From Bdellovibrionales bacterium (GTDB lineage Bacteria > Bdellovibrionota > UBA1018 > CAIMNF01): DNA of 64,000 nt. How positions within the stretch are numbered: the first letter of the stretch is position 1; each line of letters begins with the position of its first letter. The stretch spans positions 1 to 64,000 of the forward strand of contig JBEIJY010000004.1 in NCBI GenBank assembly GCA_040380025.1, written 5' to 3'. Under the pieces are notes generated by a model that was not told the origin of the DNA, did no database searches, and was given only the letters and a program-made list of their open reading frames with translations. Shown in pieces: positions 1-64,000 of the stretch. The translations under genes were made by a program, and so were the position numbers.

Positions 1-120
1 AGTGGCTCCCGATGAGGAAATCAGGTGGATCCCATGAAGGAAATCAACTGGACCCGTTTAGGAAATCAGGTGGATCCCATCACTGGAAATTAGGTGGATC
101 CGGTGGGAGGAAATTTTGCA
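1..120. mobile_element. Terminus of a probable IS21-family insertion sequence; the rest lies left of the window
   Basis: GGAAATCAGGTGGATCCC-like units start at 16, 39, 61 and 85, with a partial unit at 109 (period 22-24 bp). The stretch ends in CA at 120 (TG on the minus strand). Multiple subterminal repeats with TG..CA ends are typical of IS21. No transposase is in the window. Confidence 0.7.
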
Positions 121-1346
121 GCTGAAATCATCTCCAAAGCGGACAATGGAGACCGGATGTCGTGGGATACCTGCTCCGAAAAATCCAGCAATTTTCGCTG
201 TATGGAGAGATTCTGTTCATAGCGGGCAAGATCCCTTGAGGCAGAGACTTTAACCATGAACGCCTCATCCACAATATCTCGCAATTCGACCGGGACTCCA
301 ACGGTCACATTTTGATTTTCAGTCATATGAGGCCCGAATGCATCTGTGGTGATTCGTCGAGCAAGATCGGTAGCAGTCGAAAACTCCCTAAGAAGAAAGA
401 AACTAATGAAATTGGCAAGTACCGATCCTAAGATACAGCCAACTCCCGCAATCCGGATGGCGTCGCGAGTCCCGTAATTCGAAAGACTCAAAAACAAAAC
501 CACCAGAAACAGAGCAATCAAGACTGCGCCCTTTGTCTTTGATGTCATGCTTCGGTAGTCGAGAATTTCAAGTTCGGGAATTCTTTTGTTGGATGTGAAA
601 GAAATTGCAATGACTCCGACTCCGATGAAATACAGCACCTCGTAAAAACCGAAAACAGGCGCATCATCCACAAGCTTCTCGACTCTGAGTGCCCAATCCG
701 AAATCACCAGAGTCACAATTCCAATTCCAAAGTTCGACCAAAAAATCGTCCGGGAAGCAATCAATGCAATCAGGCCGTGCGCCAAAAGGAGCAAAGACCC
801 CACCACACCAGTAATCTCCATTAAGACCACATAAAGATTCATTTCTCCTGAGGAAATTCTTAAAAAAGGAACCAAAAGCAATCGAAGAGCAAGAGGGATG
901 CAAAGGAGATAGACAAAATAATTCGATGCTTGCCTCATCCAGGTTCGAGGATGGGATGCCCCGAGAACAATTGAAACAGCCCCGGAAAAATACGCAAAAA
1001 CATACATCAAAGTAGTCAAGGATACAGAAAGGGGTGTTCGGGAGGACCAGCTCAATCCGTAATAGATCAACACATAAAAAAAATCGCCAATGCCAAGAAA
1101 AAGAAAGAATGCCAGAAGAGTCCGCGGGGCGAAACGGGAAGGGCCGCCCATAGAAGCCTTGAAAACAACAAACGCACAAAAAAACTCAAGAGCTACCTCA
1201 CAAGCTCCCATGATCAAACCCTGTCGGGACCCCATAAAGCGGTGCTCAACAAGGTAAACGATTGCTGCAATCACGAGAATTGCCGCGATCTTCAACGAAT
1301 AGCTTTTCAGGTCAGGGTTACGACTGCCCATGTTGTTGGTGAACAT
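90..1346 (-). pseudogene. Multi-TM sensor histidine kinase truncated just after the HisKA H-box
   Basis: Many hydrophobic segments, then SHDIRSPLSAL. The frame runs into the repeat element at 120 and stops at 90. No HATPase domain. Confidence 0.75.
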
Positions 1347-1897
1347 CCCCGGTAATTGCCAATCTTCAAGGTCCCAATTCCTTTAAACCCACCTGTTTCG
1401 AACAAAACTGCAGATGCTTTGTTTTGATGCGGTTCGATCATGTAATCCGACACAAAACGCTCCTCCTTAAAAACCCCGATTATGTGCTTTAGAAGAGCCA
1501 TACCCAATCCCCGACGCCTCAGCCCCTGATCGATCACAATCTGATAAATGTATTTCCATACCCCGTACTTAAACACGCTCGCATCGAAGTCAATCACAGT
1601 ACCCCCAGCACGGAGCAAGTCCTGAAATTCACTCATGGGAGAAACAACAATGTAGCCCGAAACAATACCATCCCCCCGCAATACCAAAAAAATTCTGCTA
1701 CCTGAATGAATCAACCTAACCCACTCCGACCGATCCCAGACGGTAACCACAAAGCCCTGAACCAAATCAGAGTCAGAAGAAACTCTGGCATTTTTTTGAA
1801 TCTCGATCGCACGATCAAGCATGAGATCAACTTGATCCGAACTGAAGTCGGCAGAAGTGATCTCAGAAATCACATAAGAAATATCTTCTTTGCTCAC
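1307..1897 (-). CDS. GNAT family N-acetyltransferase
   Basis: YQIVIDQGLRRRGLGMALL acetyl-CoA motif and NKASAVLFETGGF. A GTG start overlaps the upstream TGA (GTGA at 1897-1894). Confidence 0.8.
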   Translation of the reverse strand: MSKEDISYVISEITSADFSSDQVDLMLDRAIEIQKNARVSSDSDLVQGFVVTVWDRSEWVRLIHSGSRIFLVLRGDGIVSGYIVVSPMSEFQDLLRAGGTVIDFDASVFKYGVWKYIYQIVIDQGLRRRGLGMALLKHIIGVFKEERFVSDYMIEPHQNKASAVLFETGGFKGIGTLKIGNYRGCSPTTWAVVTLT

Positions 1898-2256
1898 CCG
1901 AGCTCCGTGTACTTTTTCGAGTTCCCTTTCGAGAGCCCGACCGGGTATTTCTCTGCGTTCTTTTGAATCTTTACCGCGAGGGCCGCTCCAAGGTCGATTT
2001 CGCAATGGTCGGCAATCCGAAGCAGGTACCCGAACACATCTGCAAGCTCCTCTGCGATTCGGGATTTACATACCTCATCCTGATGCGCGGAATTCGACTG
2101 TTCCTCGGTCTTCCACTGAAAAATCTCTGCAAGTTCAGCGGCCTCGACCATCAAAGCGGTCGAGAGATTCTTAACCGAATGAAATTGTCCCCAATCGCGT
2201 TCGGCTGCGAATTGCTTCAGCTCACTCAATAAAACGTCCGCATCAATGCACTTCAT
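1894..2256 (-). CDS. MazG-like nucleotide pyrophosphohydrolase (dCTPase-like)
   Basis: ERDWGQFHSVKNL, EAAELAEIFQW, EELADV and KNAEKYP motifs. Confidence 0.9.
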   Translation of the reverse strand: MKCIDADVLLSELKQFAAERDWGQFHSVKNLSTALMVEAAELAEIFQWKTEEQSNSAHQDEVCKSRIAEELADVFGYLLRIADHCEIDLGAALAVKIQKNAEKYPVGLSKGNSKKYTELG

Positions 2257-4108
2257 GGCTTACCAGCGCCTCCTTGAAATACCGGGCCGTTTCCTCGTCC
2301 GTGCAATAAATCGCACAGCCCTTCGTCCCGCGGGTCAGAAGCGTCCGGTATGTATTTTTAATCACCGCATCCGCATCGGCAAGGGCCTTTTCTCGATTCC
2401 ACTTCAGGAGCCCCTTGAACCCCTTGATGGATTGGTCCCCTTTTGCACGCTTGGTTCCGTCCGTGATCACCACACCATCGCGGACGATCAAATCAGGACC
2501 GATGATGACGCCAACATAATCCATCTCAAGCCCCTGGCAGGTATGAATGCACCCGATCTGTTCGATCGATCCGGGCTGGATCAGCCAAGCGCTTCCATCC
2601 GAGGCGAGATTCCATTTTTTCTTGAAATCGCCGATCTCGATGTCAAACGCTCGGGCGTTCTTTTTGCTCTTCCACTCCCAGCAGTACCCGGCAACAACGC
2701 GGGACTTTCCACCTACGGAATTTTTTCCCTTGATGAACTCGAACATCCCATCGGGGGTGTCGAACACCCTGAAGTCATATTGCGCCGAATTCAGAGTCTC
2801 GTTCGCGGTCTCTCGGATTTGCAACCGATCATCGAGCCATGCGAGATAGGCATCGGAACCGTTGCACCGATACTGCGATTCGAGTTCCATGACACTCACC
2901 CGAGCACCCAGTTTTTTCGCCCATCGGGTGATCTCGGCTTTCGAGCCGATGTCTTTGAATGTGACGCGCTGATGGTCATCCAAGAAAAACACCGTGAACA
3001 GGGCGCTCTGAATGATCTCTTTGACCTGATTCTCGCCCAGGTTCGAGAACAATCCGGATTTTTCATTGAGCCGGTGGGCTTCATCGATGACCAAGGTGTC
3101 GAAGGTGTTCTTCTCGGTCTGATGAAATCCCCCCGAACCCACGAACAGGTTCGAGATGTGGGAGCGTTTAAAGGAACCCGTGAGCATGGCTTCGTACACG
3201 GCTCTCGGAGCTGCATTTTTCGTGATGTATTGGCTGGTCATGGACCTCTTCGTGAACTCAACGAGGAGATTCACGGCGACGACGCTTTTTCCGGATCCTG
3301 GCCCCCCTTGCACGATCAGAACCTGTTTTGAGGTCGCCGAGCTTTTTTTGGCAAGATCAAGCGCGGTCTCGAAGACGATCTTCTGCTCGTCGACCATGAA
3401 GAACTCCTCATTGCCCTTCAGCATCGAAGCCAGGCTCTCGGCCAGGTTTTTCGAGGGTCGGATTTTTCCCTGATCGATGGCGTACAAAAGATTGCGCCGA
3501 TCGCCGTGGCGCACATGTTTTTTGATGAAGTCCCTGAGCTTTGCGGCCTCATCTCGCAGAAAGACAGGGGTATTCTGAAGATGATGCTCGTAGAAAGGGT
3601 CCCGTACGACAGAGCCATCCTTGCAATTATGAAGGTAGGCGCAGGGGTAAAGCGAGATGTCGTGATCCTCGACCGCGGAATTGAAGTTCTTGAGCAGCAT
3701 GGCGTAGCTCCATGCCTGATACGAAGGATGAGGCGTCTCGCGCAAGCCGCCACCAAGCTGAGTCACGACCACGCCGTCTTTGTCGCTCGGACGGATGTCG
3801 GTCCATTGCTTGAGTTCGACGATCACGAGCGAGTTCTTTTGGGTCTCGTCAAGTCCCGAGACGATAAAGTCAATTCGTTTTGCCGTGTTCGGCACCTTGT
3901 ATTCGATTCCCACCTGGGCATCGGCTGGGATTTCCGGATCCTCGAGAATATTGCTCATGTACTGCAATGAGTTCCGCCAAGAGGAAAGCTCGGATTGCCC
4001 TGTCCGCCTCCCGATTTTCTTAAGAATGGCGCCCGAGACCAGATCGTCGATCCGGTTCTCGAAGACATCCTGCCGAAATTGCACCTTATTTGCCGAGTAA
4101 ATGATCAT
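2243..4108 (-). CDS. DUF2075 (Schlafen group 3-type) helicase with an N-terminal PD-(D/E)xK-like nuclease domain
   Basis: RIDFIV...IVELKQW; Walker A GGPGSGKS; DEAHRL; GCIHTCQGLE; YRTLLTRG. Confidence 0.88.
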   Translation of the reverse strand: MIIYSANKVQFRQDVFENRIDDLVSGAILKKIGRRTGQSELSSWRNSLQYMSNILEDPEIPADAQVGIEYKVPNTAKRIDFIVSGLDETQKNSLVIVELKQWTDIRPSDKDGVVVTQLGGGLRETPHPSYQAWSYAMLLKNFNSAVEDHDISLYPCAYLHNCKDGSVVRDPFYEHHLQNTPVFLRDEAAKLRDFIKKHVRHGDRRNLLYAIDQGKIRPSKNLAESLASMLKGNEEFFMVDEQKIVFETALDLAKKSSATSKQVLIVQGGPGSGKSVVAVNLLVEFTKRSMTSQYITKNAAPRAVYEAMLTGSFKRSHISNLFVGSGGFHQTEKNTFDTLVIDEAHRLNEKSGLFSNLGENQVKEIIQSALFTVFFLDDHQRVTFKDIGSKAEITRWAKKLGARVSVMELESQYRCNGSDAYLAWLDDRLQIRETANETLNSAQYDFRVFDTPDGMFEFIKGKNSVGGKSRVVAGYCWEWKSKKNARAFDIEIGDFKKKWNLASDGSAWLIQPGSIEQIGCIHTCQGLEMDYVGVIIGPDLIVRDGVVITDGTKRAKGDQSIKGFKGLLKWNREKALADADAVIKNTYRTLLTRGTKGCAIYCTDEETARYFKEALVSHEVH

Positions 4109-4341
4109 GGCTGTGTCGGCAGGGTATCACCGGTGCCCTGGAGCCGGAAGCAGGAAGATGCGGGCTTTTGGTGTCAACCGAGGTCACGGAAGGGGCGAAT
4201 GATACCCCCGAACCCTTGGCATTTCGGCCAAAATAACATACAATTTGTGTCGTATCCCGAGCGAAGAATCCCTCTTCCAGCAACCGAGAGGCGCACGCCC
4301 TCCGCGGTGCTTGATTGATACGGCCACAAGGAGGCAAAACC

Positions 4342-4992
4342 ATGAAATCAACCCCATCTGCAAACTCCAAAGCGACCGCCAAAGTCAAAACCCGAAGAAA
4401 GCCCGCGCCCAAAAAGCGAAAGCCCGAGGCGGATCTCTCGAACGGACCGTTTCAGGGGCTCTCGCCCGAGAGCGCGAGCCTCCTTCAGCCGCTTGTGCTC
4501 GCGCTGGAGTCCGAGCTTTCCAAACGCGGACTGATTGCCGCAGAGGTGCGCCACTCGACTCCTGCGGGCATCTCGTATCGGTACATTGTGGAACGATCGC
4601 TTGGCGTGGTGGTCGACCTCTACAAACCGAACTCGAGCCCGCACCTGATGTTCTCGATCGAGGCCGACATCGGCCGCGCCCTGAAGGATCCCTCGCGCAT
4701 GTTTTTGCTCGAGTCGCTTTTGGAGCTGAATCTCGGCTGTTCGACGCAGTTCCGGATCGGGCTCGATCACCAAAACCTCATTCGCGTGGTGTTCAGTGCT
4801 CGCGTTTTTGATCAGCTCTCGATCTCGGGCCTGGGTGAGCTCATGGACCGGATGATGTCCTACGCGTGTTACGCAAAAGACCGCATCGGCGATCAGCGCG
4901 CGTTTGTGCCGATTGATTTTGAAGCTCCCGCCCAAATGAAACCCCAGGAGAGCGAGAAGGAATCGCCCGGCCCGAATGGCTGGGTGCATTAA
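4342..4992 (+). CDS. Hypothetical protein with a basic N-terminal tail and a possible YbjN/CesT chaperone-like domain
   Basis: AGGAGG RBS at 4329. LLESLLELNL...FRIGLD resembles T3SS-chaperone/YbjN proteins. Confidence 0.5.
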   Translation: MKSTPSANSKATAKVKTRRKPAPKKRKPEADLSNGPFQGLSPESASLLQPLVLALESELSKRGLIAAEVRHSTPAGISYRYIVERSLGVVVDLYKPNSSPHLMFSIEADIGRALKDPSRMFLLESLLELNLGCSTQFRIGLDHQNLIRVVFSARVFDQLSISGLGELMDRMMSYACYAKDRIGDQRAFVPIDFEAPAQMKPQESEKESPGPNGWVH

Positions 4993-4998
4993 GAGGGT

Positions 4999-5868
4999 AT
5001 GCCCATGCCCCAAGAAACCCCAAGCAGAACGGACCGCGAACTCGGAATGCTCCTCGGGCTTCATGCCGGGGACTCGCTCGGGGCGACGCTGGAGTTTCAA
5101 GCGCCGGTGTCGGAATCGAAGTGGCTTCGGGAGATCGTCGGTGGAGGCCCTCTAAGGTGGAATCCCGGAGATGCGACCGACGACACCGACCTCATGATTT
5201 GTGTGTTGTCGGCGATTCAAAAAAACCGGACGGAATTCTCGTTTGAAACTCTGATCGACGGCTTTTTGAGCTGGTATGACTCAGACCCCGTCGATATCGG
5301 AAACACCACAGAACGAGGCCTTGAGCGCCTGATCGAGGGCCACCCGCCCGAGAAATGCGGATCCTCGGGCGAGTATGACCAGGGGAACGGATCGCTCATG
5401 CGATGTGCCCCGCTTGCACTTTTGAACGTCGGCAACGAGGAGCTTGAGCGGATTATCGCAAAACAAGCGCGCATCACCCATGCCCATCGGGCATGCATCC
5501 GGGCCGATGTCACGTTGGTGTATGCTCTGCGAGATTTACTTTCGGGCCTCGAGAAGCAGGTGGTTTTTGAGAACGCGATCGCGCGCTCGCCCGAGCTGAG
5601 CGAGGCAATCGAGACCCCGTGGGAAGAGTTCGAGACTTCGGGATACGTTCGCCACACCCTGATCGCGGGATTCTGGGCATTGATGAACTGCGACTCTTTT
5701 GAGGAGTCGGTGGTGAAAATCGTGAACCGGGGCCGGGATGCCGACACCTGTGGCGCGGTCGCCGGAGCCCTTTGTGGAGCGTATTACGGGGTGCGGGGGA
5801 TTCCGGAATCATGGCTTGGCACCCTGAAGCGCGCGGGGGAGATTCGGGGGATTTATGAGAGAGGTTGA
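4999..5868 (+). CDS. ADP-ribosylglycohydrolase (DraG/ARH family)
   Basis: GDSLGA, TDDTD, GNGSLMR, ITH and DADTCGAVAGAL motifs. Confidence 0.93.
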   Translation: MPMPQETPSRTDRELGMLLGLHAGDSLGATLEFQAPVSESKWLREIVGGGPLRWNPGDATDDTDLMICVLSAIQKNRTEFSFETLIDGFLSWYDSDPVDIGNTTERGLERLIEGHPPEKCGSSGEYDQGNGSLMRCAPLALLNVGNEELERIIAKQARITHAHRACIRADVTLVYALRDLLSGLEKQVVFENAIARSPELSEAIETPWEEFETSGYVRHTLIAGFWALMNCDSFEESVVKIVNRGRDADTCGAVAGALCGAYYGVRGIPESWLGTLKRAGEIRGIYERG

Positions 5869-6775
5869 TGACCCGTGGAGAGAGACGATGGAACAAAAAG
5901 AGGATGGAATCATTTTGAGCTTCGCGCAGAGTTTCGAGGATTATTTATTTCAAACTAATAAGCCTGGAAGCAACAAGGCTGCGTCCTACCTTCGGGCGAT
6001 CGAACTTCTCTCGCCCATTCTGAAAGCAAAGGGCGGGGATTTTCGAGAGGATCATGATGTCCTCACCATTGACAACCCAGAACGGATAAGAAGTCTCTAC
6101 CAGTTCATCCTAGAGCAGCAGAAACTTGGGGAGGATGGAATATTTAATGGAGAATCTCCGTCCAGCTATTGGCGCGACAGGTACTTTTCAGCCGCTCTCA
6201 ATCAGTATTATCGTTTTTTGAAATTACCAGAGCAAGCGGTCGTGCGCAGAGCGACTCAGATGTTTCAGGACTTGGCCAACCCCACACTGATCGAAAAAAT
6301 TCAACACCTAGATGACGAATCTGAGTTTGAACGATTTCTTTCATTCTCAGGCATCGATGAGAGCATTCCAGGCGGGATCGAACGGATACGAATGCAAAAA
6401 ACTAGGGTGAACCAAAGTATTTTTCGAAAAATCACACTTCTGAATTATCAGAACACCTGTTGCATCACCGGCCTCACCCTTCGTCCTGTTCTGCGAGCGA
6501 GTCATATTCTTGCTTGGTCAGAGAGCGTGGAACACCGAATGAATCCTGCGAATGGACTTTGTCTCTCGGCCACTTATGACGCAGCCTTTGATCGACACCT
6601 GATTTCGCTGGACGAGGAGTACAGAATCATTCTGAGCAAGAAGGTAAGAGAAAACCATTCGAATGAGGCCACGAGAACTCTTTTTTTGAGCCTTGAAGGA
6701 ACGAAGATTTCGCTCCCGAAGCGCTTTCAACCAAATCAGGATTTTTTGAAGGAGCACCGGGAGAGGATGGGGTAG
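5855..6775 (+). CDS. HNH endonuclease (putative restriction nuclease)
   Basis: RVNQSIFR, CCITG, ASHILAWS and NGLCLSATYDAAFD at the C-terminus. Confidence 0.85.
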   Translation: MREVDDPWRETMEQKEDGIILSFAQSFEDYLFQTNKPGSNKAASYLRAIELLSPILKAKGGDFREDHDVLTIDNPERIRSLYQFILEQQKLGEDGIFNGESPSSYWRDRYFSAALNQYYRFLKLPEQAVVRRATQMFQDLANPTLIEKIQHLDDESEFERFLSFSGIDESIPGGIERIRMQKTRVNQSIFRKITLLNYQNTCCITGLTLRPVLRASHILAWSESVEHRMNPANGLCLSATYDAAFDRHLISLDEEYRIILSKKVRENHSNEATRTLFLSLEGTKISLPKRFQPNQDFLKEHRERMG

Positions 6776-6979
6776 GAAATACTGAATAGTCCGTTCTAAA
6801 CAGGGGCTACTACAATCTCAAGCCGCACCGAATTCAGGGGCTCAAAAAGCTAACTTAGTTACCGCCCAAATGTAGACTTGGCATCGAAGACTCGTACACG
6901 ATCATAAAAGATTTTTTACATTAATCCCGGCTCAAACACCACCACAGCACTAATAGAACACTCCAAAACGCGGCCACAA

Positions 6980-7969
6980 CTAATCGAAAATGAATCTCAT
7001 TTTACGGTGCCAACCAAGGCTCTCTTTAGATGGCCTATATTCCGTTTTGTTAGGTAAAAAAATCTCACGTCCATCGAATTGGCGAATTGAAAACGGCGAA
7101 TCCAACTCTTTCAACGCCTTCGATACTTTTACCCGATAGTCATCGGTGATCGAAATCAATCCCCGATCAAACGCCCGGTGTAAATTAGGGCAGAGGGATA
7201 TTCCATTGGTAATGGTATCGTCCTTGGAAACAGAAAACGGCACGATATGGCAAGCGTCAATAAGCTGAGCCTGAGTCTTGGTCTCGATCTGCATCCCGGA
7301 GATCGCACATCGATAATGATATATTCTCGGAATTTCTCGTTTAAAAATTCCGCCCCTCACGAAAATTAATTCTTCGGCTTCCTCTTTTGGCAGCTTTCCG
7401 ATGAGAGATTCAATTTTTTTACGATACTCTTCTCCAGAGCTAGAAAGAATCTCCGAGGAAACAACCTGAATCTCGGAATCAATCGTGCCTTCAATTCGGG
7501 AAAGATCATGGTTTTGGAAATATCTTTCTAACAGGGCCGCCTGCAAAACACGCACAGAATGCAAATTTTTCAACAAAAAGAACAATTCAGGGTCGAGCTC
7601 AACATAGTCCAAAGCCTCAAGCAATGCGCTCATACTCCGAATGCTGTGAGATGACGTGACGGCAAAAGATTGCCCCAACCGAGGAATCAACCGCCAAAAA
7701 GAGGAGGACTTTAAATGATAAAATGGCAAAGCAAAATTAGGCTTAAATCTTGAATCATGAACCAAAATGCTCCAAAGCCGTTTAAACTCCATCAGGAGTT
7801 CCGGAGTTACTTCAATTCGGTTCACCGGGTATGCGTGCTCTTTGAATTGATTCAAAACAGCAAGGAGAAGAATAGGCTTGTGCGGAGCATCCTTATCTCT
7901 CCTCAAGTTTGTGAACTGGGACATGAATCGATCAATATGATTTAGATAAGTCACGATCGATTCCGCCAC
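6980..7969 (-). CDS. SBD-HNH putative phosphorothioate-dependent restriction endonuclease
   Basis: N-terminal APHKPILLLAVL and PFYHL..FW (sulfur-binding-domain signature). C-terminal CAISG..ACHIVPF..NGISLCPNLHRAFD. Confidence 0.8.
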   Translation of the reverse strand: MAESIVTYLNHIDRFMSQFTNLRRDKDAPHKPILLLAVLNQFKEHAYPVNRIEVTPELLMEFKRLWSILVHDSRFKPNFALPFYHLKSSSFWRLIPRLGQSFAVTSSHSIRSMSALLEALDYVELDPELFFLLKNLHSVRVLQAALLERYFQNHDLSRIEGTIDSEIQVVSSEILSSSGEEYRKKIESLIGKLPKEEAEELIFVRGGIFKREIPRIYHYRCAISGMQIETKTQAQLIDACHIVPFSVSKDDTITNGISLCPNLHRAFDRGLISITDDYRVKVSKALKELDSPFSIRQFDGREIFLPNKTEYRPSKESLGWHRKMRFIFD

Positions 7970-8131
7970 AACCGCCCTGGTATTATGCGCTTCACCTAAA
8001 TTTCAGCCTCGTCACTTTCTGTATCCAGAAGTTTTTGGTCTAATGAAACTTGCATCAAAATCCTTCCATTCCAAATCTTTCATCGACCGCGGTCTCAGTA
8101 ACCAATAAAGGAATAAAAATCCATGAAAAAT

Positions 8132-8581
8132 TCATCGTAGATCTCCACCAATTTCTCTCTCAATAATACGAATAAAATCAGATTGCCAACCCCCACACTG
8201 CCGAATCAACCTGTCCCGGTCTTTATAGATTTGTATTCCCAATTCCAAAACGGCAGGCCGGTGGATCTCGTCGCACCTGAAATAGATTGAATTCACCATA
8301 TGCATGTATCTCTGCGATATTCGCCAAGGGAACTCGGTTCTAAAATCTCCATCAAAAACGACACTGTCTTTAAACTGAAGATAGTCATAACCGCAAAAAA
8401 TTCTCTCCTCTTCTTTTTTCATTGTTCGGATCAGCTCCAGAACAAACAAAATATCAGCCGAGTTTCGAACCCCATGTTTCGCGAGTCTTAAAACATCAAA
8501 AAATGGCCTTTCTACATCACGATTTACATCCGGCAGGGCTGGTACTCCTTGCACCCAAGAAGACTTTGTTTTTTTAAACAC
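8132..8581 (-). CDS. Hypothetical protein
   Basis: 149-aa ORF in an AT-richer segment; no motif recognised. Confidence 0.45.
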   Translation of the reverse strand: MFKKTKSSWVQGVPALPDVNRDVERPFFDVLRLAKHGVRNSADILFVLELIRTMKKEEERIFCGYDYLQFKDSVVFDGDFRTEFPWRISQRYMHMVNSIYFRCDEIHRPAVLELGIQIYKDRDRLIRQCGGWQSDFIRIIEREIGGDLR

Positions 8582-8659
8582 TCGAAACTCTCATTCAGAT
8601 TCATTTTTATTCTCCCGTGCACTCATAATTGCGAAAATAATTGCATCATTTCAAAGTTC

Positions 8660-8995
8660 TCAGGGACTCTGATTCCCCCCCCCCACCGCAAACAACACCC
8701 CGGTCATGAACCGCCGGGTGTTCGATCCGGCGCTGATGCCAAAGCGGCCGAGCATATGATCAACTGGCAACACAAGCAGGCAAATCACCTTCAGAGGCGT
8801 GCCAAGGCCTTGCATCGCACTCGCTACCAATGGGGCATTCATCAGCACCACTCCTGCGATCAACCCAAGACATCGTCCACACAAAGGTAAACAAAATCGC
8901 CCGAGGTGCGGAGCTCGCTCTATTTTTAAATTGCAAAGCGGGCGCTCGCCAAAGTACTGAAGCCGCCCCCGCCACTCCATAAATCGGATTCCCAT
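8660..8995 (-). CDS. DUF2085-like small membrane protein
   Basis: PLCGRCLG and SNTRRFMTGVLF motifs, with hydrophobic helices. Confidence 0.7.
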   Translation of the reverse strand: MGIRFMEWRGRLQYFGERPLCNLKIERAPHLGRFCLPLCGRCLGLIAGVVLMNAPLVASAMQGLGTPLKVICLLVLPVDHMLGRFGISAGSNTRRFMTGVLFAVGGGNQSP

Positions 8996-9093
8996 GGCCC
9001 GGACTCCCTCTCTACCGACAGCAAAAACAGATCAACAAAAGAATGATCAACCAAGTGGGAACAAACATGAAACTCCTTTTTCACCCCTGCGTT

Positions 9094-9882
9094 TCACGGC
9101 TTGAAACCCCGTTCGAGTTCCTCATTCAGGTCGACCGAGATCATGCCGAGGCCATCAGTAAAGCGAAATCGAAACTGGTTCAGGAGCGAACGCCCGATGA
9201 CCCCATCGAGTCCGATCATCCGGACGCTCATTGCAAGCATGCCCGATAGGCGCCCGAATCGAAGAGATCCGGCGGGGATGGAAGCTCCTCTTTGATCGGG
9301 GGCGCATTCTGCATGAAGATGCGCCTCATATTCCCTGCTCTCGGTCCGGAATGCGCCGGTGAGCGGATGGACATCTTCAAGATCAGGGGCAGAAATTCCC
9401 CCATCCGGCAGATCGAGCAAATATCCATGCTCGCACCCCGAATCAAGCACAAGTCTCTGCCGGACTCCCGCAAGATCGACATGGACCACGGGAACTCCCA
9501 TCACCGTTTCGGTCTTCAGAATGCGCCAGTGCCTTCGCTCTGCCACCTCGGGATTCACCCACCTGAGCTCGACCGTTCCGGCCTTCACATCCATCATCAT
9601 GTCCATTCGTGCAAAGGCATCGGCGCCCGCGAGTGCATGCACATGGACTCCCGGCACAAGATGACCCACCGTGGACTGGATCTTCGAGATCGGCATGAGC
9701 AAATTGCCCGCCGATTCATGAATCCCGCATCTTCGCAAAAACGGAGAACCGCGAACCGGGTCAAATAACGAATGGGTCGATCCGGTGTCTAAAATCACAT
9801 TCTCGCCGTCGATTTCGATGAGCGCCAATTTTTGACTCAAAAGGCGGCATGTTCGTTCTAAGGTCATATCAAGTTTGCTCAT
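9094..9882 (-). CDS. Aspartyl protease with two retropepsin-like lobes
   Basis: ILDTGS and VLDSG motifs; ALAGAD and GVIGRSLL hydrophobic-Gly motifs. Confidence 0.7.
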   Translation of the reverse strand: MSKLDMTLERTCRLLSQKLALIEIDGENVILDTGSTHSLFDPVRGSPFLRRCGIHESAGNLLMPISKIQSTVGHLVPGVHVHALAGADAFARMDMMMDVKAGTVELRWVNPEVAERRHWRILKTETVMGVPVVHVDLAGVRQRLVLDSGCEHGYLLDLPDGGISAPDLEDVHPLTGAFRTESREYEAHLHAECAPDQRGASIPAGSLRFGRLSGMLAMSVRMIGLDGVIGRSLLNQFRFRFTDGLGMISVDLNEELERGFKP

Positions 9883-10606
9883 AAAGGTAGTAATCCGATC
9901 CGGTCATGGCGAATTCCGGGAAGGCGCGTTTTGTCCTCGTCATTCCGAGAGACTGAAAAATCACATCGAGTTCTTCGATCCTCCATTGGCGGATCGGGAA
10001 CTCTTCCTCATACGAGAAGCTCTGCCCCCCGAACATGCCAGAGCATTTTTCGCGGTAGGTGAACAAGCCCTCCTCGTTCGCGGGGTTTAACCAAACCTCG
10101 CGCTTGAAATCCCCATCATTCGCATTGATGATCCTCCCGCCCCTGAAAAACAGCGGCCCGGGGAGATCAAAAAAGAAGCGTCCTTTGGGGTTCAGGGACT
10201 TTTGGATCGCAGTGAGGTTTCGGGTCATCTCCTCGTGCATGGTCGTGTACGACAGCACCGTGAACAGGGCAATCGCAAGATCGGCGCCTGATCCCGTGAA
10301 ATCGGCGATCTTCTGCTCGAACACCGGAATCTCGACCCCGGCATTTTTGCAGTTCTCGCGGAACTGCCGGACCATCCCGGAGCTCACCTCGACTGCGGTC
10401 ACACCCAAACCGCGCTGTTTGAGCGGAACCGAGAGGCGACCCGTTCCGGCACCGAGGTCGATGAGTGCTCCTTTCGGAAGAAGGCCTTCGATCACCTTCA
10501 GATTGAGTTCTGTGAGATGATGATACATCGATCCGAACGTCTTGTGATAAACGAACTCGTAAAACTCAGCCCAGGTGTCGTGAGGTCTTGGATCAGTATT
10601 TTGCAT
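9869..10606 (-). CDS. Class I SAM-dependent methyltransferase
   Basis: IDLGAGTGR, AVEVSSGM and LNPKGRFFFD. Confidence 0.88.
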   Translation of the reverse strand: MQNTDPRPHDTWAEFYEFVYHKTFGSMYHHLTELNLKVIEGLLPKGALIDLGAGTGRLSVPLKQRGLGVTAVEVSSGMVRQFRENCKNAGVEIPVFEQKIADFTGSGADLAIALFTVLSYTTMHEEMTRNLTAIQKSLNPKGRFFFDLPGPLFFRGGRIINANDGDFKREVWLNPANEEGLFTYREKCSGMFGGQSFSYEEEFPIRQWRIEELDVIFQSLGMTRTKRAFPEFAMTGSDYYLYEQT

Positions 10607-10979
10607 GTTTAAGGATCACTCTAGCAAGAACCTGTGTCAGGAGAGGACAATCTACTTTTGCGGAAGTGCCTTTTGGAAAAGGTTCAATAAACCCTGAACC
10701 TTTTCGATCCCCTCGGAGTCGAACAAAGAAGACGAAAGAGCGCACATTGTTGTTTCATTATCAGGTATTTTATAAACGGTAAAAGCCAACCCGATCCCAA
10801 AATCAAGGCACCGGATTGGCTTATTACTCAGAAAGAAGGTAAAAAAACGAACAAATGGATTAAACCACAGGCCCGTGTCATTTGGGGACGCTTGAGAATT
10901 TTTTCCCGCCACCCCCATCATTCTCGCTTCCCGCGCTCACCAGGCAATGATATCCTTTCGAAAAGCAAGGCGGATCACG

Positions 10980-11714
10980 ATGCGATACAAACGGGTATTG
11001 ATCAAGTTGAGCGGTGGCGCGCTCGCGGGCGGAGACGAAGTCGGATTTGATCGCGCGGCGATTGAACACATTGTGAACGAGGTTCTCTCGATCCAGAAAA
11101 TGGGCGTCGAAGTCGCGATCATGATCGGGGGCGGGAATATCTTCCGCGGAAATGTCGCAAAAGAATGGGGAATTGAACGAGCAGAGGGCGATTCGATCGG
11201 GATGCTCGGCACCGTCGTGAACAGCTTGATGCTAAGAGGCGCCCTGAAGTCCAAAACCGACAGCGAAATCCGGGTCATGACCGCAATCCCGATGACCGCA
11301 TTCGCCGAGCCCTACATCAGGCTTCGCGCAATCCACCACCTCGAAAAAGGCTACATTGTGATCCTTTCCGCCGGCATCGGCCAACCCTACGTGACCACGG
11401 ATTATCCTGCGGCCCAACGGGCAATCGAAACCCGGTGCGACGCCATCCTGGTCGCCAAGCAAGGCGTGGACGGGGTGTACACCTCGGACCCGAAGAAAGA
11501 CCCAATGGCAAAGCGGTATAAAACACTCGCTTACAATGACTTCATTTCAAAGAATCTTCACATCATGGATCACTCGGCTCTTCTGCTTGCGCGGGATCAT
11601 GATCTGCCGATCCATATCTTCAGCTTTTCTGCCAAAGGCAGTATGCTGAAAATCTGCTCGGGAGAAGACATCGGAACCTTCGTTGCGCCGGGGACATCCA
11701 CCCAGCCTCTCTGA
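10980..11714 (+). CDS. pyrH: UMP kinase (stand-alone paralog)
   Basis: KRVLIKLSGGAL, GGGNIFRG, TTD and GVDGVYTSDPK. Confidence 0.92.
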   Translation: MRYKRVLIKLSGGALAGGDEVGFDRAAIEHIVNEVLSIQKMGVEVAIMIGGGNIFRGNVAKEWGIERAEGDSIGMLGTVVNSLMLRGALKSKTDSEIRVMTAIPMTAFAEPYIRLRAIHHLEKGYIVILSAGIGQPYVTTDYPAAQRAIETRCDAILVAKQGVDGVYTSDPKKDPMAKRYKTLAYNDFISKNLHIMDHSALLLARDHDLPIHIFSFSAKGSMLKICSGEDIGTFVAPGTSTQPL

Positions 11715-11729
11715 AAAAACGCCCATTCT

Positions 11730-12044
11730 TCATGCCGAACGAGGGCGCGCTCGTCCCAGACCAATCGAACCATCCACACCTTCCTTTTCGTTTTTTACCT
11801 TCTTCAATCGCGATTCCAGTTTTTTCTTGAGCTTTTCTTTCGATGGATGCGCTACTTCCGTCCCGGATTCCCTCTCGTAAACGGCCAATCGCGAGAGAAT
11901 TTCAAGATAATGCTGCTGGGTCATCATCACCTTCACGGAATCCCCCCTGTGGAGAATTTGAATCACATCACTGCCTTTTACTTGCCCGAGATAATAGGCC
12001 ATTTCTTCGCGCAACTTCGACGCAATCACCGTTAATTTAAACAT
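11730..12044 (-). CDS. Phd/YefM-family antitoxin-like protein
   Basis: SKLREEMAYYLGQV...IQILHRG..VMMTQQHY pattern; AAGGA RBS upstream of the ATG at 12044. Confidence 0.65.
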   Translation of the reverse strand: MFKLTVIASKLREEMAYYLGQVKGSDVIQILHRGDSVKVMMTQQHYLEILSRLAVYERESGTEVAHPSKEKLKKKLESRLKKVKNEKEGVDGSIGLGRARPRSA

Positions 12045-12059
12045 GGTCGATTCCTTTAC

Positions 12060-12090
12060 AGTACAAATAAACGTACAATTTATTGTACAA
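12060..12090. promoter_or_regulatory. Three GTAC-core operator-like sites spaced 12 bp apart
   Basis: GTAC at 12061, 12073 and 12085 (the last is TTGTACAA), directly upstream of the Phd/YefM-like gene. Confidence 0.65.
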
Positions 12091-12148
12091 CTAAAAACAC
12101 TCGAATTCAAATCAAAAAACCCTCCCATTCCTCCTTGATTCCAGCGAT

Positions 12149-13972
12149 TTACCCCTCCCACAGGTTCCCGAGCACAATCAGGAACGAGAAGTGCTCTCCC
12201 CCGGAATACGAGCCTGCGTCCGAGTACTTTCGGTACCGAATCAGCATTCCGACGCCCTGCTGGCGAAGAATCGGGTCGAAGCCAAGACTGATTCCGAAGT
12301 AATCCTGTCGAAACTTCCCCTGGCTTTTCGTGCGCTGGCTGAAGTAGAGCCCCGCCTCAGGAGCGAAGTAAATCTGATTCGCAAAATAATACGGAATTCC
12401 CACATTCAGGTCATGGCTCACGAGCGTTTCATCTGTTCCGCTCGAGAACGAATACTGGCTATCCGGAGACCTCGGTTCGTAGTCTTTTCCGAGACCGAGT
12501 GAGTATTCGGCTCTCAGGTACGCCGTGCGGATGATCCTTTTTTGAATTCCGAGGCTGTTCAGCAAACAGCAAAAGCTCCGATTGGAATCCTGAAGAGGAA
12601 TGCTGTTCGGGGCCCCTCCATACCCGAGCCCGTAATACACATACCGACTCGAGTACTCGCTATCAATCTCGGCCTCCCGACGCGCATCCTCCCGCCGCGA
12701 CTCCTCGATTCGAATGGCACGCTCGCGCTCTTCTTCCTCGCGTTCCTGCTGACGAAGCCTCCTGTCCTCCTCTCGCTCAGCCTCCCGGCGACGCTGTTCC
12801 TTCTCGCGCTCTTTCTTTTTTCGAATCTCCTCCTCCGATTCACTGGTGAGGCGCTTGGTCGGGACGATCTTGGTCTCTCCGCCCTTCACCCGGACCTCGA
12901 AATCCTCATCCACGAACCCTTTTTTGCGAAGGAGTACCACGTGCTCGCCCTTCGTTACGGTGAACCCCTGTGAATCGCCGGTTTTTCCGACCTTTTTTGA
13001 ATCGAGATACACATCCGCCCCCGAGGGAAACGAGTCGAGGAGAATCCGCGCGGACTTATGGACCAGATTGAAGACGGGAAGCTCCAGGCCGTCCAGCACC
13101 CGAACCTGGGTCGAGAACTCATTCACCTCGGGATGACTGAAAGAAATGGTGAGTGTGTCGCCGTGGAACGCCTTGATTTTGGTCGGCGTGGTGCCACGAT
13201 GAGGATGGCCGTTCACCATGACGATCGCATCCGAGGGCTCGGTCTGAAGTTTGAGCCGGATTTCTTTTCGTTTGAGCGTTTCGCGGTGAATGGTCGTCTG
13301 CCCGGGATGAATGGTGACCTTTTGATTCAGCTCGGGCTCGTAGTCGGGGTGAATGAGGTCGACCCAGTGCTCTCCCGGTTCGAGTACGCCGCGGATTCGA
13401 ATCGGCGTGAGCCCCCATGAACGATGATCGACCTTGACCTCGGCCCCGGGCGGGATCGTGTGGATCTCGAGTGTTCCCTTGTTCTTTCCGGGGGCATCTT
13501 CTCCGACCTCATGAACCGGGAGATCGCTATTCCGCGCCCGGATCTCGCGCTTCAGGCGTGCTTTCTCGTCCTGAATCTCCTTCACCGGATACCGGCACAG
13601 CACATAGGCGGTGAAATCACCGGAATTCTCGCGAATCTCGTTTTGCTCGGTCTCGAACCCCAAAAGACGGACCGACTCACTCTTCTCGCTCAGGCGCTTT
13701 GAAAGTTTCACATCGCTCAGGGTCTCGAGGCTCTCGGAATCGAGCGTGAGTTCCACGCCAAAATTCTCTTTGATTGCCTGCAAGGAGGCGTCCTCGATTG
13801 CCTCGCGAAGGGCGTCTTTTTCGTTTTTTCGGGGAGCCGATCGCCCGACATAAAACTTATGGACCTGGTTACCCGGGGGCTTTTGCCGGACCCACTCCGG
13901 AAGGGGAACCGAAGGGGGATTCGCGTGGGCCACTGGCAAAAACACCCCGAGCCACCAGAGGAGGAAAACCAT
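12149..13972 (-). CDS. Secreted protein: LPP20-like domain, 3 PEGA domains, charged coiled coil, C-terminal beta-barrel
   Basis: Signal peptide ending AHA; PEGA starts TIPPGAEVKVD, TEPSDAIVMVNG and SFPSGADVYLD; an E/R-rich helix; aromatic amphipathic strands at the C-terminus. Confidence 0.75.
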   Translation of the reverse strand: MVFLLWWLGVFLPVAHANPPSVPLPEWVRQKPPGNQVHKFYVGRSAPRKNEKDALREAIEDASLQAIKENFGVELTLDSESLETLSDVKLSKRLSEKSESVRLLGFETEQNEIRENSGDFTAYVLCRYPVKEIQDEKARLKREIRARNSDLPVHEVGEDAPGKNKGTLEIHTIPPGAEVKVDHRSWGLTPIRIRGVLEPGEHWVDLIHPDYEPELNQKVTIHPGQTTIHRETLKRKEIRLKLQTEPSDAIVMVNGHPHRGTTPTKIKAFHGDTLTISFSHPEVNEFSTQVRVLDGLELPVFNLVHKSARILLDSFPSGADVYLDSKKVGKTGDSQGFTVTKGEHVVLLRKKGFVDEDFEVRVKGGETKIVPTKRLTSESEEEIRKKKEREKEQRRREAEREEDRRLRQQEREEEERERAIRIEESRREDARREAEIDSEYSSRYVYYGLGYGGAPNSIPLQDSNRSFCCLLNSLGIQKRIIRTAYLRAEYSLGLGKDYEPRSPDSQYSFSSGTDETLVSHDLNVGIPYYFANQIYFAPEAGLYFSQRTKSQGKFRQDYFGISLGFDPILRQQGVGMLIRYRKYSDAGSYSGGEHFSFLIVLGNLWEG

Positions 13973-13994
13973 TTCAATCCTCGTCGATTCGGCT

Positions 13995-14555
13995 TCAGTT
14001 GAAGAAATCGAGATGCTTCTTTTGGATCTGCTCTTTTACCTTCGGATCGGCCTCGACCACCTTCGAGAGGACCATGCGCTTCAGCCTCGTGTGATCCTGC
14101 TTGCTGATCTCGCTCAGGACATGACAATCGATTCGCTCTTCGTCGTCGATGCGATACCGGGCAAAGTACTCGGCCGAGAACCGCACGCCGGCGACGGCGG
14201 CGCTGAACTCGGAGCTCCGGGATTTCGAGAGAACAATCTCGGCGTTCTCAGAAAGACTCGCCTCGTTTGTGTCCAGAACGCCCTTGATGCTCTCTTGAAT
14301 CTCGCTGATCAGGAGCGTCTTCGCGTTCATCCGCGCCAGATCATAGCATCCCGAGAGGCGCTCGTTGCCGCGAATCTGCTGGCTCGACTTCAGGTAGATC
14401 TTCCCGCTCTCTTCCCATGCCGTCCGGGAGTTCCCGACCCAGGCGGGCTTTTGCTCGCTCTCGTCGATCACGACTTTTTTGATTTCTCCGCCCGAACTGC
14501 AAGCGTTCAACCCGAGCACGCCGACACTGGCGACAATCCATCCGAAAATTCTCAT
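13995..14555 (-). CDS. Lipoprotein, LPP20-like
   Basis: Lipobox LNAC, KPAWV motif and ARMNAK..LISEI helix; GGAAAGGA RBS. Confidence 0.75.
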   Translation of the reverse strand: MRIFGWIVASVGVLGLNACSSGGEIKKVVIDESEQKPAWVGNSRTAWEESGKIYLKSSQQIRGNERLSGCYDLARMNAKTLLISEIQESIKGVLDTNEASLSENAEIVLSKSRSSEFSAAVAGVRFSAEYFARYRIDDEERIDCHVLSEISKQDHTRLKRMVLSKVVEADPKVKEQIQKKHLDFFN

Positions 14556-14608
14556 ACTGCATTCCTTTCCTGGCCGACTGGCTTTGAGGCATGACCATAG
14601 CCCCTGCC

Positions 14609-14675
14609 TGTGACAGCGAAGGTCACAGCCAGAAGAACCTATTTCTTGGTAGAGGGAATGACCTTCGTTGTCACA
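14609..14675. promoter_or_regulatory. Two inverted 17-bp operator-like sites, each TGAC-N7-GTCA
   Basis: TGTGACAGCGAAGGTCA (14609-14625) and TGACCTTCGTTGTCACA (14659-14675) match 16/17 as an inverted repeat in the divergent intergenic region. Confidence 0.75.
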
Positions 14676-14697
14676 AGCTCGGAATAGACTGGCAACC

Positions 14698-15729
14698 ATG
14701 CCAAAACCCAAGCGGACCAGAGCCCCCCGGGAGCTCGGGCGAAACTCTCAGGTTTCACGAATATACCGGATTCTCAACATCCTCGAGCACTCCATGAACG
14801 GGCTCACCGTGGCGGAGATTCATGAACGCCTCGAGGAGCGGAGTCATAAGGCCTCCCGCCGCACCATTTATCGCGATCTTGATGCTCTATTGAAGGCGGG
14901 GTTTCCGCTCTACGAGGAGGGGCAGGGTGAGACTCTTGCCCGCTGGAAGCTGAACCGGAACCCCAGAATCAATCAGTACCTGGCCCTTACGGCGCGCCAG
15001 CTGTTTGCGCTTTTTCTTGCCCGCGGAGCGGTCTCACCGCTGAAACAAACTCCGTTTTACGAGGATCTGAAAGAGATCTTCACCCGCCTCTCGGATCGCC
15101 TCGGAGACCGACAGGTGGAATACCTGAGGGCGCTCGAAAATGAGGTTCGGTTTGAACCGGGGCCGGCATGGGGACTTGGAATCAACCCGGAGATTCTGGA
15201 AACCATTCGTTCCGCCTGTGCAGAGGGGCAAATTCTGGAGGGCGTGTATTTTTCGGTGAACTCCGAGACCGAACGCAACCGAAAACTCGGGCCGCATTAC
15301 TTGTATTACGCTCAAGGGGGGCTTTACCTCGTGGCTGAGGATCTCGACGATCGCAAGGTGAAGGTATTCGCCCTTCCGCGCTTTCGAAACGCGATGATGC
15401 TCGATCAGCCTTATCTCGGAAAAGTCAGCACGCCGGAATCATTTTTTAACGGCGGAATGGCCATCTATAACGGTACACCTCCCGAAGAGATCGTCATCGA
15501 GTTCGAGAAAAAGATGGCGCACTTTGTGAAGGAACGCTGTTGGCACCCGACCCAGCGGGTGAAGTCACTGGAACGAGGCAGAGTGGAAGTCCGTTTTGAA
15601 CTCGGGAACACACCGGAGCTTCTTGCCTGGATTCTGGGCTTTGGTGCAAGCGCCAAGGTGATCGCACCGAAATCGCTCGCCGAGACGGTGAGAAGGGCGG
15701 CTCTGGAGACGGCTGAGGTGTACGCCTGA
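14698..15729 (+). CDS. wHTH-WYL-WCX transcriptional regulator (YafY/PafB/DriD-like)
   Basis: SRRTIYRDLDAL HTH; GLYLVAED..KVFALPRF WYL domain; WHPTQ and WILGFGASAKVIAPKSL WCX domain. Confidence 0.92.
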   Translation: MPKPKRTRAPRELGRNSQVSRIYRILNILEHSMNGLTVAEIHERLEERSHKASRRTIYRDLDALLKAGFPLYEEGQGETLARWKLNRNPRINQYLALTARQLFALFLARGAVSPLKQTPFYEDLKEIFTRLSDRLGDRQVEYLRALENEVRFEPGPAWGLGINPEILETIRSACAEGQILEGVYFSVNSETERNRKLGPHYLYYAQGGLYLVAEDLDDRKVKVFALPRFRNAMMLDQPYLGKVSTPESFFNGGMAIYNGTPPEEIVIEFEKKMAHFVKERCWHPTQRVKSLERGRVEVRFELGNTPELLAWILGFGASAKVIAPKSLAETVRRAALETAEVYA

Positions 15730-15737
15730 CTTCTCCC

Positions 15738-18700
15738 TCACACCCCCGCTTCGGCGATCCAGCCATCGGGGTTGTGCAAGAAGGCGCGCACTTTACGGCC
15801 GGGATACGCCCGCCGCACGGCCGTGGCATACGCAAGGAGCTGCGGCCCGTACTCGTCCAGAAGTTCACTCGCGTTCTCGACACGCTTCAGGCTCGCCTTA
15901 TGATCGACAATCACCGCCTCCTCGGCGGTCAGCACCAGGGCATCCATGCTCCCGCGCACGATCGATCCCTTCAGCTCGAACTGCACCGGAACCTCGCGAT
16001 GCAGTTCCCCGCGCGGCCAAATCTCCTTCACTTTCGCAAAAAAGCGATCGGATGCTTCGACGAGCGCTTCGGCGCTCACCACGTTCGCGCGCACCGAAAA
16101 GCGCTTCAGAATGTCCTCGGCCCGCATAACCCGGTCTCTGCGATTGGCTCGGGAATCGTCTGATCCCAAGAACAAATGCACGGCGGTTCCGAGCTCGTCG
16201 CGACGAACCCGCGAGGGCGCGTTTGCCGAACTCTCTGCCTGCTGAGCCGAACGATTCAGCACCAAATCGCGGCCGAAGGCCATGACCTCCAAAAGAGCGG
16301 GCCGGGTCGCGCCCTCTTCTGCGATCGCGCTCCACGACAGAGCACTCGGCTGAAGATACAAACTCGGCTGGTCGCCCGTCAGGGGCGTTCCTTCGGGCAG
16401 AACGCGCACCTTCCGCGTCGTGCTCGGGTCTGTGGAGGATGCGGGCGCAGGGGCCGGATCAAGCTCCACCGTACGGCAGGGATGAGGCGCGCCGTCGATC
16501 AGGATTTTTCCGGCCTCGGGCGAAAAACTCACGAGGAAGCCTTCTTCGCCTTCGAGCACGCCCAAGAACGAACTCTCATCGAGCGCATTTCGGTACTCGT
16601 TCAAAAACACCAGCCGCTCTTTGGCCCGGGTCATTCCCACATACAAAAGGCGCCTGTGCTCGGCCCGCCGCGCGGCTTGCCGCTCGGTGAGCGACTTCGA
16701 GCCCACCTGGTGCTGGGTCAGATTGTCGATCTTTTTTTGCTTCCCAAACGGCCAGAGCAAGTTCTCGATCACGCGGTTCGCAAGAGGGGCCGAGAAATCA
16801 AACTTCGCATGGGGCTCGAGCCGCACCATCGAATCAAACAAGGAGCTCTCGACCGGGTCGGACTTCAATGACCCCAAAATTACCACCGGCCACTCGAGTC
16901 CCTTGGCCTTGTGATAGGTCATCACATGAATCGCACCCGAGTGTTCGCTTGCGGGGATTTCGGGCTCTTCTTCGTCCAAAAACGCAAGAAACCCCGTATC
17001 CGAGCAAGGGGTGAACGAGGCCAGGCACTGGTCTTCATACCGGATCGCCACCTGCCGAAGCGCCGCCACATGAAACTCCCGCTGATCGCCCCCGCTCATC
17101 GAGCTCAGTCGTTCGGGAAGTCCCGACACCGCAATGGCAAGGTCGAGCTTCTCGCACACGCCGAGGCCCTTTGCCAGCTTGCGCGCCTCTTCGAGCTTCT
17201 CGAGCACGGGATGCGCGGTTTCGCGGGCAAGCGCGCGTTTCAGCCATTCATTGGGATCGATGCCGAATCCGAGCAAAAGCTCACCCGCCGCGACGGAGTC
17301 ACGAGGATTCACCAAATACCGATACGCGGCCAGCGCGAGAACCACCTCGGACTGCTTGAGCAGTTCTCCGCCCGAAACCGAGACCGAGAGTCCCGCCTCT
17401 TTGAGCGCCTTCGTGAAGGTGTCCACATGGTCTTTCGTTCGGAGCAAGAGCGCGATATCCCCGGGCCGGATAACTCCGGAATTCAGCAAAGATCGGACTC
17501 CGCTTGCCAGCCCTTTCGCGTGCTGTGATTTGTTCTTTTCATGCGAGTTCCACACCTCGATCGTCTGCTCGTCGCTGGTGTGGGGCCACTTCGGGTCCTG
17601 CCGGATTTCGCTTGCGGGAATTCCATCGCGCGCGAATGCACGCACAAAGACCTCGTTGTTGAACTCGACGATTCCTTTGGCCGAACGCCAGTTCGAGGGA
17701 AGCACCTCGCGGACTGCGTGCAGGGAAGTCTCGAGAACCGCCTTCATGGTCATTTCCATGAGCGTCGGATCGGAGCCGCGGAATCCGTAAATGCTTTGCT
17801 TCAGATCGCCGACCCAAACCACTTTTTTGCAAAGCGCCCCGAGCTTCATGAAGATCGCGAGCTGGACCGGGTTCGTGTCCTGGAACTCATCGACCATGAG
17901 CATATGCAGTTCCGACCGGAGCCGCTCGATCACCTCGGGCTGATCGAGGATCTTGAGGGTCATTTGCTCGAGATCCGAGAAATCCAGCCGTCCGAGCGCC
18001 TTCTTTTTACCGGAGTAGTGATCCATCGCCTTCTTGGCGAGCCCGAACACGAATCGTACGGACTCTTCGAGATCAGAGCGGAACTCCTGCGTGGCAAGGA
18101 ACAAGCGCGCAGAATCGATCACAGGCCGAAATAGAGGCAACACCTGGACCGCAGGCCCGAGCTTGCCCAGCAGCACCCATTCGCGCCAGGTGAGTTCCCC
18201 GCCTTGCTCGAGGATCCGTGCGGCTTGCTTCACCGTTTCGTGAGCCACGGCGGTATTGGCATGGGGACTGGGAGGTACGGGGTGATTCGTCAGATAATGG
18301 CGAAGCGCGGCCTTCAGCTCTTGCGTACAGTCGGGACGGTTCGCCTGCGGAATCGCCTCGATCAGGATCTTCAGACTCGCCTCGATCGAATTCTTCCATC
18401 CTTGTTCGTCAAAATCGTTCTGTCGCGCGAGATCGACAAGATCTTCGATATGCTCCTCGAGATTCTCGATCAGAATCGAAAACCGATGCGCGAATCCGCT
18501 GAATTTCGCATAATCCTGCTCGCTCATGCACTCGTTCAGCGACTGCCGGAAGAGCCGCGTCTTTTCGTCGTCGACCAGAATCTCCTGCCGGAGCGAGGCT
18601 CCCTGTTCGAAGGCGAACCGGCGCAGGATCTCGGCACAGACCGAGTGCACCGTGCCCACCAAGGCGAGCTCCATCGCACGCGATTGCTCGACGAGCCCGC

Positions 18701-18884
18701 CGTCGATCAGCTTCTGCCGGATCCGCTCCTTCAGCTCGCCCGCGGCCTTGATCGTAAAGGTCGAGGCGATGAGCCCGTGCGGGGGCATGCCCGCCTTCAC
18801 CTCTTCGAACACCTCGTTCATGAGCTTGTAGGTTTTGCCGCTTCCGGCGCTGGCTGAGACCAGAACATGCTGGGGAGAACTCAT
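15738..18884 (-). CDS. addA: AddA-like UvrD helicase-nuclease
   Basis: ASAGSGKT, VDEFQDT, GDLKQSIYGFRG, TYHKAKGLEW, LYVGMTRA and a C-terminal GSMD..IVDHK nuclease. The start overlaps the upstream stop (ATGA). Confidence 0.85.
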   Translation of the reverse strand: MSSPQHVLVSASAGSGKTYKLMNEVFEEVKAGMPPHGLIASTFTIKAAGELKERIRQKLIDGGLVEQSRAMELALVGTVHSVCAEILRRFAFEQGASLRQEILVDDEKTRLFRQSLNECMSEQDYAKFSGFAHRFSILIENLEEHIEDLVDLARQNDFDEQGWKNSIEASLKILIEAIPQANRPDCTQELKAALRHYLTNHPVPPSPHANTAVAHETVKQAARILEQGGELTWREWVLLGKLGPAVQVLPLFRPVIDSARLFLATQEFRSDLEESVRFVFGLAKKAMDHYSGKKKALGRLDFSDLEQMTLKILDQPEVIERLRSELHMLMVDEFQDTNPVQLAIFMKLGALCKKVVWVGDLKQSIYGFRGSDPTLMEMTMKAVLETSLHAVREVLPSNWRSAKGIVEFNNEVFVRAFARDGIPASEIRQDPKWPHTSDEQTIEVWNSHEKNKSQHAKGLASGVRSLLNSGVIRPGDIALLLRTKDHVDTFTKALKEAGLSVSVSGGELLKQSEVVLALAAYRYLVNPRDSVAAGELLLGFGIDPNEWLKRALARETAHPVLEKLEEARKLAKGLGVCEKLDLAIAVSGLPERLSSMSGGDQREFHVAALRQVAIRYEDQCLASFTPCSDTGFLAFLDEEEPEIPASEHSGAIHVMTYHKAKGLEWPVVILGSLKSDPVESSLFDSMVRLEPHAKFDFSAPLANRVIENLLWPFGKQKKIDNLTQHQVGSKSLTERQAARRAEHRRLLYVGMTRAKERLVFLNEYRNALDESSFLGVLEGEEGFLVSFSPEAGKILIDGAPHPCRTVELDPAPAPASSTDPSTTRKVRVLPEGTPLTGDQPSLYLQPSALSWSAIAEEGATRPALLEVMAFGRDLVLNRSAQQAESSANAPSRVRRDELGTAVHLFLGSDDSRANRRDRVMRAEDILKRFSVRANVVSAEALVEASDRFFAKVKEIWPRGELHREVPVQFELKGSIVRGSMDALVLTAEEAVIVDHKASLKRVENASELLDEYGPQLLAYATAVRRAYPGRKVRAFLHNPDGWIAEAGV

Positions 18885-21559
18885 TTTTTCTTTTCCTCGA
18901 AGAATTTGCCGCAAATGCGGTCGAACTCACAATACCGGCAGGGAGCCTCGAAGGGGAGCGTTCCCTCTTCGTCCCACCCTCGGGCGCGGAGCACGCCCGA
19001 AAAGAGAATCTCTTTCGCCGCCCGAAGGCTCGCCCCCGCCCGCTCCAAAACCTCGCGAACCTCCGGACCATTTACCTCGGTCGCGTCCTTCAGGCTTTGG
19101 TTCAGCACCAACAGCTCGCGATCGTTGATCATGTGGTAGGCGAGGACGGGTGGAGTCCCTCCGCCGATCAAAAGCGAGTACAAGGCAAGCTGAAGGCTCG
19201 TGCCCTCCTCGAGCGCGCTCTTTTTGTAGCCGCCCTTTCCCCACTTGTGGTCGACAATGATCTGCGCGCCCGTAGGGGTCTTCAGAACATGATCGATCAC
19301 ACCGGTGATCGAAACGCCTTCGATTTTGTGATTGCTCTCTTTGATTTCGACCTCGGTCGCGCCCACCGTAAGGTGGTTTTTTTCGAGCAGGCGCGCGTAG
19401 GATTCGGCGGCCCGGACCACCCGGTCGCGCAAAAAAAGACGCTCGGTCGAGAGCGCGGCCTGAAACAGCGACGGCGCAAAATCGCGCGCTACTTCTGGAA
19501 ACAAATCTTCGGCCAGGGCCTTGGCACGATCGGGTATGGGCGGTGCCCCTTCTGAAAACACCTTCGCCAGAACCTCATGCGCGATGAGCCCCTTCGTACG
19601 ATCGGTATACTCGAGGGTCTCGCGATCCTCACCCCGGAGTCGCGCCGGATACTGGAGCACATACGCAAGCTCACAGCCGAGAAGTTTTTCGAGCGACGAA
19701 GCCGACTCGGCCGGTCTGAGCCCTAAGGAGTCCTTCGCGACCTTCCAATCGGGGCGCGGTCGAGAGAGGAGTTCGGGCGTCTCGGGAACCTCGATCGCTC
19801 CGATCGAGGTCAGAAACTTCATGGTCGCTTCTTCGTCCTGTTCGGTCAGTCTCACCTCGATCGCACTCAGCCAGTCTTTGCGGATCGCTTCGGGGAACAG
19901 CTCGAACCAGAGCGGATGCACGCCATCGGGGTCGCCTGAGCGGTTCAGGAGGGAATGAAAAAACACCATCTGCGACTGGGCCATCCGGACCGGCCGATGA
20001 AAGCCTTTCCCGGCCGAGACAGCACGGGCCGCATCATCGGGCCATTCGATTTTGGAAGCAAAAAGCCGTTCGATTTCGGCGCGAGAAAAAAACGCGTCAT
20101 GGGACACATGGGCCGCGGAAGAATTGAAATCCCACCAAATCACGGTCGATGCGGGAGCCGTGATGGCCTCGGGCCGCTCGACCACAAATGGGCCCCGGGC
20201 TTGCGCCGCAACTCCATTCGACGAAACTCCGTCTTCGACCGCCTCGACGAGCAGACTCAGCAGGCGCTCGCGCGTGATCCGCGGCTCCTTCAGGTTTTGC
20301 ACCAGATTCCCGAGCAGATTCGCAATCTCGATGGTTCCCCGAACCGACGCCCCGCCCTCGTTCTGATACCGTTGCTGAAACCACCGCGTGACCCGTTTCA
20401 CAATCGCAATCACATCGCCCGCGGGAATTCCGTTTTCATACGAATGAGCCGGAGCCGAGAACCACTCCTTGACGCGTGCGGCGCGATCTTCGAGCTTCTT
20501 TTTTTCTTCTTCGTCGTTGAGCTCGGTCAAGGCCTTCGAAAGCGCCTCTTCGAGGGCGAGATTCCACTTCGGGCCGCCAACCACCAGCGACTCCTCGAAC
20601 GAACCGATCAGGGCAGAGCGAAACCGTGAGCTCACCGGAGACCCTTCGATGGTCACAAGCGCGAGCGCGGCCGAAGGATCTTTCGGGTCCCACGCGAGCG
20701 TGAGCGCGAGAATGAGAATCTGAAGCGGGGGCCTCGCGTACGAGACCTCGGCATGATCGCCGCCGAAGGGAATGCCCCGAGCTTCGAAGGCGGTCTTCAG
20801 GATTCCGCGATTGCGGGGCGGGCATACGATCACAGCATTTGCCTGCTCTTCGGCCGAAAGAGAGGCCACGAATGCGGCGGCCACTCGCGCCGACTCCCAG
20901 GGGTCGCGAGCGGTGACCAGCCGGACGCTTCCGTCGCCCTTCGGTGCGATCGCCTCGTGGTGCAAGCGAGGAAGGGCCGAAAGATCGCCGGCGTTTGCGT
21001 GTGCGGGCCCGGAGTTCCAATCGCGCGATTCGATCGCGACTCCCGCCGCCCGGAGGGCCGAAAAAATCTTCCGCAGGCGGAAACTCTGCTCGGCGGAATC
21101 GCATTCGATCGTGATTCGCGAGAGTCCGCACGGGACCGGGGTTTTGGTCAGGGATTCTTCGACTTTGCGCAAGCGATCGGATTTTCCGGATTCATCGCAA
21201 AACAACGCCTCGAGCCTCGCGAGATCGGCGACCTTGGAGAGTCCCGCGACGGGTTTGCCGTCCCACCCGGAATCGATCAGGCGGTCGCGGACCGAGAGCA
21301 GTCTCTTCGATGCAGCCACCGGGTCGACCTCGAACGAGCGCGACCAGAAGCCGGGCTCCCCGTCTTTGATGGCATTCAGGTGCGCAAGCCTTCGCACCTC
21401 GGGGGCGACATCGGGCCCCTTCAGACCGAGCTGAACCTCGAGAAAATCAAGAAGGCCGATCTCCCCCACCCATCGTTCTCCGACCTGCCCGGAGCCCGGT
21501 TGAACGGGTCCGCACCAAAGGTTCGAATCATAGGCCGGCGAGAAATGAAGATGGATCAT
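18881..21559 (-). CDS. addB: AddB-like PD-(D/E)xK nuclease with Fe-S cysteines
   Basis: SASSLEKLLGC, GVID..IVDHKW, QLALY and CRYCEFDRIC; no Walker A motif. Confidence 0.8.
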   Translation of the reverse strand: MIHLHFSPAYDSNLWCGPVQPGSGQVGERWVGEIGLLDFLEVQLGLKGPDVAPEVRRLAHLNAIKDGEPGFWSRSFEVDPVAASKRLLSVRDRLIDSGWDGKPVAGLSKVADLARLEALFCDESGKSDRLRKVEESLTKTPVPCGLSRITIECDSAEQSFRLRKIFSALRAAGVAIESRDWNSGPAHANAGDLSALPRLHHEAIAPKGDGSVRLVTARDPWESARVAAAFVASLSAEEQANAVIVCPPRNRGILKTAFEARGIPFGGDHAEVSYARPPLQILILALTLAWDPKDPSAALALVTIEGSPVSSRFRSALIGSFEESLVVGGPKWNLALEEALSKALTELNDEEEKKKLEDRAARVKEWFSAPAHSYENGIPAGDVIAIVKRVTRWFQQRYQNEGGASVRGTIEIANLLGNLVQNLKEPRITRERLLSLLVEAVEDGVSSNGVAAQARGPFVVERPEAITAPASTVIWWDFNSSAAHVSHDAFFSRAEIERLFASKIEWPDDAARAVSAGKGFHRPVRMAQSQMVFFHSLLNRSGDPDGVHPLWFELFPEAIRKDWLSAIEVRLTEQDEEATMKFLTSIGAIEVPETPELLSRPRPDWKVAKDSLGLRPAESASSLEKLLGCELAYVLQYPARLRGEDRETLEYTDRTKGLIAHEVLAKVFSEGAPPIPDRAKALAEDLFPEVARDFAPSLFQAALSTERLFLRDRVVRAAESYARLLEKNHLTVGATEVEIKESNHKIEGVSITGVIDHVLKTPTGAQIIVDHKWGKGGYKKSALEEGTSLQLALYSLLIGGGTPPVLAYHMINDRELLVLNQSLKDATEVNGPEVREVLERAGASLRAAKEILFSGVLRARGWDEEGTLPFEAPCRYCEFDRICGKFFEEKKK

Positions 21560-21658
21560 GATGCGGGGAATATACCCCGAATGGTGTCCTTTTGCCTAGA
21601 TTTCGGCAGCCGGAACAAGGGCCGAGTGACCCATTATGACGCGGGAAAGTCGAAATCG

Positions 21659-21916
21659 CTACTGGGACTGGATTACACCCCTGCAAATTCCGTTTGCAAG
21701 GCAGGTGACCGGTCCGATCGAGGCGGTCCCATTTGCATTGATCGTAGCGGTCCCTCGCAGGACTCCCGCACCCCCGACTACACCGGCAGCTCCCACCATG
21801 CCCGTTGCCGGCGTAGCTTGCTCTTGGGTTGCTTGGGGCTTTTTTGTGCACGAAACCATGATTTGCCCACATGCGCCGATCAAAATCACGATCATTGCCC
21901 TTCGCAGGTTTTTCAT
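21659..21916 (-). CDS. Small lipoprotein
   Basis: GAGGAGG RBS; MKNLRR-hydrophobic stretch-VSC. Confidence 0.55.
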   Translation of the reverse strand: MKNLRRAMIVILIGACGQIMVSCTKKPQATQEQATPATGMVGAAGVVGGAGVLRGTATINANGTASIGPVTCLANGICRGVIQSQ

Positions 21917-22141
21917 TCCCGCCTCCTCATTGGGCCGCATTGCAAAGGTCGGTGAAGTTTTTGTTTTTCAAGGTTGCGCTGAGGCTGTTCAAAAATGAAA
22001 TCGCGGCTACAGCTGCGGACTTTGTCGCAAAATATTGTCGGATTCGGTTACGATTTTCTATTTCGGCCCTTTGGGCTTGGGTCGCATTCAAGGGAACACT
22101 CGCCCATTCAATACTTGAAGATATTCCAAAATCAGGTCCAC

Positions 22142-22927
22142 TTAGGCCCCATTGTGAAAGTTGCAAATTCCCTTGATTGTTTGCAAGGTAGTCGTGATCT
22201 TGGCTTCAGTGTCAATGTCGGCGTCACTGATCGGACCGCCACCATTATTCGAAATTGTGACGGGATCCATGGTCTGCAATTCCTGAATTTTGGATGAAAC
22301 CACATCGGATATCTTCCTGTTCAAATCTCCACACGAGTGGCCTCCATCGCTCCTATTAAAATGCAGATAAATATTGGCATTGGTTCGACGAATTGTGCCC
22401 CCATTGAAGTTGGGATCATTCACATTCCATGTCTTTTTGATCTGTACCCGAAGAGACTTTGCTAGGGTGGCCGGGGCACAATCATCGTGCTCGGCAATGA
22501 TCCAGAAAGTCTTGTCGTTCACGGTGAGTCGCAGTTCTGAATTCACGGAGTCTCCGGGACCATACAGTCCATACTCCTCGAGCTCTTGCTTTCCCCGTGT
22601 ATTCCCTGCCGGAACAGACCCGTAGGTCGAACTGACCGCATACATCTGGGTATTCAGGGGTGCGCCGACAGGCAAAACCTGGCCTGCATCGGTACTGACC
22701 ACCCCGCCAGTAAGAACATCAAGCCGATTCAAGCTCGCGTAGGCGTCGACCCCATTGAAGTAATCAAAAAACAAAGTGTGCATAGACCGAAACTTATTGA
22801 TGCAATCCTGGCTGTTTGTTCTGAGAGTCAGGCCCGGGGTAGGAAGAAAATCAGGGTGAGCCTGCCTCGGCGAGAGACACAAAACAATCGCGACCAATAT
22901 CGGTACCAGTTTTCCTGCTCTGATCAT
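22142..22927 (-). CDS. Hypothetical secreted protein, possibly frameshifted into 21927-22166
   Basis: AAGGA RBS and signal-peptide-like N-terminus; overlapping downstream ORF in another frame. Confidence 0.55.
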   Translation of the reverse strand: MIRAGKLVPILVAIVLCLSPRQAHPDFLPTPGLTLRTNSQDCINKFRSMHTLFFDYFNGVDAYASLNRLDVLTGGVVSTDAGQVLPVGAPLNTQMYAVSSTYGSVPAGNTRGKQELEEYGLYGPGDSVNSELRLTVNDKTFWIIAEHDDCAPATLAKSLRVQIKKTWNVNDPNFNGGTIRRTNANIYLHFNRSDGGHSCGDLNRKISDVVSSKIQELQTMDPVTISNNGGGPISDADIDTEAKITTTLQTIKGICNFHNGA

Positions 22928-23035
22928 TATACGAATTCCTTCTTTACTGTTCGGAAAATCCATAAAAAACTTAACGCCAATAAAATCGACCTGCCGGCGT
23001 CTGCCCGTGGCCCCCCGCTTGCATCTCCCCTTGGC

Positions 23036-23290
23036 ATGCACCATCACCCCTGGATCGAAATTGTGGCCGATTTGATCGCAAATGCCTTGGACGTGTTGAC
23101 ACTCGAGGAAGTGCTCGAGATTTTCGACGACCTCGAGCAGACCTACCCCGAGCTTCCCGAGGGTTCGTTATCTGAACTCTTGTTCGAATTCGAAACATTG
23201 CCGGTCTTCACCCGGATCGCACCGGGCTTCGACGAGACGGGATTTGTTCTCGCGTGGGGAAAAAAACGGGGCATCCCTTTGGGTTTTTGA
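23036..23290 (+). CDS. Hypothetical acidic protein
   Basis: 84-aa ORF filling the gap, with host-like codon pattern. Confidence 0.45.
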   Translation: MHHHPWIEIVADLIANALDVLTLEEVLEIFDDLEQTYPELPEGSLSELLFEFETLPVFTRIAPGFDETGFVLAWGKKRGIPLGF

Positions 23291-23315
23291 CATCTGGCGA
23301 GAAATACTGACTTCT

Positions 23316-23774
23316 CTAGGACGAACGTTCCACCCTCTTCCGCCGCACGTACAGCACCTTCTCGATCTCGGCGACCACGGCGCCCGACTCATCGAGGACC
23401 TGCACCCGGAACTCGGGCTCGATCTTGGCGTTCTGATCTGCGCTAGCGCGAATCGATTCGATTTGCTCGCGCTCGAGCCGAAAGTGCGCGCGCACGGTTC
23501 CCCGTCCGGGTCGCTTGAACCGGATCGTCGCGGCCTTGTCCCACACGATGTAGTCCTTGCCGAGATTCTCGATCAGCATGAGCATCAAAAACGGATCGGC
23601 CATCGCGTACAGCGAGCCGCCAAAATGGGTCCCGACGTAATTCCGGTTCCAGAACCGTAGCCGCATCTCGACGCTCACCGAAGTGAAGTCAGGCGCGATG
23701 TGCGTGACCCGAACGCCCGCCCCGAGATAGGGCGGCCAAAAGCTCATGAGTCTCAGGAGCGTCGATTTCTTCAT
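23316..23774 (-). CDS. DUF4442 hotdog-fold thioesterase-like protein
   Basis: WPPYLGAG, NRNYVGTHFGGSLY and VWDKAATIRF. Confidence 0.9.
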   Translation of the reverse strand: MKKSTLLRLMSFWPPYLGAGVRVTHIAPDFTSVSVEMRLRFWNRNYVGTHFGGSLYAMADPFLMLMLIENLGKDYIVWDKAATIRFKRPGRGTVRAHFRLEREQIESIRASADQNAKIEPEFRVQVLDESGAVVAEIEKVLYVRRKRVERSS

Positions 23775-24934
23775 GATCCGGATCCCCAGAACTTCCGGTT
23801 CTTGAGTCCGTCCGGAAGCTCCCCGAGCTTCACCGGCAGAGCCCCCGTCGCCCGCACCTCGGCAAGCGCGGCTTCGATCGCGTTGTACACGCCGCGATCT
23901 TTTCGGGCGAGGGCAAGCGAGATCGCCGCTTGCGCCAGATTGATTCTCGCCTCGGGGAGCCCCACCGTTTCGAGGGCTTCTTTTGCGGCGACCGCCACCA
24001 AAAGCGCGCGGGGATCGGCATTCCCTACGTCCTCGCTTGCAAAGATGATCATCCGGCGCGCGAGGAACATCGGGTCCTCGCCCCCTTCGAGCATCCGGGC
24101 CAGATAGTACACGGCCGCATCGGGATTCGAGGCGCGCATCGATTTGATGAACGCCGAAATTGTCTGGTAGTGGTGGTCGGAGGCCTTATCGTAGGGAATC
24201 ACGCGGTCGCCGATTCGCGAAAGGAGTTCCTGCGTCGCCGCTTCGTCGAACTCCTCGCGCGCAGGATCAAGCAGAACCACCGAATCCAGTAGAGTCAGAA
24301 GCCTTCGCGCATCCCCTTCGGCCTGGCGGATCAGCAGATCGCGGGCGTTCCCGTCAAAGCGGATCTTTTTTTGGAATCCATTTTCGTGCGAGAGCGCGCG
24401 CTCGAACACGAGGTTCAGATCCTCATCCCGGAGGCGCTCGAGCCGCACCACACGAAGCCGCGACAACAGCGCCGCATTCACCTCGAACGAGGGGTTCTCG
24501 GTCGTGGCGCCGATCAGTGTAAAGAGCCCGCTTTCGACATGAGGGAGCAGACTGTCCTGCTGGCTTTTGTTCAGGCGGTGAATCTCGTCAAAGAACAGCA
24601 CTGTCTTACGGCCAAGATGCCGATACTTACGTGCCTGATCGGCGGCCTCTTTGATGTCCTTCACCCCGGCGCTGACGGCCGAGAGCGGCAGAAACGCCTC
24701 TTTCAGCTCTTCTGCGATCAGGTTCGCAAGCGTGGTTTTGCCGACACCGGGCGGGCCCCAAAGCAGAATCGAAGGAAATCGCCCGCTCTTCAGCCACGAG
24801 CGGACCAAGCCCCGCTCGCCCAGGACCTTCTCATGTCCGACCCACTCTTCGAGCTTTTGCGGCCGGAGACGATGGGCAAGAGGCTCGACAGGGAGCTTCG
24901 CGGGAAACCCGGAGGCGGACTCGAACAGATCCAT
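23771..24934 (-). CDS. rarA: Replication-associated recombination protein A (MgsA)
   Basis: PLAHRLRP, WGPPGVGKTT, DEIHR, ATTENPSF and ASEDVGNAD. Confidence 0.93.
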   Translation of the reverse strand: MDLFESASGFPAKLPVEPLAHRLRPQKLEEWVGHEKVLGERGLVRSWLKSGRFPSILLWGPPGVGKTTLANLIAEELKEAFLPLSAVSAGVKDIKEAADQARKYRHLGRKTVLFFDEIHRLNKSQQDSLLPHVESGLFTLIGATTENPSFEVNAALLSRLRVVRLERLRDEDLNLVFERALSHENGFQKKIRFDGNARDLLIRQAEGDARRLLTLLDSVVLLDPAREEFDEAATQELLSRIGDRVIPYDKASDHHYQTISAFIKSMRASNPDAAVYYLARMLEGGEDPMFLARRMIIFASEDVGNADPRALLVAVAAKEALETVGLPEARINLAQAAISLALARKDRGVYNAIEAALAEVRATGALPVKLGELPDGLKNRKFWGSGS

Positions 24935-26526
24935 TACATTTTGCCGTGCTTTTCAGAAGAAGGATACGAGACCTCGCTCGAGCTCGCCGAACGGGACTTC
25001 CGGCGCAGCCGGAACTTCCGGTAGCGATGGCGCTTCGGATACACCGGGTCGAGCAGATCGAGATTCTTCAGCGACGCGATCGAGCGCACGAAGTCGCTCG
25101 GGATCGGAAGCTCCACGAGGGCACCCGGCATGAACGACATGTTCGCCGACTTGATGTCGTTCATGTCCAAAAGCGGGTCATGACTGATTCCGAAGCGCTT
25201 TGCGACCTTCTTCGGGGTATCGCCGCGACGGGCCTTGTACACGAGGAAGTTCACCTCGCGCTGAAACGAAGAATCGAAGTACTTCTTCATGAAGGCATCT
25301 TTGTGGCTGAGCGGAAGCCGGACCTTGTAGCTCTTCTGATCGGGCGGGGTCACCCAGCGCGTGAGCTCGGGGTTCATCGACTTGAACTCCACGTAGGTCA
25401 GACCGGCGGCGCTCGCAACCTTGAACAAATCCGCCGGAGACGGGATCTCGACTTCGGTCAGAATGTCTCCATTCACCTCGCCGTGACGGTTCACGTGCGG
25501 GGTGCGGATCGGGTTCGACATCGACCGAAGCAACGTCTCCATCGAGTCGGTGGCCAGAGTGGAGGCTTCTTCGGGATCGGCCGGGGTATCGCGGGTCACC
25601 TCGACGATCGGGTCGGCCGGAAATCCCGATTTCGACCCCTCCTCGGCCTTGTCTGAATCGAGCTGATCGGGAAGGCGCTCGAGCCCGTCGTTTTCTTCGG
25701 CCTTGGCCGCAACAATCGCCGCATTCACCGAGTCGAGCTTGGTGTAACTCTCTTCGAATCCGAACTGCTTCCGGTTCTTGCCGATGATCGCCGCTGCAAA
25801 GAGCTTCGGCACGTAATTCTTGGTCTCGGGCTTCAGGTACTTGCGCTTGGGGTCGCAGAGCTCCCAGAAATTGTTCGTCCGGTATTTCGCGATCGCGCGC
25901 TGGATCTTTGACTCACCCGCATTGTAACCCGCGGCGGCCAGATGCCAGCTCCCGAACATGGAATTCAGATCCTTCAGGTATTGGATGGCGGCGATCGTGG
26001 ACTTCTCGACATCGCGTCGTTCGTCGATCCACCAATTCACATCGAGACCGTAGCGGCGCCCCGTGGCCGAAATGAATTGCCAGGCTCCGACGGCGCGGGC
26101 ACCCGAGCGGGCGTTGTTATTGAATCCGCTCTCGATCATGGCGAGGTACACGAGGTCTTCGGGCGCCTTGGCGTTTCGCAGAATGGGCTTGATGAACGGA
26201 ATGAAGTACTCAGACCGCTCGAGATACCGTTCGAAGTGCTTGCGTCCCTTGCCCGTGAAGTAGTCGATCCACTTCTCGACGGACTTGTTCATCTCGATCG
26301 GAAGATCGAAGGTGGCGTTCTGGATCTTCATGCCGCGATATTCGAGATTCTCGACGCGGATCTTTCCGGTCTCGGTCGATAGCACCACCACCTCTTCGAC
26401 CGGAATGGTGCTGGAAGTCCGGATGGTGCCGTCCTTTCCGGGGGTGCTCGCGCATCCGGCAAGAATCAAAACGAAGGCAAGACCAGAACTGTTCGAAAAA
26501 AGGGCTTTCTTGGAATTCACGTGCAA
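24934..26526 (-). CDS. mltD: MltD-like lytic transglycosylase lipoprotein with LysM
   Basis: LAGC lipobox; IESG, AVGAWQFI, YNAG and ETKNYVPK; LysM-like C-terminus. Confidence 0.85.
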   Translation of the reverse strand: MHVNSKKALFSNSSGLAFVLILAGCASTPGKDGTIRTSSTIPVEEVVVLSTETGKIRVENLEYRGMKIQNATFDLPIEMNKSVEKWIDYFTGKGRKHFERYLERSEYFIPFIKPILRNAKAPEDLVYLAMIESGFNNNARSGARAVGAWQFISATGRRYGLDVNWWIDERRDVEKSTIAAIQYLKDLNSMFGSWHLAAAGYNAGESKIQRAIAKYRTNNFWELCDPKRKYLKPETKNYVPKLFAAAIIGKNRKQFGFEESYTKLDSVNAAIVAAKAEENDGLERLPDQLDSDKAEEGSKSGFPADPIVEVTRDTPADPEEASTLATDSMETLLRSMSNPIRTPHVNRHGEVNGDILTEVEIPSPADLFKVASAAGLTYVEFKSMNPELTRWVTPPDQKSYKVRLPLSHKDAFMKKYFDSSFQREVNFLVYKARRGDTPKKVAKRFGISHDPLLDMNDIKSANMSFMPGALVELPIPSDFVRSIASLKNLDLLDPVYPKRHRYRKFRLRRKSRSASSSEVSYPSSEKHGKM

Positions 26527-26664
26527 CTCCCTTGTCTTTCATCACCCAAAATCAGTTGAGGGCGCAGTAAAATAGTAACGACGAAAGAGGCTTCCGGCTA
26601 GCCGAATTTGCCAAAAGAATCTTGCGCTTCGCCAAATTTATGACAAAGCGTCAAGAATGCGAAA

Positions 26665-27111
26665 TCAATGGAGTTGATCGGGTGCGAAGCGTTTCAGAAA
26701 TTGCACGATCGATTTCTCGAGCTCTTCATCGGCAGGAAACACCTCTTCGACCTGGGTGTGTCTCATCAAAAAAGAGCCGATCTCGCGCGCGACATTTTTG
26801 ATCGGCAGTTGGTAATAAAGTCCCGACACCGCGTTCTCGCCGAGTTTCGACATCAGCACCGACTTTGCCGCCCGATACTGGTCGTTCTCGGTGTACCCGG
26901 TTTCTCCGAGCTCCTCGGACTTCAGTCCGAGCTGGGCGATCACCCGCTCGCGAATGTCCTCGTCGGTGAACACCACGGGCTCGAGTTTCAGGAACAGATC
27001 CTGATAGACCATCTGGCGATTCCGCGGATTCAGAGCGATGGCCTGATCCTGCTCGAGACGGGAAACCACCGCCTTCGCAAGGGCCTTGATATGTTCCTTT
27101 TTGGTTGTCAT
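26665..27111 (-). CDS. DUF507-like protein
   Basis: KEHIKALAKAVVSRL N-terminus and acidic helices resemble DUF507. Confidence 0.55.
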   Translation of the reverse strand: MTTKKEHIKALAKAVVSRLEQDQAIALNPRNRQMVYQDLFLKLEPVVFTDEDIRERVIAQLGLKSEELGETGYTENDQYRAAKSVLMSKLGENAVSGLYYQLPIKNVAREIGSFLMRHTQVEEVFPADEELEKSIVQFLKRFAPDQLH

Positions 27112-27115
27112 TCGG

Positions 27116-28738
27116 TTACGTTCCTCGCCTCCATCTTCGCTTGATCATTTCAGCGATTTCAAGAGTTTCTTTGAGTCCAAGCCAAATACATGAAGAATAA
27201 TAGACCGAAATACCGGCCACTACCCCGGCGCCCACCCGGACGGGACGGAACCAGAACGGATTCGCGGGCTGGAGCGGAAGAAGCAAATACCGGTCGAGTG
27301 CGTACACCACCGCGCCCATCAGGAGCGAGAGCGCGAGGTATGCGAAGCAGGAACGGAGCAAGGCCCGATCCTCGAAGTCGGCTCCGCTCGCCCGGATTTT
27401 TTTCGAGAGCAACCACCAAAGGAGGCCCGAGTTCAGGATCGCCGTGATCGAAGTTCCGAGAGCGAGGCCCGCGAAGCCCAAGGTCTTCACAAAAAGAAAA
27501 TTGAACCCCAGATTCGAGAGCACCGAAAAAAAGCTCGAGAAGACCGCAAAGCGGGTCTCGCCCACGGCATAGCAAACCGGCACCAGCACTTTTACCACCG
27601 AATACGCCGTGAGCCCGACGGCGTAGGCCGCGAGTGCTTGCGCGGTCGCCATTGTGTCATCCGGACCGAAGCGCCCGTGCTCGAAGATCAGCGAAATGAT
27701 CGGAACGCCCAAAAAGGCGAGCCCCGCCGAGGCCGGAAAATTGATCGCGAACACTCTTCTGACCGATTGTCCGAGAGTGCCCGAGGCACCCGAGAAATCC
27801 TGCGCAGTCCATCGGGCACTGAAGGCCGGAAGAGTCGCGGCGGCGAGGGACACGCCGAAAATCCCGATCGGAAACTGCATCAGCCGGAACGCATAGTTCA
27901 GCCACGAAACCGCGCCCTCGCCGACCGAGGTGGCAAAGATGCTGTTCACGAGAATATTGATCTGAGTCGCCGCAAGCCCCACCGTGCCCGGAATCATCAG
28001 AAGCATCATCCGCCGGAGCCCCGGATCGGACAGCGCCGGCGAAGAAAGAGGCCGGGACCAGGCAGGACGATAGCCCTGCTTCAACAGCACCGGCCACTGG
28101 ACCAGCGCTTGAACAAACCCGCCCGCGATCACGCCGTAGGCCATGCCCTCGATGGGTTCGAATCCGAACGCCGGAAACACCTTTGCCAGGGCCACGCCGA
28201 CCGTGATCGAAACCAGATTGAACAGGGCCGAGGCGAACGAGGGAATGAAGAATTTTCCGCACGCGTTCAAAATCGCCATGAATGCGGCCGCGAGCGCCAC
28301 CAGCGGAAAAAACGGCATCATCGTCCGGGTCATCGAGACCGTGAGTTCGAACTTGCCGGGAACCTCACGAAATGCGCCGGCGTAGAGCGCGACCATGGGT
28401 CCTGCGAACACCATGCCGGTCACCGCAAGAACCGTCACCACCGCGAAGAGCACGACAAAAACCCGCGTTGCGAGTTGCCACCCGCGAAGGTCGCCCTCTT
28501 CCTTGCGGATCCGGATGAAGGTGGGAACCAGGGCAGCGCTCATCGCGCCCTCGGCAAAAAGGTCACGCAGGAGATTCGGGATCCGGAAGGCGATCTGATA
28601 GGCATCGGTCGCATTCGAGGCGCCGAACATCGCGGCGAAGACCTGTTCGCGGACGAGCCCGAGGATGCGGCTCAAAAAAACCGCAATCCCCATGACTCCT
28701 GCGGACCTCAAAACCGACTTTTGCGGAGAATCTGTCAT
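27116..28738 (-). CDS. murJ: Lipid II flippase MurJ
   Basis: SRILGLVRE, AFRIPNLLRDLFAEGA and RLMQFPIG. Confidence 0.96.
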   Translation of the reverse strand: MTDSPQKSVLRSAGVMGIAVFLSRILGLVREQVFAAMFGASNATDAYQIAFRIPNLLRDLFAEGAMSAALVPTFIRIRKEEGDLRGWQLATRVFVVLFAVVTVLAVTGMVFAGPMVALYAGAFREVPGKFELTVSMTRTMMPFFPLVALAAAFMAILNACGKFFIPSFASALFNLVSITVGVALAKVFPAFGFEPIEGMAYGVIAGGFVQALVQWPVLLKQGYRPAWSRPLSSPALSDPGLRRMMLLMIPGTVGLAATQINILVNSIFATSVGEGAVSWLNYAFRLMQFPIGIFGVSLAAATLPAFSARWTAQDFSGASGTLGQSVRRVFAINFPASAGLAFLGVPIISLIFEHGRFGPDDTMATAQALAAYAVGLTAYSVVKVLVPVCYAVGETRFAVFSSFFSVLSNLGFNFLFVKTLGFAGLALGTSITAILNSGLLWWLLSKKIRASGADFEDRALLRSCFAYLALSLLMGAVVYALDRYLLLPLQPANPFWFRPVRVGAGVVAGISVYYSSCIWLGLKETLEIAEMIKRRWRRGT

Positions 28739-28741
28739 TCG

Positions 28742-29038
28742 TCAGGCAGGAAAGGTTTTTTCGAGCCAGCGGGTGATGCCCTCTTCGATCTTGCCCTTGA
28801 AGGCCGAGGCCAGAAGACTCAATGAAACATCGACCGAGAGGGATCCCTCTTTGGCGGTCAGCGTACCGCTCGCCATCGAGGACTTGAAGCTCACTTTTTT
28901 TGATCCCTGATCCCGGATCACCTCGACCTTGCCGATCGGAGTCTTCGAAAGAAACCGGTCGATGTCGGTCGCGATCGCACCGTAAATCACATCCGAATTC
29001 TTGCCCGGAACGGTAAAGGTTTTCGAGAAGCTAGCCAT
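28742..29038 (-). CDS. Polyhydroxyalkanoic-acid-system (PHA_gran_rgn)-like small protein
   Basis: SGTLT..LSVDVSLSLLASAFKGKIEEGI pattern; GGAG RBS. Confidence 0.55.
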   Translation of the reverse strand: MASFSKTFTVPGKNSDVIYGAIATDIDRFLSKTPIGKVEVIRDQGSKKVSFKSSMASGTLTAKEGSLSVDVSLSLLASAFKGKIEEGITRWLEKTFPA

Positions 29039-30998
29039 GGGTTTCTCCTTCGGTTTCGATCCATCGTTCGATTTCGGCAAGCTCCTGCCCCACCGATACT
29101 TCATCCTCGGCACGGACCTTGAGTTTCCGGATCTTCACCGGGACCGGTAATCGGTGCGAGATCAGTCGTTGTTGGGAATCAAGAATCAGAACCGTTTGCT
29201 TGGCCGGCACCACCGAACCCTCGCGAAAGAACACCGAGTGCACGCGCCCGCCGGTGAGCGACATCAGCTGGAGGGGCTTTCCTTTTTCGGATCGACGGAT
29301 CGAGAAGAACCAGTTCTGGAGCCGGATCACGTAGCGCCGGTCGTGAATGGGATACACGCAAATGCGCTCGATCTTTCCGGATTCATTCTGGAAGAACCCC
29401 TTCACTCCCTTCAGGAATCCGCCCCAGAATTCCACCCGCTGGGTCCAGGCGAGCTTCTTCTCGGGGGGAGGGAGCTTTTGATTCATCCATAAAAAGCTCT
29501 CGCCCTGCTTCATCATCGGAGTGATTTCGGCCAGGGCCTCGGCCATAATGTGGAACCACGCCGGATCGGGCGACTGCTTCGGGATGAACTCCTCGTCGAC
29601 AAAGCCGGTGTAGAACATCGATTCTTCGACCCAGGGATGCGAGAGAAGCTCGAACAGGAAGCGCTCGTTCGTCTGAATGCTTCCTGAAATCCACACCTCG
29701 CTCAGGATCTTGCGGGCATTCCGGAGCGCGTTCTTCCAGTCCGCGGCGAAGAGGGTGATCTGCCCGAGGGAGCCGCTCGATCTCCAGTCGACATTCTGCC
29801 CCGGCACCACATCCCAGATGAGCGAACCTTCGAGATTCGACTCATTCCATTCGGTCTTGAACGATACTTCATGGACCGTTCCCGGGTGCGGAATCTTGAG
29901 CCAGGTATCCTCGGTGAAAAGCTTGAGATTGATCCCGCACCGCCCGGGGGATTCCTCCGCGGGAACCGCGGTTCCGGGCTTCCATTTGCCGAGGAGCGCA
30001 GGTGCGAGCGTGTGGATCTGCCAGCCCACCGCCTTCGTGCCCGCAACGCTCTCCCAGAGATGGTAGCCGAAATTGAGGCGGCCGAGCGCCTCGGCAAAAT
30101 AGGCATCGACCCCGTTGCAGAAAAACACGAGATTCCCCACCCCGACAAAATCGGCGGCATCAAGAAACATTCGCGAATAGAGCTCGATTTTTCCGCGGGT
30201 CTCGTCATCGAGGGTCTGCGCGGGACAGACCTCGACCCAGTTCCGGCCCTCGAACATGAGCGACCCGTCGATGACCGGAAAAAACTCGATCTTTCCGTCT
30301 TTGGTGCGGGCGAAGGGCTGGACGTAGCAGCGCGAGCTCTCGAGGAATCGCTCAAAAAACAACAGAGCCGCCCCGCAGGAATCCTGGATCTGGTTCATCC
30401 ACACCGGAACCCATTCATCGAGATCCTCGAGCGACTTCAGGGGACGGCTGGAACAGCCGCCACGCACCCGATACGAGCTCTTCAGAACGAGCGGGAAGGT
30501 GGCCTGCCCCCGCTCGGCGAGTTTTCGCACGGTCAGCTCGATCTCGCGAACGGAGGTGACCGGCTCGTCCGACACCACCAAGGTGGGAACGCCGACATTT
30601 TGCGCAAGAGTGAGCGCTTGGTGCATGTTCCAGAAGAGTTGGAGATTTTTCGCCGAAGAGGAAATCGTGTACAGCCCCGACTGCCGCGCCCATCCTTCGA
30701 GCTCGGGGCGTTCGCCCCAGATCGTGACTCCGGGATGCACCCACAGATGGTCGTAGGGCTCGACCTCGTCGAGCTGTTTGAAGCGACGAAAAATCGTGCG
30801 AAAACGCACGGAGGCGTCGAGATCGGTGACATGCGGGAGCGCGCACAGATTCGCATCGAGCCCGAGCTCGCTCACCAAAAGAGTATAAAAGCCGAGAGAG
30901 ATGAGATCATCCCGGACCTGGAGTGCGAGCGCCCCCTCCCCGAGAACGAGAATCGCGGGTGGCCGGGGGGCTGTGGAGTCGGCTAAACCCAGTTTCAT
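29031..30998 (-). CDS. Degenerate biotin carboxylase-biotinyl carrier fusion (acyl-CoA carboxylase alpha-like)
   Basis: Colinear with the BC fold (HPG, FPLVLK, FERFLE, EVCPA, IQTN..FL..LL.HP) and has a C-terminal lipoyl-like domain, but key residues are replaced. Confidence 0.8.
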   Translation of the reverse strand: MKLGLADSTAPRPPAILVLGEGALALQVRDDLISLGFYTLLVSELGLDANLCALPHVTDLDASVRFRTIFRRFKQLDEVEPYDHLWVHPGVTIWGERPELEGWARQSGLYTISSSAKNLQLFWNMHQALTLAQNVGVPTLVVSDEPVTSVREIELTVRKLAERGQATFPLVLKSSYRVRGGCSSRPLKSLEDLDEWVPVWMNQIQDSCGAALLFFERFLESSRCYVQPFARTKDGKIEFFPVIDGSLMFEGRNWVEVCPAQTLDDETRGKIELYSRMFLDAADFVGVGNLVFFCNGVDAYFAEALGRLNFGYHLWESVAGTKAVGWQIHTLAPALLGKWKPGTAVPAEESPGRCGINLKLFTEDTWLKIPHPGTVHEVSFKTEWNESNLEGSLIWDVVPGQNVDWRSSGSLGQITLFAADWKNALRNARKILSEVWISGSIQTNERFLFELLSHPWVEESMFYTGFVDEEFIPKQSPDPAWFHIMAEALAEITPMMKQGESFLWMNQKLPPPEKKLAWTQRVEFWGGFLKGVKGFFQNESGKIERICVYPIHDRRYVIRLQNWFFSIRRSEKGKPLQLMSLTGGRVHSVFFREGSVVPAKQTVLILDSQQRLISHRLPVPVKIRKLKVRAEDEVSVGQELAEIERWIETEGETHG

Positions 30999-31073
30999 AA
31001 GAAGGTCAGCCTACCGTAAAGGGCCGAAGCATGGCGAGGATTATCAAAAAAAGACCGCGATCAATTTCTTGGA

Positions 31074-32399
31074 TTGAATTCCGGACAACTCTGGACTCCC
31101 TTCCCGGCATCCGCTAGGGTGCCCCTTGCAAAGGAAATTCAAACCATGCGTGTGCCCGTTCCCTTGGTGAACGCCTTCAAAGAGGAGTTCGAACCCCTGC
31201 TTTCCGCGTTCCTCGAACAGGAAAAACTTCTTCCGGAAGGCGAGACCCTCCATTCCAAGCGTTGGATGACCCGCTCGGTGGCTCCGCACGTGAAGGCCCT
31301 GTCCTCGCTCTTCAACCGGATCGAGGGTGAGCAAACCGATGCGATCGACGAGGAAACCTACTGGACCGGGAGCGGGAGCCCCAAAAACCGCAGACTCGCG
31401 TATTTTCTTTCGTTCATGCCGCCGAATCTTTTTCGGGTCGCTTCGATCTGGTCGGAACTCCATCGGCTGGGATTCCGATGGCCGTTTTCGAAAGAAGAAG
31501 GATTTCGGGGAATCGAATGGGGCGCAGGTGTCGCCTCGGGCGCGTGCGGGGTGATCGCGGGCGAGCGCCATGCACCGCTCGGAATGCCCGAGCAGGGAAA
31601 TTTCGCGCTGATCGAGCAGAGCAAGGCAGCTCTCCAGCTCGGGTCGCGCTGGTTCGAGCATTTTTCGGGGCCAACCATCCAGGCACGGCCCTTTCATCGG
31701 CGCATTGATCTCTCGTCTTCGTGGCTGCCGTCCGCGGCGCCGAAATTCCACGTGTTCGTGTTCAGCTACTTTTTGAATGAGAGCGATGTTCCGGCGGCGA
31801 CGCTGGTCGAGCGTTTTTTGCAAACCTGCGAGAATCATCTCGAAGACGAAGGCTTGGTACTGATCTCGGAACCGGCGCTCCGGCTTCAATCCCGAAAACT
31901 CCTCGAGTTCCGGAAGGCCCTGCTCGAGCACCCCGACATGATGAGCGGACGCGCAGGCATGAAGGTCCTTCTGCCCTGTCTGGGCCATCAGTCTTGCGGG
32001 GCGCTCGCCCGCGAGGATGACTGGTGCCACGAGGAAGTCTCGTGGTGGCGACCGCCGTACCTGCGAGAGCTTGACTCGATGACGGGCCTGGACCGGAAGA
32101 GCCTTCCCTTCAGTTATCTGGTTTTGCAAAAAACACGAAAGCCTCTCGAAGAGGTGCTCCCGGCCCTCCAGGGGGCACCAAAGGACCGATACCGCCTCGT
32201 GAGCCCATCCCACTCTCTCAGCAAACGGACCTCGGAGTTTTTTGTCTGCGGCCAAGAGGGAAAACGGAGAGCGCGCATGGACTTGAGCGGCCTTCGGGAG
32301 GGGGAGGGAGCTCCGGACCGGGGATCGATCCTCGAGAACACGAAAATCCACGGGGATCCGGCACTTTCGCAGATCACGAGCGCCTCGGTCCTCGAGTGA
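31074..32399 (+). CDS. Rsm22/METTL17-family methyltransferase-like protein (start uncertain)
   Basis: EWGAGVASG, SYFLNE, LISEP, PCLGHQSC..WCH and FSYLVL. Confidence 0.75.
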   Translation: MNSGQLWTPFPASARVPLAKEIQTMRVPVPLVNAFKEEFEPLLSAFLEQEKLLPEGETLHSKRWMTRSVAPHVKALSSLFNRIEGEQTDAIDEETYWTGSGSPKNRRLAYFLSFMPPNLFRVASIWSELHRLGFRWPFSKEEGFRGIEWGAGVASGACGVIAGERHAPLGMPEQGNFALIEQSKAALQLGSRWFEHFSGPTIQARPFHRRIDLSSSWLPSAAPKFHVFVFSYFLNESDVPAATLVERFLQTCENHLEDEGLVLISEPALRLQSRKLLEFRKALLEHPDMMSGRAGMKVLLPCLGHQSCGALAREDDWCHEEVSWWRPPYLRELDSMTGLDRKSLPFSYLVLQKTRKPLEEVLPALQGAPKDRYRLVSPSHSLSKRTSEFFVCGQEGKRRARMDLSGLREGEGAPDRGSILENTKIHGDPALSQITSASVLE

Positions 32400-32467
32400 T
32401 CCTCCCGATTGACGCGGGGCCGACTTCAGGGTAAATGAGAGTGGATTGATTTCGGAAAGGATTCATC

Positions 32468-32725
32468 ATGTTTGGCATTTCATTTGAGCACATTGTGATC
32501 ATCGGCGTGGTTCTGCTGTTGTTTGGTCCCCGACGCCTCCCCGAGCTCGGCCACACCATGGGAAAAGCGATCAAGAACTTCAAGGATTCGATCAATGGAA
32601 TCCAGGAGCCCTCGTACAAGCGCATCCCTGAAACCAATCCGGATTCCGCGACCGTGGCGGGTGCTTCCGTTGCAAACCCCAGCGCCGCTCCGGCGCCTGC
32701 CCCTGCCCCCGAAGCCCGTTCATGA
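32468..32725 (+). CDS. tatA: Twin-arginine translocase TatA
   Basis: LLLFGPRRLPELGHTMGKAIKNFK. Confidence 0.95.
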   Translation: MFGISFEHIVIIGVVLLLFGPRRLPELGHTMGKAIKNFKDSINGIQEPSYKRIPETNPDSATVAGASVANPSAAPAPAPAPEARS

Positions 32726-33213
32726 CCGGCAGCCTGTTCCTGAATGAATCCGGAATCCGGGAAGTCGTCCGCACCCTCGCGGAGCGGATTCGTACCGATT
32801 ATTCGGGAAAAACCTTGGTCACCGTCGGAGTCCTGAAGGGCTCCTTTTCTTTTCTTCCGGACCTGATCCGCGAGCTCCATCTGGATGTCGAGATCGACTT
32901 TGTCGGCCTCTCGGGCCACGCGCTCTTGAAGGACCTCTCGCGGAACATCACGGGAAAACACGTTTTGCTCGTCACCGACATCGTCGATACCGGCCGCTCG
33001 ATCGCGTTTCTGCGCGATCATCTTTTGCGTTCGGGGCCGGAATCGCTCGAAATCGTGACTCTCCTTGACCGCGCTCACCGCAGAAAATGCGAAGTTGCGA
33101 TACGGTACGCAGGAAGAGAGGTCGATGACCGCCACTTCTACGGCTACGGTCTCGACCTCAACGAGAAATTCCGGAACCTGCCCGAGCTCCGGGCCGTGCA
33201 GAGGGACGGATAA
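32722..33213 (+). CDS. hpt: Hypoxanthine phosphoribosyltransferase-like protein (loop-deleted)
   Basis: VLKGS, DIVDTGRS and GYGLD..EKFRNLP. Confidence 0.8.
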   Translation: MTGSLFLNESGIREVVRTLAERIRTDYSGKTLVTVGVLKGSFSFLPDLIRELHLDVEIDFVGLSGHALLKDLSRNITGKHVLLVTDIVDTGRSIAFLRDHLLRSGPESLEIVTLLDRAHRRKCEVAIRYAGREVDDRHFYGYGLDLNEKFRNLPELRAVQRDG

Positions 33214-33285
33214 TTAAACAAAAATTGTTGACACGCGGAAACGGACCGCGATAGTTCTCAAAACTATGAATCGAGGTGGCTCGCC

Positions 33286-33759
33286 ATGAAACAGTTTCTG
33301 ACCCTTTCCCTGACCCTGATCGCCGGCTTCGTTGTCGTTTCGTGCGGAAACAACCAGAACTGTCCCGCGGGACAAATCGCCCAAGGCAACACCTGCGTGG
33401 TGGCGACCGCGGGCGGATTCAACAATGGGTTCGCACAAAACGGTCCGAACGGATTTGGCAACCAATGCCCCTCGGGACAATTCCAGACCCAATACGGATG
33501 CCTGACCCAGGACACTTGCCCTCAAGGGCAGGCTTTTTTCCCTCAAAACAGGACCTGCGTGCCGATCATCCAGAATGGCGGAAACGGCGGGTATTACGGG
33601 GGGAATTACGGCGGATACTGGGGATACGGCGGTTACGGTGGATACGGCGGATTCAACTGCCCGGCGGGAATGGGCTTCAGCCGCTGGGTGAACAACTGCC
33701 TTCCGGTGGGTCCCTGCTCGTGGGGCTTGTACTTTTTTAACGGCTCATGCGTGCCTTAG
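33286..33759 (+). CDS. Cys/Gly-rich lipoprotein
   Basis: GAGG RBS, VVSC lipobox, repeated CPxG units and GGY repeats. Confidence 0.75.
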   Translation: MKQFLTLSLTLIAGFVVVSCGNNQNCPAGQIAQGNTCVVATAGGFNNGFAQNGPNGFGNQCPSGQFQTQYGCLTQDTCPQGQAFFPQNRTCVPIIQNGGNGGYYGGNYGGYWGYGGYGGYGGFNCPAGMGFSRWVNNCLPVGPCSWGLYFFNGSCVP

Positions 33760-33895
33760 GTCAAATTTTGCCTGCTTTGGGACGGAATGGGGAGTGCCAA
33801 CTTGACACGGCGCAAATAAGGCTAATCCTAACTCATTGAAATTAAAGGAAATCAATAAACCAAGACTCTGGCATGAAGCGTGAAAAGGAAAGCAC

Positions 33896-34084
33896 GTGAC
33901 CAGAGCGGCCCGGCAAAGTCCCGGAGCTCATCATGAAACTACCAGAACTCTCCGGGATCTCCCTGGGGCATGCGACCGGAGGTTTTAAGATGGCTCTTAA
34001 ACCACCGGGTAAACCCTTCCTTCTCTCCTTCAACAAGAGAGTCCAAAGCCAATTCCCCGCTTCGGGGCTTGGGCCGCCGGTCAC
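33896..34084 (+). ncRNA. Candidate 6S-like RNA (rod with central bubble)
   Basis: Nested pairings 33896-901/34079-84, 33905-11/34071-77, 33916-27/34059-70 and 33947-52/34037-42, plus terminal hairpin 33976-34008; length 189 nt. Confidence 0.45.
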
Positions 34085-34122
34085 AAAAATAAAAATCCCG
34101 GGAGGATTTCTCCCCCCGGGAT
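34085..34122 (-). terminator. Rho-independent terminator (possibly bidirectional)
   Basis: ATCCCGGG..CCCGGGAT stem at 34095-34122, followed on the minus strand by TTTTATTTTT. Confidence 0.75.
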
Positions 34123-34270
34123 CTCTGCAAAAGGGTCAAACCGATCATTCCTTCGATCAAGCTTTCGCTTCATCCATTCCATCGGACAGAACTCGACCGC
34201 AACCACACTTTGACAATTCTTGCTGTGTCGCCTCTTCCATGAAGCGGAATTATAAAACCGATTTGATTTA

Positions 34271-34298
34271 ATCGTATCGAACCATTGAGCCCTGTCAA
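34271..34298 (-). promoter_or_regulatory. Sigma70-type promoter
   Basis: TTGACA (34298-34293), 16-nt spacer, TACGAT (34276-34271). Confidence 0.55.
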
Positions 34299-34367
34299 CC
34301 GCGCGGATGAAAAAAAGAAAAAAAAGATACCCCGCTCCGCGTTCTTATATTTAGGATCAAAGATTCC

Positions 34368-35222
34368 ATGAACGCTGAAATCGCCGCCCTTTGGCCCGGA
34401 GCCTCGGAATCCCTTCTGAAAGCGCTCCACATCCTGACCCGCGAAGGAAAACTGAACGCGGACTCAAGAAGAAAGCTCAAACAAGTCCTGCACCTGACGC
34501 GACTGATCGAGCCGTTTTTGCAAACCACCCTGAAAAAACGCGGACGTTTGAACGTGGTCGATCTCGGAGCGGGAAAATCCTACTTGGGATTCATTCTGTA
34601 TGATCTGGTTTTGCGGGCCCTTCCGGAAGCATCCCTGATTGCGATCGAATCCCGCCCGGAACTGATCGAAGGGTCGAGAAAACTCGCCGAATCGGCCGGA
34701 TTCGAGCGAATGCGGTTTCTTGCCTCCGAGATCGAAGCGGTTTCGAGCAAGGACGAATCTGTCGATTTCGTGTGCACCCTGCATGCATGCGACACCGCGA
34801 CCGATGATGCCATTCTGTACGGTCTTGCGCGAAACACCCACGCCTTCGCACTGGTGCCCTGCTGTCAGGCCGAAGTGGCGCGGGAACTCGAACGCCTGAA
34901 GCGTCCGGCCCCGGGCGATGCCGCACTGGAATCGTTGTTTGCGTTTCCGATCCATCGGCGGGAGTTCGGGAGCCATTTGACGAATGTGATCCGAACGCTG
35001 TTTTTGAGCTCAAAAGGGTACCGGGTCACGGTCACCGAACTGGTGGGCTGGGAACATTCCATGAAAAACGAGCTGATTCTGGCCGAAAAGATCTCGGATG
35101 AGAATCATCCCGAGAGCCTGCGGGCCGGAGAGCGCCTCGCCGGACTGCTGATGCGATTCCCCGCGAAGATGAAATTGCTCGGAAGCTGGACTCGACCGGA
35201 AGTCCGTGATACATCCCTTTGA
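34368..35222 (+). CDS. SAM-dependent methyltransferase (Methyltransf_32-like)
   Basis: DLGAGKSYLGF, LHACDTATD, VPCCQ and EHSMKN. Confidence 0.88.
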   Translation: MNAEIAALWPGASESLLKALHILTREGKLNADSRRKLKQVLHLTRLIEPFLQTTLKKRGRLNVVDLGAGKSYLGFILYDLVLRALPEASLIAIESRPELIEGSRKLAESAGFERMRFLASEIEAVSSKDESVDFVCTLHACDTATDDAILYGLARNTHAFALVPCCQAEVARELERLKRPAPGDAALESLFAFPIHRREFGSHLTNVIRTLFLSSKGYRVTVTELVGWEHSMKNELILAEKISDENHPESLRAGERLAGLLMRFPAKMKLLGSWTRPEVRDTSL

Positions 35223-35244
35223 ACAATCTGAATTTTGCTTTCCC

Positions 35245-35334
35245 GGAGGGGTGTCCGAGTGGTTGAAGGAGCACGCTTGGAAAGCGTGTAAAGGGTCACA
35301 CCTTTCGTGGGTTCGAATCCCATCCCCTCCTCCA
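35245..35334 (+). tRNA. tRNA-Ser(GGA)
   Basis: GGAGGGG/CCCCTCC acceptor stem, CACGC-TTGGAAA-GCGTG anticodon arm, long variable arm, GTTCGAATC T-loop and encoded CCA. Confidence 0.96.
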
Positions 35335-35669
35335 TTTTATCTCGTGGCAGCGACGATTCGCTGCAAATTCTAAAAAAAACGAAACAACAACTTAGCGATG
35401 AGGGGTTGCTTAAGTTCATCCAGCAACCTCACGAGAACTCACGCCAAATCACCCCTGTTGCAATAATTTGTAGTCATTGGGTGTAGTAAGCGGGTTCAGT
35501 TAGTCCCGCCTGGCAGTGTTAATGGGGAGAGGTCAACCGCATGTCCGACATCCTTCCCCTCATTGACTGAGGGGGGGGGCTATTTGGCCCGCTCTTTGAC
35601 CGTAGCAAGCCTAACTTAGCCGCTTCTTATTGACCTTTAATTTAGGTTATATTACCCAATAATCAGGTT

Positions 35670-36020
35670 ATGATAGTAAGTGGCTTATTTGGAAATGAAA
35701 CAGCTGAGAAAGTTCTCCTCTTCATGGAGAACTACGAATCAGGCTATCCACGTCAAATCGCAATGACATTTGAGATGGGCATTAGCCAAACCCAAAACCA
35801 GCTTGAGAGACTTGAGAGGGAAGGGGTATTGGTAAGCAGGCTTGTTGGTAAGACCAGAGTTTATGAGTGGAATCCAAGGTACTCGTTTTTAATAGAACTT
35901 AGGGCGCTTTTAAAAAAGGCCATAGGGCATTTGCCGGAGCCTATATTAGATCGCTATTTTACAGAAAGGATGCGGCCAAGAAGAAGGGGTAAACCCCTTC
36001 CTAAAAAGAACCTTAAATGA
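35670..36020 (+). CDS. Winged-HTH (ArsR-like) protein
   Basis: LFGNETAEKVLL and QLERLEREGVLVSRLVGKTRVYEWNPRY. Confidence 0.8.
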   Translation: MIVSGLFGNETAEKVLLFMENYESGYPRQIAMTFEMGISQTQNQLERLEREGVLVSRLVGKTRVYEWNPRYSFLIELRALLKKAIGHLPEPILDRYFTERMRPRRRGKPLPKKNLK

Positions 36021-36079
36021 AGATCACATCCAAAACCAAAATCGAGGAAATTGCAGCTCTGGTCTGCCAGCGCCTATGA
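36017..36079 (+). pseudogene. 20-codon remnant of a partner gene
   Basis: ATGA-coupled MKITSKTKIEEIAALVCQRL, then stop. Confidence 0.45.
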
Positions 36080-36235
36080 CCTCTCCCCAAGAACACTGCC
36101 ACGGTCAAAACTCTCCTCGGCATACCAAAACCTCCTTTGGGCGGAGATATGGATACCCGACAAAGACGCTTTAAAGTGGCTCCGGTGGGAGGAAATTTTG
36201 CAGCGCCGGAGGCGCGAGGTGAATCCCATCCCACT

Positions 36236-37384
36236 TCATTTCTTTTTTTCAACCAAGAGCGACGCGAGCAAGAAACACCCCACAGCCATCTGACCCAATG
36301 TGGACGGCGCCATGCCGAACCTGAAAATCGGCGCAGAACCATAAAGAAAGAGCAAGTAAATGCCTGCCCCGAACACAATTCGCTCATGGAACAAGGATGC
36401 GGAGGACCTCATCCGATGAACAACGAATGCGGTCATCGGGATGGCCCATGCGAATGAATATGCGAATGCCAGGGGGTGGATGACTGCTCCGAACGCAAGA
36501 GCCACGGCAAAAAAAACTCTTTGATTTTGGATGCGCGACCGCAACCACCAGAGATAGCCCGCGCCCGAGATCAAAGCGGCGAGAAACGCTCCCCATCGCG
36601 CGGTCTCATTCTCAGGATTCAAACGGAACAGAAAAAGGAATGAACTGGAAAGACTCTCGCGCGCTCCGGTAAGATTTCCCGTACGAGATCCGGCGGTCTC
36701 TTTGAACATCCGGATCATTTCAAGAACGTCTCCATCGAACCCGAAGATCACGGGTAACGATAAGAGGACAAAAAGAATTCCTGTGCCCAGCACCCATCGA
36801 AACCGGAAAAACTGAATCGGGACTCCGATCAAAGAGAAAAGATTGAAGATCTTGACGCTCAAAGCTGAGATCAGAATGACCAACCCCCTCCCCTGCTTGT
36901 TTCTCAATCGATCGAACCCATGAAGAGAAAGAGCGAGAAGTACCAACTGCACCTGTCCGGACAGGATATTGAAGGTAAGAACCCCATAGGCTAAAACAAT
37001 CGCGATCAGCGGAGCCATAGCAGATCCGGTAGCGAGTGCGCACCACCTCATGACATAAACCAAAGAGGATACTTGCAACAACCGACAAACCACGTTTGAC
37101 ATCGACTCGGGGATCAACGCCAATGGAATGAAAAATGGCGCAATCCAAGGAGGATACTTGAATCCTTCGGCCTGATCGCGGGCAAACGAATAAACAGGCT
37201 CACCATCCAGCAAAAGCCGACCCGTGCGATAAAAAACCCTAAAATCCCCATCTTTTGCCAGAAATGAGTTGGCCACCATAAGCACAAAAATCACGACAAA
37301 AGCGTTCAAAAAAACAATGTCGAGGATCTTGCTCGCACGGGAAGAATCCCGACCGGAGAATCGCTGAAACAAACGAAAAATCAT
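36236..37384 (-). CDS. GT87/DUF2029-like membrane glycosyltransferase
   Basis: DFRVFY, FKYPP, NILSGQV and SVKIF; many TM segments; ATGA overlap with the pnuC stop. Confidence 0.8.
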   Translation of the reverse strand: MIFRLFQRFSGRDSSRASKILDIVFLNAFVVIFVLMVANSFLAKDGDFRVFYRTGRLLLDGEPVYSFARDQAEGFKYPPWIAPFFIPLALIPESMSNVVCRLLQVSSLVYVMRWCALATGSAMAPLIAIVLAYGVLTFNILSGQVQLVLLALSLHGFDRLRNKQGRGLVILISALSVKIFNLFSLIGVPIQFFRFRWVLGTGILFVLLSLPVIFGFDGDVLEMIRMFKETAGSRTGNLTGARESLSSSFLFLFRLNPENETARWGAFLAALISGAGYLWWLRSRIQNQRVFFAVALAFGAVIHPLAFAYSFAWAIPMTAFVVHRMRSSASLFHERIVFGAGIYLLFLYGSAPIFRFGMAPSTLGQMAVGCFLLASLLVEKKK

Positions 37385-37959
37385 CGTACGCCCCCGGACT
37401 GATCGCGCGCCATCATCTGCCTCCACGAGAACCAGCCCCAGATCGCCATCAAAAGGAACGCAAAATACACGGCCGATGTGAGGTACAGATTCTTCGAGGC
37501 ATAGAGCGGAACGGCGATAACGTTCACGATGATCCACACCAGCCAGTTCTCGACCTTTCTTGCCATCATGAGGAGCTGACCCCAGACCGAGAACATGAGC
37601 ACGACCGAATCGACAAACGGAAAACTCGCGTCGGTATGAAGATGTAAGAACGAACCGTATAAGCCGGTAAGAGCCACCGATGCGCTGAACTGCAGGGCGA
37701 GAGTCCGGCCCTTCGAGCGGGTGATCGGAAGTTCCGTTTTTCCGGCGCTTCCAAACTTCCAGTTCCAGAGTCCGATGGCTCCGGTCAGAATGAAGAACCC
37801 CTGCAAGGCCACATCGGCATAGAGCTTGACCTCGTAAAACAGCACGGCAAACAAGGCACAGGCCACGATTCCCACAGGCCAGGTCAGAACGTGGTTTTTT
37901 CGTGCCAGATAAACCGCAGAGAGGTTCAACAGGTTCGCGATCGCTTCGAGTGTGCTCAT
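37381..37959 (-). CDS. pnuC: PnuC-family vitamin transporter
   Basis: WPVGI, LYAD..LQ and QLLMMARKVENWLVWI. Confidence 0.9.
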   Translation of the reverse strand: MSTLEAIANLLNLSAVYLARKNHVLTWPVGIVACALFAVLFYEVKLYADVALQGFFILTGAIGLWNWKFGSAGKTELPITRSKGRTLALQFSASVALTGLYGSFLHLHTDASFPFVDSVVLMFSVWGQLLMMARKVENWLVWIIVNVIAVPLYASKNLYLTSAVYFAFLLMAIWGWFSWRQMMARDQSGGVR

Positions 37960-38008
37960 GAGGCTTCAAGGTATCCAAAAACAGGGTTTTGTGCCAATCT
38001 CGTTTGTC

Positions 38009-38659
38009 ATGATTGCTGTGATTGCCGGTGCGACCGGGCTGGTCGGTTCGAACGTTCTACGACGCCTTCTTCAGGATCCGGCATTCGAGTCGGTCCTTGC
38101 GGTCGCGCGAAAGCCCCTTGCGCTCACGCACCCCAAGCTCAAAGTCGTATTGATTCAAGACCTACAGGAGCTCCCCTCGAAAAAAGACGAACTCCGGGGC
38201 GATGCCTACTTTTGCTGTCTCGGAACCACGATCAAGACGGCGGGAAGCCAAGAGGCGTTTCGACGGGTGGATTTTGATGCCGTGGTGGAATTCGGAAAAA
38301 TCGCGAAAGCCCATTGGGCGCGCAGTTTCGTGCTGGTCTCGGCCGCGGGATCGGACGCGAACTCCTCGATTTTTTACAGCCGCGTGAAGGGCGAGGCCGA
38401 GAGCGCACTGGTGGCGCTCGAGCTCCATCGGCTGGTGATCGCAAGACCCGGACTTTTGATCGGCGACCGGAGCGAAACCAGACCCGCCGAACGGGCGGGG
38501 ATTGTCCTCGCTCGTGCGGTTTCAGGAATCATTCCCCGGGCGATCTGGAAGCGCCTTGCGACCGAGGTCGACCCTTTGGCGCAAATTCTGATTCACGAAG
38601 CGAAAACTCCCGGAACAGGCGTGAAGGTGCTTCCTCCGTCCGAACTCAGCCGTTCTTGA
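38009..38659 (+). CDS. NAD(P)-binding oxidoreductase (YraR/TIP30-like)
   Basis: GATGLVG, CCLGTTIKTAGS, YSRVKGE and RPGLL. Confidence 0.88.
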   Translation: MIAVIAGATGLVGSNVLRRLLQDPAFESVLAVARKPLALTHPKLKVVLIQDLQELPSKKDELRGDAYFCCLGTTIKTAGSQEAFRRVDFDAVVEFGKIAKAHWARSFVLVSAAGSDANSSIFYSRVKGEAESALVALELHRLVIARPGLLIGDRSETRPAERAGIVLARAVSGIIPRAIWKRLATEVDPLAQILIHEAKTPGTGVKVLPPSELSRS

Positions 38660-39188
38660 TCCACTCGGTCTCGAGCTGAATCGACACATCGTCTCCCACC
38701 AGCACTCCGCCCGCCTCGATCGCGGCCGTCCACTCGAGTCCGAACTCCTTGCGACGGAGACGCGCATGCCCCGAGGCCTTCAGGCGAATCACTCCGGATG
38801 CGTCTTTTACGGGCGAATCAAGACCTTTTGCAAAAACAGTGATCTCCCTGGTCACTCCGTGCAGGGTGAGCTCGCCTGGAATCTCGTATTCGTTTTTCTT
38901 CAGGGGCCGGATTCCCTTGCAGTGATAGCGCATGGTCGGGAACCGGGTGATCTCGAAGAATTCAGAGGTCTTCAGGTATTCATCGCGCTTTTCGTCGCGG
39001 GTATCGATGCTCGCAAGCTCGATCACGACTTCGAGCGTGGTTTCTTCTGCGCACTCGGGATGAAACGAGAGCGTTCCTGAGAATCGCTTGAACGACCCAT
39101 GAACCTTCGAGAGCATCAGGTGTTTCACGCTGAAGTTCACGGCAGAGCGGGCGGGATCGAGCGTCCAACGGGTGATCTCTTGGGTCAT
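38646..39188 (-). CDS. YceI family protein
   Basis: WTLDP..FSVKHLM, RDEYLKTSEFF and GELTLHGVT. Confidence 0.92.
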   Translation of the reverse strand: MTQEITRWTLDPARSAVNFSVKHLMLSKVHGSFKRFSGTLSFHPECAEETTLEVVIELASIDTRDEKRDEYLKTSEFFEITRFPTMRYHCKGIRPLKKNEYEIPGELTLHGVTREITVFAKGLDSPVKDASGVIRLKASGHARLRRKEFGLEWTAAIEAGGVLVGDDVSIQLETEWIKNG

Positions 39189-39282
39189 GAAGAGGCTCCT
39201 TGTCTTGAGTCTGGACGATACCGGAATCGAAGAAATCGCGCGCTGATTCTGATCAGACACGGTCGTAAAAACCAAAAAAACC

Positions 39283-39867
39283 TCAAAAAAACAAAAGTAC
39301 GGGGCGCTCCGCCTCGATTCTTACCCGACCGAAGGCCCGATTCGAGAGCCCGTGACTCGAAGCAGGCTCGAGCGGTGTTTTTTCGGTCAGCACATATTCG
39401 CAGGCGCCGGTGAGGAGGATCTCGTTTTTTTCGATGCTTCCGAGCGAAAACACCCCATGATGCTCGATCTCGCCCCGGGTAAGGCACCGCACCCGGCACT
39501 CCCCCCGTTCGTCATAAAACCGCGCCTCGACCGAGGCCCGAACCGAAAGCCAGCGCACGACTTCGCCGAGGTTAAACCATTCATGATCGCGGCGTCCGCC
39601 CAGGAATCCCCATAGGTGAAGCACCCGAACCGAATCGGTGACCTCGTCAAGCGCATGGGCGAGATCGCTCCGGCTCTTTCGGGGAGAAAGATCGACTCTC
39701 GGCCCTGAAGGAAGCTCTCCCTCGATCGAATCGGCATCGCCCACCCAAAGATCAAAGCGCTCGACAAAGCGGACACCGCCGTCGACCGCGATGACGGAAT
39801 GACTCGATAAACTCGCGGGAAGGGCGGGCCCGACCGGGCCCACCAGAACGACTTCGCTTCGGGACAT
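39283..39867 (-). CDS. thiN: Thiamine diphosphokinase
   Basis: AVDGG, VGDADS, KSRSD, LGGRRDH and GLSN. Confidence 0.8.
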   Translation of the reverse strand: MSRSEVVLVGPVGPALPASLSSHSVIAVDGGVRFVERFDLWVGDADSIEGELPSGPRVDLSPRKSRSDLAHALDEVTDSVRVLHLWGFLGGRRDHEWFNLGEVVRWLSVRASVEARFYDERGECRVRCLTRGEIEHHGVFSLGSIEKNEILLTGACEYVLTEKTPLEPASSHGLSNRAFGRVRIEAERPVLLFF

Positions 39868-40302
39868 TCAGCTCACCGTGAACTGAAACGACTTCTCGGT
39901 CTTGACCGAGTTCAGGATCATACAAGATTGGCTGGTTTTTTCGAGAAGATGCCGCGCACGCTCGGAATCGCTCGCGCCCGAAAGCGCGACCTCAAGATGA
40001 ACCGCTTTCATCCAGGGCGCACCCGACTCGTTGCGATCGACCGTAAGCACCGCATTCACCTGGAGCGCCTCAAAGCTGATTTTTGATTTCTCGGCAAACA
40101 CCTTGAAGGTGGCAACGAAACAATTGGCTAGAGCCGCGGCATACAGATCCTCGGGCGAGTAGCCGCCTCCCGGTCCCGCGAACTCGGGGGGAATCGACAT
40201 CGGAATCGCCGAATCCATCGAAGGCGCACGGGTCTCCCAGTTCGCGGCAATCCCCGCGCGGGTTTCGGCACTCACCGGAAAGCTCATCGGGTAACGGATC
40301 AT
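39868..40302 (-). CDS. OsmC family protein
   Basis: PPEFAGPG, SPEDLYAAALANC and CMILNSVK. Confidence 0.88.
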   Translation of the reverse strand: MIRYPMSFPVSAETRAGIAANWETRAPSMDSAIPMSIPPEFAGPGGGYSPEDLYAAALANCFVATFKVFAEKSKISFEALQVNAVLTVDRNESGAPWMKAVHLEVALSGASDSERARHLLEKTSQSCMILNSVKTEKSFQFTVS

Positions 40303-40305
40303 GGT

Positions 40306-40854
40306 TCAGTCCTCTTCTTTTTCGTGGTGTTCGGAATCATTCGGTTTGGAGCCAGAATGGCAGGAATCGCCGCCATCGCCACTGCCGCCGCAACCGCAAC
40401 CCGAGAAATCACTGCTGATTTCGGGGTGACGGATCTTCCCGCCCAAGTGCGCGGCATATCCGAGCGCGCCCGCGTTCCCGAGCAGGACCACGAACAGCAC
40501 CGCGGGGAACATCCGGTTCAGGCGGGAGTCGGGTTTTTTCATCGAAAGAAAACACCCCATTGCGGCAAGAAGACCGCTGATCACCGAAATCACGGTGGCC
40601 ACCTCGGCCGCTTCTTCGTGGGGATGAATCAACGACTCGGCGATGCAGGGAATGTTCTCGACCAACTCTTCGGCGGGCTCGCCCGAGAAAAACGCGAAGA
40701 GCGCAAACACGGCTGAGATCATGGTCACAAGGCGCGCTGCAACGGCAACCCCGTCGTTCTTTAAAATCCGCGAGGCGAGCAACAAAAAAAGCGCAATCGG
40801 AATTCCCACCACCGGAGCGTGGTTTACGATCAAATGAAATTGAACCCAGTTCAT
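40306..40854 (-). CDS. DUF2231-like membrane protein
   Basis: HLIVNHAP, SGEPAEE, HEEAA and GGKIRHPEI; AGGAG RBS. Confidence 0.7.
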   Translation of the reverse strand: MNWVQFHLIVNHAPVVGIPIALFLLLASRILKNDGVAVAARLVTMISAVFALFAFFSGEPAEELVENIPCIAESLIHPHEEAAEVATVISVISGLLAAMGCFLSMKKPDSRLNRMFPAVLFVVLLGNAGALGYAAHLGGKIRHPEISSDFSGCGCGGSGDGGDSCHSGSKPNDSEHHEKEED

Positions 40855-41007
40855 TTTTAGGACTCCTTCTCCTGCGTTCGACCGTACCACAGGACGCTCC
40901 GAATTGCCCCCAGAAGAGACATTTTGGGCATGGGACTCCCTCGGCCTCTGGCACCGGCGAGCTGGTGCCTCGTGAGGGTGGCGCGGTCCGTGCTTCTGAT
41001 TTTTGGT

Positions 41008-41760
41008 ATGCCTCTGAACGGCATGCCTCGCGAGGCGGACCTTCAAACCAAACCGAACGTGCCGGTCTTTCATGCGAAATGCCTGACAAAGACGTATTTC
41101 ATGGGCGAGGTCGGGGTGCAGGCCCTGCGCGGGGTGGATCTTGAGCTTTTCGAGGGCGAATTCGTGGTGTTTCTTGGTCCGTCAGGAAGCGGCAAGTCCA
41201 CGCTCCTGAACATTTTGGGCGGGCTCGATACCGCAACTTCGGGCGAGGTGTTCTATCGCGAACACAATTTGGTGCGGGCGGACTCGCGTGCTCTTACCGA
41301 CTTCAGGCGGGAACATGTGGGGTTCGTGTTCCAGTTTTACAACTTGATTCCGAGCCTGACCGCCGAAGAAAACGTGCGGCTCGTGACCGAAATCGCAAGC
41401 AAACCGATGGATCCGCTTGAGGCTCTTGCCCTGGTCGACCTTGCCGACCTGAAAGATCGCTTTCCCTCCCAGCTTTCGGGGGGCGAACAGCAGCGGGTCG
41501 CGATCGCTCGCGCCATCGCGAAACGCCCCGATATTCTTTTGTGCGACGAACCGACGGGCGCCCTCGACGAGGCGACCGGAAAAAAAGTGCTCGAAGCCAT
41601 ACGAAGGGTGAATGAGGAACTCGGAACTCTTGCCGCAGTGATTACCCACAATGCCTCGATTGCGGGAATGGCCGATCGGGTCGTGCATCTTTCGAACGGT
41701 AGAATCAGCAAGATGGTCACGAATGCCTCTCGCGTGGATCTTCGGGAGATTCACTGGTGA
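41008..41760 (+). CDS. ABC transporter ATP-binding protein (MacB/LolD type); start uncertain
   Basis: [16 protein letters not shown] and DEPTGALD. Confidence 0.93.
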
Positions 41761-44174
41761 TGCAAACCCTGAATCGCAAACTATTCCGGAACCTGAAGAA
41801 GCTGAAGGCACAGACCATCACCACGGCGATCTTGATCGCGTGCGGGGTGGGCATGCTGATCGCCACCTCGAGCGCACACGAGGCCCTGAAGGACTCCCGC
41901 GATCGGTTCTACCGCGACTACCAATTCGCTCATCTTTTCGGAGACCTGAAGCGAGCACCGCTCTTTGTCGCCGATCGGATCTCGACGATCCCCGGGGTCG
42001 AGGCGGTCGATGCGGGGATCTCGATCGACGGGCTCATTCACCTCGAAATGAAGGGCAAAGGTCCCGCTCCCGAGCCTGCGGTGGGACGCTTTACCTCCTT
42101 GCCCGAGGCGGGGTCCGCCGGACTGAATCGGCTGTACCTCAGAACCGGGCGCCTCCCGCACGAATCGATCACCCCCGAAGTGGTACTCCATGAGGGCTTT
42201 GCGAGCGCGAATGAACTGCATCCCGGAGACCGGTTCGGAATCTTGATTCAAGGGCGTGAAGAGCGGGTTCAGGTGGTGGGAATCGCAATCTCTCCGGACA
42301 CCGTGTACGCGCTCAGCTCCTCGGCACCCCTGCCCGATGACCGGCATTTTGGAATCGGATGGATGGCACGCGCGGACCTCGAACGCCTGACCGACATGGC
42401 CGGATCATTCAATCATCTGAGCGTGTTGATTTCTCCCGCACTCGAAGGCCAAAAAGGCAAGGATTCACCGATCAGGACGATCAAAACCGTGAAGACCACG
42501 ATCGATGACATCCTGAAACCGTACGGAAGCCCCGGAGTGATCGACCGGAGTCTGCAGTCCTCGGACCGGTTTGTCGAAAACGAGATCGAAGAGCAACGGG
42601 TGATGGCGCTCATCATTCCCTCGATCTTTCTCGCCATTGCGGCGTTTTTGATTCAGATCATCAGCTCCCGGCTGATTCATCTTGAGCGACCCGAGATCGC
42701 GACCCTGAAGGCGCTCGGCTACCCCGACCGGACCGTGACCCTGCACTACCTGAAGCTGATCCTGATGATGATGGTCACGATCGGAATCGTTCCCGGAATC
42801 GCCCTCGGAGGCGGAATCGGGAAGCTCCTCTCGATGAGCTACGAGCGATTTTTTCGGTTTCCCTCGATCGACTTCAGCATTCACCCGAACTCGGCCCTGA
42901 TCGGAATCCTCGCGGGAATCCTTCCTGGTCTGGTGGGATCGGCGCTCGGGCTCACGGGCATTTTTCGGCTTCGGCCCGCCGAGGCGCTCAAGCCACCCGT
43001 GCCCCCGTCGTTTCATTTTTTGATTTTCGAGCGAGATGGAATTCTTCGAAAAATTCCGGTTCGAGCAAGGATGATCCTTCGGAATCTCTTTGCGCGGCCC
43101 TTCCGGCTTATCCTCTCGATTCTGGGAATCTCGACCAGCCTGATGGTGATGATCATGGTGTTTTCGTGGAACGACATGCTCGATTATTTGCTTGTAACCG
43201 AATTCGAGCGGATCGAGCGCGGGGATCTCACGCTTGGGCTCATCAAACCAGCGCCGCTTGCGGTGCTTTCGGATTTACGAACGCTTCCCGGGGTGCTCGA
43301 TGTCGAGGGCTATCGGAGCGTACCGGTACGACTGAAGCATGGGCAGTTTTCGCGCGAGATCGCGCTTACTGGCTGGCCCGAGGGAGCGAAGCTCGCGCAG
43401 ATTCTCGATCGCGAGGGCAGGGCGGTGCGTGTGCCCCGCGAGGGCTTGCTCTTGAGCCGGTATTTTGAATGGAAATGGGGCCTGAAGCCCGGGGACCCGG
43501 TGCGCGCAGAGCTTTTGGAAAACCCCGAGCGGTCACTCTCGCTTCGGGTGGCAGGATTTTCGGATGATCTGATCGGAATCAGTGCCAACCTGAGAAGCAC
43601 GGAGCTGAGCCGGGCCATGGACGAGGAGCCCGCGTATAACCAGATCCGGCTCAAGATCGACCCGAAACAGGCGATTCCTCTTTTCGTGAAGCTGAAAGAA
43701 ATCCCGCTCATTCAATCGGTGGTCAAGCGAAGCGCGCTCTATCGGGGGTTTCAAGAATCGATGGGGGCGCTCATTGCCACTTCGACCGGAATATTGACCG
43801 CATTCGCACTCGCGATCGCGCTCGGCGTGATCGACAACTCGGTGCGAGTGAGCTTCTCGGAGCGCTCCTGGGAGCTTGCGAGCCTTCGGGTGTTGGGATT
43901 CCAAGAAAAAGACGCGTTCCGGCTTCTTCTCGGAGAGAACGCGTTTCAGACCCTGCTTGCGATTCCGATCGGATGCCTGATCGGCTACGCCCTGACCGGG
44001 CTTACGATCGAGAGCATTCATGCCGAGGAGTATGATTTTCCGGTGGTGATGGAACTGAAGACCCCCGTGCTTGCGATCGCCATTGTCGTGGCCGCCTTCG
44101 GAGCAAGCTTGCTGTCGCTGTATCGGCTCTCGAAGCGGATTCCGCTCATTTCGGCACTGAAGGCGAGGGAGTGA
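41757..44174 (+). CDS. ABC transporter permease with duplicated FtsX/MacB domains
   Basis: [13 protein letters not shown] and [14 protein letters not shown]. Confidence 0.9.
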
Positions 44175-44178
44175 GTTC

Positions 44179-45081
44179 ATGAAAAATGCGGCTCCATTTT
44201 GGCGACGATTCGGCGGCTGGGGGATTCTCGGTATGGCCGTGGCCGCGATGATTTTGCTTCTTTTGCGAAATCCGCCGATCGAGGTCGATGGAGCCTCGGT
44301 CGAACGAAAGGAATTCATCGAGACCCTGATCAGTGACGGAATCCTGCGCTCGAAAACGCGCATCACCGTCACCGCCTTTGCCATGGGCGAACTCGGCCGC
44401 ATGCCCTACCGGGTCGGCGATGAGCTAAAAAAAGGCGCCGTGATCGCCGAGCTTTTGTGGGATGTGAAACCCGAGCCGGTCCGGGCTCCGATCGCGGGCG
44501 TGATCTCGAAGGTCTACCGCGAGAGCGCCGGGCCCATTCTTCGCGGAGAACCCATCGTGGAAATGGTCGATCCGCGCCACTTGGAGGGAATCGCAGAAGT
44601 GCTCACCATTCATGCGAGCCTTGTCCGGCCCGGGAATCCTGCCTTCATTACGATTCCCGGAATGCCGGAGCCCATTCGAGCAAGGGTGATCCGGATCAGC
44701 AAAGCGGGCTTTGTGAAGATCTCCGCCCTCGGGGTCGAAGAGGAGCGCACCGAGGTGACGCTCGCACTCGAGCACCCGGCGCGTGAGCTCGTGCAACACC
44801 TCGGGAGCACCTACCATGTCGAGGTCGCAATCGAAACGCGCCGCACGCCGAATGCCGTGCTTGTGCCAACGGGAGCATTGATTCGGGATGGATCGGACTG
44901 GGCGGTGTATCGGGTAAAGGAGGGACGGGCGAGGAAAGAGCGGGTCGAGATCGCGGGGACCTCGGGAGGCTCGGCAAAACTTGCCGGGGACGCACAAATT
45001 AAGCCGGGCGACCGGGTGATCGTCTACCCCGGGGATTTGGTCAAAGACGGGATTCGGGTGAAGGAGCGAGACTCGAGGTAG
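44179..45081 (+). CDS. Periplasmic adaptor (HlyD/MFP) lacking the alpha-hairpin
   Basis: N-terminal TM, lipoyl halves, SALGVEEER, VPTGAL and GDRVIVYP. Confidence 0.85.
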   Translation: MKNAAPFWRRFGGWGILGMAVAAMILLLLRNPPIEVDGASVERKEFIETLISDGILRSKTRITVTAFAMGELGRMPYRVGDELKKGAVIAELLWDVKPEPVRAPIAGVISKVYRESAGPILRGEPIVEMVDPRHLEGIAEVLTIHASLVRPGNPAFITIPGMPEPIRARVIRISKAGFVKISALGVEEERTEVTLALEHPARELVQHLGSTYHVEVAIETRRTPNAVLVPTGALIRDGSDWAVYRVKEGRARKERVEIAGTSGGSAKLAGDAQIKPGDRVIVYPGDLVKDGIRVKERDSR

Positions 45082-45191
45082 GATGGCGAAAGCGAGGCCG
45101 GAGGAACCGGCTCGGAGGTAAAAATAAAATCATCCCCCCCCCCTTTAGGCCCGCCCGTACGGCGCAAAAGCACAATCAAAGGGAGCAGTTT

Positions 45192-45983
45192 TTAGGATGC
45201 CTCGATTTTTCGCGCGGGAATTCCGCCCCAGGTTTCGCCCGCCGGGACCACCGTCTTTGGCATCACCACCGAGCCCGGCAAGATCCTGGCGCCCTCCCCG
45301 ATCTCGACTCCCCCAAGAATCTTCGCATGAAGCCCGAGATTCGCGCCCTTCCGGATCACCACCGGCGAGACGATCAGAAACCCGCTCATCGCATAGTGTG
45401 CGATGATCACGACCGATCCGCCGACCGTCACCCGATCCTCGATGGTGATCATCAGCGGGTCCGAGAGGTTGCTCGAGTTGATGTGCACATCGCGTCCGAT
45501 CTTCATGCCCATCCGGCGGTAAAAAAACAGATTGAACGGAGTGGGCGTGATGAATTCCAGAAACGTGTAGCGCACAAGATAGGTGAGCGCATTGTGGATG
45601 TACCAGGCAAGAAACCGCGTGGAATAATTCTGGCCCCGCGCGGGCTTCACGAAGGGCCGCACAAAAAGATTGATGACGGGAACCAGTAGAATGAGCGTGA
45701 ATCCGTACACAAAGAATCCGCCCCCGAGACCCAGGCCTTTCATGAGCCATCGGGCGACACCGTCCAGGGTTTCGACGTGCGCGGAACAAAGCTCGAACAG
45801 GTACACCGCCGGAGCGAGGGCACCGGCCAGAATGAGGGCGGCCAGGAGATAAATGGGCAAAAGAGTGAGCGCATACACCAGGCTTTTGTGGCGACGGAGC
45901 ATGCGTTCGTAGACTCCGACGAGACCCTTCTGGCCCTCTTCTTTGATGTCGAACTTCCAAGGCTCGGGCTTCTTCTGGTCCAT
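45192..45983 (-). CDS. Membrane-anchored hexapeptide-repeat acyltransferase
   Basis: Two TM segments; MGMKIGRDVHI, VEIGEGARI and WGGIPA. Confidence 0.8.
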   Translation of the reverse strand: MDQKKPEPWKFDIKEEGQKGLVGVYERMLRRHKSLVYALTLLPIYLLAALILAGALAPAVYLFELCSAHVETLDGVARWLMKGLGLGGGFFVYGFTLILLVPVINLFVRPFVKPARGQNYSTRFLAWYIHNALTYLVRYTFLEFITPTPFNLFFYRRMGMKIGRDVHINSSNLSDPLMITIEDRVTVGGSVVIIAHYAMSGFLIVSPVVIRKGANLGLHAKILGGVEIGEGARILPGSVVMPKTVVPAGETWGGIPARKIEAS

Positions 45984-46098
45984 TTCTTAAGGATACTGGG
46001 TTCATGGGAGCGGGTCAAACGACGAGCACCCGGAGTGCCGATTCGGGTTGCCTACTGACTGTTCTCGACTCTAAACTGGACACAAGAGGCTTCGTTTC

Positions 46099-47385
46099 AT
46101 GTCTGATCCGCATTTTCGTGTGACTCGACGAATTCAGGAAATTCACTCCGTGCTCGCCTCGGTGGAGCCCTACTCCGAGCTCGTTCTTTGGATCAACCCG
46201 AAGGACACCCGCGTGGTGTTTCGCGCCAATGTGATCCAGATCGATGAACTGCGCGAGCTCGTGGTGCTGAACCTGAAGGATGCGCCCGCCGGGCTTGCGG
46301 CGGAACGGAATGTGTATCTGAAATTCGCCGCCACCTCGGGCGTGAGCAAGTGCCGGGTGATCTCGGTGCAGGGATCGTTGCTGACCCTGAAGCTCTCGGA
46401 CGAGATGATCGTGATCGAACGCCGGCGGAACCGGCGCATCCAGTTTCGAAAAGACGATGCGAAGAAGCTTGTCCTTCGGGCCAATTCGGGAGACATCGAA
46501 TTCACCGTCCTGAATGCCTCCGAACGGGGGTTTCGGCTTAGGGCGAGCCCGGCACAGGTCATCGAGGCGCGGGATGCGAGGCCCCTGCGCATGGTTTCGC
46601 TCGGCCCGTCACCGATCGGCATGGATTGCCGCCTCGTCTGGAACGATGCCGACACCCTTGCCATTGAGCTCTCGCGGGAGCTGACGCGCGAGGAATTCGA
46701 GTTCTTCATCGAGAATCCGCGCCGTGCAGGAGTCGAGCCCGAGAAGTTCTTTAGTGACCAAGAGTACTTCGAGACCGTCCGGAGCAACATGGACGACCTG
46801 ATCCGGAAACTCGAGAAGCGTCCGAAGCTCGCGACTGCCATGAAGACCCTGCAAGTCGACCGCGAGGGGAATTACATCAAGACCCATGTCGATCTTCTTT
46901 GCTATGTCTCGTGCTCGATCGGGCGGATGCTCGGGTGGGTCACCCAAAAAACAATCGACAAGCTGATTCTTGCGGCCTATCTGCATGACATCCGGTACTT
47001 CGAGAACCATAAACTCGCACGCATCCGCTCGCTTGCCGAATTCGAAGAGAAAAAATCTACCCTCACTGAAGAAGAGCAAAAGATCTTCCTCGAGGGCCCC
47101 TCTTACAGCGCTCGCATGGCACGGGACGAGGCGACCGACTCGCTCGATGTCGAGCGGATTCTGATTCAGCAAAAGGAGCGGCCGGACGGCACGGGATTCC
47201 CCGAAGGCGTGGACTTCAAACAGCTCTTCCCCCTCTCCTGCCTGTTCATGGTGAGCCACGAGTTCGTGGACTATGTGTATTCGACCCCGAACTGGAGTTT
47301 TCGGGATTTCACAGTAAAAGCCCGCACCGTTTACAAGGGGCCGTACTTCATCAAGATTCTCGAAGTCTTTGACCAATTGAGCTGA
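46099..47385 (+). CDS. PilZ plus degenerate HD-GYP protein
   Basis: ERRRNRR..NASERG (PilZ); LHDI..QQKERPDGTGFP (HD-GYP-like). Confidence 0.8.
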   Translation: MSDPHFRVTRRIQEIHSVLASVEPYSELVLWINPKDTRVVFRANVIQIDELRELVVLNLKDAPAGLAAERNVYLKFAATSGVSKCRVISVQGSLLTLKLSDEMIVIERRRNRRIQFRKDDAKKLVLRANSGDIEFTVLNASERGFRLRASPAQVIEARDARPLRMVSLGPSPIGMDCRLVWNDADTLAIELSRELTREEFEFFIENPRRAGVEPEKFFSDQEYFETVRSNMDDLIRKLEKRPKLATAMKTLQVDREGNYIKTHVDLLCYVSCSIGRMLGWVTQKTIDKLILAAYLHDIRYFENHKLARIRSLAEFEEKKSTLTEEEQKIFLEGPSYSARMARDEATDSLDVERILIQQKERPDGTGFPEGVDFKQLFPLSCLFMVSHEFVDYVYSTPNWSFRDFTVKARTVYKGPYFIKILEVFDQLS

Positions 47386-47404
47386 TCGGGACTACCTTGA
47401 GGGC

Positions 47405-48130
47405 ATGGAAACCGCGCTCCGTTACCGCAAAGGACTGATCCTGATTCCCACCCCGATCGCAGAGGACCTGCCCTTGGAGCCGGTGGCGCTCGCCCTTTTA
47501 CAAGAGGTCGCGACCGATCCCATGGCGCTCATTCTGGTCGAAGAGCGGAAGGTCGCGCGCACCCGCTGGCTTCGCTGGGGACTGCCGCGCGAGTCGATTG
47601 CATCGTTTGTGGAGTTCAATGAGCACACGGCAGAAGAGTCGAACGAAGTGGTGCTTTCGGCCCTTCGTTCCGGAAAGCGCGCGGTGCTCATGAGTGACGG
47701 AGGACTTCCGGCATTTTGCGACCCGGGAACCGGGCTCGTGGGCCTATGCCATGAGCGGGGAATCCCTGTGACGGCGACGCCCTTTTCGAATTCGATCGGA
47801 CTCGCCCTTGCTCTCTCGGGATTCGACCACCGGGAGTTTCATTTTTCGGGGTTTTTGCCGGCCGAAGCGGGCGCAAGAAAAGAGGCGCTGAATGCGATCG
47901 CAAGAACGCTCCGGTGCACGGTGATCCTGATGGACACGCCCTACCGGCTTCAGGCGCTATTGAAGGACCTCTCGGCCTCTCCGCTGAAATCCCGCCGTGT
48001 GTTCCTCGCCACTTCGTTGAACACCCCCGAAGAGGCGCTGTTTCGCGGAAGCATCGCGCAGGTGCTAGGGCAGCTCGGAGACCGAAACAAGCTCGAGTTC
48101 ATTTTGATTGTGTCAAACGGCGGCTCTTGA
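47405..48130 (+). CDS. rsmI: RsmI-like tetrapyrrole-methylase-family rRNA methyltransferase
   Basis: LIPTPI, NEHT, MSDGGLPAFCDPG, ALALSGF and DTPYR. Confidence 0.8.
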   Translation: METALRYRKGLILIPTPIAEDLPLEPVALALLQEVATDPMALILVEERKVARTRWLRWGLPRESIASFVEFNEHTAEESNEVVLSALRSGKRAVLMSDGGLPAFCDPGTGLVGLCHERGIPVTATPFSNSIGLALALSGFDHREFHFSGFLPAEAGARKEALNAIARTLRCTVILMDTPYRLQALLKDLSASPLKSRRVFLATSLNTPEEALFRGSIAQVLGQLGDRNKLEFILIVSNGGS

Positions 48131-48135
48131 TGCCC

Positions 48136-50133
48136 TCATCGAAACTGCGGATGCCGCCGTACGCGTTCTTCGAAGTGCTCGCGATCGGCACTGTCGAGCC
48201 CCGTGGGAGCCTTCGCCCCGCTCCGCTCCCAGCGCGCAAGCCACTCCGCTCCGAGCAGGCTTTTTTGATGGTGCGGATCGGGCTCCTTGCGAAATGCCAC
48301 GGTCGTTTCGGACTTCGGCCCCGTTGCGGCTCCCGCTCCGACATAAAAGCCTTCTGAGAGCAAAATCGCCCGCACCAGGGTCGAAACCGAATAGGTCATG
48401 AGCATGGCGGGCTTTTGGTCGAGCGCGCGATACAGCATGGCGAATGCCTCGCGGGTCCATAAGGGGGAATCCACCTTGGTCGAGAATGGATCATAAAAAA
48501 TGAGATCTGGTTTTTCGGCGTCACGATGGCACTCCAAAAAATCGCCCTCGAACAGCCGCCATGACAGACCCCCGGCAGGGCTCTGCCATGATCCTGATTC
48601 CAGAAGCGCATGAGGTGCCGCATGACGAAGGTGTCGAAACCCGTGCGTGTGCCGGAGCGCAAGACGGAGCGGATCGAGATCGATCTCGAAGCTCTCGATT
48701 CGGATCTTTTTCGGGGCCGCGAGGCCAGCGAACTCTTGGACGACCGCCATCGCATTCGAAGCGGCCCCGAGCCCCACATCCCAGATCACGACTTCGTCCT
48801 GCCCGCGCAGTCGCTCGTCGATTCGCGATGGAGCCAGATACACATTCCGCGCCTCTTCTTCGGGCGGATTCACCGAGTGCATGATCTCGCCCGAGCTCAC
48901 TTGCTTGATGCTGAAGAAGCCCTTGCCGGAGTCATGGACCTCGTAATCCCCGAGGCGCCGGCGTTTTTCGGAGCGCTTCGGTTTTTCGGGAATAAAGGGC
49001 GTCGAAGGATTCTCTTCGTCGCTTCGCACGAGTTCCTCACGCTTTTTTTCGTAATAGCCCAAAAACCGGTCTTCCAGGATGCTCTCGCGGATCTCGCGCA
49101 TGAGTCCGTGATAAAAATGCAAATTGTGGCGGGCGATGAGATGCCAGCCCAGAACCTCGTCCGATTTGACCAGATGATGAAGATACGCACGGGAGTAATG
49201 CGCGCAGGTATCGCAGGGGCATTTTGAATCGAGTGCGATGTCGGCGAACTTGTAGACACTCCGTCGCAGCTGGAACTTTCCGGCCGAGGTGAAGGCCACG
49301 CCTCGTTGTGCGAGCTGGGAGGGAAGAATGCAGTCGAACATGTCGACTCCGCGATGGACGGCTTCGAGAATGTCGATCGGCGTTCCGACTCCCATCAGGT
49401 AGCGGGGCAGATGCGACGGAAGCATGGCGGCGGCGATCCCGGTGAATCGCTCGCGCTCCTCTTTTGGTTCGCCGACGGCAAGGCCGCCGATCGCGAACCC
49501 GTCAAAGGGAAGCCCGGTCAAAAAGCGCGCGCTTTCCTCGCGGAGCTTCGGAAAGCATGCTCCCTGCACGATCGCGAACATCGACTGCGGCGAATCCCCG
49601 CGCGCCTGCAGGCTCCGGATCGCCCAGCGATGCGTGAGTTCCATCGCGGCGCGGGCCTCGTCAATTCCTGCGGTCGAGGGAATGCACTGATCGAGCACCA
49701 TCATGATGTCGCTTCCGATCGCTTTTTGGGTCTCGATGCTGAGCTCGGGCGAGAGAAGAATCATGCGCCCGTCGACATAGCTCTGAAACAAGGCCCCCTC
49801 TTCGTTCATCCGCCGCGAGTGCGGGAGCGAGAAAATCTGGAACCCTCCCGAGTCAGTCAGCACGGGCTGATCCCACTTCATGAAGGAATGGATCCCGCCG
49901 AATTTGCGAAACACCTCGGGGCCGGGCCTGAGGAGCAAATGGTAGGTGTTCGCCAAGAGCACCGAGGAGCCGGACTCCTTCAGGGTCTCGACTGTCTGGC
50001 TCTTCACGGTGGCTTGGGTTCCGACGGGCATGAAGACCGGGGTTTTTACTGTGCCATGAAGCGCGGTGAATGACCCCGCGCGGGCGTGCGAGCCGGTGGC
50101 GGTTTTTTCGAGCCTGAAATCAAGTCTGGACAT
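48136..50133 (-). CDS. tgt: tRNA-guanine transglycosylase fused to an MnmC/MnmD-type methyltransferase domain
   Basis: TPVFMPVGT, TDSGGFQ, GGLAVGE, DMFDC and CPCDTC; C-terminal DVGLG, FEGD, YDPFS..LWT and TYS. Confidence 0.92.
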   Translation of the reverse strand: MSRLDFRLEKTATGSHARAGSFTALHGTVKTPVFMPVGTQATVKSQTVETLKESGSSVLLANTYHLLLRPGPEVFRKFGGIHSFMKWDQPVLTDSGGFQIFSLPHSRRMNEEGALFQSYVDGRMILLSPELSIETQKAIGSDIMMVLDQCIPSTAGIDEARAAMELTHRWAIRSLQARGDSPQSMFAIVQGACFPKLREESARFLTGLPFDGFAIGGLAVGEPKEERERFTGIAAAMLPSHLPRYLMGVGTPIDILEAVHRGVDMFDCILPSQLAQRGVAFTSAGKFQLRRSVYKFADIALDSKCPCDTCAHYSRAYLHHLVKSDEVLGWHLIARHNLHFYHGLMREIRESILEDRFLGYYEKKREELVRSDEENPSTPFIPEKPKRSEKRRRLGDYEVHDSGKGFFSIKQVSSGEIMHSVNPPEEEARNVYLAPSRIDERLRGQDEVVIWDVGLGAASNAMAVVQEFAGLAAPKKIRIESFEIDLDPLRLALRHTHGFRHLRHAAPHALLESGSWQSPAGGLSWRLFEGDFLECHRDAEKPDLIFYDPFSTKVDSPLWTREAFAMLYRALDQKPAMLMTYSVSTLVRAILLSEGFYVGAGAATGPKSETTVAFRKEPDPHHQKSLLGAEWLARWERSGAKAPTGLDSADREHFEERVRRHPQFR

Positions 50134-50205
50134 CGGCAGTACCTTACCCGAAAACCCGCGCCTGCGAAATCGAGAACGAGAGACGAAGTGCCCATCTGAG
50201 CCGAT

Positions 50206-51405
50206 TTAGTGGGGCTTTTCGAGACGGGTCAGATCGAGCTTCCAGAGCGCGGGAACACGAAAAACCGTGATCAGAACCGTAAGGAGCGTCATGGTGCCGC
50301 CAAAGACGACCGAGGGAACGGTGCCCAGGAGCCGCGCGGCGGCGCCGGATTCGAACGCCCCGATTTCGTTCGAAGAACCGATGAAAATCGACGAAACCGA
50401 CCCGATCCGGCCCCGCATGTTCTCGGGCGAGGATAGCTGGAGAATCGCACCCCGCACGACCATGCTGACCGCGTCGAGCGCGCCGCTGACGGCAAGCGCC
50501 GCCCACGAAAGCGCATACGTGCGCGAGAGCCCGAACACGAGAATGCTGATCCCGAACCCGAAAACAGAGCCAACAAGGGCTTTTCCCGCATTCTTCGCGA
50601 CCGGATTCCGGATCAAAAAAAACCCCATGATCATGGCGCCGATCGCCGGCGCGGCCCTGAGCCAGCCAAGTCCGGTCGGACCGACGAACAGCACTTCTGC
50701 CGCGAATACCGGAAGAATCGCGGTGACGCCGCCAAAGAGCACCGCGAACATGTCGAGGCTCATGGACGAGAGCAAAAGCGGACTCCGGAACACATAGCGA
50801 AGCCCCGAGAGGACCTCGTTCAGGAATCGCGGCCGCTCCCCCGAATGGTGCCGTACGGGAACATGCGCATAGCGAACGCGCATCAAAAGGATCGAAGCAA
50901 GAATGAGCCCCGAAACCGAGAGCAGATACGGATACCGATACCCGTGAATCCCGAGCAGAATCCCCGCAAGTCCGGGCCCCACCACTCCTGCGAACTGGAA
51001 CGAGAGCGCCGTATAGGCCGACATGCGCTTGATCTCTTCGCGCGAGACCAGCCTTGGAATGATCGCCCCCATCGAGGGGCCCGAAAAGCTCCGCGCGATT
51101 CCTGTCAAAAGCGCCGCCGCGAACAGCTCACGCGGCGTCGTCGCGTGCCACGAGATCAGCACCGAGAGGAAGCTCACGCCCACCACCGAGCGGTACAAAT
51201 ACAGGGGATTCAGCCGATCGACGAGGTAGCCCGAAAACAGGGCCAAAGAGAGGGCCGGAATCGCCTCGGTGAGCCCGATCAGACCGAGCTTGAGCGGATC
51301 GCGGGTCAGCTCGTACATTTGCCAGCCCATCAGCACCGCCTGGGACTGAACGGCAAGAGAGAACAGAAATCGCGCGCCCGTGGCTTTGAAAAATTCAGGA
51401 TTCAT
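50206..51405 (-). CDS. MFS transporter
   Basis: About 12 TM segments; LDMFAVLFGG and GSSNEIGAFESG. Confidence 0.9.
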   Translation of the reverse strand: MNPEFFKATGARFLFSLAVQSQAVLMGWQMYELTRDPLKLGLIGLTEAIPALSLALFSGYLVDRLNPLYLYRSVVGVSFLSVLISWHATTPRELFAAALLTGIARSFSGPSMGAIIPRLVSREEIKRMSAYTALSFQFAGVVGPGLAGILLGIHGYRYPYLLSVSGLILASILLMRVRYAHVPVRHHSGERPRFLNEVLSGLRYVFRSPLLLSSMSLDMFAVLFGGVTAILPVFAAEVLFVGPTGLGWLRAAPAIGAMIMGFFLIRNPVAKNAGKALVGSVFGFGISILVFGLSRTYALSWAALAVSGALDAVSMVVRGAILQLSSPENMRGRIGSVSSIFIGSSNEIGAFESGAAARLLGTVPSVVFGGTMTLLTVLITVFRVPALWKLDLTRLEKPH

Positions 51406-51518
51406 GAAGAGGCTTCAAAATGCCACGGTTTCGCCCGCCCGGCAATCACCCGGCAAATTCTGCCCGTTCAGCTCTGCGTGAGGTCTTCCGAGAGGAAGGC
51501 AGAGAAAGGATTCTCCCC

Positions 51519-52280
51519 ATGCGATTCAATCGAGTCATGCTCTTTGCCGTGGTCCCGATCTTTCTTGCCCTGGTTCCGGCGTGCCGGTTCGGGAACTACT
51601 CCGAACCCCCGAAAAGCATCAAAAACTTCAAAAAAGTGGAGCTCTTCCGGACCCGTCCGTCGAAATTCGAGACCATCGCCATCTACAACGACAACCAATA
51701 CGGTCACAACGACAACGTGCCCCTTTCGGCGATTCCCGCCTCGATTCTCGACAACTTCACCAACCCGGTTTTTCTGGCCGAACCGGTGGCCACGCCGGGA
51801 ATCCAGCTCTTCATCGGCCTGGGCCAGAGCCACTGCATGGCGGACCCCGCGAATTCCTCGTGCATCGGCACGATCATCGATCCCGACGACTCGATCACGG
51901 TCAGCACCTCTTCTGCCTACTCCCAGTTCGGATCCGACCCGGCCTGCACGATGAACCTCGAAATGCAGCAGATCGGCAACCTCGACCGGCGGCAACCGGG
52001 CACGATCACCTACTCGGACGGCTCGACCGGAACAGTGGCCGGCACACTGAATCTTGAGTTCCGCCTGATCCGGAATTTTGAAGGGGACTGCTCGAGAATT
52101 CTCCGGATTCTTGCCGATTGCTACACCTCGGGGGCGGGATGCTCGACCGACGAGCTGTACTGGGCGAACCAGCTCTTTGACCTGTATGTGCGGCAATCGG
52201 GCGCCCTGAAGCTCGAATACGCCGAAAAAATCAAAACTCTGGCCTACATTGCCTATTTTGATTACAGTACGAATCCATGA
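51519..52280 (+). CDS. Hypothetical lipoprotein
   Basis: AAGGA RBS and VPAC lipobox; several Cys. Confidence 0.65.
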   Translation: MRFNRVMLFAVVPIFLALVPACRFGNYSEPPKSIKNFKKVELFRTRPSKFETIAIYNDNQYGHNDNVPLSAIPASILDNFTNPVFLAEPVATPGIQLFIGLGQSHCMADPANSSCIGTIIDPDDSITVSTSSAYSQFGSDPACTMNLEMQQIGNLDRRQPGTITYSDGSTGTVAGTLNLEFRLIRNFEGDCSRILRILADCYTSGAGCSTDELYWANQLFDLYVRQSGALKLEYAEKIKTLAYIAYFDYSTNP

Positions 52281-52915
52281 GATCCGCAAACATCGTGGTT
52301 TTGGCTTCTACCAACCGTCACAAGTTCGAGGAATTCAAAGAACTGTTCGCGTCCTGGCCCGAGGTCTCGATCCGCCCGGCACAAGAGCATGTTCGAAACG
52401 CCGACAAGCTCTCGCTCGTCGAGACCTTTGACCAGTATCGCGACAACGCCGTCGCCAAAGCGCGGGCGTGCAACCATGGTTGCCACTACCCCTCGCTTGC
52501 CGATGATTCCGGCCTTGAAGTCGATGCCCTGGGCGGCGCGCCGGGCGCGCGCTCGCACCGGTTTGCGATTCCGAGGGCGGGAGAGCCCCAAGACACGGCG
52601 AACATCAAGAAGCTTCTCGAAGCCCTGAAGGGCGTTCCGGCCGAAAAGCGCGGCGCGCGCTTTGTGTGCCACCTTGCACTCGTGATGGAAGGAAAGCTCG
52701 TCGAAGTCCAGGGCGTGCTCGAGGGCTCGATTGCAAGCGAAGCATCGGGGAACGGCGGATTCGGGTATGATCCGGTGTTCATCCCGAAGGGCGAGACCCG
52801 GACCCTCGCCGAGCTCGGACCGGCGGTGAAGAACAAGATCTCGCACCGTGCGCTCGCGGTGCTCCGGCTGATGGACGAGATCCGGGCGCGCGAGATCGTG
52901 CTGGCGAAGCCGTAG
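52277..52915 (+). CDS. rdgB: Non-canonical purine NTP pyrophosphatase
   Basis: ASTNRHK, ADDSGL, GFGYDPVF and KNKISHR. Confidence 0.95.
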   Translation: MRSANIVVLASTNRHKFEEFKELFASWPEVSIRPAQEHVRNADKLSLVETFDQYRDNAVAKARACNHGCHYPSLADDSGLEVDALGGAPGARSHRFAIPRAGEPQDTANIKKLLEALKGVPAEKRGARFVCHLALVMEGKLVEVQGVLEGSIASEASGNGGFGYDPVFIPKGETRTLAELGPAVKNKISHRALAVLRLMDEIRAREIVLAKP

Positions 52916-52931
52916 GGCTTTTGATCCCCCC

Positions 52932-53549
52932 TCAATAACTATATCGATAATACAGCCACTTCGCGTACTCCATCGCGGTAACCCGGATCGAGTAGGCATC
53001 GCTCCGCCAGGAGTTCCGGCCGAAGGGGCCGGCATCGAGCGTCTCGGTTCTTAAGACCACATGAGGATCAAGCGCACGCCTCAGAATGAACTCGGCCCGC
53101 CTCATATGGTAACTTGCGGTGACGAGAAGAACATTCTTCCACCCCTTTTGGCGCGCAAACGAGGCGAACAACTGGGCGTTCTCGAAGGTGTTCTCGCTCA
53201 CATTCTCGATCACGAGGTTCGAATCATGAAACAGCCGGATCGCCTCCTCGGGCACCTGCTGGCTTCGAAGCGCACTCACGCCGGTGTCGGGACCGACCCC
53301 CGAAAGAAAGAGCACGGGCTCCCGACCCTCGCCCCGCTGTTCGCGGATGCGCCTCCAATGCTCGACCGCCAAGGGAATGCGCCCCTTACCGCCGGCTAGA
53401 ACGACCACCACCTCGATCTCGCGTCCGTCCCGAAAGGGATCGAAACTGTCGCGGTAATCGTAAATCTCTCCTGCCGCGATCCAGACGAATCCGACCGCGG
53501 CAAGAAAGACTCCGGCTACCAACGAAAGGAGCGCGGCGATGAACTTCAT
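52932..53549 (-). CDS. YdcF/DUF218 family protein
   Basis: VVLAGG..R, SENTFENA and LVTASYHMRRA. Confidence 0.9.
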   Translation of the reverse strand: MKFIAALLSLVAGVFLAAVGFVWIAAGEIYDYRDSFDPFRDGREIEVVVVLAGGKGRIPLAVEHWRRIREQRGEGREPVLFLSGVGPDTGVSALRSQQVPEEAIRLFHDSNLVIENVSENTFENAQLFASFARQKGWKNVLLVTASYHMRRAEFILRRALDPHVVLRTETLDAGPFGRNSWRSDAYSIRVTAMEYAKWLYYRYSY

Positions 53550-53553
53550 CGGA

Positions 53554-53937
53554 TCACTGTTTTACGGCGATCACTTCGATTTCGACGAGCACGTCTTTCG
53601 GGAGCCGCGCCACTTCGACTGTCGAACGCGCCGGGAACGGGGGAATGAAGCTCTCGGCGTAGATCGCATTCACTTTCGGGAAATCCCCCATGTTCTTCAA
53701 GAAAATGGTCGTCTTCACGACATTGCCGAAACCCAATCCGGCCTGCTTCAGCACGGCCGAGATGTTCTTCATGACCTGATGGGTCTGCGCCTCGACATTC
53801 CCCTCGCCCACGATGGCTCCGCTTGCGGGATCGGACCCGACTTGTCCCGAGCAAAACACAAAGTTGCCGACTTCAATCGCTTGGGCATAAGGTCCGATCG
53901 GTGCGGGTGCGTTCTGGGTCAGAATTTCTTTTTTCAT
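53554..53937 (-). CDS. ridA: RidA family enamine/imine deaminase
   Basis: APIGPYAQA, SGQ and PARSTVEVARLP. Confidence 0.95.
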   Translation of the reverse strand: MKKEILTQNAPAPIGPYAQAIEVGNFVFCSGQVGSDPASGAIVGEGNVEAQTHQVMKNISAVLKQAGLGFGNVVKTTIFLKNMGDFPKVNAIYAESFIPPFPARSTVEVARLPKDVLVEIEVIAVKQ

Positions 53938-53939
53938 TT

Positions 53940-56231
53940 CTACAGTTCCTTTCCTTCTCTGCGGGCATTGTACACTTCAAAGGCGGTGATTGCCGCCATA
54001 TTCACGATGTCGTTCACATCCGATCCGCGCTGGAGCACGCAGACCGGCTTGTTCATCCCGACCAGAATCGGGCCGATGGCCTCGACTCCGCCCATGCGCC
54101 AAACGAGCTTGTAGGCGATGTTCGCCGCATGAAGATTCGGGAAGATCAGGATGTTCGCATCACCGGGAACCTGATTGAACGGGAAGCTCTCGGACGAGAT
54201 GTCGGGCTTCAGGGCCGTATCGGCTTGCATCTCTCCGTCCACGATGAGCCCGGGATGGCGCTCGCGCAGGATTTTCACGGCATTTCGGGGCGCGTGGGTT
54301 GCGGGGTGATCGTTCGAGCCAAAGTTCGAGAACGACAGCATCGCGACTCTGGGCTCGGTACCGGTCGAGGTCTTGACGAGCTCGGCCGTGGTGGCGGCGA
54401 TGTTCGCAAGCGCCTCGGCATCGGGCTCGACATTGATGGTGGTATCGGCGAACCAGTAGGTCTTCTTTTTGTTCGCGATCATGTAAATTCCGGCCAGGGT
54501 CTTGCCGGGCTTCACGCCGATCACCTGGAGCGCGGGCTTCAGGGTATCAGGATAGCTCTGGGCGATCCCGCCGATGGTTCCATCGGCAAGGCCCTCCTCG
54601 ACCATCATCGCCGCAAAGTAGGTGCTTTGCTTCATGAGGACCTCGGCATTGGCGAGGGTCACCCCCTTGCGCTGGCGCTTCTGAAAAAACCGCTCGGCAA
54701 AGCGCGGCAGAAGCTCGCTTTGCGAGGGCCGGATGATCTGCACGCCGTCGAGCGCGTCCTCGAGCCCGAGACGCACGATCTCGGCGCGGATTTTCTCGGG
54801 GTTTCCGAGCAGAATCGGCTCGCAGACATTGTCATCGCGGACGATCTTCGCCGCATGCAGGATTTTTTGATGCTCGCCTTCGGGGAACACGAGCGTGATT
54901 TTGCGCCCGAGGTCGCGCTCGGCCTTGCGCACCTGCTTGCGGACGAACCGCATGGCCGTATAGGTGAATCCCAAAAAGCTCTCGAGCTTCTCGCGGTAGG
55001 CCTTGGTGTCGATCGTGATCCGCGCCACACCCGAATCCATCGCGGCTTGCGCCACGGCGGGAGCCACATACAACAGCGCACGCCGGTCGAAGGGTTTCGG
55101 AATCAGATAATCGCGGCCGAACTTGAACTGCTGACCGCCATAGGCGCGCGAAACATACTCGGGCACGTCTTCTTTTGCGAGCTGGGCCAGCGCCTTCACG
55201 GCGGCCATCTTCATCTCTTCGTTGATCGCCATCGCGCGCGTATCGAGCGCGCCACGGAAGATGAACGGAAAGCCCAGCACGTTGTTCACCTGGTTCGGAT
55301 AATCCGAACGGCCCGTGGCGATGATCGCATCGGTCCGGACGCTCAGGATCTCTTCGGGAAGGATCTCGGGCTCGGGGTTCGCCATCGCAAAAATGATCGG
55401 GTCGCGATTCATCTTCGCGACCATTTCTTTGGTCACGATGCCCTTCACCGAAACTCCGACGAATGCGTCGGCGCCGTCCAAGGCTTCGCCCACCGTGCGT
55501 TTGTGGGTCTCGACCGCGAAGCGGTCTTTATAGGGATTCATCCCCTCGGTGCGGCCCTTGTAAATCACACCCTTCGAATCGCACATGATGATGTTCGAGC
55601 GCTTCACGCCGAGGTTGATGTACAGGTTCGCGCATGCGATCGCGGCCGCGCCGCCTCCGCAGAACACGACCTTCATGTCTTCGATCTTTTTGTTCACAAG
55701 CTCGAGTGCATTCAAGAAGGCCGCGCCGCTGATCACCGCCGTGCCGTGCTGGTCGTCGTGGAACACGGGGATTTTGAGCCGTTTTTTTAACTCTTCTTCG
55801 ATGTAAAAGCACTCGGGCGCCTTGATGTCCTCGAGGTTGATCCCCCCGAAGGTGGGTTCGAGCATCTCGCAGGCCCGGATCACATCGTCCGGATTCGGGG
55901 CGTTCAGCTCGATATCGAACACGTCGATGTCGGCGAACTTCTTGAAGAGAATGCCCTTTCCCTCCATCACGGGCTTCGAGGCCTGGGCCCCGATGTTCCC
56001 GAGTCCCAGAACCGCCGTTCCGTTCGAAACCACCGCCACGAGGTTGCCCTTGGTGGTGTACTCGTAGGCCAAGTTCGGGTCTTCTGCGATCTTCACGCAG
56101 GGTTCCGCGACACCCGGGCTGTAGGCAAGAGAGAGATCCTTCTGGGTGGTGACCGCTTTGGTGGGAATGACTTCGATCTTTCCCTTGCGGCCACTGGAGT
56201 GGTACTCGAGCGACTCTTTGTAGATTGACAT
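53940..56231 (-). CDS. maeB: NADP-dependent malic enzyme with PTA domain
   Basis: LAYSPGVAEPC, GINLEDI, HDDQHGT and C-terminal DGEMQAD/GPILVG. Confidence 0.96.
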   Translation of the reverse strand: MSIYKESLEYHSSGRKGKIEVIPTKAVTTQKDLSLAYSPGVAEPCVKIAEDPNLAYEYTTKGNLVAVVSNGTAVLGLGNIGAQASKPVMEGKGILFKKFADIDVFDIELNAPNPDDVIRACEMLEPTFGGINLEDIKAPECFYIEEELKKRLKIPVFHDDQHGTAVISGAAFLNALELVNKKIEDMKVVFCGGGAAAIACANLYINLGVKRSNIIMCDSKGVIYKGRTEGMNPYKDRFAVETHKRTVGEALDGADAFVGVSVKGIVTKEMVAKMNRDPIIFAMANPEPEILPEEILSVRTDAIIATGRSDYPNQVNNVLGFPFIFRGALDTRAMAINEEMKMAAVKALAQLAKEDVPEYVSRAYGGQQFKFGRDYLIPKPFDRRALLYVAPAVAQAAMDSGVARITIDTKAYREKLESFLGFTYTAMRFVRKQVRKAERDLGRKITLVFPEGEHQKILHAAKIVRDDNVCEPILLGNPEKIRAEIVRLGLEDALDGVQIIRPSQSELLPRFAERFFQKRQRKGVTLANAEVLMKQSTYFAAMMVEEGLADGTIGGIAQSYPDTLKPALQVIGVKPGKTLAGIYMIANKKKTYWFADTTINVEPDAEALANIAATTAELVKTSTGTEPRVAMLSFSNFGSNDHPATHAPRNAVKILRERHPGLIVDGEMQADTALKPDISSESFPFNQVPGDANILIFPNLHAANIAYKLVWRMGGVEAIGPILVGMNKPVCVLQRGSDVNDIVNMAAITAFEVYNARREGKEL

Positions 56232-56273
56232 GATCTTTGCTTTCCTTAGGGGAGAGAAGGTAGGATAAAAGAG

Positions 56274-57581
56274 ATGGAAACTCAAGTATCGGTTTGGTCG
56301 GCCACACGAGCGATGATTTTGATTTCACTCGGGCTCACCACGATCATAGGTCCGGCACACGCTCACACCATGCTGAGGCCTTTCCAGAACCGGACGGCCT
56401 CGCATTCGGGTGCGTTTTTGGATCCTCGAGTCGGTTTTTTTTCGACCTCTGAGAACTTCAACCAATCCGGAACCCGGACACCGGTCGCAGATCAGGTCAC
56501 GAACACGCGGATCACGCTCGACGTAAACCTGACCTACGGAGTGACCGATGATTGGTTCCTCTTCGGGCGGATCTCTTCGCTCTCGAGCCGAATCTCGAAT
56601 CCCGCCGGGACCGGCGAACGATCGGCCTTCAATCTTTCAGACCAGCTGATCGGAAGCTCCTTCCGGGTGTTGAGCGACTCGGCGTTTTCGTTGAACGTGC
56701 AAGCGGAGCTCACCCTCCCCGCCTACAGCAACGAAAGTGCGGCCCTGTCTGGCTCGCCCTACATGGGAGACGGTACGATCGATGTGACGGGCGGCCTCTT
56801 TGCCGAGATCCCCGTCGACTCGGCGGGGGAACTGCTGGTCGAGATCGGCGGAGGCTACACGCACCGCTCGAAGGGATTTTCTTCGGCCATTCCGTGGAGT
56901 GCGCTGTTCAAGCGGGACCCGGTTCGAAGCGGATTTTTGTTCGAGGCCGGAATGATGGGCCAGGTCTCGCTCAATACCGATGCGAATGCGACCCAAGGCA
57001 CCCTCCTTGCAGCCTCGGCGGTGGAGCGTGCGCGCGGAGCCGGGATGCTGGGAGGATCGGACGGAAGCTATCTTCTGCAAGGGATCAATCCCGCCTTTTT
57101 GATGATTGCCGCAAAGGCCGGATTCAAAACGAAGTCCGGCACCGGATTCTATGCGAGCGGAGCGTTTCCGATCTCGGGAACGAATGTTCCGTTCGGGGTT
57201 TCTGCCACGATCGGCGCGTTGTTTGACCTCTCGGCCCCTGCGGCCCGGGCCGAAGAGACCATGCCCGCGAAGAATGCCGCTCGATCCCGCCCCGGCACGC
57301 GCGTGCTCCTGACTCCCGAACGACGATTCCGCTCGTATGATCTCGAAGCGAAAGTCACCTCGTACAACGACTCGCTCTACTTGGTGAAGATCGACAAGGG
57401 AGCGGCGGAGATGGTCGAGAACGGACAGCTTTTTGACATCTTTTCGGGAACGGGACAAGAGCCCATCGCCCGGGCGCAGGTGTCGTATGTCAGGGCTGAC
57501 GAGGCGGCATTGACCGTGTTAGAATATTATCAAGACACTTGGATTGAAAAAGGCTCGATCGCCCGACGCGTGGTCCGCTGA
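56274..57581 (+). CDS. Putative outer-membrane beta-barrel protein with a small C-terminal domain
   Basis: Signal peptide ending AHA, amphipathic strands, linker and VKIDKG..GQLFDI domain. Confidence 0.6.
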   Translation: METQVSVWSATRAMILISLGLTTIIGPAHAHTMLRPFQNRTASHSGAFLDPRVGFFSTSENFNQSGTRTPVADQVTNTRITLDVNLTYGVTDDWFLFGRISSLSSRISNPAGTGERSAFNLSDQLIGSSFRVLSDSAFSLNVQAELTLPAYSNESAALSGSPYMGDGTIDVTGGLFAEIPVDSAGELLVEIGGGYTHRSKGFSSAIPWSALFKRDPVRSGFLFEAGMMGQVSLNTDANATQGTLLAASAVERARGAGMLGGSDGSYLLQGINPAFLMIAAKAGFKTKSGTGFYASGAFPISGTNVPFGVSATIGALFDLSAPAARAEETMPAKNAARSRPGTRVLLTPERRFRSYDLEAKVTSYNDSLYLVKIDKGAAEMVENGQLFDIFSGTGQEPIARAQVSYVRADEAALTVLEYYQDTWIEKGSIARRVVR

Positions 57582-57610
57582 CGCGCAGGCAAGGCCAAAA
57601 GGGGGCAGGA

Positions 57611-58402
57611 ATGGTCGGTTCGCTGGGAATTCGGAGCAAAAAATTCGCACTCGCACTGGCGTGGATTCTGGCGGGCCTCTCGTTCGCGCTCCCCGCGACG
57701 GCGGGCAAATGGTCGAACCAGTTCGTCGAGTTCGAGCTTCCCGCCTCGTGGGTTTGCCTGCTCGAAGGAACCGAGTGGGTCTGCCAGAACCAGCTCGATG
57801 CAGACAAAAAAAAGGAAGCGATCATCATCCTCGCCGCGAAAATCCAGGGCGATCAGGACACGCTCGATCAGTATCTTTCGTATCTGAAGAGCCCGAAGAC
57901 CTACACCAACTCGCAGGGCAAATCGATCACCTCGGAAGTGAAGGTTGCGCAGAATCGCACGATCCATGAGCATCCGTGGGTGGACTCGCTCCATGTCGAC
58001 TCCGAAGTCCAGGGGTTCTACACCCGCTACCTCGCGACCGTGAAGCAAGGTCTCGGAATTCTCGTGACCTACTCGGTGAACAAGAACAAATACTCCGAAT
58101 ACAGCGGCATGTTCGAAGACATGGTGAAGTCGCTGAAGGCCTTCCGGCGCGAGGGCGGACTGAACGCCGCACCAGCCACCTCGAATCTGTTCGGCTCGGC
58201 GAAGATCCCGACCGGGATTTCGAACGACACTGTGTTCGATCCCGTTGCCGGAGCAACCGACGAGAAGCCGAAACCCGTCAAAAAGGCCGGACTCGAAGGA
58301 CTGCTTGAGGATCTCATGGCGGATCCGTTGCTGTTTTACGGTTCGATCGGCGTGGTGGCGATCCTGTTGCTCACCGCCCTGAAGAAGAAGCGCAATTCCT
58401 GA
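57611..58402 (+). CDS. Hypothetical periplasmic protein with C-terminal membrane anchor
   Basis: Signal peptide, WVCLLEGTEWVC, C-terminal TM followed by KKKR. Confidence 0.75.
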   Translation: MVGSLGIRSKKFALALAWILAGLSFALPATAGKWSNQFVEFELPASWVCLLEGTEWVCQNQLDADKKKEAIIILAAKIQGDQDTLDQYLSYLKSPKTYTNSQGKSITSEVKVAQNRTIHEHPWVDSLHVDSEVQGFYTRYLATVKQGLGILVTYSVNKNKYSEYSGMFEDMVKSLKAFRREGGLNAAPATSNLFGSAKIPTGISNDTVFDPVAGATDEKPKPVKKAGLEGLLEDLMADPLLFYGSIGVVAILLLTALKKKRNS

Positions 58403-58427
58403 TCATCCGATCCGGATCACTTCTCGA

Positions 58428-59759
58428 TCACTTCTCGAACACCGGCGGGACTCCGGTGATCCGGGCGGACTCCGCGCGGATCCGGGCCATCGCCTCGCGC
58501 CCCCGCGGTTTTTTTCCGAGCACCAGAATTGAAGGATCCGAACCGCGAATCCACTCCTGCACTACCTTTGCCGTGTCTGCCACCCGGATCTTCGAGACGG
58601 CCTGATGGTAGCCTTTCAGCGTCACCCCTCGTTTGAAGAACAGCTCGGAGGTCGAGATCGCCATCATGCGGGACTCGGAGCTTTCGAGCGAGAGCTCGAA
58701 AGAATAAATCAGGCTGTCTTTGATCCGCTTCAGGTCCTTGGTCGGGATCCCGGCGCGCGCCACACGGGCGAGCTCGGAGTGGAACACGCGAATGGCATCG
58801 AGTGCGTTCTCGGTCCGGACTCCGGCGTAAATCGTGAACACGGCGGTGTCGAGGAACTGGATCGAGTTCGCATACACCGTGTAAGCCCAGCCCTTTTTTT
58901 CGCGGATCTCGTCGAACAGGACCGAACTCATGCCGCCGCCCAGATACTGCTGGACCATCGTCGAGATCACGCGCTCTTTTTGATTGCGAAGGGGCGTATG
59001 GAGCCCGTACACCACGTGGGCCTGTTCGGCGTCCTGATCGACCCACCACAAACCGGGGGTCGTGCTCTCGGGCGGGTTCACTCCCCATGCGGGCTTCAGG
59101 CCCGAAGGATTCCCCCGGCCCGGCCAATGGAATTCTCCGATCAGGGCGAATTCCCGTTTCGCCCGCTCAAACCCGATGTCGCCCGAAACGGCGATGACCA
59201 TATTCTCGGGCCGGTACTGCTGATGAAAAAACCGGAGCACTTTCTCGCGGTCCAAGGACTCCACGCTCTCGACGGTTCCGAGAATGTTCCGTCCGAGCGG
59301 GTGTTTGCCGAAGGTTTTTTCGAGAAACCGGTCGAAGGCGTCTTCTTCGGGGTTTTCGCGGGTCATCGCGATCTCCTGAATCACCACCTGCCGCTCGCGC
59401 TCGATTTCTTTTTTTGCGAAGAGCGGCTTGAAGAGGATTTCTTTCAGCAACGAGGCGCCGAGCGCCGTCTCTTGCCGGGGCAGATAAAAATGAAAACAAG
59501 TGTGTTCGCGCGAGGTGAAGGCATTGAAGTCGCCTCCCACCCGATCGACCGCCTTCGAGATCTCGGTCGCGCCGCGGCGCTCACTGCCCTTGAAGATCAT
59601 GTGCTCCAAGAAATGGCACATCCCGGCAGAGTCCGGGTCTTCGTACCGGGTGCCGGTCTTGACCCAGGCGCCGATCGCGATCGAACGGAGCTCTCGCGCC
59701 TCGTCGACGATGAGAGTTAAACCATTCGAATAGATATGTTTTTTCGCTTCCCGGCGCAT
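58428..59759 (-). CDS. M16 (pitrilysin-family) peptidase
   Basis: HFLEHMIFKG, NAFTSRE and GGGMSSVLFDEIREK. Confidence 0.93.
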   Translation of the reverse strand: MRREAKKHIYSNGLTLIVDEARELRSIAIGAWVKTGTRYEDPDSAGMCHFLEHMIFKGSERRGATEISKAVDRVGGDFNAFTSREHTCFHFYLPRQETALGASLLKEILFKPLFAKKEIERERQVVIQEIAMTRENPEEDAFDRFLEKTFGKHPLGRNILGTVESVESLDREKVLRFFHQQYRPENMVIAVSGDIGFERAKREFALIGEFHWPGRGNPSGLKPAWGVNPPESTTPGLWWVDQDAEQAHVVYGLHTPLRNQKERVISTMVQQYLGGGMSSVLFDEIREKKGWAYTVYANSIQFLDTAVFTIYAGVRTENALDAIRVFHSELARVARAGIPTKDLKRIKDSLIYSFELSLESSESRMMAISTSELFFKRGVTLKGYHQAVSKIRVADTAKVVQEWIRGSDPSILVLGKKPRGREAMARIRAESARITGVPPVFEK

Positions 59760-59809
59760 TCAACTTTCCACTATCTATGATATCCTCCGGTCCGCAACAG
59801 GAAAAACCG

Positions 59810-60787
59810 ATGGCGAAACGCCCGAAGCCAAAATCTCCTCCAGAATCCGCACCTTCCGCCCCGGCGGACCACTCCGCCGAAGGCGCTTTGCCTGTCGTAT
59901 ATAATCCCTATGACCCGACCGTCCTCGAGGGCGCGTCGAAAACGCTCATTCCGAGCGACCCGCTCAAGCGCTACCTTGCCGAGATCCGGAACTCCCCCGT
60001 GCTGACCGCCGAGCAGGAGCAAGCCCTGGCAATCCGGATGCGCGACCAGGGCGACCTGGTCGCGGCGAAGCTTCTGGTTTCGGCGAATCTCAAGAACGTG
60101 GTCCGGATCGCCTACGAATACCGCTCGATGTACCACAACCTGCTCGACCTGATTCAAGAGGGGAACATCGGGCTCATGCGGGCGGTCTCGAAGTTCGACC
60201 CCGAAAAGGGCGTGCGTCTGGGCTATTACGCCACTTGGTGGATTCGCTCCTATATTTTGAAGTACCTGCTCGATAACTTCAGGCTCGTGCGGGTGGGTAC
60301 CTCGCACGCGCAAAAAAAGCTCTTTTACCACCTGATGCGCGAGAAACAGCGCCTTGAGGCGCAGGGAATCCGCGCGGCACCGGCGCTTCTGGCGCAGAAC
60401 CTCGACGTGAAAGAAAAAGACGTGATCGAGATGGAGCAGCGGCTCCTCTCGTCGGGCGCGGAGGTTTCGATCGACGCGCCGGCCCCGGGCCACCCGGACG
60501 AACCGAATACGGCTTTGTTGAATTCCCTTTTTGACTCAAGCGAAGCGACTGACTCGGTGTTGGAGCGGGATGAGCTCCTTCGGATCCTCTCGCGCGAGCT
60601 CCCGAAGTTCACCTCGGAGCTGAACGAAAAAGAAAAAATGGTCCTGAACGCCCGCCTGCTCTCGGAAGAGCCGAAGACTCTGCAAGAGGTGGCCGACGAA
60701 TTCGGACTGACCCGCGAGCGGGTCCGGCAGATCGAGGCCCGTCTGATCGAAAAGCTCAAGAAGCGCCTTGAGCCGTTTTTGGGGTGA
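59810..60787 (+). CDS. rpoH: RpoH-like sigma-70 family factor
   Basis: DLIQEGNIGLM, WWIR, QKKLFYHL (RpoH-box-like) and LTRERVRQIE. Confidence 0.8.
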   Translation: MAKRPKPKSPPESAPSAPADHSAEGALPVVYNPYDPTVLEGASKTLIPSDPLKRYLAEIRNSPVLTAEQEQALAIRMRDQGDLVAAKLLVSANLKNVVRIAYEYRSMYHNLLDLIQEGNIGLMRAVSKFDPEKGVRLGYYATWWIRSYILKYLLDNFRLVRVGTSHAQKKLFYHLMREKQRLEAQGIRAAPALLAQNLDVKEKDVIEMEQRLLSSGAEVSIDAPAPGHPDEPNTALLNSLFDSSEATDSVLERDELLRILSRELPKFTSELNEKEKMVLNARLLSEEPKTLQEVADEFGLTRERVRQIEARLIEKLKKRLEPFLG

Positions 60788-61927
60788 TCAACCTCCGAAG
60801 ATCGCCTTCAGAGCACGGGGTAGATCCAACACCTCCACCTCGTCCCATCGCTGGGTGCGAGTCCCCAGGAACACCACGAGCGGATGAGTTTTTTTTCCGT
60901 GATACTCAGTGAAGCTCCGCAGTCCCCGCAAATCCCCCGAATCCAGGTTGGCTGAAGCCTTGATTTCGATGGCAAAAACCCGGTCGTCGATTTCGACGAT
61001 CAAATTCACCTCGGCTCCGGCCTCCGTCCGGTATCCCGAAATCCGGATGTCCCGATCCAGAGCATCTGCGGTGGCCCGAATGGACTGAAGCACAAGGTGT
61101 TCGAACAGAGCACCGATCCGATCCGGGGATACGGCGAAATTCGACAAGGCCCCGTTCAGCACTCCCGCATCGAAAAAGAAATACCTCGGATGCTGGATGA
61201 GCCTGCGCTTGGAACTTTTCGCGAACGGACCGATCGGGTGGACGACCAGAGTGTCGCAAAGGATTTCGAAATAGCGTTGGGCCGAAACCCGCTGGATCAT
61301 CGCTTGGGATGCGAATTTCGTGAAGTCCATCCACTCCCCCGACCGTGCGGCGCAGACCTCGAAAAAACGAGAAAACCCCTCGATGTTCCGGGTAAGGGCT
61401 TCGGCCTGGACCTCCTCTTTCAGATAGGTGGCCGCATAACTCCGGAGCATCTTCTCGGTTTCCTTCTGCGAGTCGCCGAGATACGCCCCAGGCAGAAGAC
61501 CGATCTGCAGGGCTTTCCGGACGTCGAACCGGTCACCGATCTCGAGTGGCGACAGAGGCCCCATCGCGAAACTCAAAATCCGGCCGGGAAGAAGATTCGC
61601 TTGCCCTCGCCGAAGCTTTCGCGCACTCGATCCGGTCAGAAAAAACTTGAGGGACCTCTCATGGTCGATCAGGGACTGGACGGTGTTCAAAAGTGAGGGG
61701 ATGCGCTGAATCTCGTCGATGAAAATCGTTTTATGACCTGAAACCTCACGTCGCAGAAGCCCCGGATCCTTCAGGTGGGCGAGGAACACCTCTTGGTCCG
61801 CAAGGTCGATCTCGAGATCCGGCCCGAGGCTTCGGATCAAGGTCGACTTTCCGGTCTGCCGGGCGCCGAGCAGTAAAATGGATTTCCTTGATTCCTTCAA
61901 TTCCGGAGCAATGAGTCTCTGAATCAC
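60788..61927 (-). CDS. AAA_14 ATPase with DUF4143 domain
   Basis: GARQTGKS, IDEIQ, TGSS, YFFDAG and AIEIK. Confidence 0.9.
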   Translation of the reverse strand: MIQRLIAPELKESRKSILLLGARQTGKSTLIRSLGPDLEIDLADQEVFLAHLKDPGLLRREVSGHKTIFIDEIQRIPSLLNTVQSLIDHERSLKFFLTGSSARKLRRGQANLLPGRILSFAMGPLSPLEIGDRFDVRKALQIGLLPGAYLGDSQKETEKMLRSYAATYLKEEVQAEALTRNIEGFSRFFEVCAARSGEWMDFTKFASQAMIQRVSAQRYFEILCDTLVVHPIGPFAKSSKRRLIQHPRYFFFDAGVLNGALSNFAVSPDRIGALFEHLVLQSIRATADALDRDIRISGYRTEAGAEVNLIVEIDDRVFAIEIKASANLDSGDLRGLRSFTEYHGKKTHPLVVFLGTRTQRWDEVEVLDLPRALKAIFGG

Positions 61928-61931
61928 GATA

Positions 61932-61958
61932 TGTTCATTTTACGACGTAATTTGAACA
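61932..61958. promoter_or_regulatory. Palindromic operator-like site overlapping a -10 element
   Basis: TGTTCA-tt-TTACG-a-CGTAA-tt-TGAACA; minus-strand TAAAAT at 61942-61937. Confidence 0.55.
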
Positions 61959-62189
61959 CGATCAAACAAAACCGCTCGATCGCACCGTCTCACCTGCAAT
62001 CCCATTCCCATCCGCCTCCCCGCTTGGTCCCCCTCCCCCCGAGATCGCTCTTTACAGGGTTTCCCGGCCTGTGGTAAGCCTTACCGGACTAAATCATACG
62101 AAACCAAGCCGGGGCCCGGAGTCAGGTGATCCTAAAAACAGGTGATTTTGATTCGCTCCGGAGAAGTACAGTTAAGGAAACCACTCGAC

Positions 62190-62480
62190 ATGCAAATGGG
62201 CAAAGCTCGTAAAACGCAAATCAAAGCCAAAACGGCCAACCTGGTCCAGACCTTCGGAGCCCAAAGCTCGAACTCCGGTTCGACCGAAGTTCAAATCGCC
62301 CTGATCACCGACCGGATCAACTCGCTGAACCCCCACTTTCAAAAACACGCAAAAGACCACTCCTCGCGCCTCGGGCTCCTGAAGCTCGTCGGTCAGCGTC
62401 GTCGTCTTCTGAACTACCTGAAGTCCCGGGACGAAGCCGGTTACAACCAGCTCCTCGCCAAACTCGAACTCAGAAAATAA
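62190..62480 (+). CDS. rpsO: 30S ribosomal protein S15
   Basis: GSTEVQIALIT and KDHSSRLGLLKLVGQRRRLLNYL. Confidence 0.97.
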   Translation: MQMGKARKTQIKAKTANLVQTFGAQSSNSGSTEVQIALITDRINSLNPHFQKHAKDHSSRLGLLKLVGQRRRLLNYLKSRDEAGYNQLLAKLELRK

Positions 62481-62487
62481 TTCTTTC

Positions 62488-62560
62488 ACTGCGAAGCATG
62501 CACTTTTCCGGTTCCCGCGGAAGCGGAAAAGTGCGCAAAATGCTTCGCAGTTTTGTTTTT
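62488..62560 (+). terminator. Long hairpin plus U-tract between rpsO and pnp (terminator and/or RNase III site)
   Basis: ACTGCGAAGCAT..GCACTTTTCCG pairs with CGGAAAAGTGC..ATGCTTCGCAGT, followed by TTTGTTTTT. Confidence 0.75.
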
Positions 62561-62630
62561 AAAACCCGATCGGAAGTCCGGGATGGCTTCCGTGTCTGAC
62601 TTTTCATATCCCAGATAAAGGACATCAATC

Positions 62631-64000
62631 ATGATGAACATCAAAACAGTGAGCACCACCCTCGGTGGCAAGCCGCTGACCCTCGAAACAGGAAGAATGG
62701 CCAAGCAGGCCGACGCTTCGGTGCTCGTTCACTACGGCGACACCCGCGTTCTTGTGACCGCCGTATCGAACAAAGAACCGAAAGCCGGAATCGACTTCAT
62801 GCCTCTGACCGTGGAGTTCGCCGAGCGGTTCTATGCCGCAGGAAAAATCCCCGGAAGCTTCTTGAAGCGCGAAGGACGCCCCTCGTCCGAGTCGACACTG
62901 GCCGCGCGCCTGATCGACCGCCCGATCCGCCCGCTGTTCCCCGAAGGCTACTACTACGAAACCCAGGTGATCGCGACCGTGCTTTCGGTCGATCACGAAG
63001 CCGATGCCGAAATCGCGGCCTCGATCGGAGCGGGAGCCGCTCTTCATATCTCTGACATTCCCTTCAACGGTCCGACCGCGGCAGTCCGCGTGGGCCGCAT
63101 CAATGGCGAGTACATCGTGAATCCGAGCTGGCATCAGCTCCAAGACGAGTGCGAGCTCGAGATCGTGGTCGCCGGAACGAAAAACGCGATCATGATGGTC
63201 GAAGGCGGAGCCCAGGAAGTTCCCGAGGCCGACTGCCTGACTGCGATCCTGAAGGGTCATGACGAAGTGAAGAAGCTTTGCGACCTGATCGAAGAGCTTC
63301 GCAAGGCGGCCGGAAAGCCGAAGCGCGAGTTCTCTCCGCTCGTCACCCCGGCCGAGCTCATGAAGCAGGTCGAGGCGATCGCGAAAGATCCCCTGAACAA
63401 AGCACTTCGCACCAAAGAAAAACAAGTGCGCTACACGCTGGTCCGCGAAGCCAAAAAAGCGACCATCGAGGCACTCGTGCCGGCATCGCTCAAGGAATCC
63501 GACCCGAAGGCCGCAGACGCGAAAGAAAAAGAAGTGAAGCGTCTGGTGGAGCTTCTTCAGTACAACCTGATGCGCGAGATGATCCTGGCCGAAAAAATCC
63601 GGATCGACGGACGCGATACCAAGACCATCCGCCCGATCACGGTCGAAGCGGGAATCCTGCCGCGCGCCCACGGTTCCTCGCTGTTCACCCGCGGTGAAAC
63701 GCAGGTTCTCTCGGTCACGACCCTCGGAACCGCCGATGACGAGCAGATCATCGACAGCATGTACCAGAACTCCATGGGCAAGTTCATGCTCCACTACAAC
63801 TTCCCTCCGTACAGCGTTGGTGAAGCCGGCCGCTTCGGCGGTCAGTCCCGCCGCGAAATCGGCCACGGAGCCCTTGCGGAGCGCTCGATCCAGGCGATCA
63901 TGCCTCCTCACGACAAATTCCCGTACACCGTACGGATCGTGTGCGAGACCCTCGAGTCGAACGGTTCGTCGTCGATGGGTTCGGTATGCTCGGCTTCGAT
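62631..64000 (+). CDS. pnp: Polyribonucleotide nucleotidyltransferase (runs off the window)
   Basis: Manual translation gives [39 protein letters not shown] and LESNGSSSM. Confidence 0.97.

Follow-up and report, generated by a model that had tools for sequence, protein, structure and literature searches.

The 64-kb stretch of DNA analysed here (the window) contains a regulator gene and a two-gene envelope operon that diverge from a shared gap of 142 bp (14556-14697). The regulator gene lies on the forward strand (14698..15729) and encodes an HTH-WYL-WCX protein of 343 aa counted from its ATG. On the reverse strand lie the genes of a 186-aa lipoprotein (13995..14555) and of a 607-aa envelope protein (12149..13972), the latter starting 22 nt past the lipoprotein stop. 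The initial annotation had described this locus as a WYL regulator facing a lipoprotein and PEGA/beta-barrel operon across two near-identical inverted 17-mers of the form TGAC-N7-GTCA, and each of these elements was recovered: the 17-mers at 14610-14626 and 14658-14674, the regulator domains in Pfam, the lipoprotein, and the PEGA/barrel protein.

In Pfam, the regulator matches WCX (7e-17), WYL (5e-11) and HTH_11 (1e-5). The gene-caller product is shorter (311 aa, P0001); since the alignment with WYL relatives begins at about residue 14, the ATG at 14698 is the only plausible start. Inspection of the sequence before this ATG revealed no Shine-Dalgarno motif, and the transcript is predicted to have little or no leader. 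R55 and R59 (RTIYR) are invariant in all 52 aligned relatives and align with the arginines of RTAER in DriD, the ssDNA-activated WYL activator of the SOS-independent damage response of Caulobacter crescentus. The family profile detects the DriD structures 8tp8/9pfq over the full length (E 1e-18), with PafC (8e-13) and PafB (8e-7) both below, and BrxR (5e-3), CapW (8e-3) and a further BrxR/CapW match (0.087) in the WYL part only; the single sequence reaches DriD with E 1e-6 at low identity. The reported ssDNA contacts of DriD, Y168, R178, Y192, K202, R204, and W206 (PMC9186387), correspond to Y184, R195, Y210, K220, K222, and F224 of the regulator in the profile alignment, read by eye. The regulator is a member of a clade whose genomes are from Bdellovibrionota/Oligoflexales and Desulfobacterota. 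Because its profile places it nearest to DriD among solved proteins and far from CapW and BrxR, we read it as a DriD-like activator, probably triggered by ssDNA.

The two 17-mers lie back to back in the divergent gap, and 15 of the 17 bases of site 2 agree with the reverse complement of site 1. Site 1 (14610-14626) is GTGACAGCGAAGGTCAC and reads GTGACCTTCGCTGTCAC on the reverse strand towards the lipoprotein gene (box 1), while site 2 reads ATGACCTTCGTTGTCAC on the forward strand towards the WYL gene (box 2, 14658..14674). They are the only copies of TGAC-N7-GTCA in the 64 kb, a count that is not significant for the bare pattern (chance mean 0.78; at least two matches in 19 of 100 shuffles). 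The extended arms between the sites match at 18 of 20 positions (pair I1), and the two sites are able to pair mutually with 20-nt arms and 33 nt between them; the internal arms of site 1 are also longer (10/11, pair I4). A consensus scan of the whole gap found no -35/-10 sigma-70 promoter. A predicted -10 hexamer lies 10 nt past each box: TAGACT for the WYL promoter (14685..14690, forward strand), 7 nt before the ATG, and TATGGT for the lipoprotein/PEGA promoter (14594..14599, reverse strand).

An independent matrix of 18 sites, all from other genomes and none from the window, ranked 14610, 10634, 4171, and 14658 as its top four matches in the 64 kb, with scores from 20.2 (box 1) to 18.6 (box 2). 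All four exceed 18.4, the highest score in 300 simulated 64-kb sequences from a first-order Markov model (mean of maxima 13.7), and all are intergenic, each pointing at a gene start. Box 3 (4171..4187, reverse strand, GTGTCAACCGAGGTCAC), whose score of 18.9 lies above all 300 simulations, faces the gene of a Schlafen-type (DUF2075) helicase of 621 aa (2243..4108, reverse strand; Pfam SLFN-g3_helicase 3e-100), with the ATG 62 nt downstream. The helicase matches PDC-S41 (6e-19), AbiO (5e-10) and Nhi (2e-9) in PADLOC, and this Nhi/AbiO-like protein is a candidate defence gene product. Box 4 (10634..10650, reverse strand, score 18.9), followed after 10 nt by TAGAGT, precedes two overlapping genes (9094..10606, reverse strand). 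The first encodes a class I methyltransferase (9869..10606, reverse strand; Pfam Methyltransf_25/11/12; PADLOC mad2 3e-11) with its ATG at 10606, 27 nt past the box; the second encodes a 262-aa protein (9094..9882, reverse strand) that matched no family, and its translation contains DTGS and DSGC motifs. A weaker box 5 (10875..10891, reverse strand, score 13.9, TTTAAT after 10 nt) lies in the same gap, 268 nt from the methyltransferase ATG, and is not significant alone, with about 0.5 matches scoring at least 14 expected per 64 kb. The strong boxes before the helicase gene and the methyltransferase operon thus join the twin promoters in a small stress/defence regulon.

The box was also found at other WYL loci. 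In five of the eight other close loci (L003, L005, L006, L007, and L053), the best match of a four-site matrix (window and L001) falls in the promoter region of either the WYL gene or its operon; the WYL-promoter match ranked third in L004, and L002 has no box upstream of its WYL gene. Among the distant loci (26-32% identity), 10 of 47 have a match at most 400 bp upstream of the WYL gene, which in all ten is the best and often the sole match of the locus, whereas the remaining 37 show no WYL-upstream box at the threshold applied. Because the box precedes related WYL genes with unrelated neighbours, the proposal that the dyads are sites of the WYL regulator is supported at the sequence level, and they are likely operators with predicted binding by the WYL protein. 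In many WYL loci the box is single-copy, and a hairpin is thus impossible there.

The box is directional: read towards the gene, it consists of RTGACC-N5-TGWCAC followed, after 10 nt, by a -10-like hexamer, and no -35 element was seen in the box promoters. We collected 34 sites by hand from the score lists, near WYL genes or intergenic; they are not independent, several Desulfobacterota sites being orthologous promoters, and one (L033 8706) was later judged a false match within a coding region. G-W-C is kept in both halves of all 34 as an inverted rather than a direct repeat. At a gap of 10, 32 of the 34 sites have A at the second hexamer position (1-16 at other gaps) and 13 have TAnnnT (0-3 at other gaps). 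An unselected control, comprising all matches scoring at least 14 in 1.25 Mb with the training sites excluded, has the hexamer A in 21 of 37 (mean 5.8 at other offsets), an enrichment that weakens in lower score bands. Many predicted -10 hexamers are poor in Bdellovibrionota-type loci (GATAAA, CACGCT, GAGGGT), and the Desulfobacterota sites bear TGn extended -10 elements. Promoters with an extended -10 can fire without a -35, and these sites would suit a repressor just as well. The position of each box, exactly 10 nt before the -10 where a -35 is missing, nevertheless speaks for an activator and not a repressor. The box layout matches published activator promoters, namely the PafBC promoter tGTCgg(N10)tA(N3)T, described as lacking a -35 and carrying its upstream part between -23 and -28 (PMC8635444), the DriD targets, whose site is reported to overlap the would-be -35 position at a constant distance from the -10 in promoters without a -35 (PMC13004042), and the Pho boxes, placed 10 bp upstream of the -10 (PMC1906773). 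Both the 10-nt spacing from box to hexamer and at least two further strong boxes (4171 and 10634) had been overlooked in the initial annotation.

The lipoprotein, counted from the ATG that gives MRIFGW...LNAC with the lipobox ..LNAC, has 17 homologues in which C19 is nearly invariant and C70 and C144 are invariant. Its model (pLDDT 79) has an Lpp20-like fold, the top PDB folds being H. pylori Lpp20 (HP1456, 5ok8; E 0.018, prob 0.99) and Tip-alpha. The nearest Atlas cluster in a feature search is 'putative LPP20 lipoprotein' (0.95), but no match was found in Pfam, NCBIfam or PADLOC, so that the earlier label 'LPP20-like' stands by fold and feature search and not by family models. The 607-aa protein (Pfam PEGA 9e-22; model pLDDT 78) comprises a signal peptide, an LPP20-like domain (~25-148), three PEGA domains (~165-370), a long charged helix of 59 residues (381-439), and a C-terminal 8-stranded barrel (443-604) that matches NspA (1p4t, TM 0.71), OmpX, Ail, and the OmpA TM domain. 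The likeness of the two proteins to Lpp20/Tip-alpha and to OmpX/NspA/OmpA-type barrels lies in the fold, with no family match at the sequence level for either part. The initial envelope reading of the operon holds. Eight full-length homologues of the 607-aa protein were found; no PADLOC model matched it, and tblastn against plasmid and phage collections gave no match. We found no description in the literature of an LPP20-like head combined with three PEGA domains, a long helix and a barrel, nor any report that joins 'PEGA domain' with 'LPP20' or 'WYL'.

The regulator and envelope genes are linked in two further loci. In L053, the lipoprotein, the PEGA protein, a 304-aa lipoprotein, and the WYL protein are encoded on one strand, the counterparts of the window's two envelope genes overlapping by 4 nt and the best box lying 37 nt before the first ATG; in L007, the PEGA gene is followed by the WYL gene, and the PEGA ATG lies 36 nt past the best box. 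WYL relatives and PEGA and/or lipoprotein relatives also occur on same-sized contigs (37797, 4288, 13117, 31840, and 11179 bp). By this indirect pairing through identical bp size, the trio would recur in four or five metagenome contigs in addition to L053 and L007. Four of the eight PEGA-homologue contigs (28990, 4025, 31855, and 4655 bp) have no same-sized WYL contig among the 120 matches listed and the 22 WYL clusters compared. Of the eight close loci that represent species, six (L001-L006) have no lipoprotein or PEGA relative nearby, and the same holds for 78 of the 80 loci in total. The cargo differs between loci, and the envelope operon is one kind among many: behind the box elsewhere are CBASS (L006), an IetA-like ATPase (L003), and secreted SNase nucleases (L001 and L004), and GmrSD lies near the L002 WYL locus.

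Computation shows the box, its conservation, a constant promoter layout, the linked genes and the folds; binding by the WYL protein, activation, an ssDNA signal and an envelope function are inferred. We consider it probable, with considerable room for doubt, that the dyads are boxes of the adjacent DriD-like WYL activator, which would drive its own gene and the envelope operon within a small stress/defence regulon. Each box would serve its own promoter and, given the 10 nt to the -10, would cover about -39 to -23. A regulator dimer may read both GWC triplets through the conserved R55 and R59 and, from this position, would most likely help RNA polymerase onto an intrinsically weak promoter. If the protein works like DriD and PafBC, the trigger would be single-stranded DNA bound in the WYL domain, arising from DNA damage or phage replication; such induction is suggested by the likeness to these two systems, the conserved counterparts of the ssDNA contacts, and the defence-type genes behind the box elsewhere. 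The back-to-back boxes would then switch on two units, the regulator gene and the lipoprotein/PEGA-barrel operon. The two envelope proteins may form a periplasmic assembly tethered to the outer membrane, in which the barrel would sit in the membrane, the ~59-residue helix, three PEGA domains and LPP20-like head would reach inward, and the Lpp20-like lipoprotein would be the partner of the PEGA/barrel protein. Our guess is that this assembly alters the envelope so that phage or foreign DNA enters less easily; alternatively, it may serve as a checkpoint of division or of the cell wall that damage induces.

The same regulator and boxes could also work as a CapW/BrxR-type repressor, whose dimer at -39 to -23 would block RNA polymerase until ssDNA or another ligand releases it. 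CapW and BrxR share the domain layout and are WYL repressors beside CBASS, BREX and defence islands, with variable defence cargo as in the window family (CBASS, IetA-like, GmrSD); CapW is reported to repress both ways from a shared gap (PMC9122588) and to bind ssDNA (PMC11662680), and the box before the L006 CBASS operon recalls it. The extended -10 elements of the Desulfobacterota sites could also make those promoters activator-independent. We nevertheless regard repression as rather unlikely, because the family profile scarcely detects BrxR and CapW yet finds DriD over its full length, and because the CapW palindromes are described as overlapping the -10 (PMC9122588) whereas the box here ends 10 nt before it. 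A constant orientation and spacing over unrelated targets is moreover the activator rule seen in DriD, PafBC and Pho promoters, and many of the -10 hexamers are weak in promoters without a -35.

That the envelope operon is a housekeeping unit merely sharing the gap, with box 1 only autoregulatory, would fit the differing neighbours of most regulator relatives and the lack of PADLOC defence models for both envelope proteins. It is improbable given that box 1 faces the lipoprotein gene with a separate -10 at the usual distance of 10 nt, that in L007 and L053 the sole strong box precedes the PEGA or lipoprotein gene with WYL downstream in the same operon, and that homologues of the two proteins are few (8 and 17) and the trio recurs on several contigs. 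Least probable, and very much so, is that the dyads are not sites of the WYL protein and instead arose by chance, form a cruciform or an RNA hairpin, or bind a different factor, for instance PhoB or LexA. The shuffle counts of the bare pattern and the mutual pairing of the two sites speak for this, as does the promoter-proximal half, which resembles a Pho-box repeat, likewise placed 10 bp from the -10 (PMC1906773). However, the box tracks WYL genes across phyla beside unrelated neighbours, often as a single copy, and the invariant G-W-C inverted repeat fits two conserved arginines and the dyad spacing of DriD and DdaA.

As a DriD-like activator, the regulator can be set beside several known systems. 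PafBC of mycobacteria, which acts by sigma adaptation and for which ssDNA is reported as the trigger (PMC11804915), has a promoter motif in register with TGWCAC-N10-TAnnnT of the window (PMC8635444), and in both a GTC triplet would be read by two helix-3 arginines; PafBC is a heterodimer with one HTH on DNA, whereas the window has one regulator gene, and conservation extends to both half-sites. DdaA of Moraxellaceae, described as a WYL activator of DNA-damage and anti-phage genes, resembles the window regulator by motif and description: its palindrome CGWCA-N5-TGWCG has the same GWC spacing, a single regulator governs repair and defence genes, and its authors' tree places it beside DriD. In contrast, its motif is reported to lie ~50 bp upstream of the start site, and its authors oppose a PafBC-type mechanism. 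DriD is closest, sharing the domain layout, the paired base-reading arginines, a reported site close ahead of the start codon in its own promoter, and the overlap with the missing -35 place (PMC13004042). Its published consensus ATACGAC(X)7GTCGTAT (PMC10853764) agrees with the GAC-N7-GTC-type dyad named for it in the initial annotation and gives the same G-N-C ... 7 ... G-N-C pattern, although the half-sites differ (CGAC/GTCG in DriD, TGAC/GTCA in the window), as do the hosts (Alphaproteobacteria versus Bdellovibrionota/Desulfobacterota) and the targets (recA/recJ/dnaG versus an outer-membrane module, a helicase and a methyltransferase). The initial annotation knew of no envelope output for WYL systems, but there is a precedent: the main target of DriD, didA, is described as a division inhibitor binding FtsN of the divisome (PMC10853764), a target at the envelope.

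The putative regulator of the locus is encoded at 14698..15729 on the forward strand, and its 343 residues form a winged helix-turn-helix, a central WYL domain and a C-terminal WCX domain according to Pfam (HTH_11, 1e-5, residues 21-74; WYL, 5e-11, residues 165-232; WCX, 7e-17, residues 261-337). On the reverse strand are located the genes for a 186-aa lipoprotein (13995..14555, MRIFGW...LNAC, no Pfam match) and a 607-aa PEGA/barrel protein (12149..13972, Pfam PEGA), together named here the envelope module. NCBIfam added nothing useful beyond Pfam for these three genes. The 142-bp gap between the divergent genes (14556-14697) contains GTGACAGCGAAGGTCAC at 14610-14626 (reverse strand) and ATGACCTTCGTTGTCAC at 14658-14674 (forward strand), which are the sole TGAC-N7-GTCA matches in the 64-kb window. 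With 15 of 17 bases in agreement between one site and the reverse complement of the other, the twin inverted 17-mers described in the initial annotation were confirmed. The bare number of matches has no significance alone, with two or more found in 19 of 100 shuffles. Convergent with the regulator gene are an AddA-like helicase-nuclease (UvrD helicase and PD-(D/E)XK; 15738..18914) and an AddB-like nuclease (18881..21559). No RNA gene was detected in this region by Rfam and tRNA scans, the only one in the window being tRNA-Ser (GGA) at 35245-35334.

Relatives of the regulator are numerous, with 40-68% identity among the matches listed (at least 120). An alignment of 52 listed relatives (A1) was used to scan one genome per species; 388 of 600 candidate stretches code for a relative, and the 80 best loci, numbered with the prefix L, were retained. 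Eight loci from Oligoflexales/Bdellovibrionota-type genomes (L001-L006, L033, and L053) encode close relatives at 43-50% identity, L007 encodes one at 31%, and the remaining loci of the best 80 come mostly from Desulfobacterota and Myxococcota at 26-32%. Two copies of the 17-mer (named the box) are found upstream of the WYL gene in L001, spaced by 50 bp, and in L004, spaced by 41 bp, and one or two copies are found in each of L003, L005, and L006. A matrix built from four sites of the window and L001 was run on eight other close loci, L007 among them, and in five of the eight its locus-best match falls in the WYL promoter region or in that of the operon to which the WYL gene belongs. The WYL-promoter match ranks only third in L004, and L002 has no box upstream of its WYL gene. 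The locus-best match of L033, at 8706, lies inside a neighboring coding region and is probably false. Among the distant loci, 10 of 47 have their locus-best, often sole, match within 400 bp upstream of the WYL gene, as exemplified by GTGACAGATCCGGTCAC in L009, L013, L015, and L018; no box was found upstream of the WYL gene in the other 37 at the threshold used. The dyad on which the initial annotation had built its regulatory proposal recurs upstream of WYL genes in part of the close and the distant loci.

An independent matrix was trained on 18 sites, all from other genomes and none from the window, for which about 0.5 matches scoring at least 14 are expected per 64 kb. Its top four window positions are 14610 (20.2), 10634 (18.9), 4171 (18.9), and 14658 (18.6), each exceeding the highest score over 300 simulated windows (18.4). 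G3, C5, G13, and C15 of the box are invariant in all 34 collected sites, the probably false L033 site at 8706 included. An identity as Pho box or LexA box was rejected because the repeat is inverted rather than direct and is linked to WYL genes. By comparison, the link between regulator, operator, and operon is well supported, and we regard it as very probable.

The two further high-scoring boxes, both on the reverse strand, are oriented to other genes of the window. The box at 4171 faces a Schlafen-type helicase that matches the PDC-S41, AbiO, and Nhi models of PADLOC, and the box at 10634 faces a methyltransferase gene and the gene for a 262-aa protein with DTGS/DSGC motifs. A weaker box is present at 10875. 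The AddA/AddB-like pair (15738-21559) has no properly oriented box ahead of it and was rejected as a target: a site at 21626 scores 11.9-12.8, within the chance range, points in the direction opposite to addB, and lacks a -10-like hexamer. By tblastn, AddA/AddB relatives were found in none of the 80 related loci.

The box shows a slight asymmetry and a constant direction, reading RTGACC-N5-TGWCAC towards the nearest gene start, and a -10-like hexamer is located 10 nt downstream of it. This hexamer is TATGGT ahead of the lipoprotein gene, TAGACT ahead of the WYL gene, and TAGAGT ahead of the methyltransferase gene; those in other genomes include TACAAT, TACCTT, TATAAT, TAATTT, and TAAAGT. At a gap of 10 nt, 32 of the 34 collected sites have A at the second hexamer position, compared with 1-16 at other gaps, and 13 of 34 match TAnnnT, compared with 0-3 at other gaps. 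Because these 34 sites had been picked by hand from lists of scores and include the probably false L033 8706, the count was repeated without selection on all matches scoring at least 14 in 81 sequences (1.25 Mb), training sites excluded. The A was found in 21 of 37 matches against 5.8 expected, an enrichment that weakens in lower score bands. No conserved -35 consensus was observed near the box, and a sigma-70 scan returned zero -35/-10 pairs in the 142-bp gap. Taking the predicted -10 as -12 to -7, the box spans about -39 to -23. The site would sit at a constant spacing from the predicted -10, over the place of the missing -35. The hexamer ahead of the WYL gene is only 7 nt from the ATG and no Shine-Dalgarno sequence is present, so the WYL mRNA is predicted to be leaderless. 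An automatic count of ORFs beginning 16-120 nt beyond the box proved too noisy to use (31 of 34 sites in the direction of the gene and 19 of 34 away from it, the probably false L033 8706 included).

Searching the PDB with the A1 profile gave DriD (8tp8/9pfq) at 1.3e-18 over positions 4-326, followed by PafC at 8e-13 and PafB at 8e-7; the single regulator sequence matches DriD at 1.4e-6. R55 and R59 do not vary in any of the 52 aligned relatives and align with the RTAER arginines R37 and R41 of DriD, which are reported to read G and C within ATACGAC(X)7GTCGTAT (PMC10853764). The ssDNA contacts of DriD, Y168, R178, Y192, K202, R204, and W206 (described in PMC9186387), align in A1 with Y184, R195, Y210, K220, K222, and F224 and appear to be kept or conservatively replaced. 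Because of the profile match, the two arginines and the counterparts of the ssDNA contacts, the regulator is predicted to belong with the DriD-like damage-response activators, as a distant relative and not a DriD orthologue. We consider ssDNA somewhat probable as its inducing signal.

The operator is consistent with this placement. Both dyads consist of G-N-C, 7 nt, and G-N-C, with half-sites CGAC-N7-GTCG in DriD and TGAC-N7-GTCA here. According to PMC10853764, 68 of 69 DriD homologues have the site in their own promoter at a mean of about 17 nt from the start codon; likewise, the box at 14658-14674 ends 23 nt before the ATG at 14698. DriD-regulated promoters are described as lacking a -35, with the DriD site overlapping that position at a constant spacing to the -10 and DriD recruiting RNA polymerase (PMC13004042). 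The same spacing, with the box over an absent -35, is seen here for positions that are all predicted.

Other systems resemble parts of this arrangement. PafBC promoters follow tGTCgg(N10)tA(N3)T; they lack a -35, and their upstream part occupies -23 to -28 (PMC8635444). The promoter-proximal half of our box, TGWCAC-N10-(T/G)AnnnT, lies in the same register, a likeness of the promoter only. Unlike PafBC, a heterodimer that places one HTH on DNA, the locus has a single WYL gene and both half-sites are conserved, and membership of the PafBC type was rejected on this ground. BrxR/CapW proteins match the A1 profile through the WYL part only, at 5e-3 (7t8k), 8e-3 (7tb5), and 0.087 (7qfz), and the regulator was not assigned to their cluster. 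CapW is reported in PMC9122588 to be a repressor whose palindrome overlaps the -10, whereas the box here stops 10 nt upstream of the predicted -10. We hold activation by the regulator to be likelier than repression, with fair confidence. An activator with comparable placement is PhoB, which contacts sigma region 4. Pho boxes sit 10 bp upstream of the -10 (PMC1906773). DdaA is described as binding CGWCA-N5-TGWCG about 50 bp upstream of starts and as controlling repair and defence genes (PMC12392091). The titles and opening abstract lines retrieved for Bdellovibrio and 'WYL domain' include none about such a regulator, and tblastn of the WYL protein against plasmids gave distant matches only (about 27% identity).

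It is becoming apparent that WYL regulators connect DNA damage and phage attack with gene expression, and few have known sites and mechanisms. The box RTGACC-N5-TGWCAC-N10-TAnnnT provides a testable element for an unstudied clade across at least two phyla, and its position suggests that the 'box in place of -35' design of DriD and PafBC may be widespread.

A predicted output of the regulator in the window is a rare and uncharacterised periplasmic module, presumably tethered to the outer membrane. Pfam PF08308 (PEGA) matches two stretches of the 607-aa protein (77.2 bits against a cut-off of 20.8). Its predicted model (pLDDT 78) consists of a signal helix, an alpha/beta head, three beta-sandwich PEGA units, a helix at 381-439, and a barrel of eight long strands between 443 and 604. 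By Foldseek, the barrel resembles NspA (TM 0.71), OmpX (0.60), and Ail (0.60-0.63), each at probability 1.00, and OmpA is also alike. The C-terminal domain is thus modeled as an eight-stranded outer-membrane barrel at the fold level, outside any sequence family. Eight-stranded barrels have both termini on the periplasmic side, so the remainder of the protein should extend from the outer membrane into the periplasm. We take the alpha/beta head to be LPP20-like from a shared PxW motif and a secondary-structure pattern compared by eye, rather than from a fold match. For this protein NCBIfam and PADLOC gave nothing useful, tblastn against plasmid and phage collections found no match, and an Atlas search yielded leads below 0.9 only, namely PEGA proteins, some with autotransporter barrels.

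The model of the lipoprotein (pLDDT 79) is most like the folds of Lpp20 and Tip-alpha, the best PDB fold being Lpp20 5ok8 (E 0.018, probability 0.99, TM 0.35/0.53); Pfam and NCBIfam gave no match at E 0.01, and PADLOC zero families, as for the PEGA protein. The nearest Atlas cluster is 'putative LPP20 lipoprotein' (0.95, 220 of 256 features); judged from a small number of available records, clusters of this name are predominantly viral, which serves as a lead only. A predicted complex of the lipoprotein with the PEGA protein's N-terminal domain scored 0.08 (mark 0.32), which speaks neither for nor against an interaction.

Both families are rare, with 17 homologues of the lipoprotein and 8 full-length homologues of the PEGA protein. 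Relatives of the two are found on equally sized contigs (37797, 4288, 13117, 28990, 4025, and 31855 bp), and in one case have consecutive accessions on one contig; the lipoprotein and PEGA genes travel together. WYL relatives share the contig size with lipoprotein and/or PEGA relatives at 37797, 4288, 13117, 31840, and 11179 bp, the equal size being an indirect sign of the same contig. The neighborhood of WYL, LPP20, and PEGA genes proposed for searching in the initial annotation recurred in small part: by tblastn across the best 80 loci, both partners are present in L053 and PEGA in L007, and the other 78 have neither. In L053, lipoprotein, PEGA protein, second lipoprotein, and WYL follow each other on one strand, and in L007 PEGA precedes WYL; in both, the locus-best box lies 36-37 nt ahead of the first ATG. 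Next to the WYL gene of L033 lies another kind of envelope pair, composed of an Ig-repeat protein of 1447 aa and a lipoprotein matching Pfam LPP20, for which no convincing box was found. No PEGA domain together with WYL or LPP20 was reported in the literature searched.

What the module does can be read in two main ways. It may be a barrier, built on induction, that keeps out phage or foreign DNA, the reading we tentatively favour with low confidence. The envelope output is found alongside recognised defence genes, namely CBASS, IetA-like and Nhi/AbiO-like genes and secreted nucleases. If the module acts on phage or DNA entry, it would join the few inducible envelope-level defences known. The main alternative is a damage-induced wall or division checkpoint, of which YneA and ChiZ are examples, and the module would then be a new kind of damage checkpoint. 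A fuller reading, held with low confidence, takes the three genes as a conserved cassette for a new envelope defence or DNA-entry barrier made only in the presence of ssDNA, its switch being a DriD-like homodimer that activates by standing in for the -35 contact. If it held, the promoter logic known from Caulobacter and mycobacteria would extend to Bdellovibrionota and Desulfobacterota.

Other genes follow the box in related genomes, and the predicted regulon thus has variable cargo. In L006 it precedes a CBASS operon with HNH-SAVED and CD-NTase genes, and in L003 an IetA-like double AAA ATPase. Secreted staphylococcal-nuclease-type proteins are encoded at 9254-9775 in L001 and 13325-13813 in L004, with a box 36-40 nt before each ATG, and Sel1-repeat proteins follow a box in L001 and L005. 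In Desulfobacterota the box precedes a conserved small-protein operon. The CBASS-type operon of L006 (5048-8871) comprises a small ORF, the HNH-SAVED effector, a DncV-like CD-NTase, and a 221-aa protein, is divergent from the WYL gene, and has its box 55 nt ahead of the first ATG. In L009, L013, L015, L017, L018, and L023 the box lies about 65-345 bp upstream of the WYL gene at a conserved divergent pair, composed of a ~58-aa protein (MT..ISYPDYYDCYE..) and a 125-140-aa protein with a GVGCFxKP motif, neither with a Pfam family; the pair's promoters carry TGn extended -10 elements. Away from the WYL promoter, box and -10 pairs also occur at 10060 and 11940 in L039, where one precedes a gene with an ARPP-1 domain that immediately follows the WYL gene, and TTGACAGATCCGGTCAC copies with TATGGT, TAGGGT, or TATTCT at a gap of 10 nt occur in L044 and L045. 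These extra pairs hint at larger regulons. The WYL relative is followed by a large RNase_H_2 and AAA_11/12 helicase in L001, L003, and L006 and by a DUF2779 protein in L002 and L004.

Base composition is uneven in the left part of the window, with a GC content of 0.45 at 6-9 kb and 0.57-0.61 further right. The stretch 2243-7969 is defence-island-like and encodes a Schlafen/DUF2075 helicase, a 225-aa protein without known family, an ADP-ribosylglycohydrolase, and two HNH_2 nucleases that match PADLOC HNH/type II restriction models. No Pfam family matches the 262-aa protein at 9094-9882, which carries two motifs resembling those of aspartic proteases (ILDTGST and LVLDSGC); its gene overlaps the methyltransferase gene behind the box at the end of the latter. 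A small ORF at 11730-12110 (~105 aa from ATG 12047, reverse strand) is Phd/YefM-antitoxin-like by eye, with no family match; a separate sigma-70-like promoter for it, TTGAAT-17-TACAAT, lies at 12110-12082, and a GTACAAT...ATTGTAC palindrome is located nearby, around 12066-12090.
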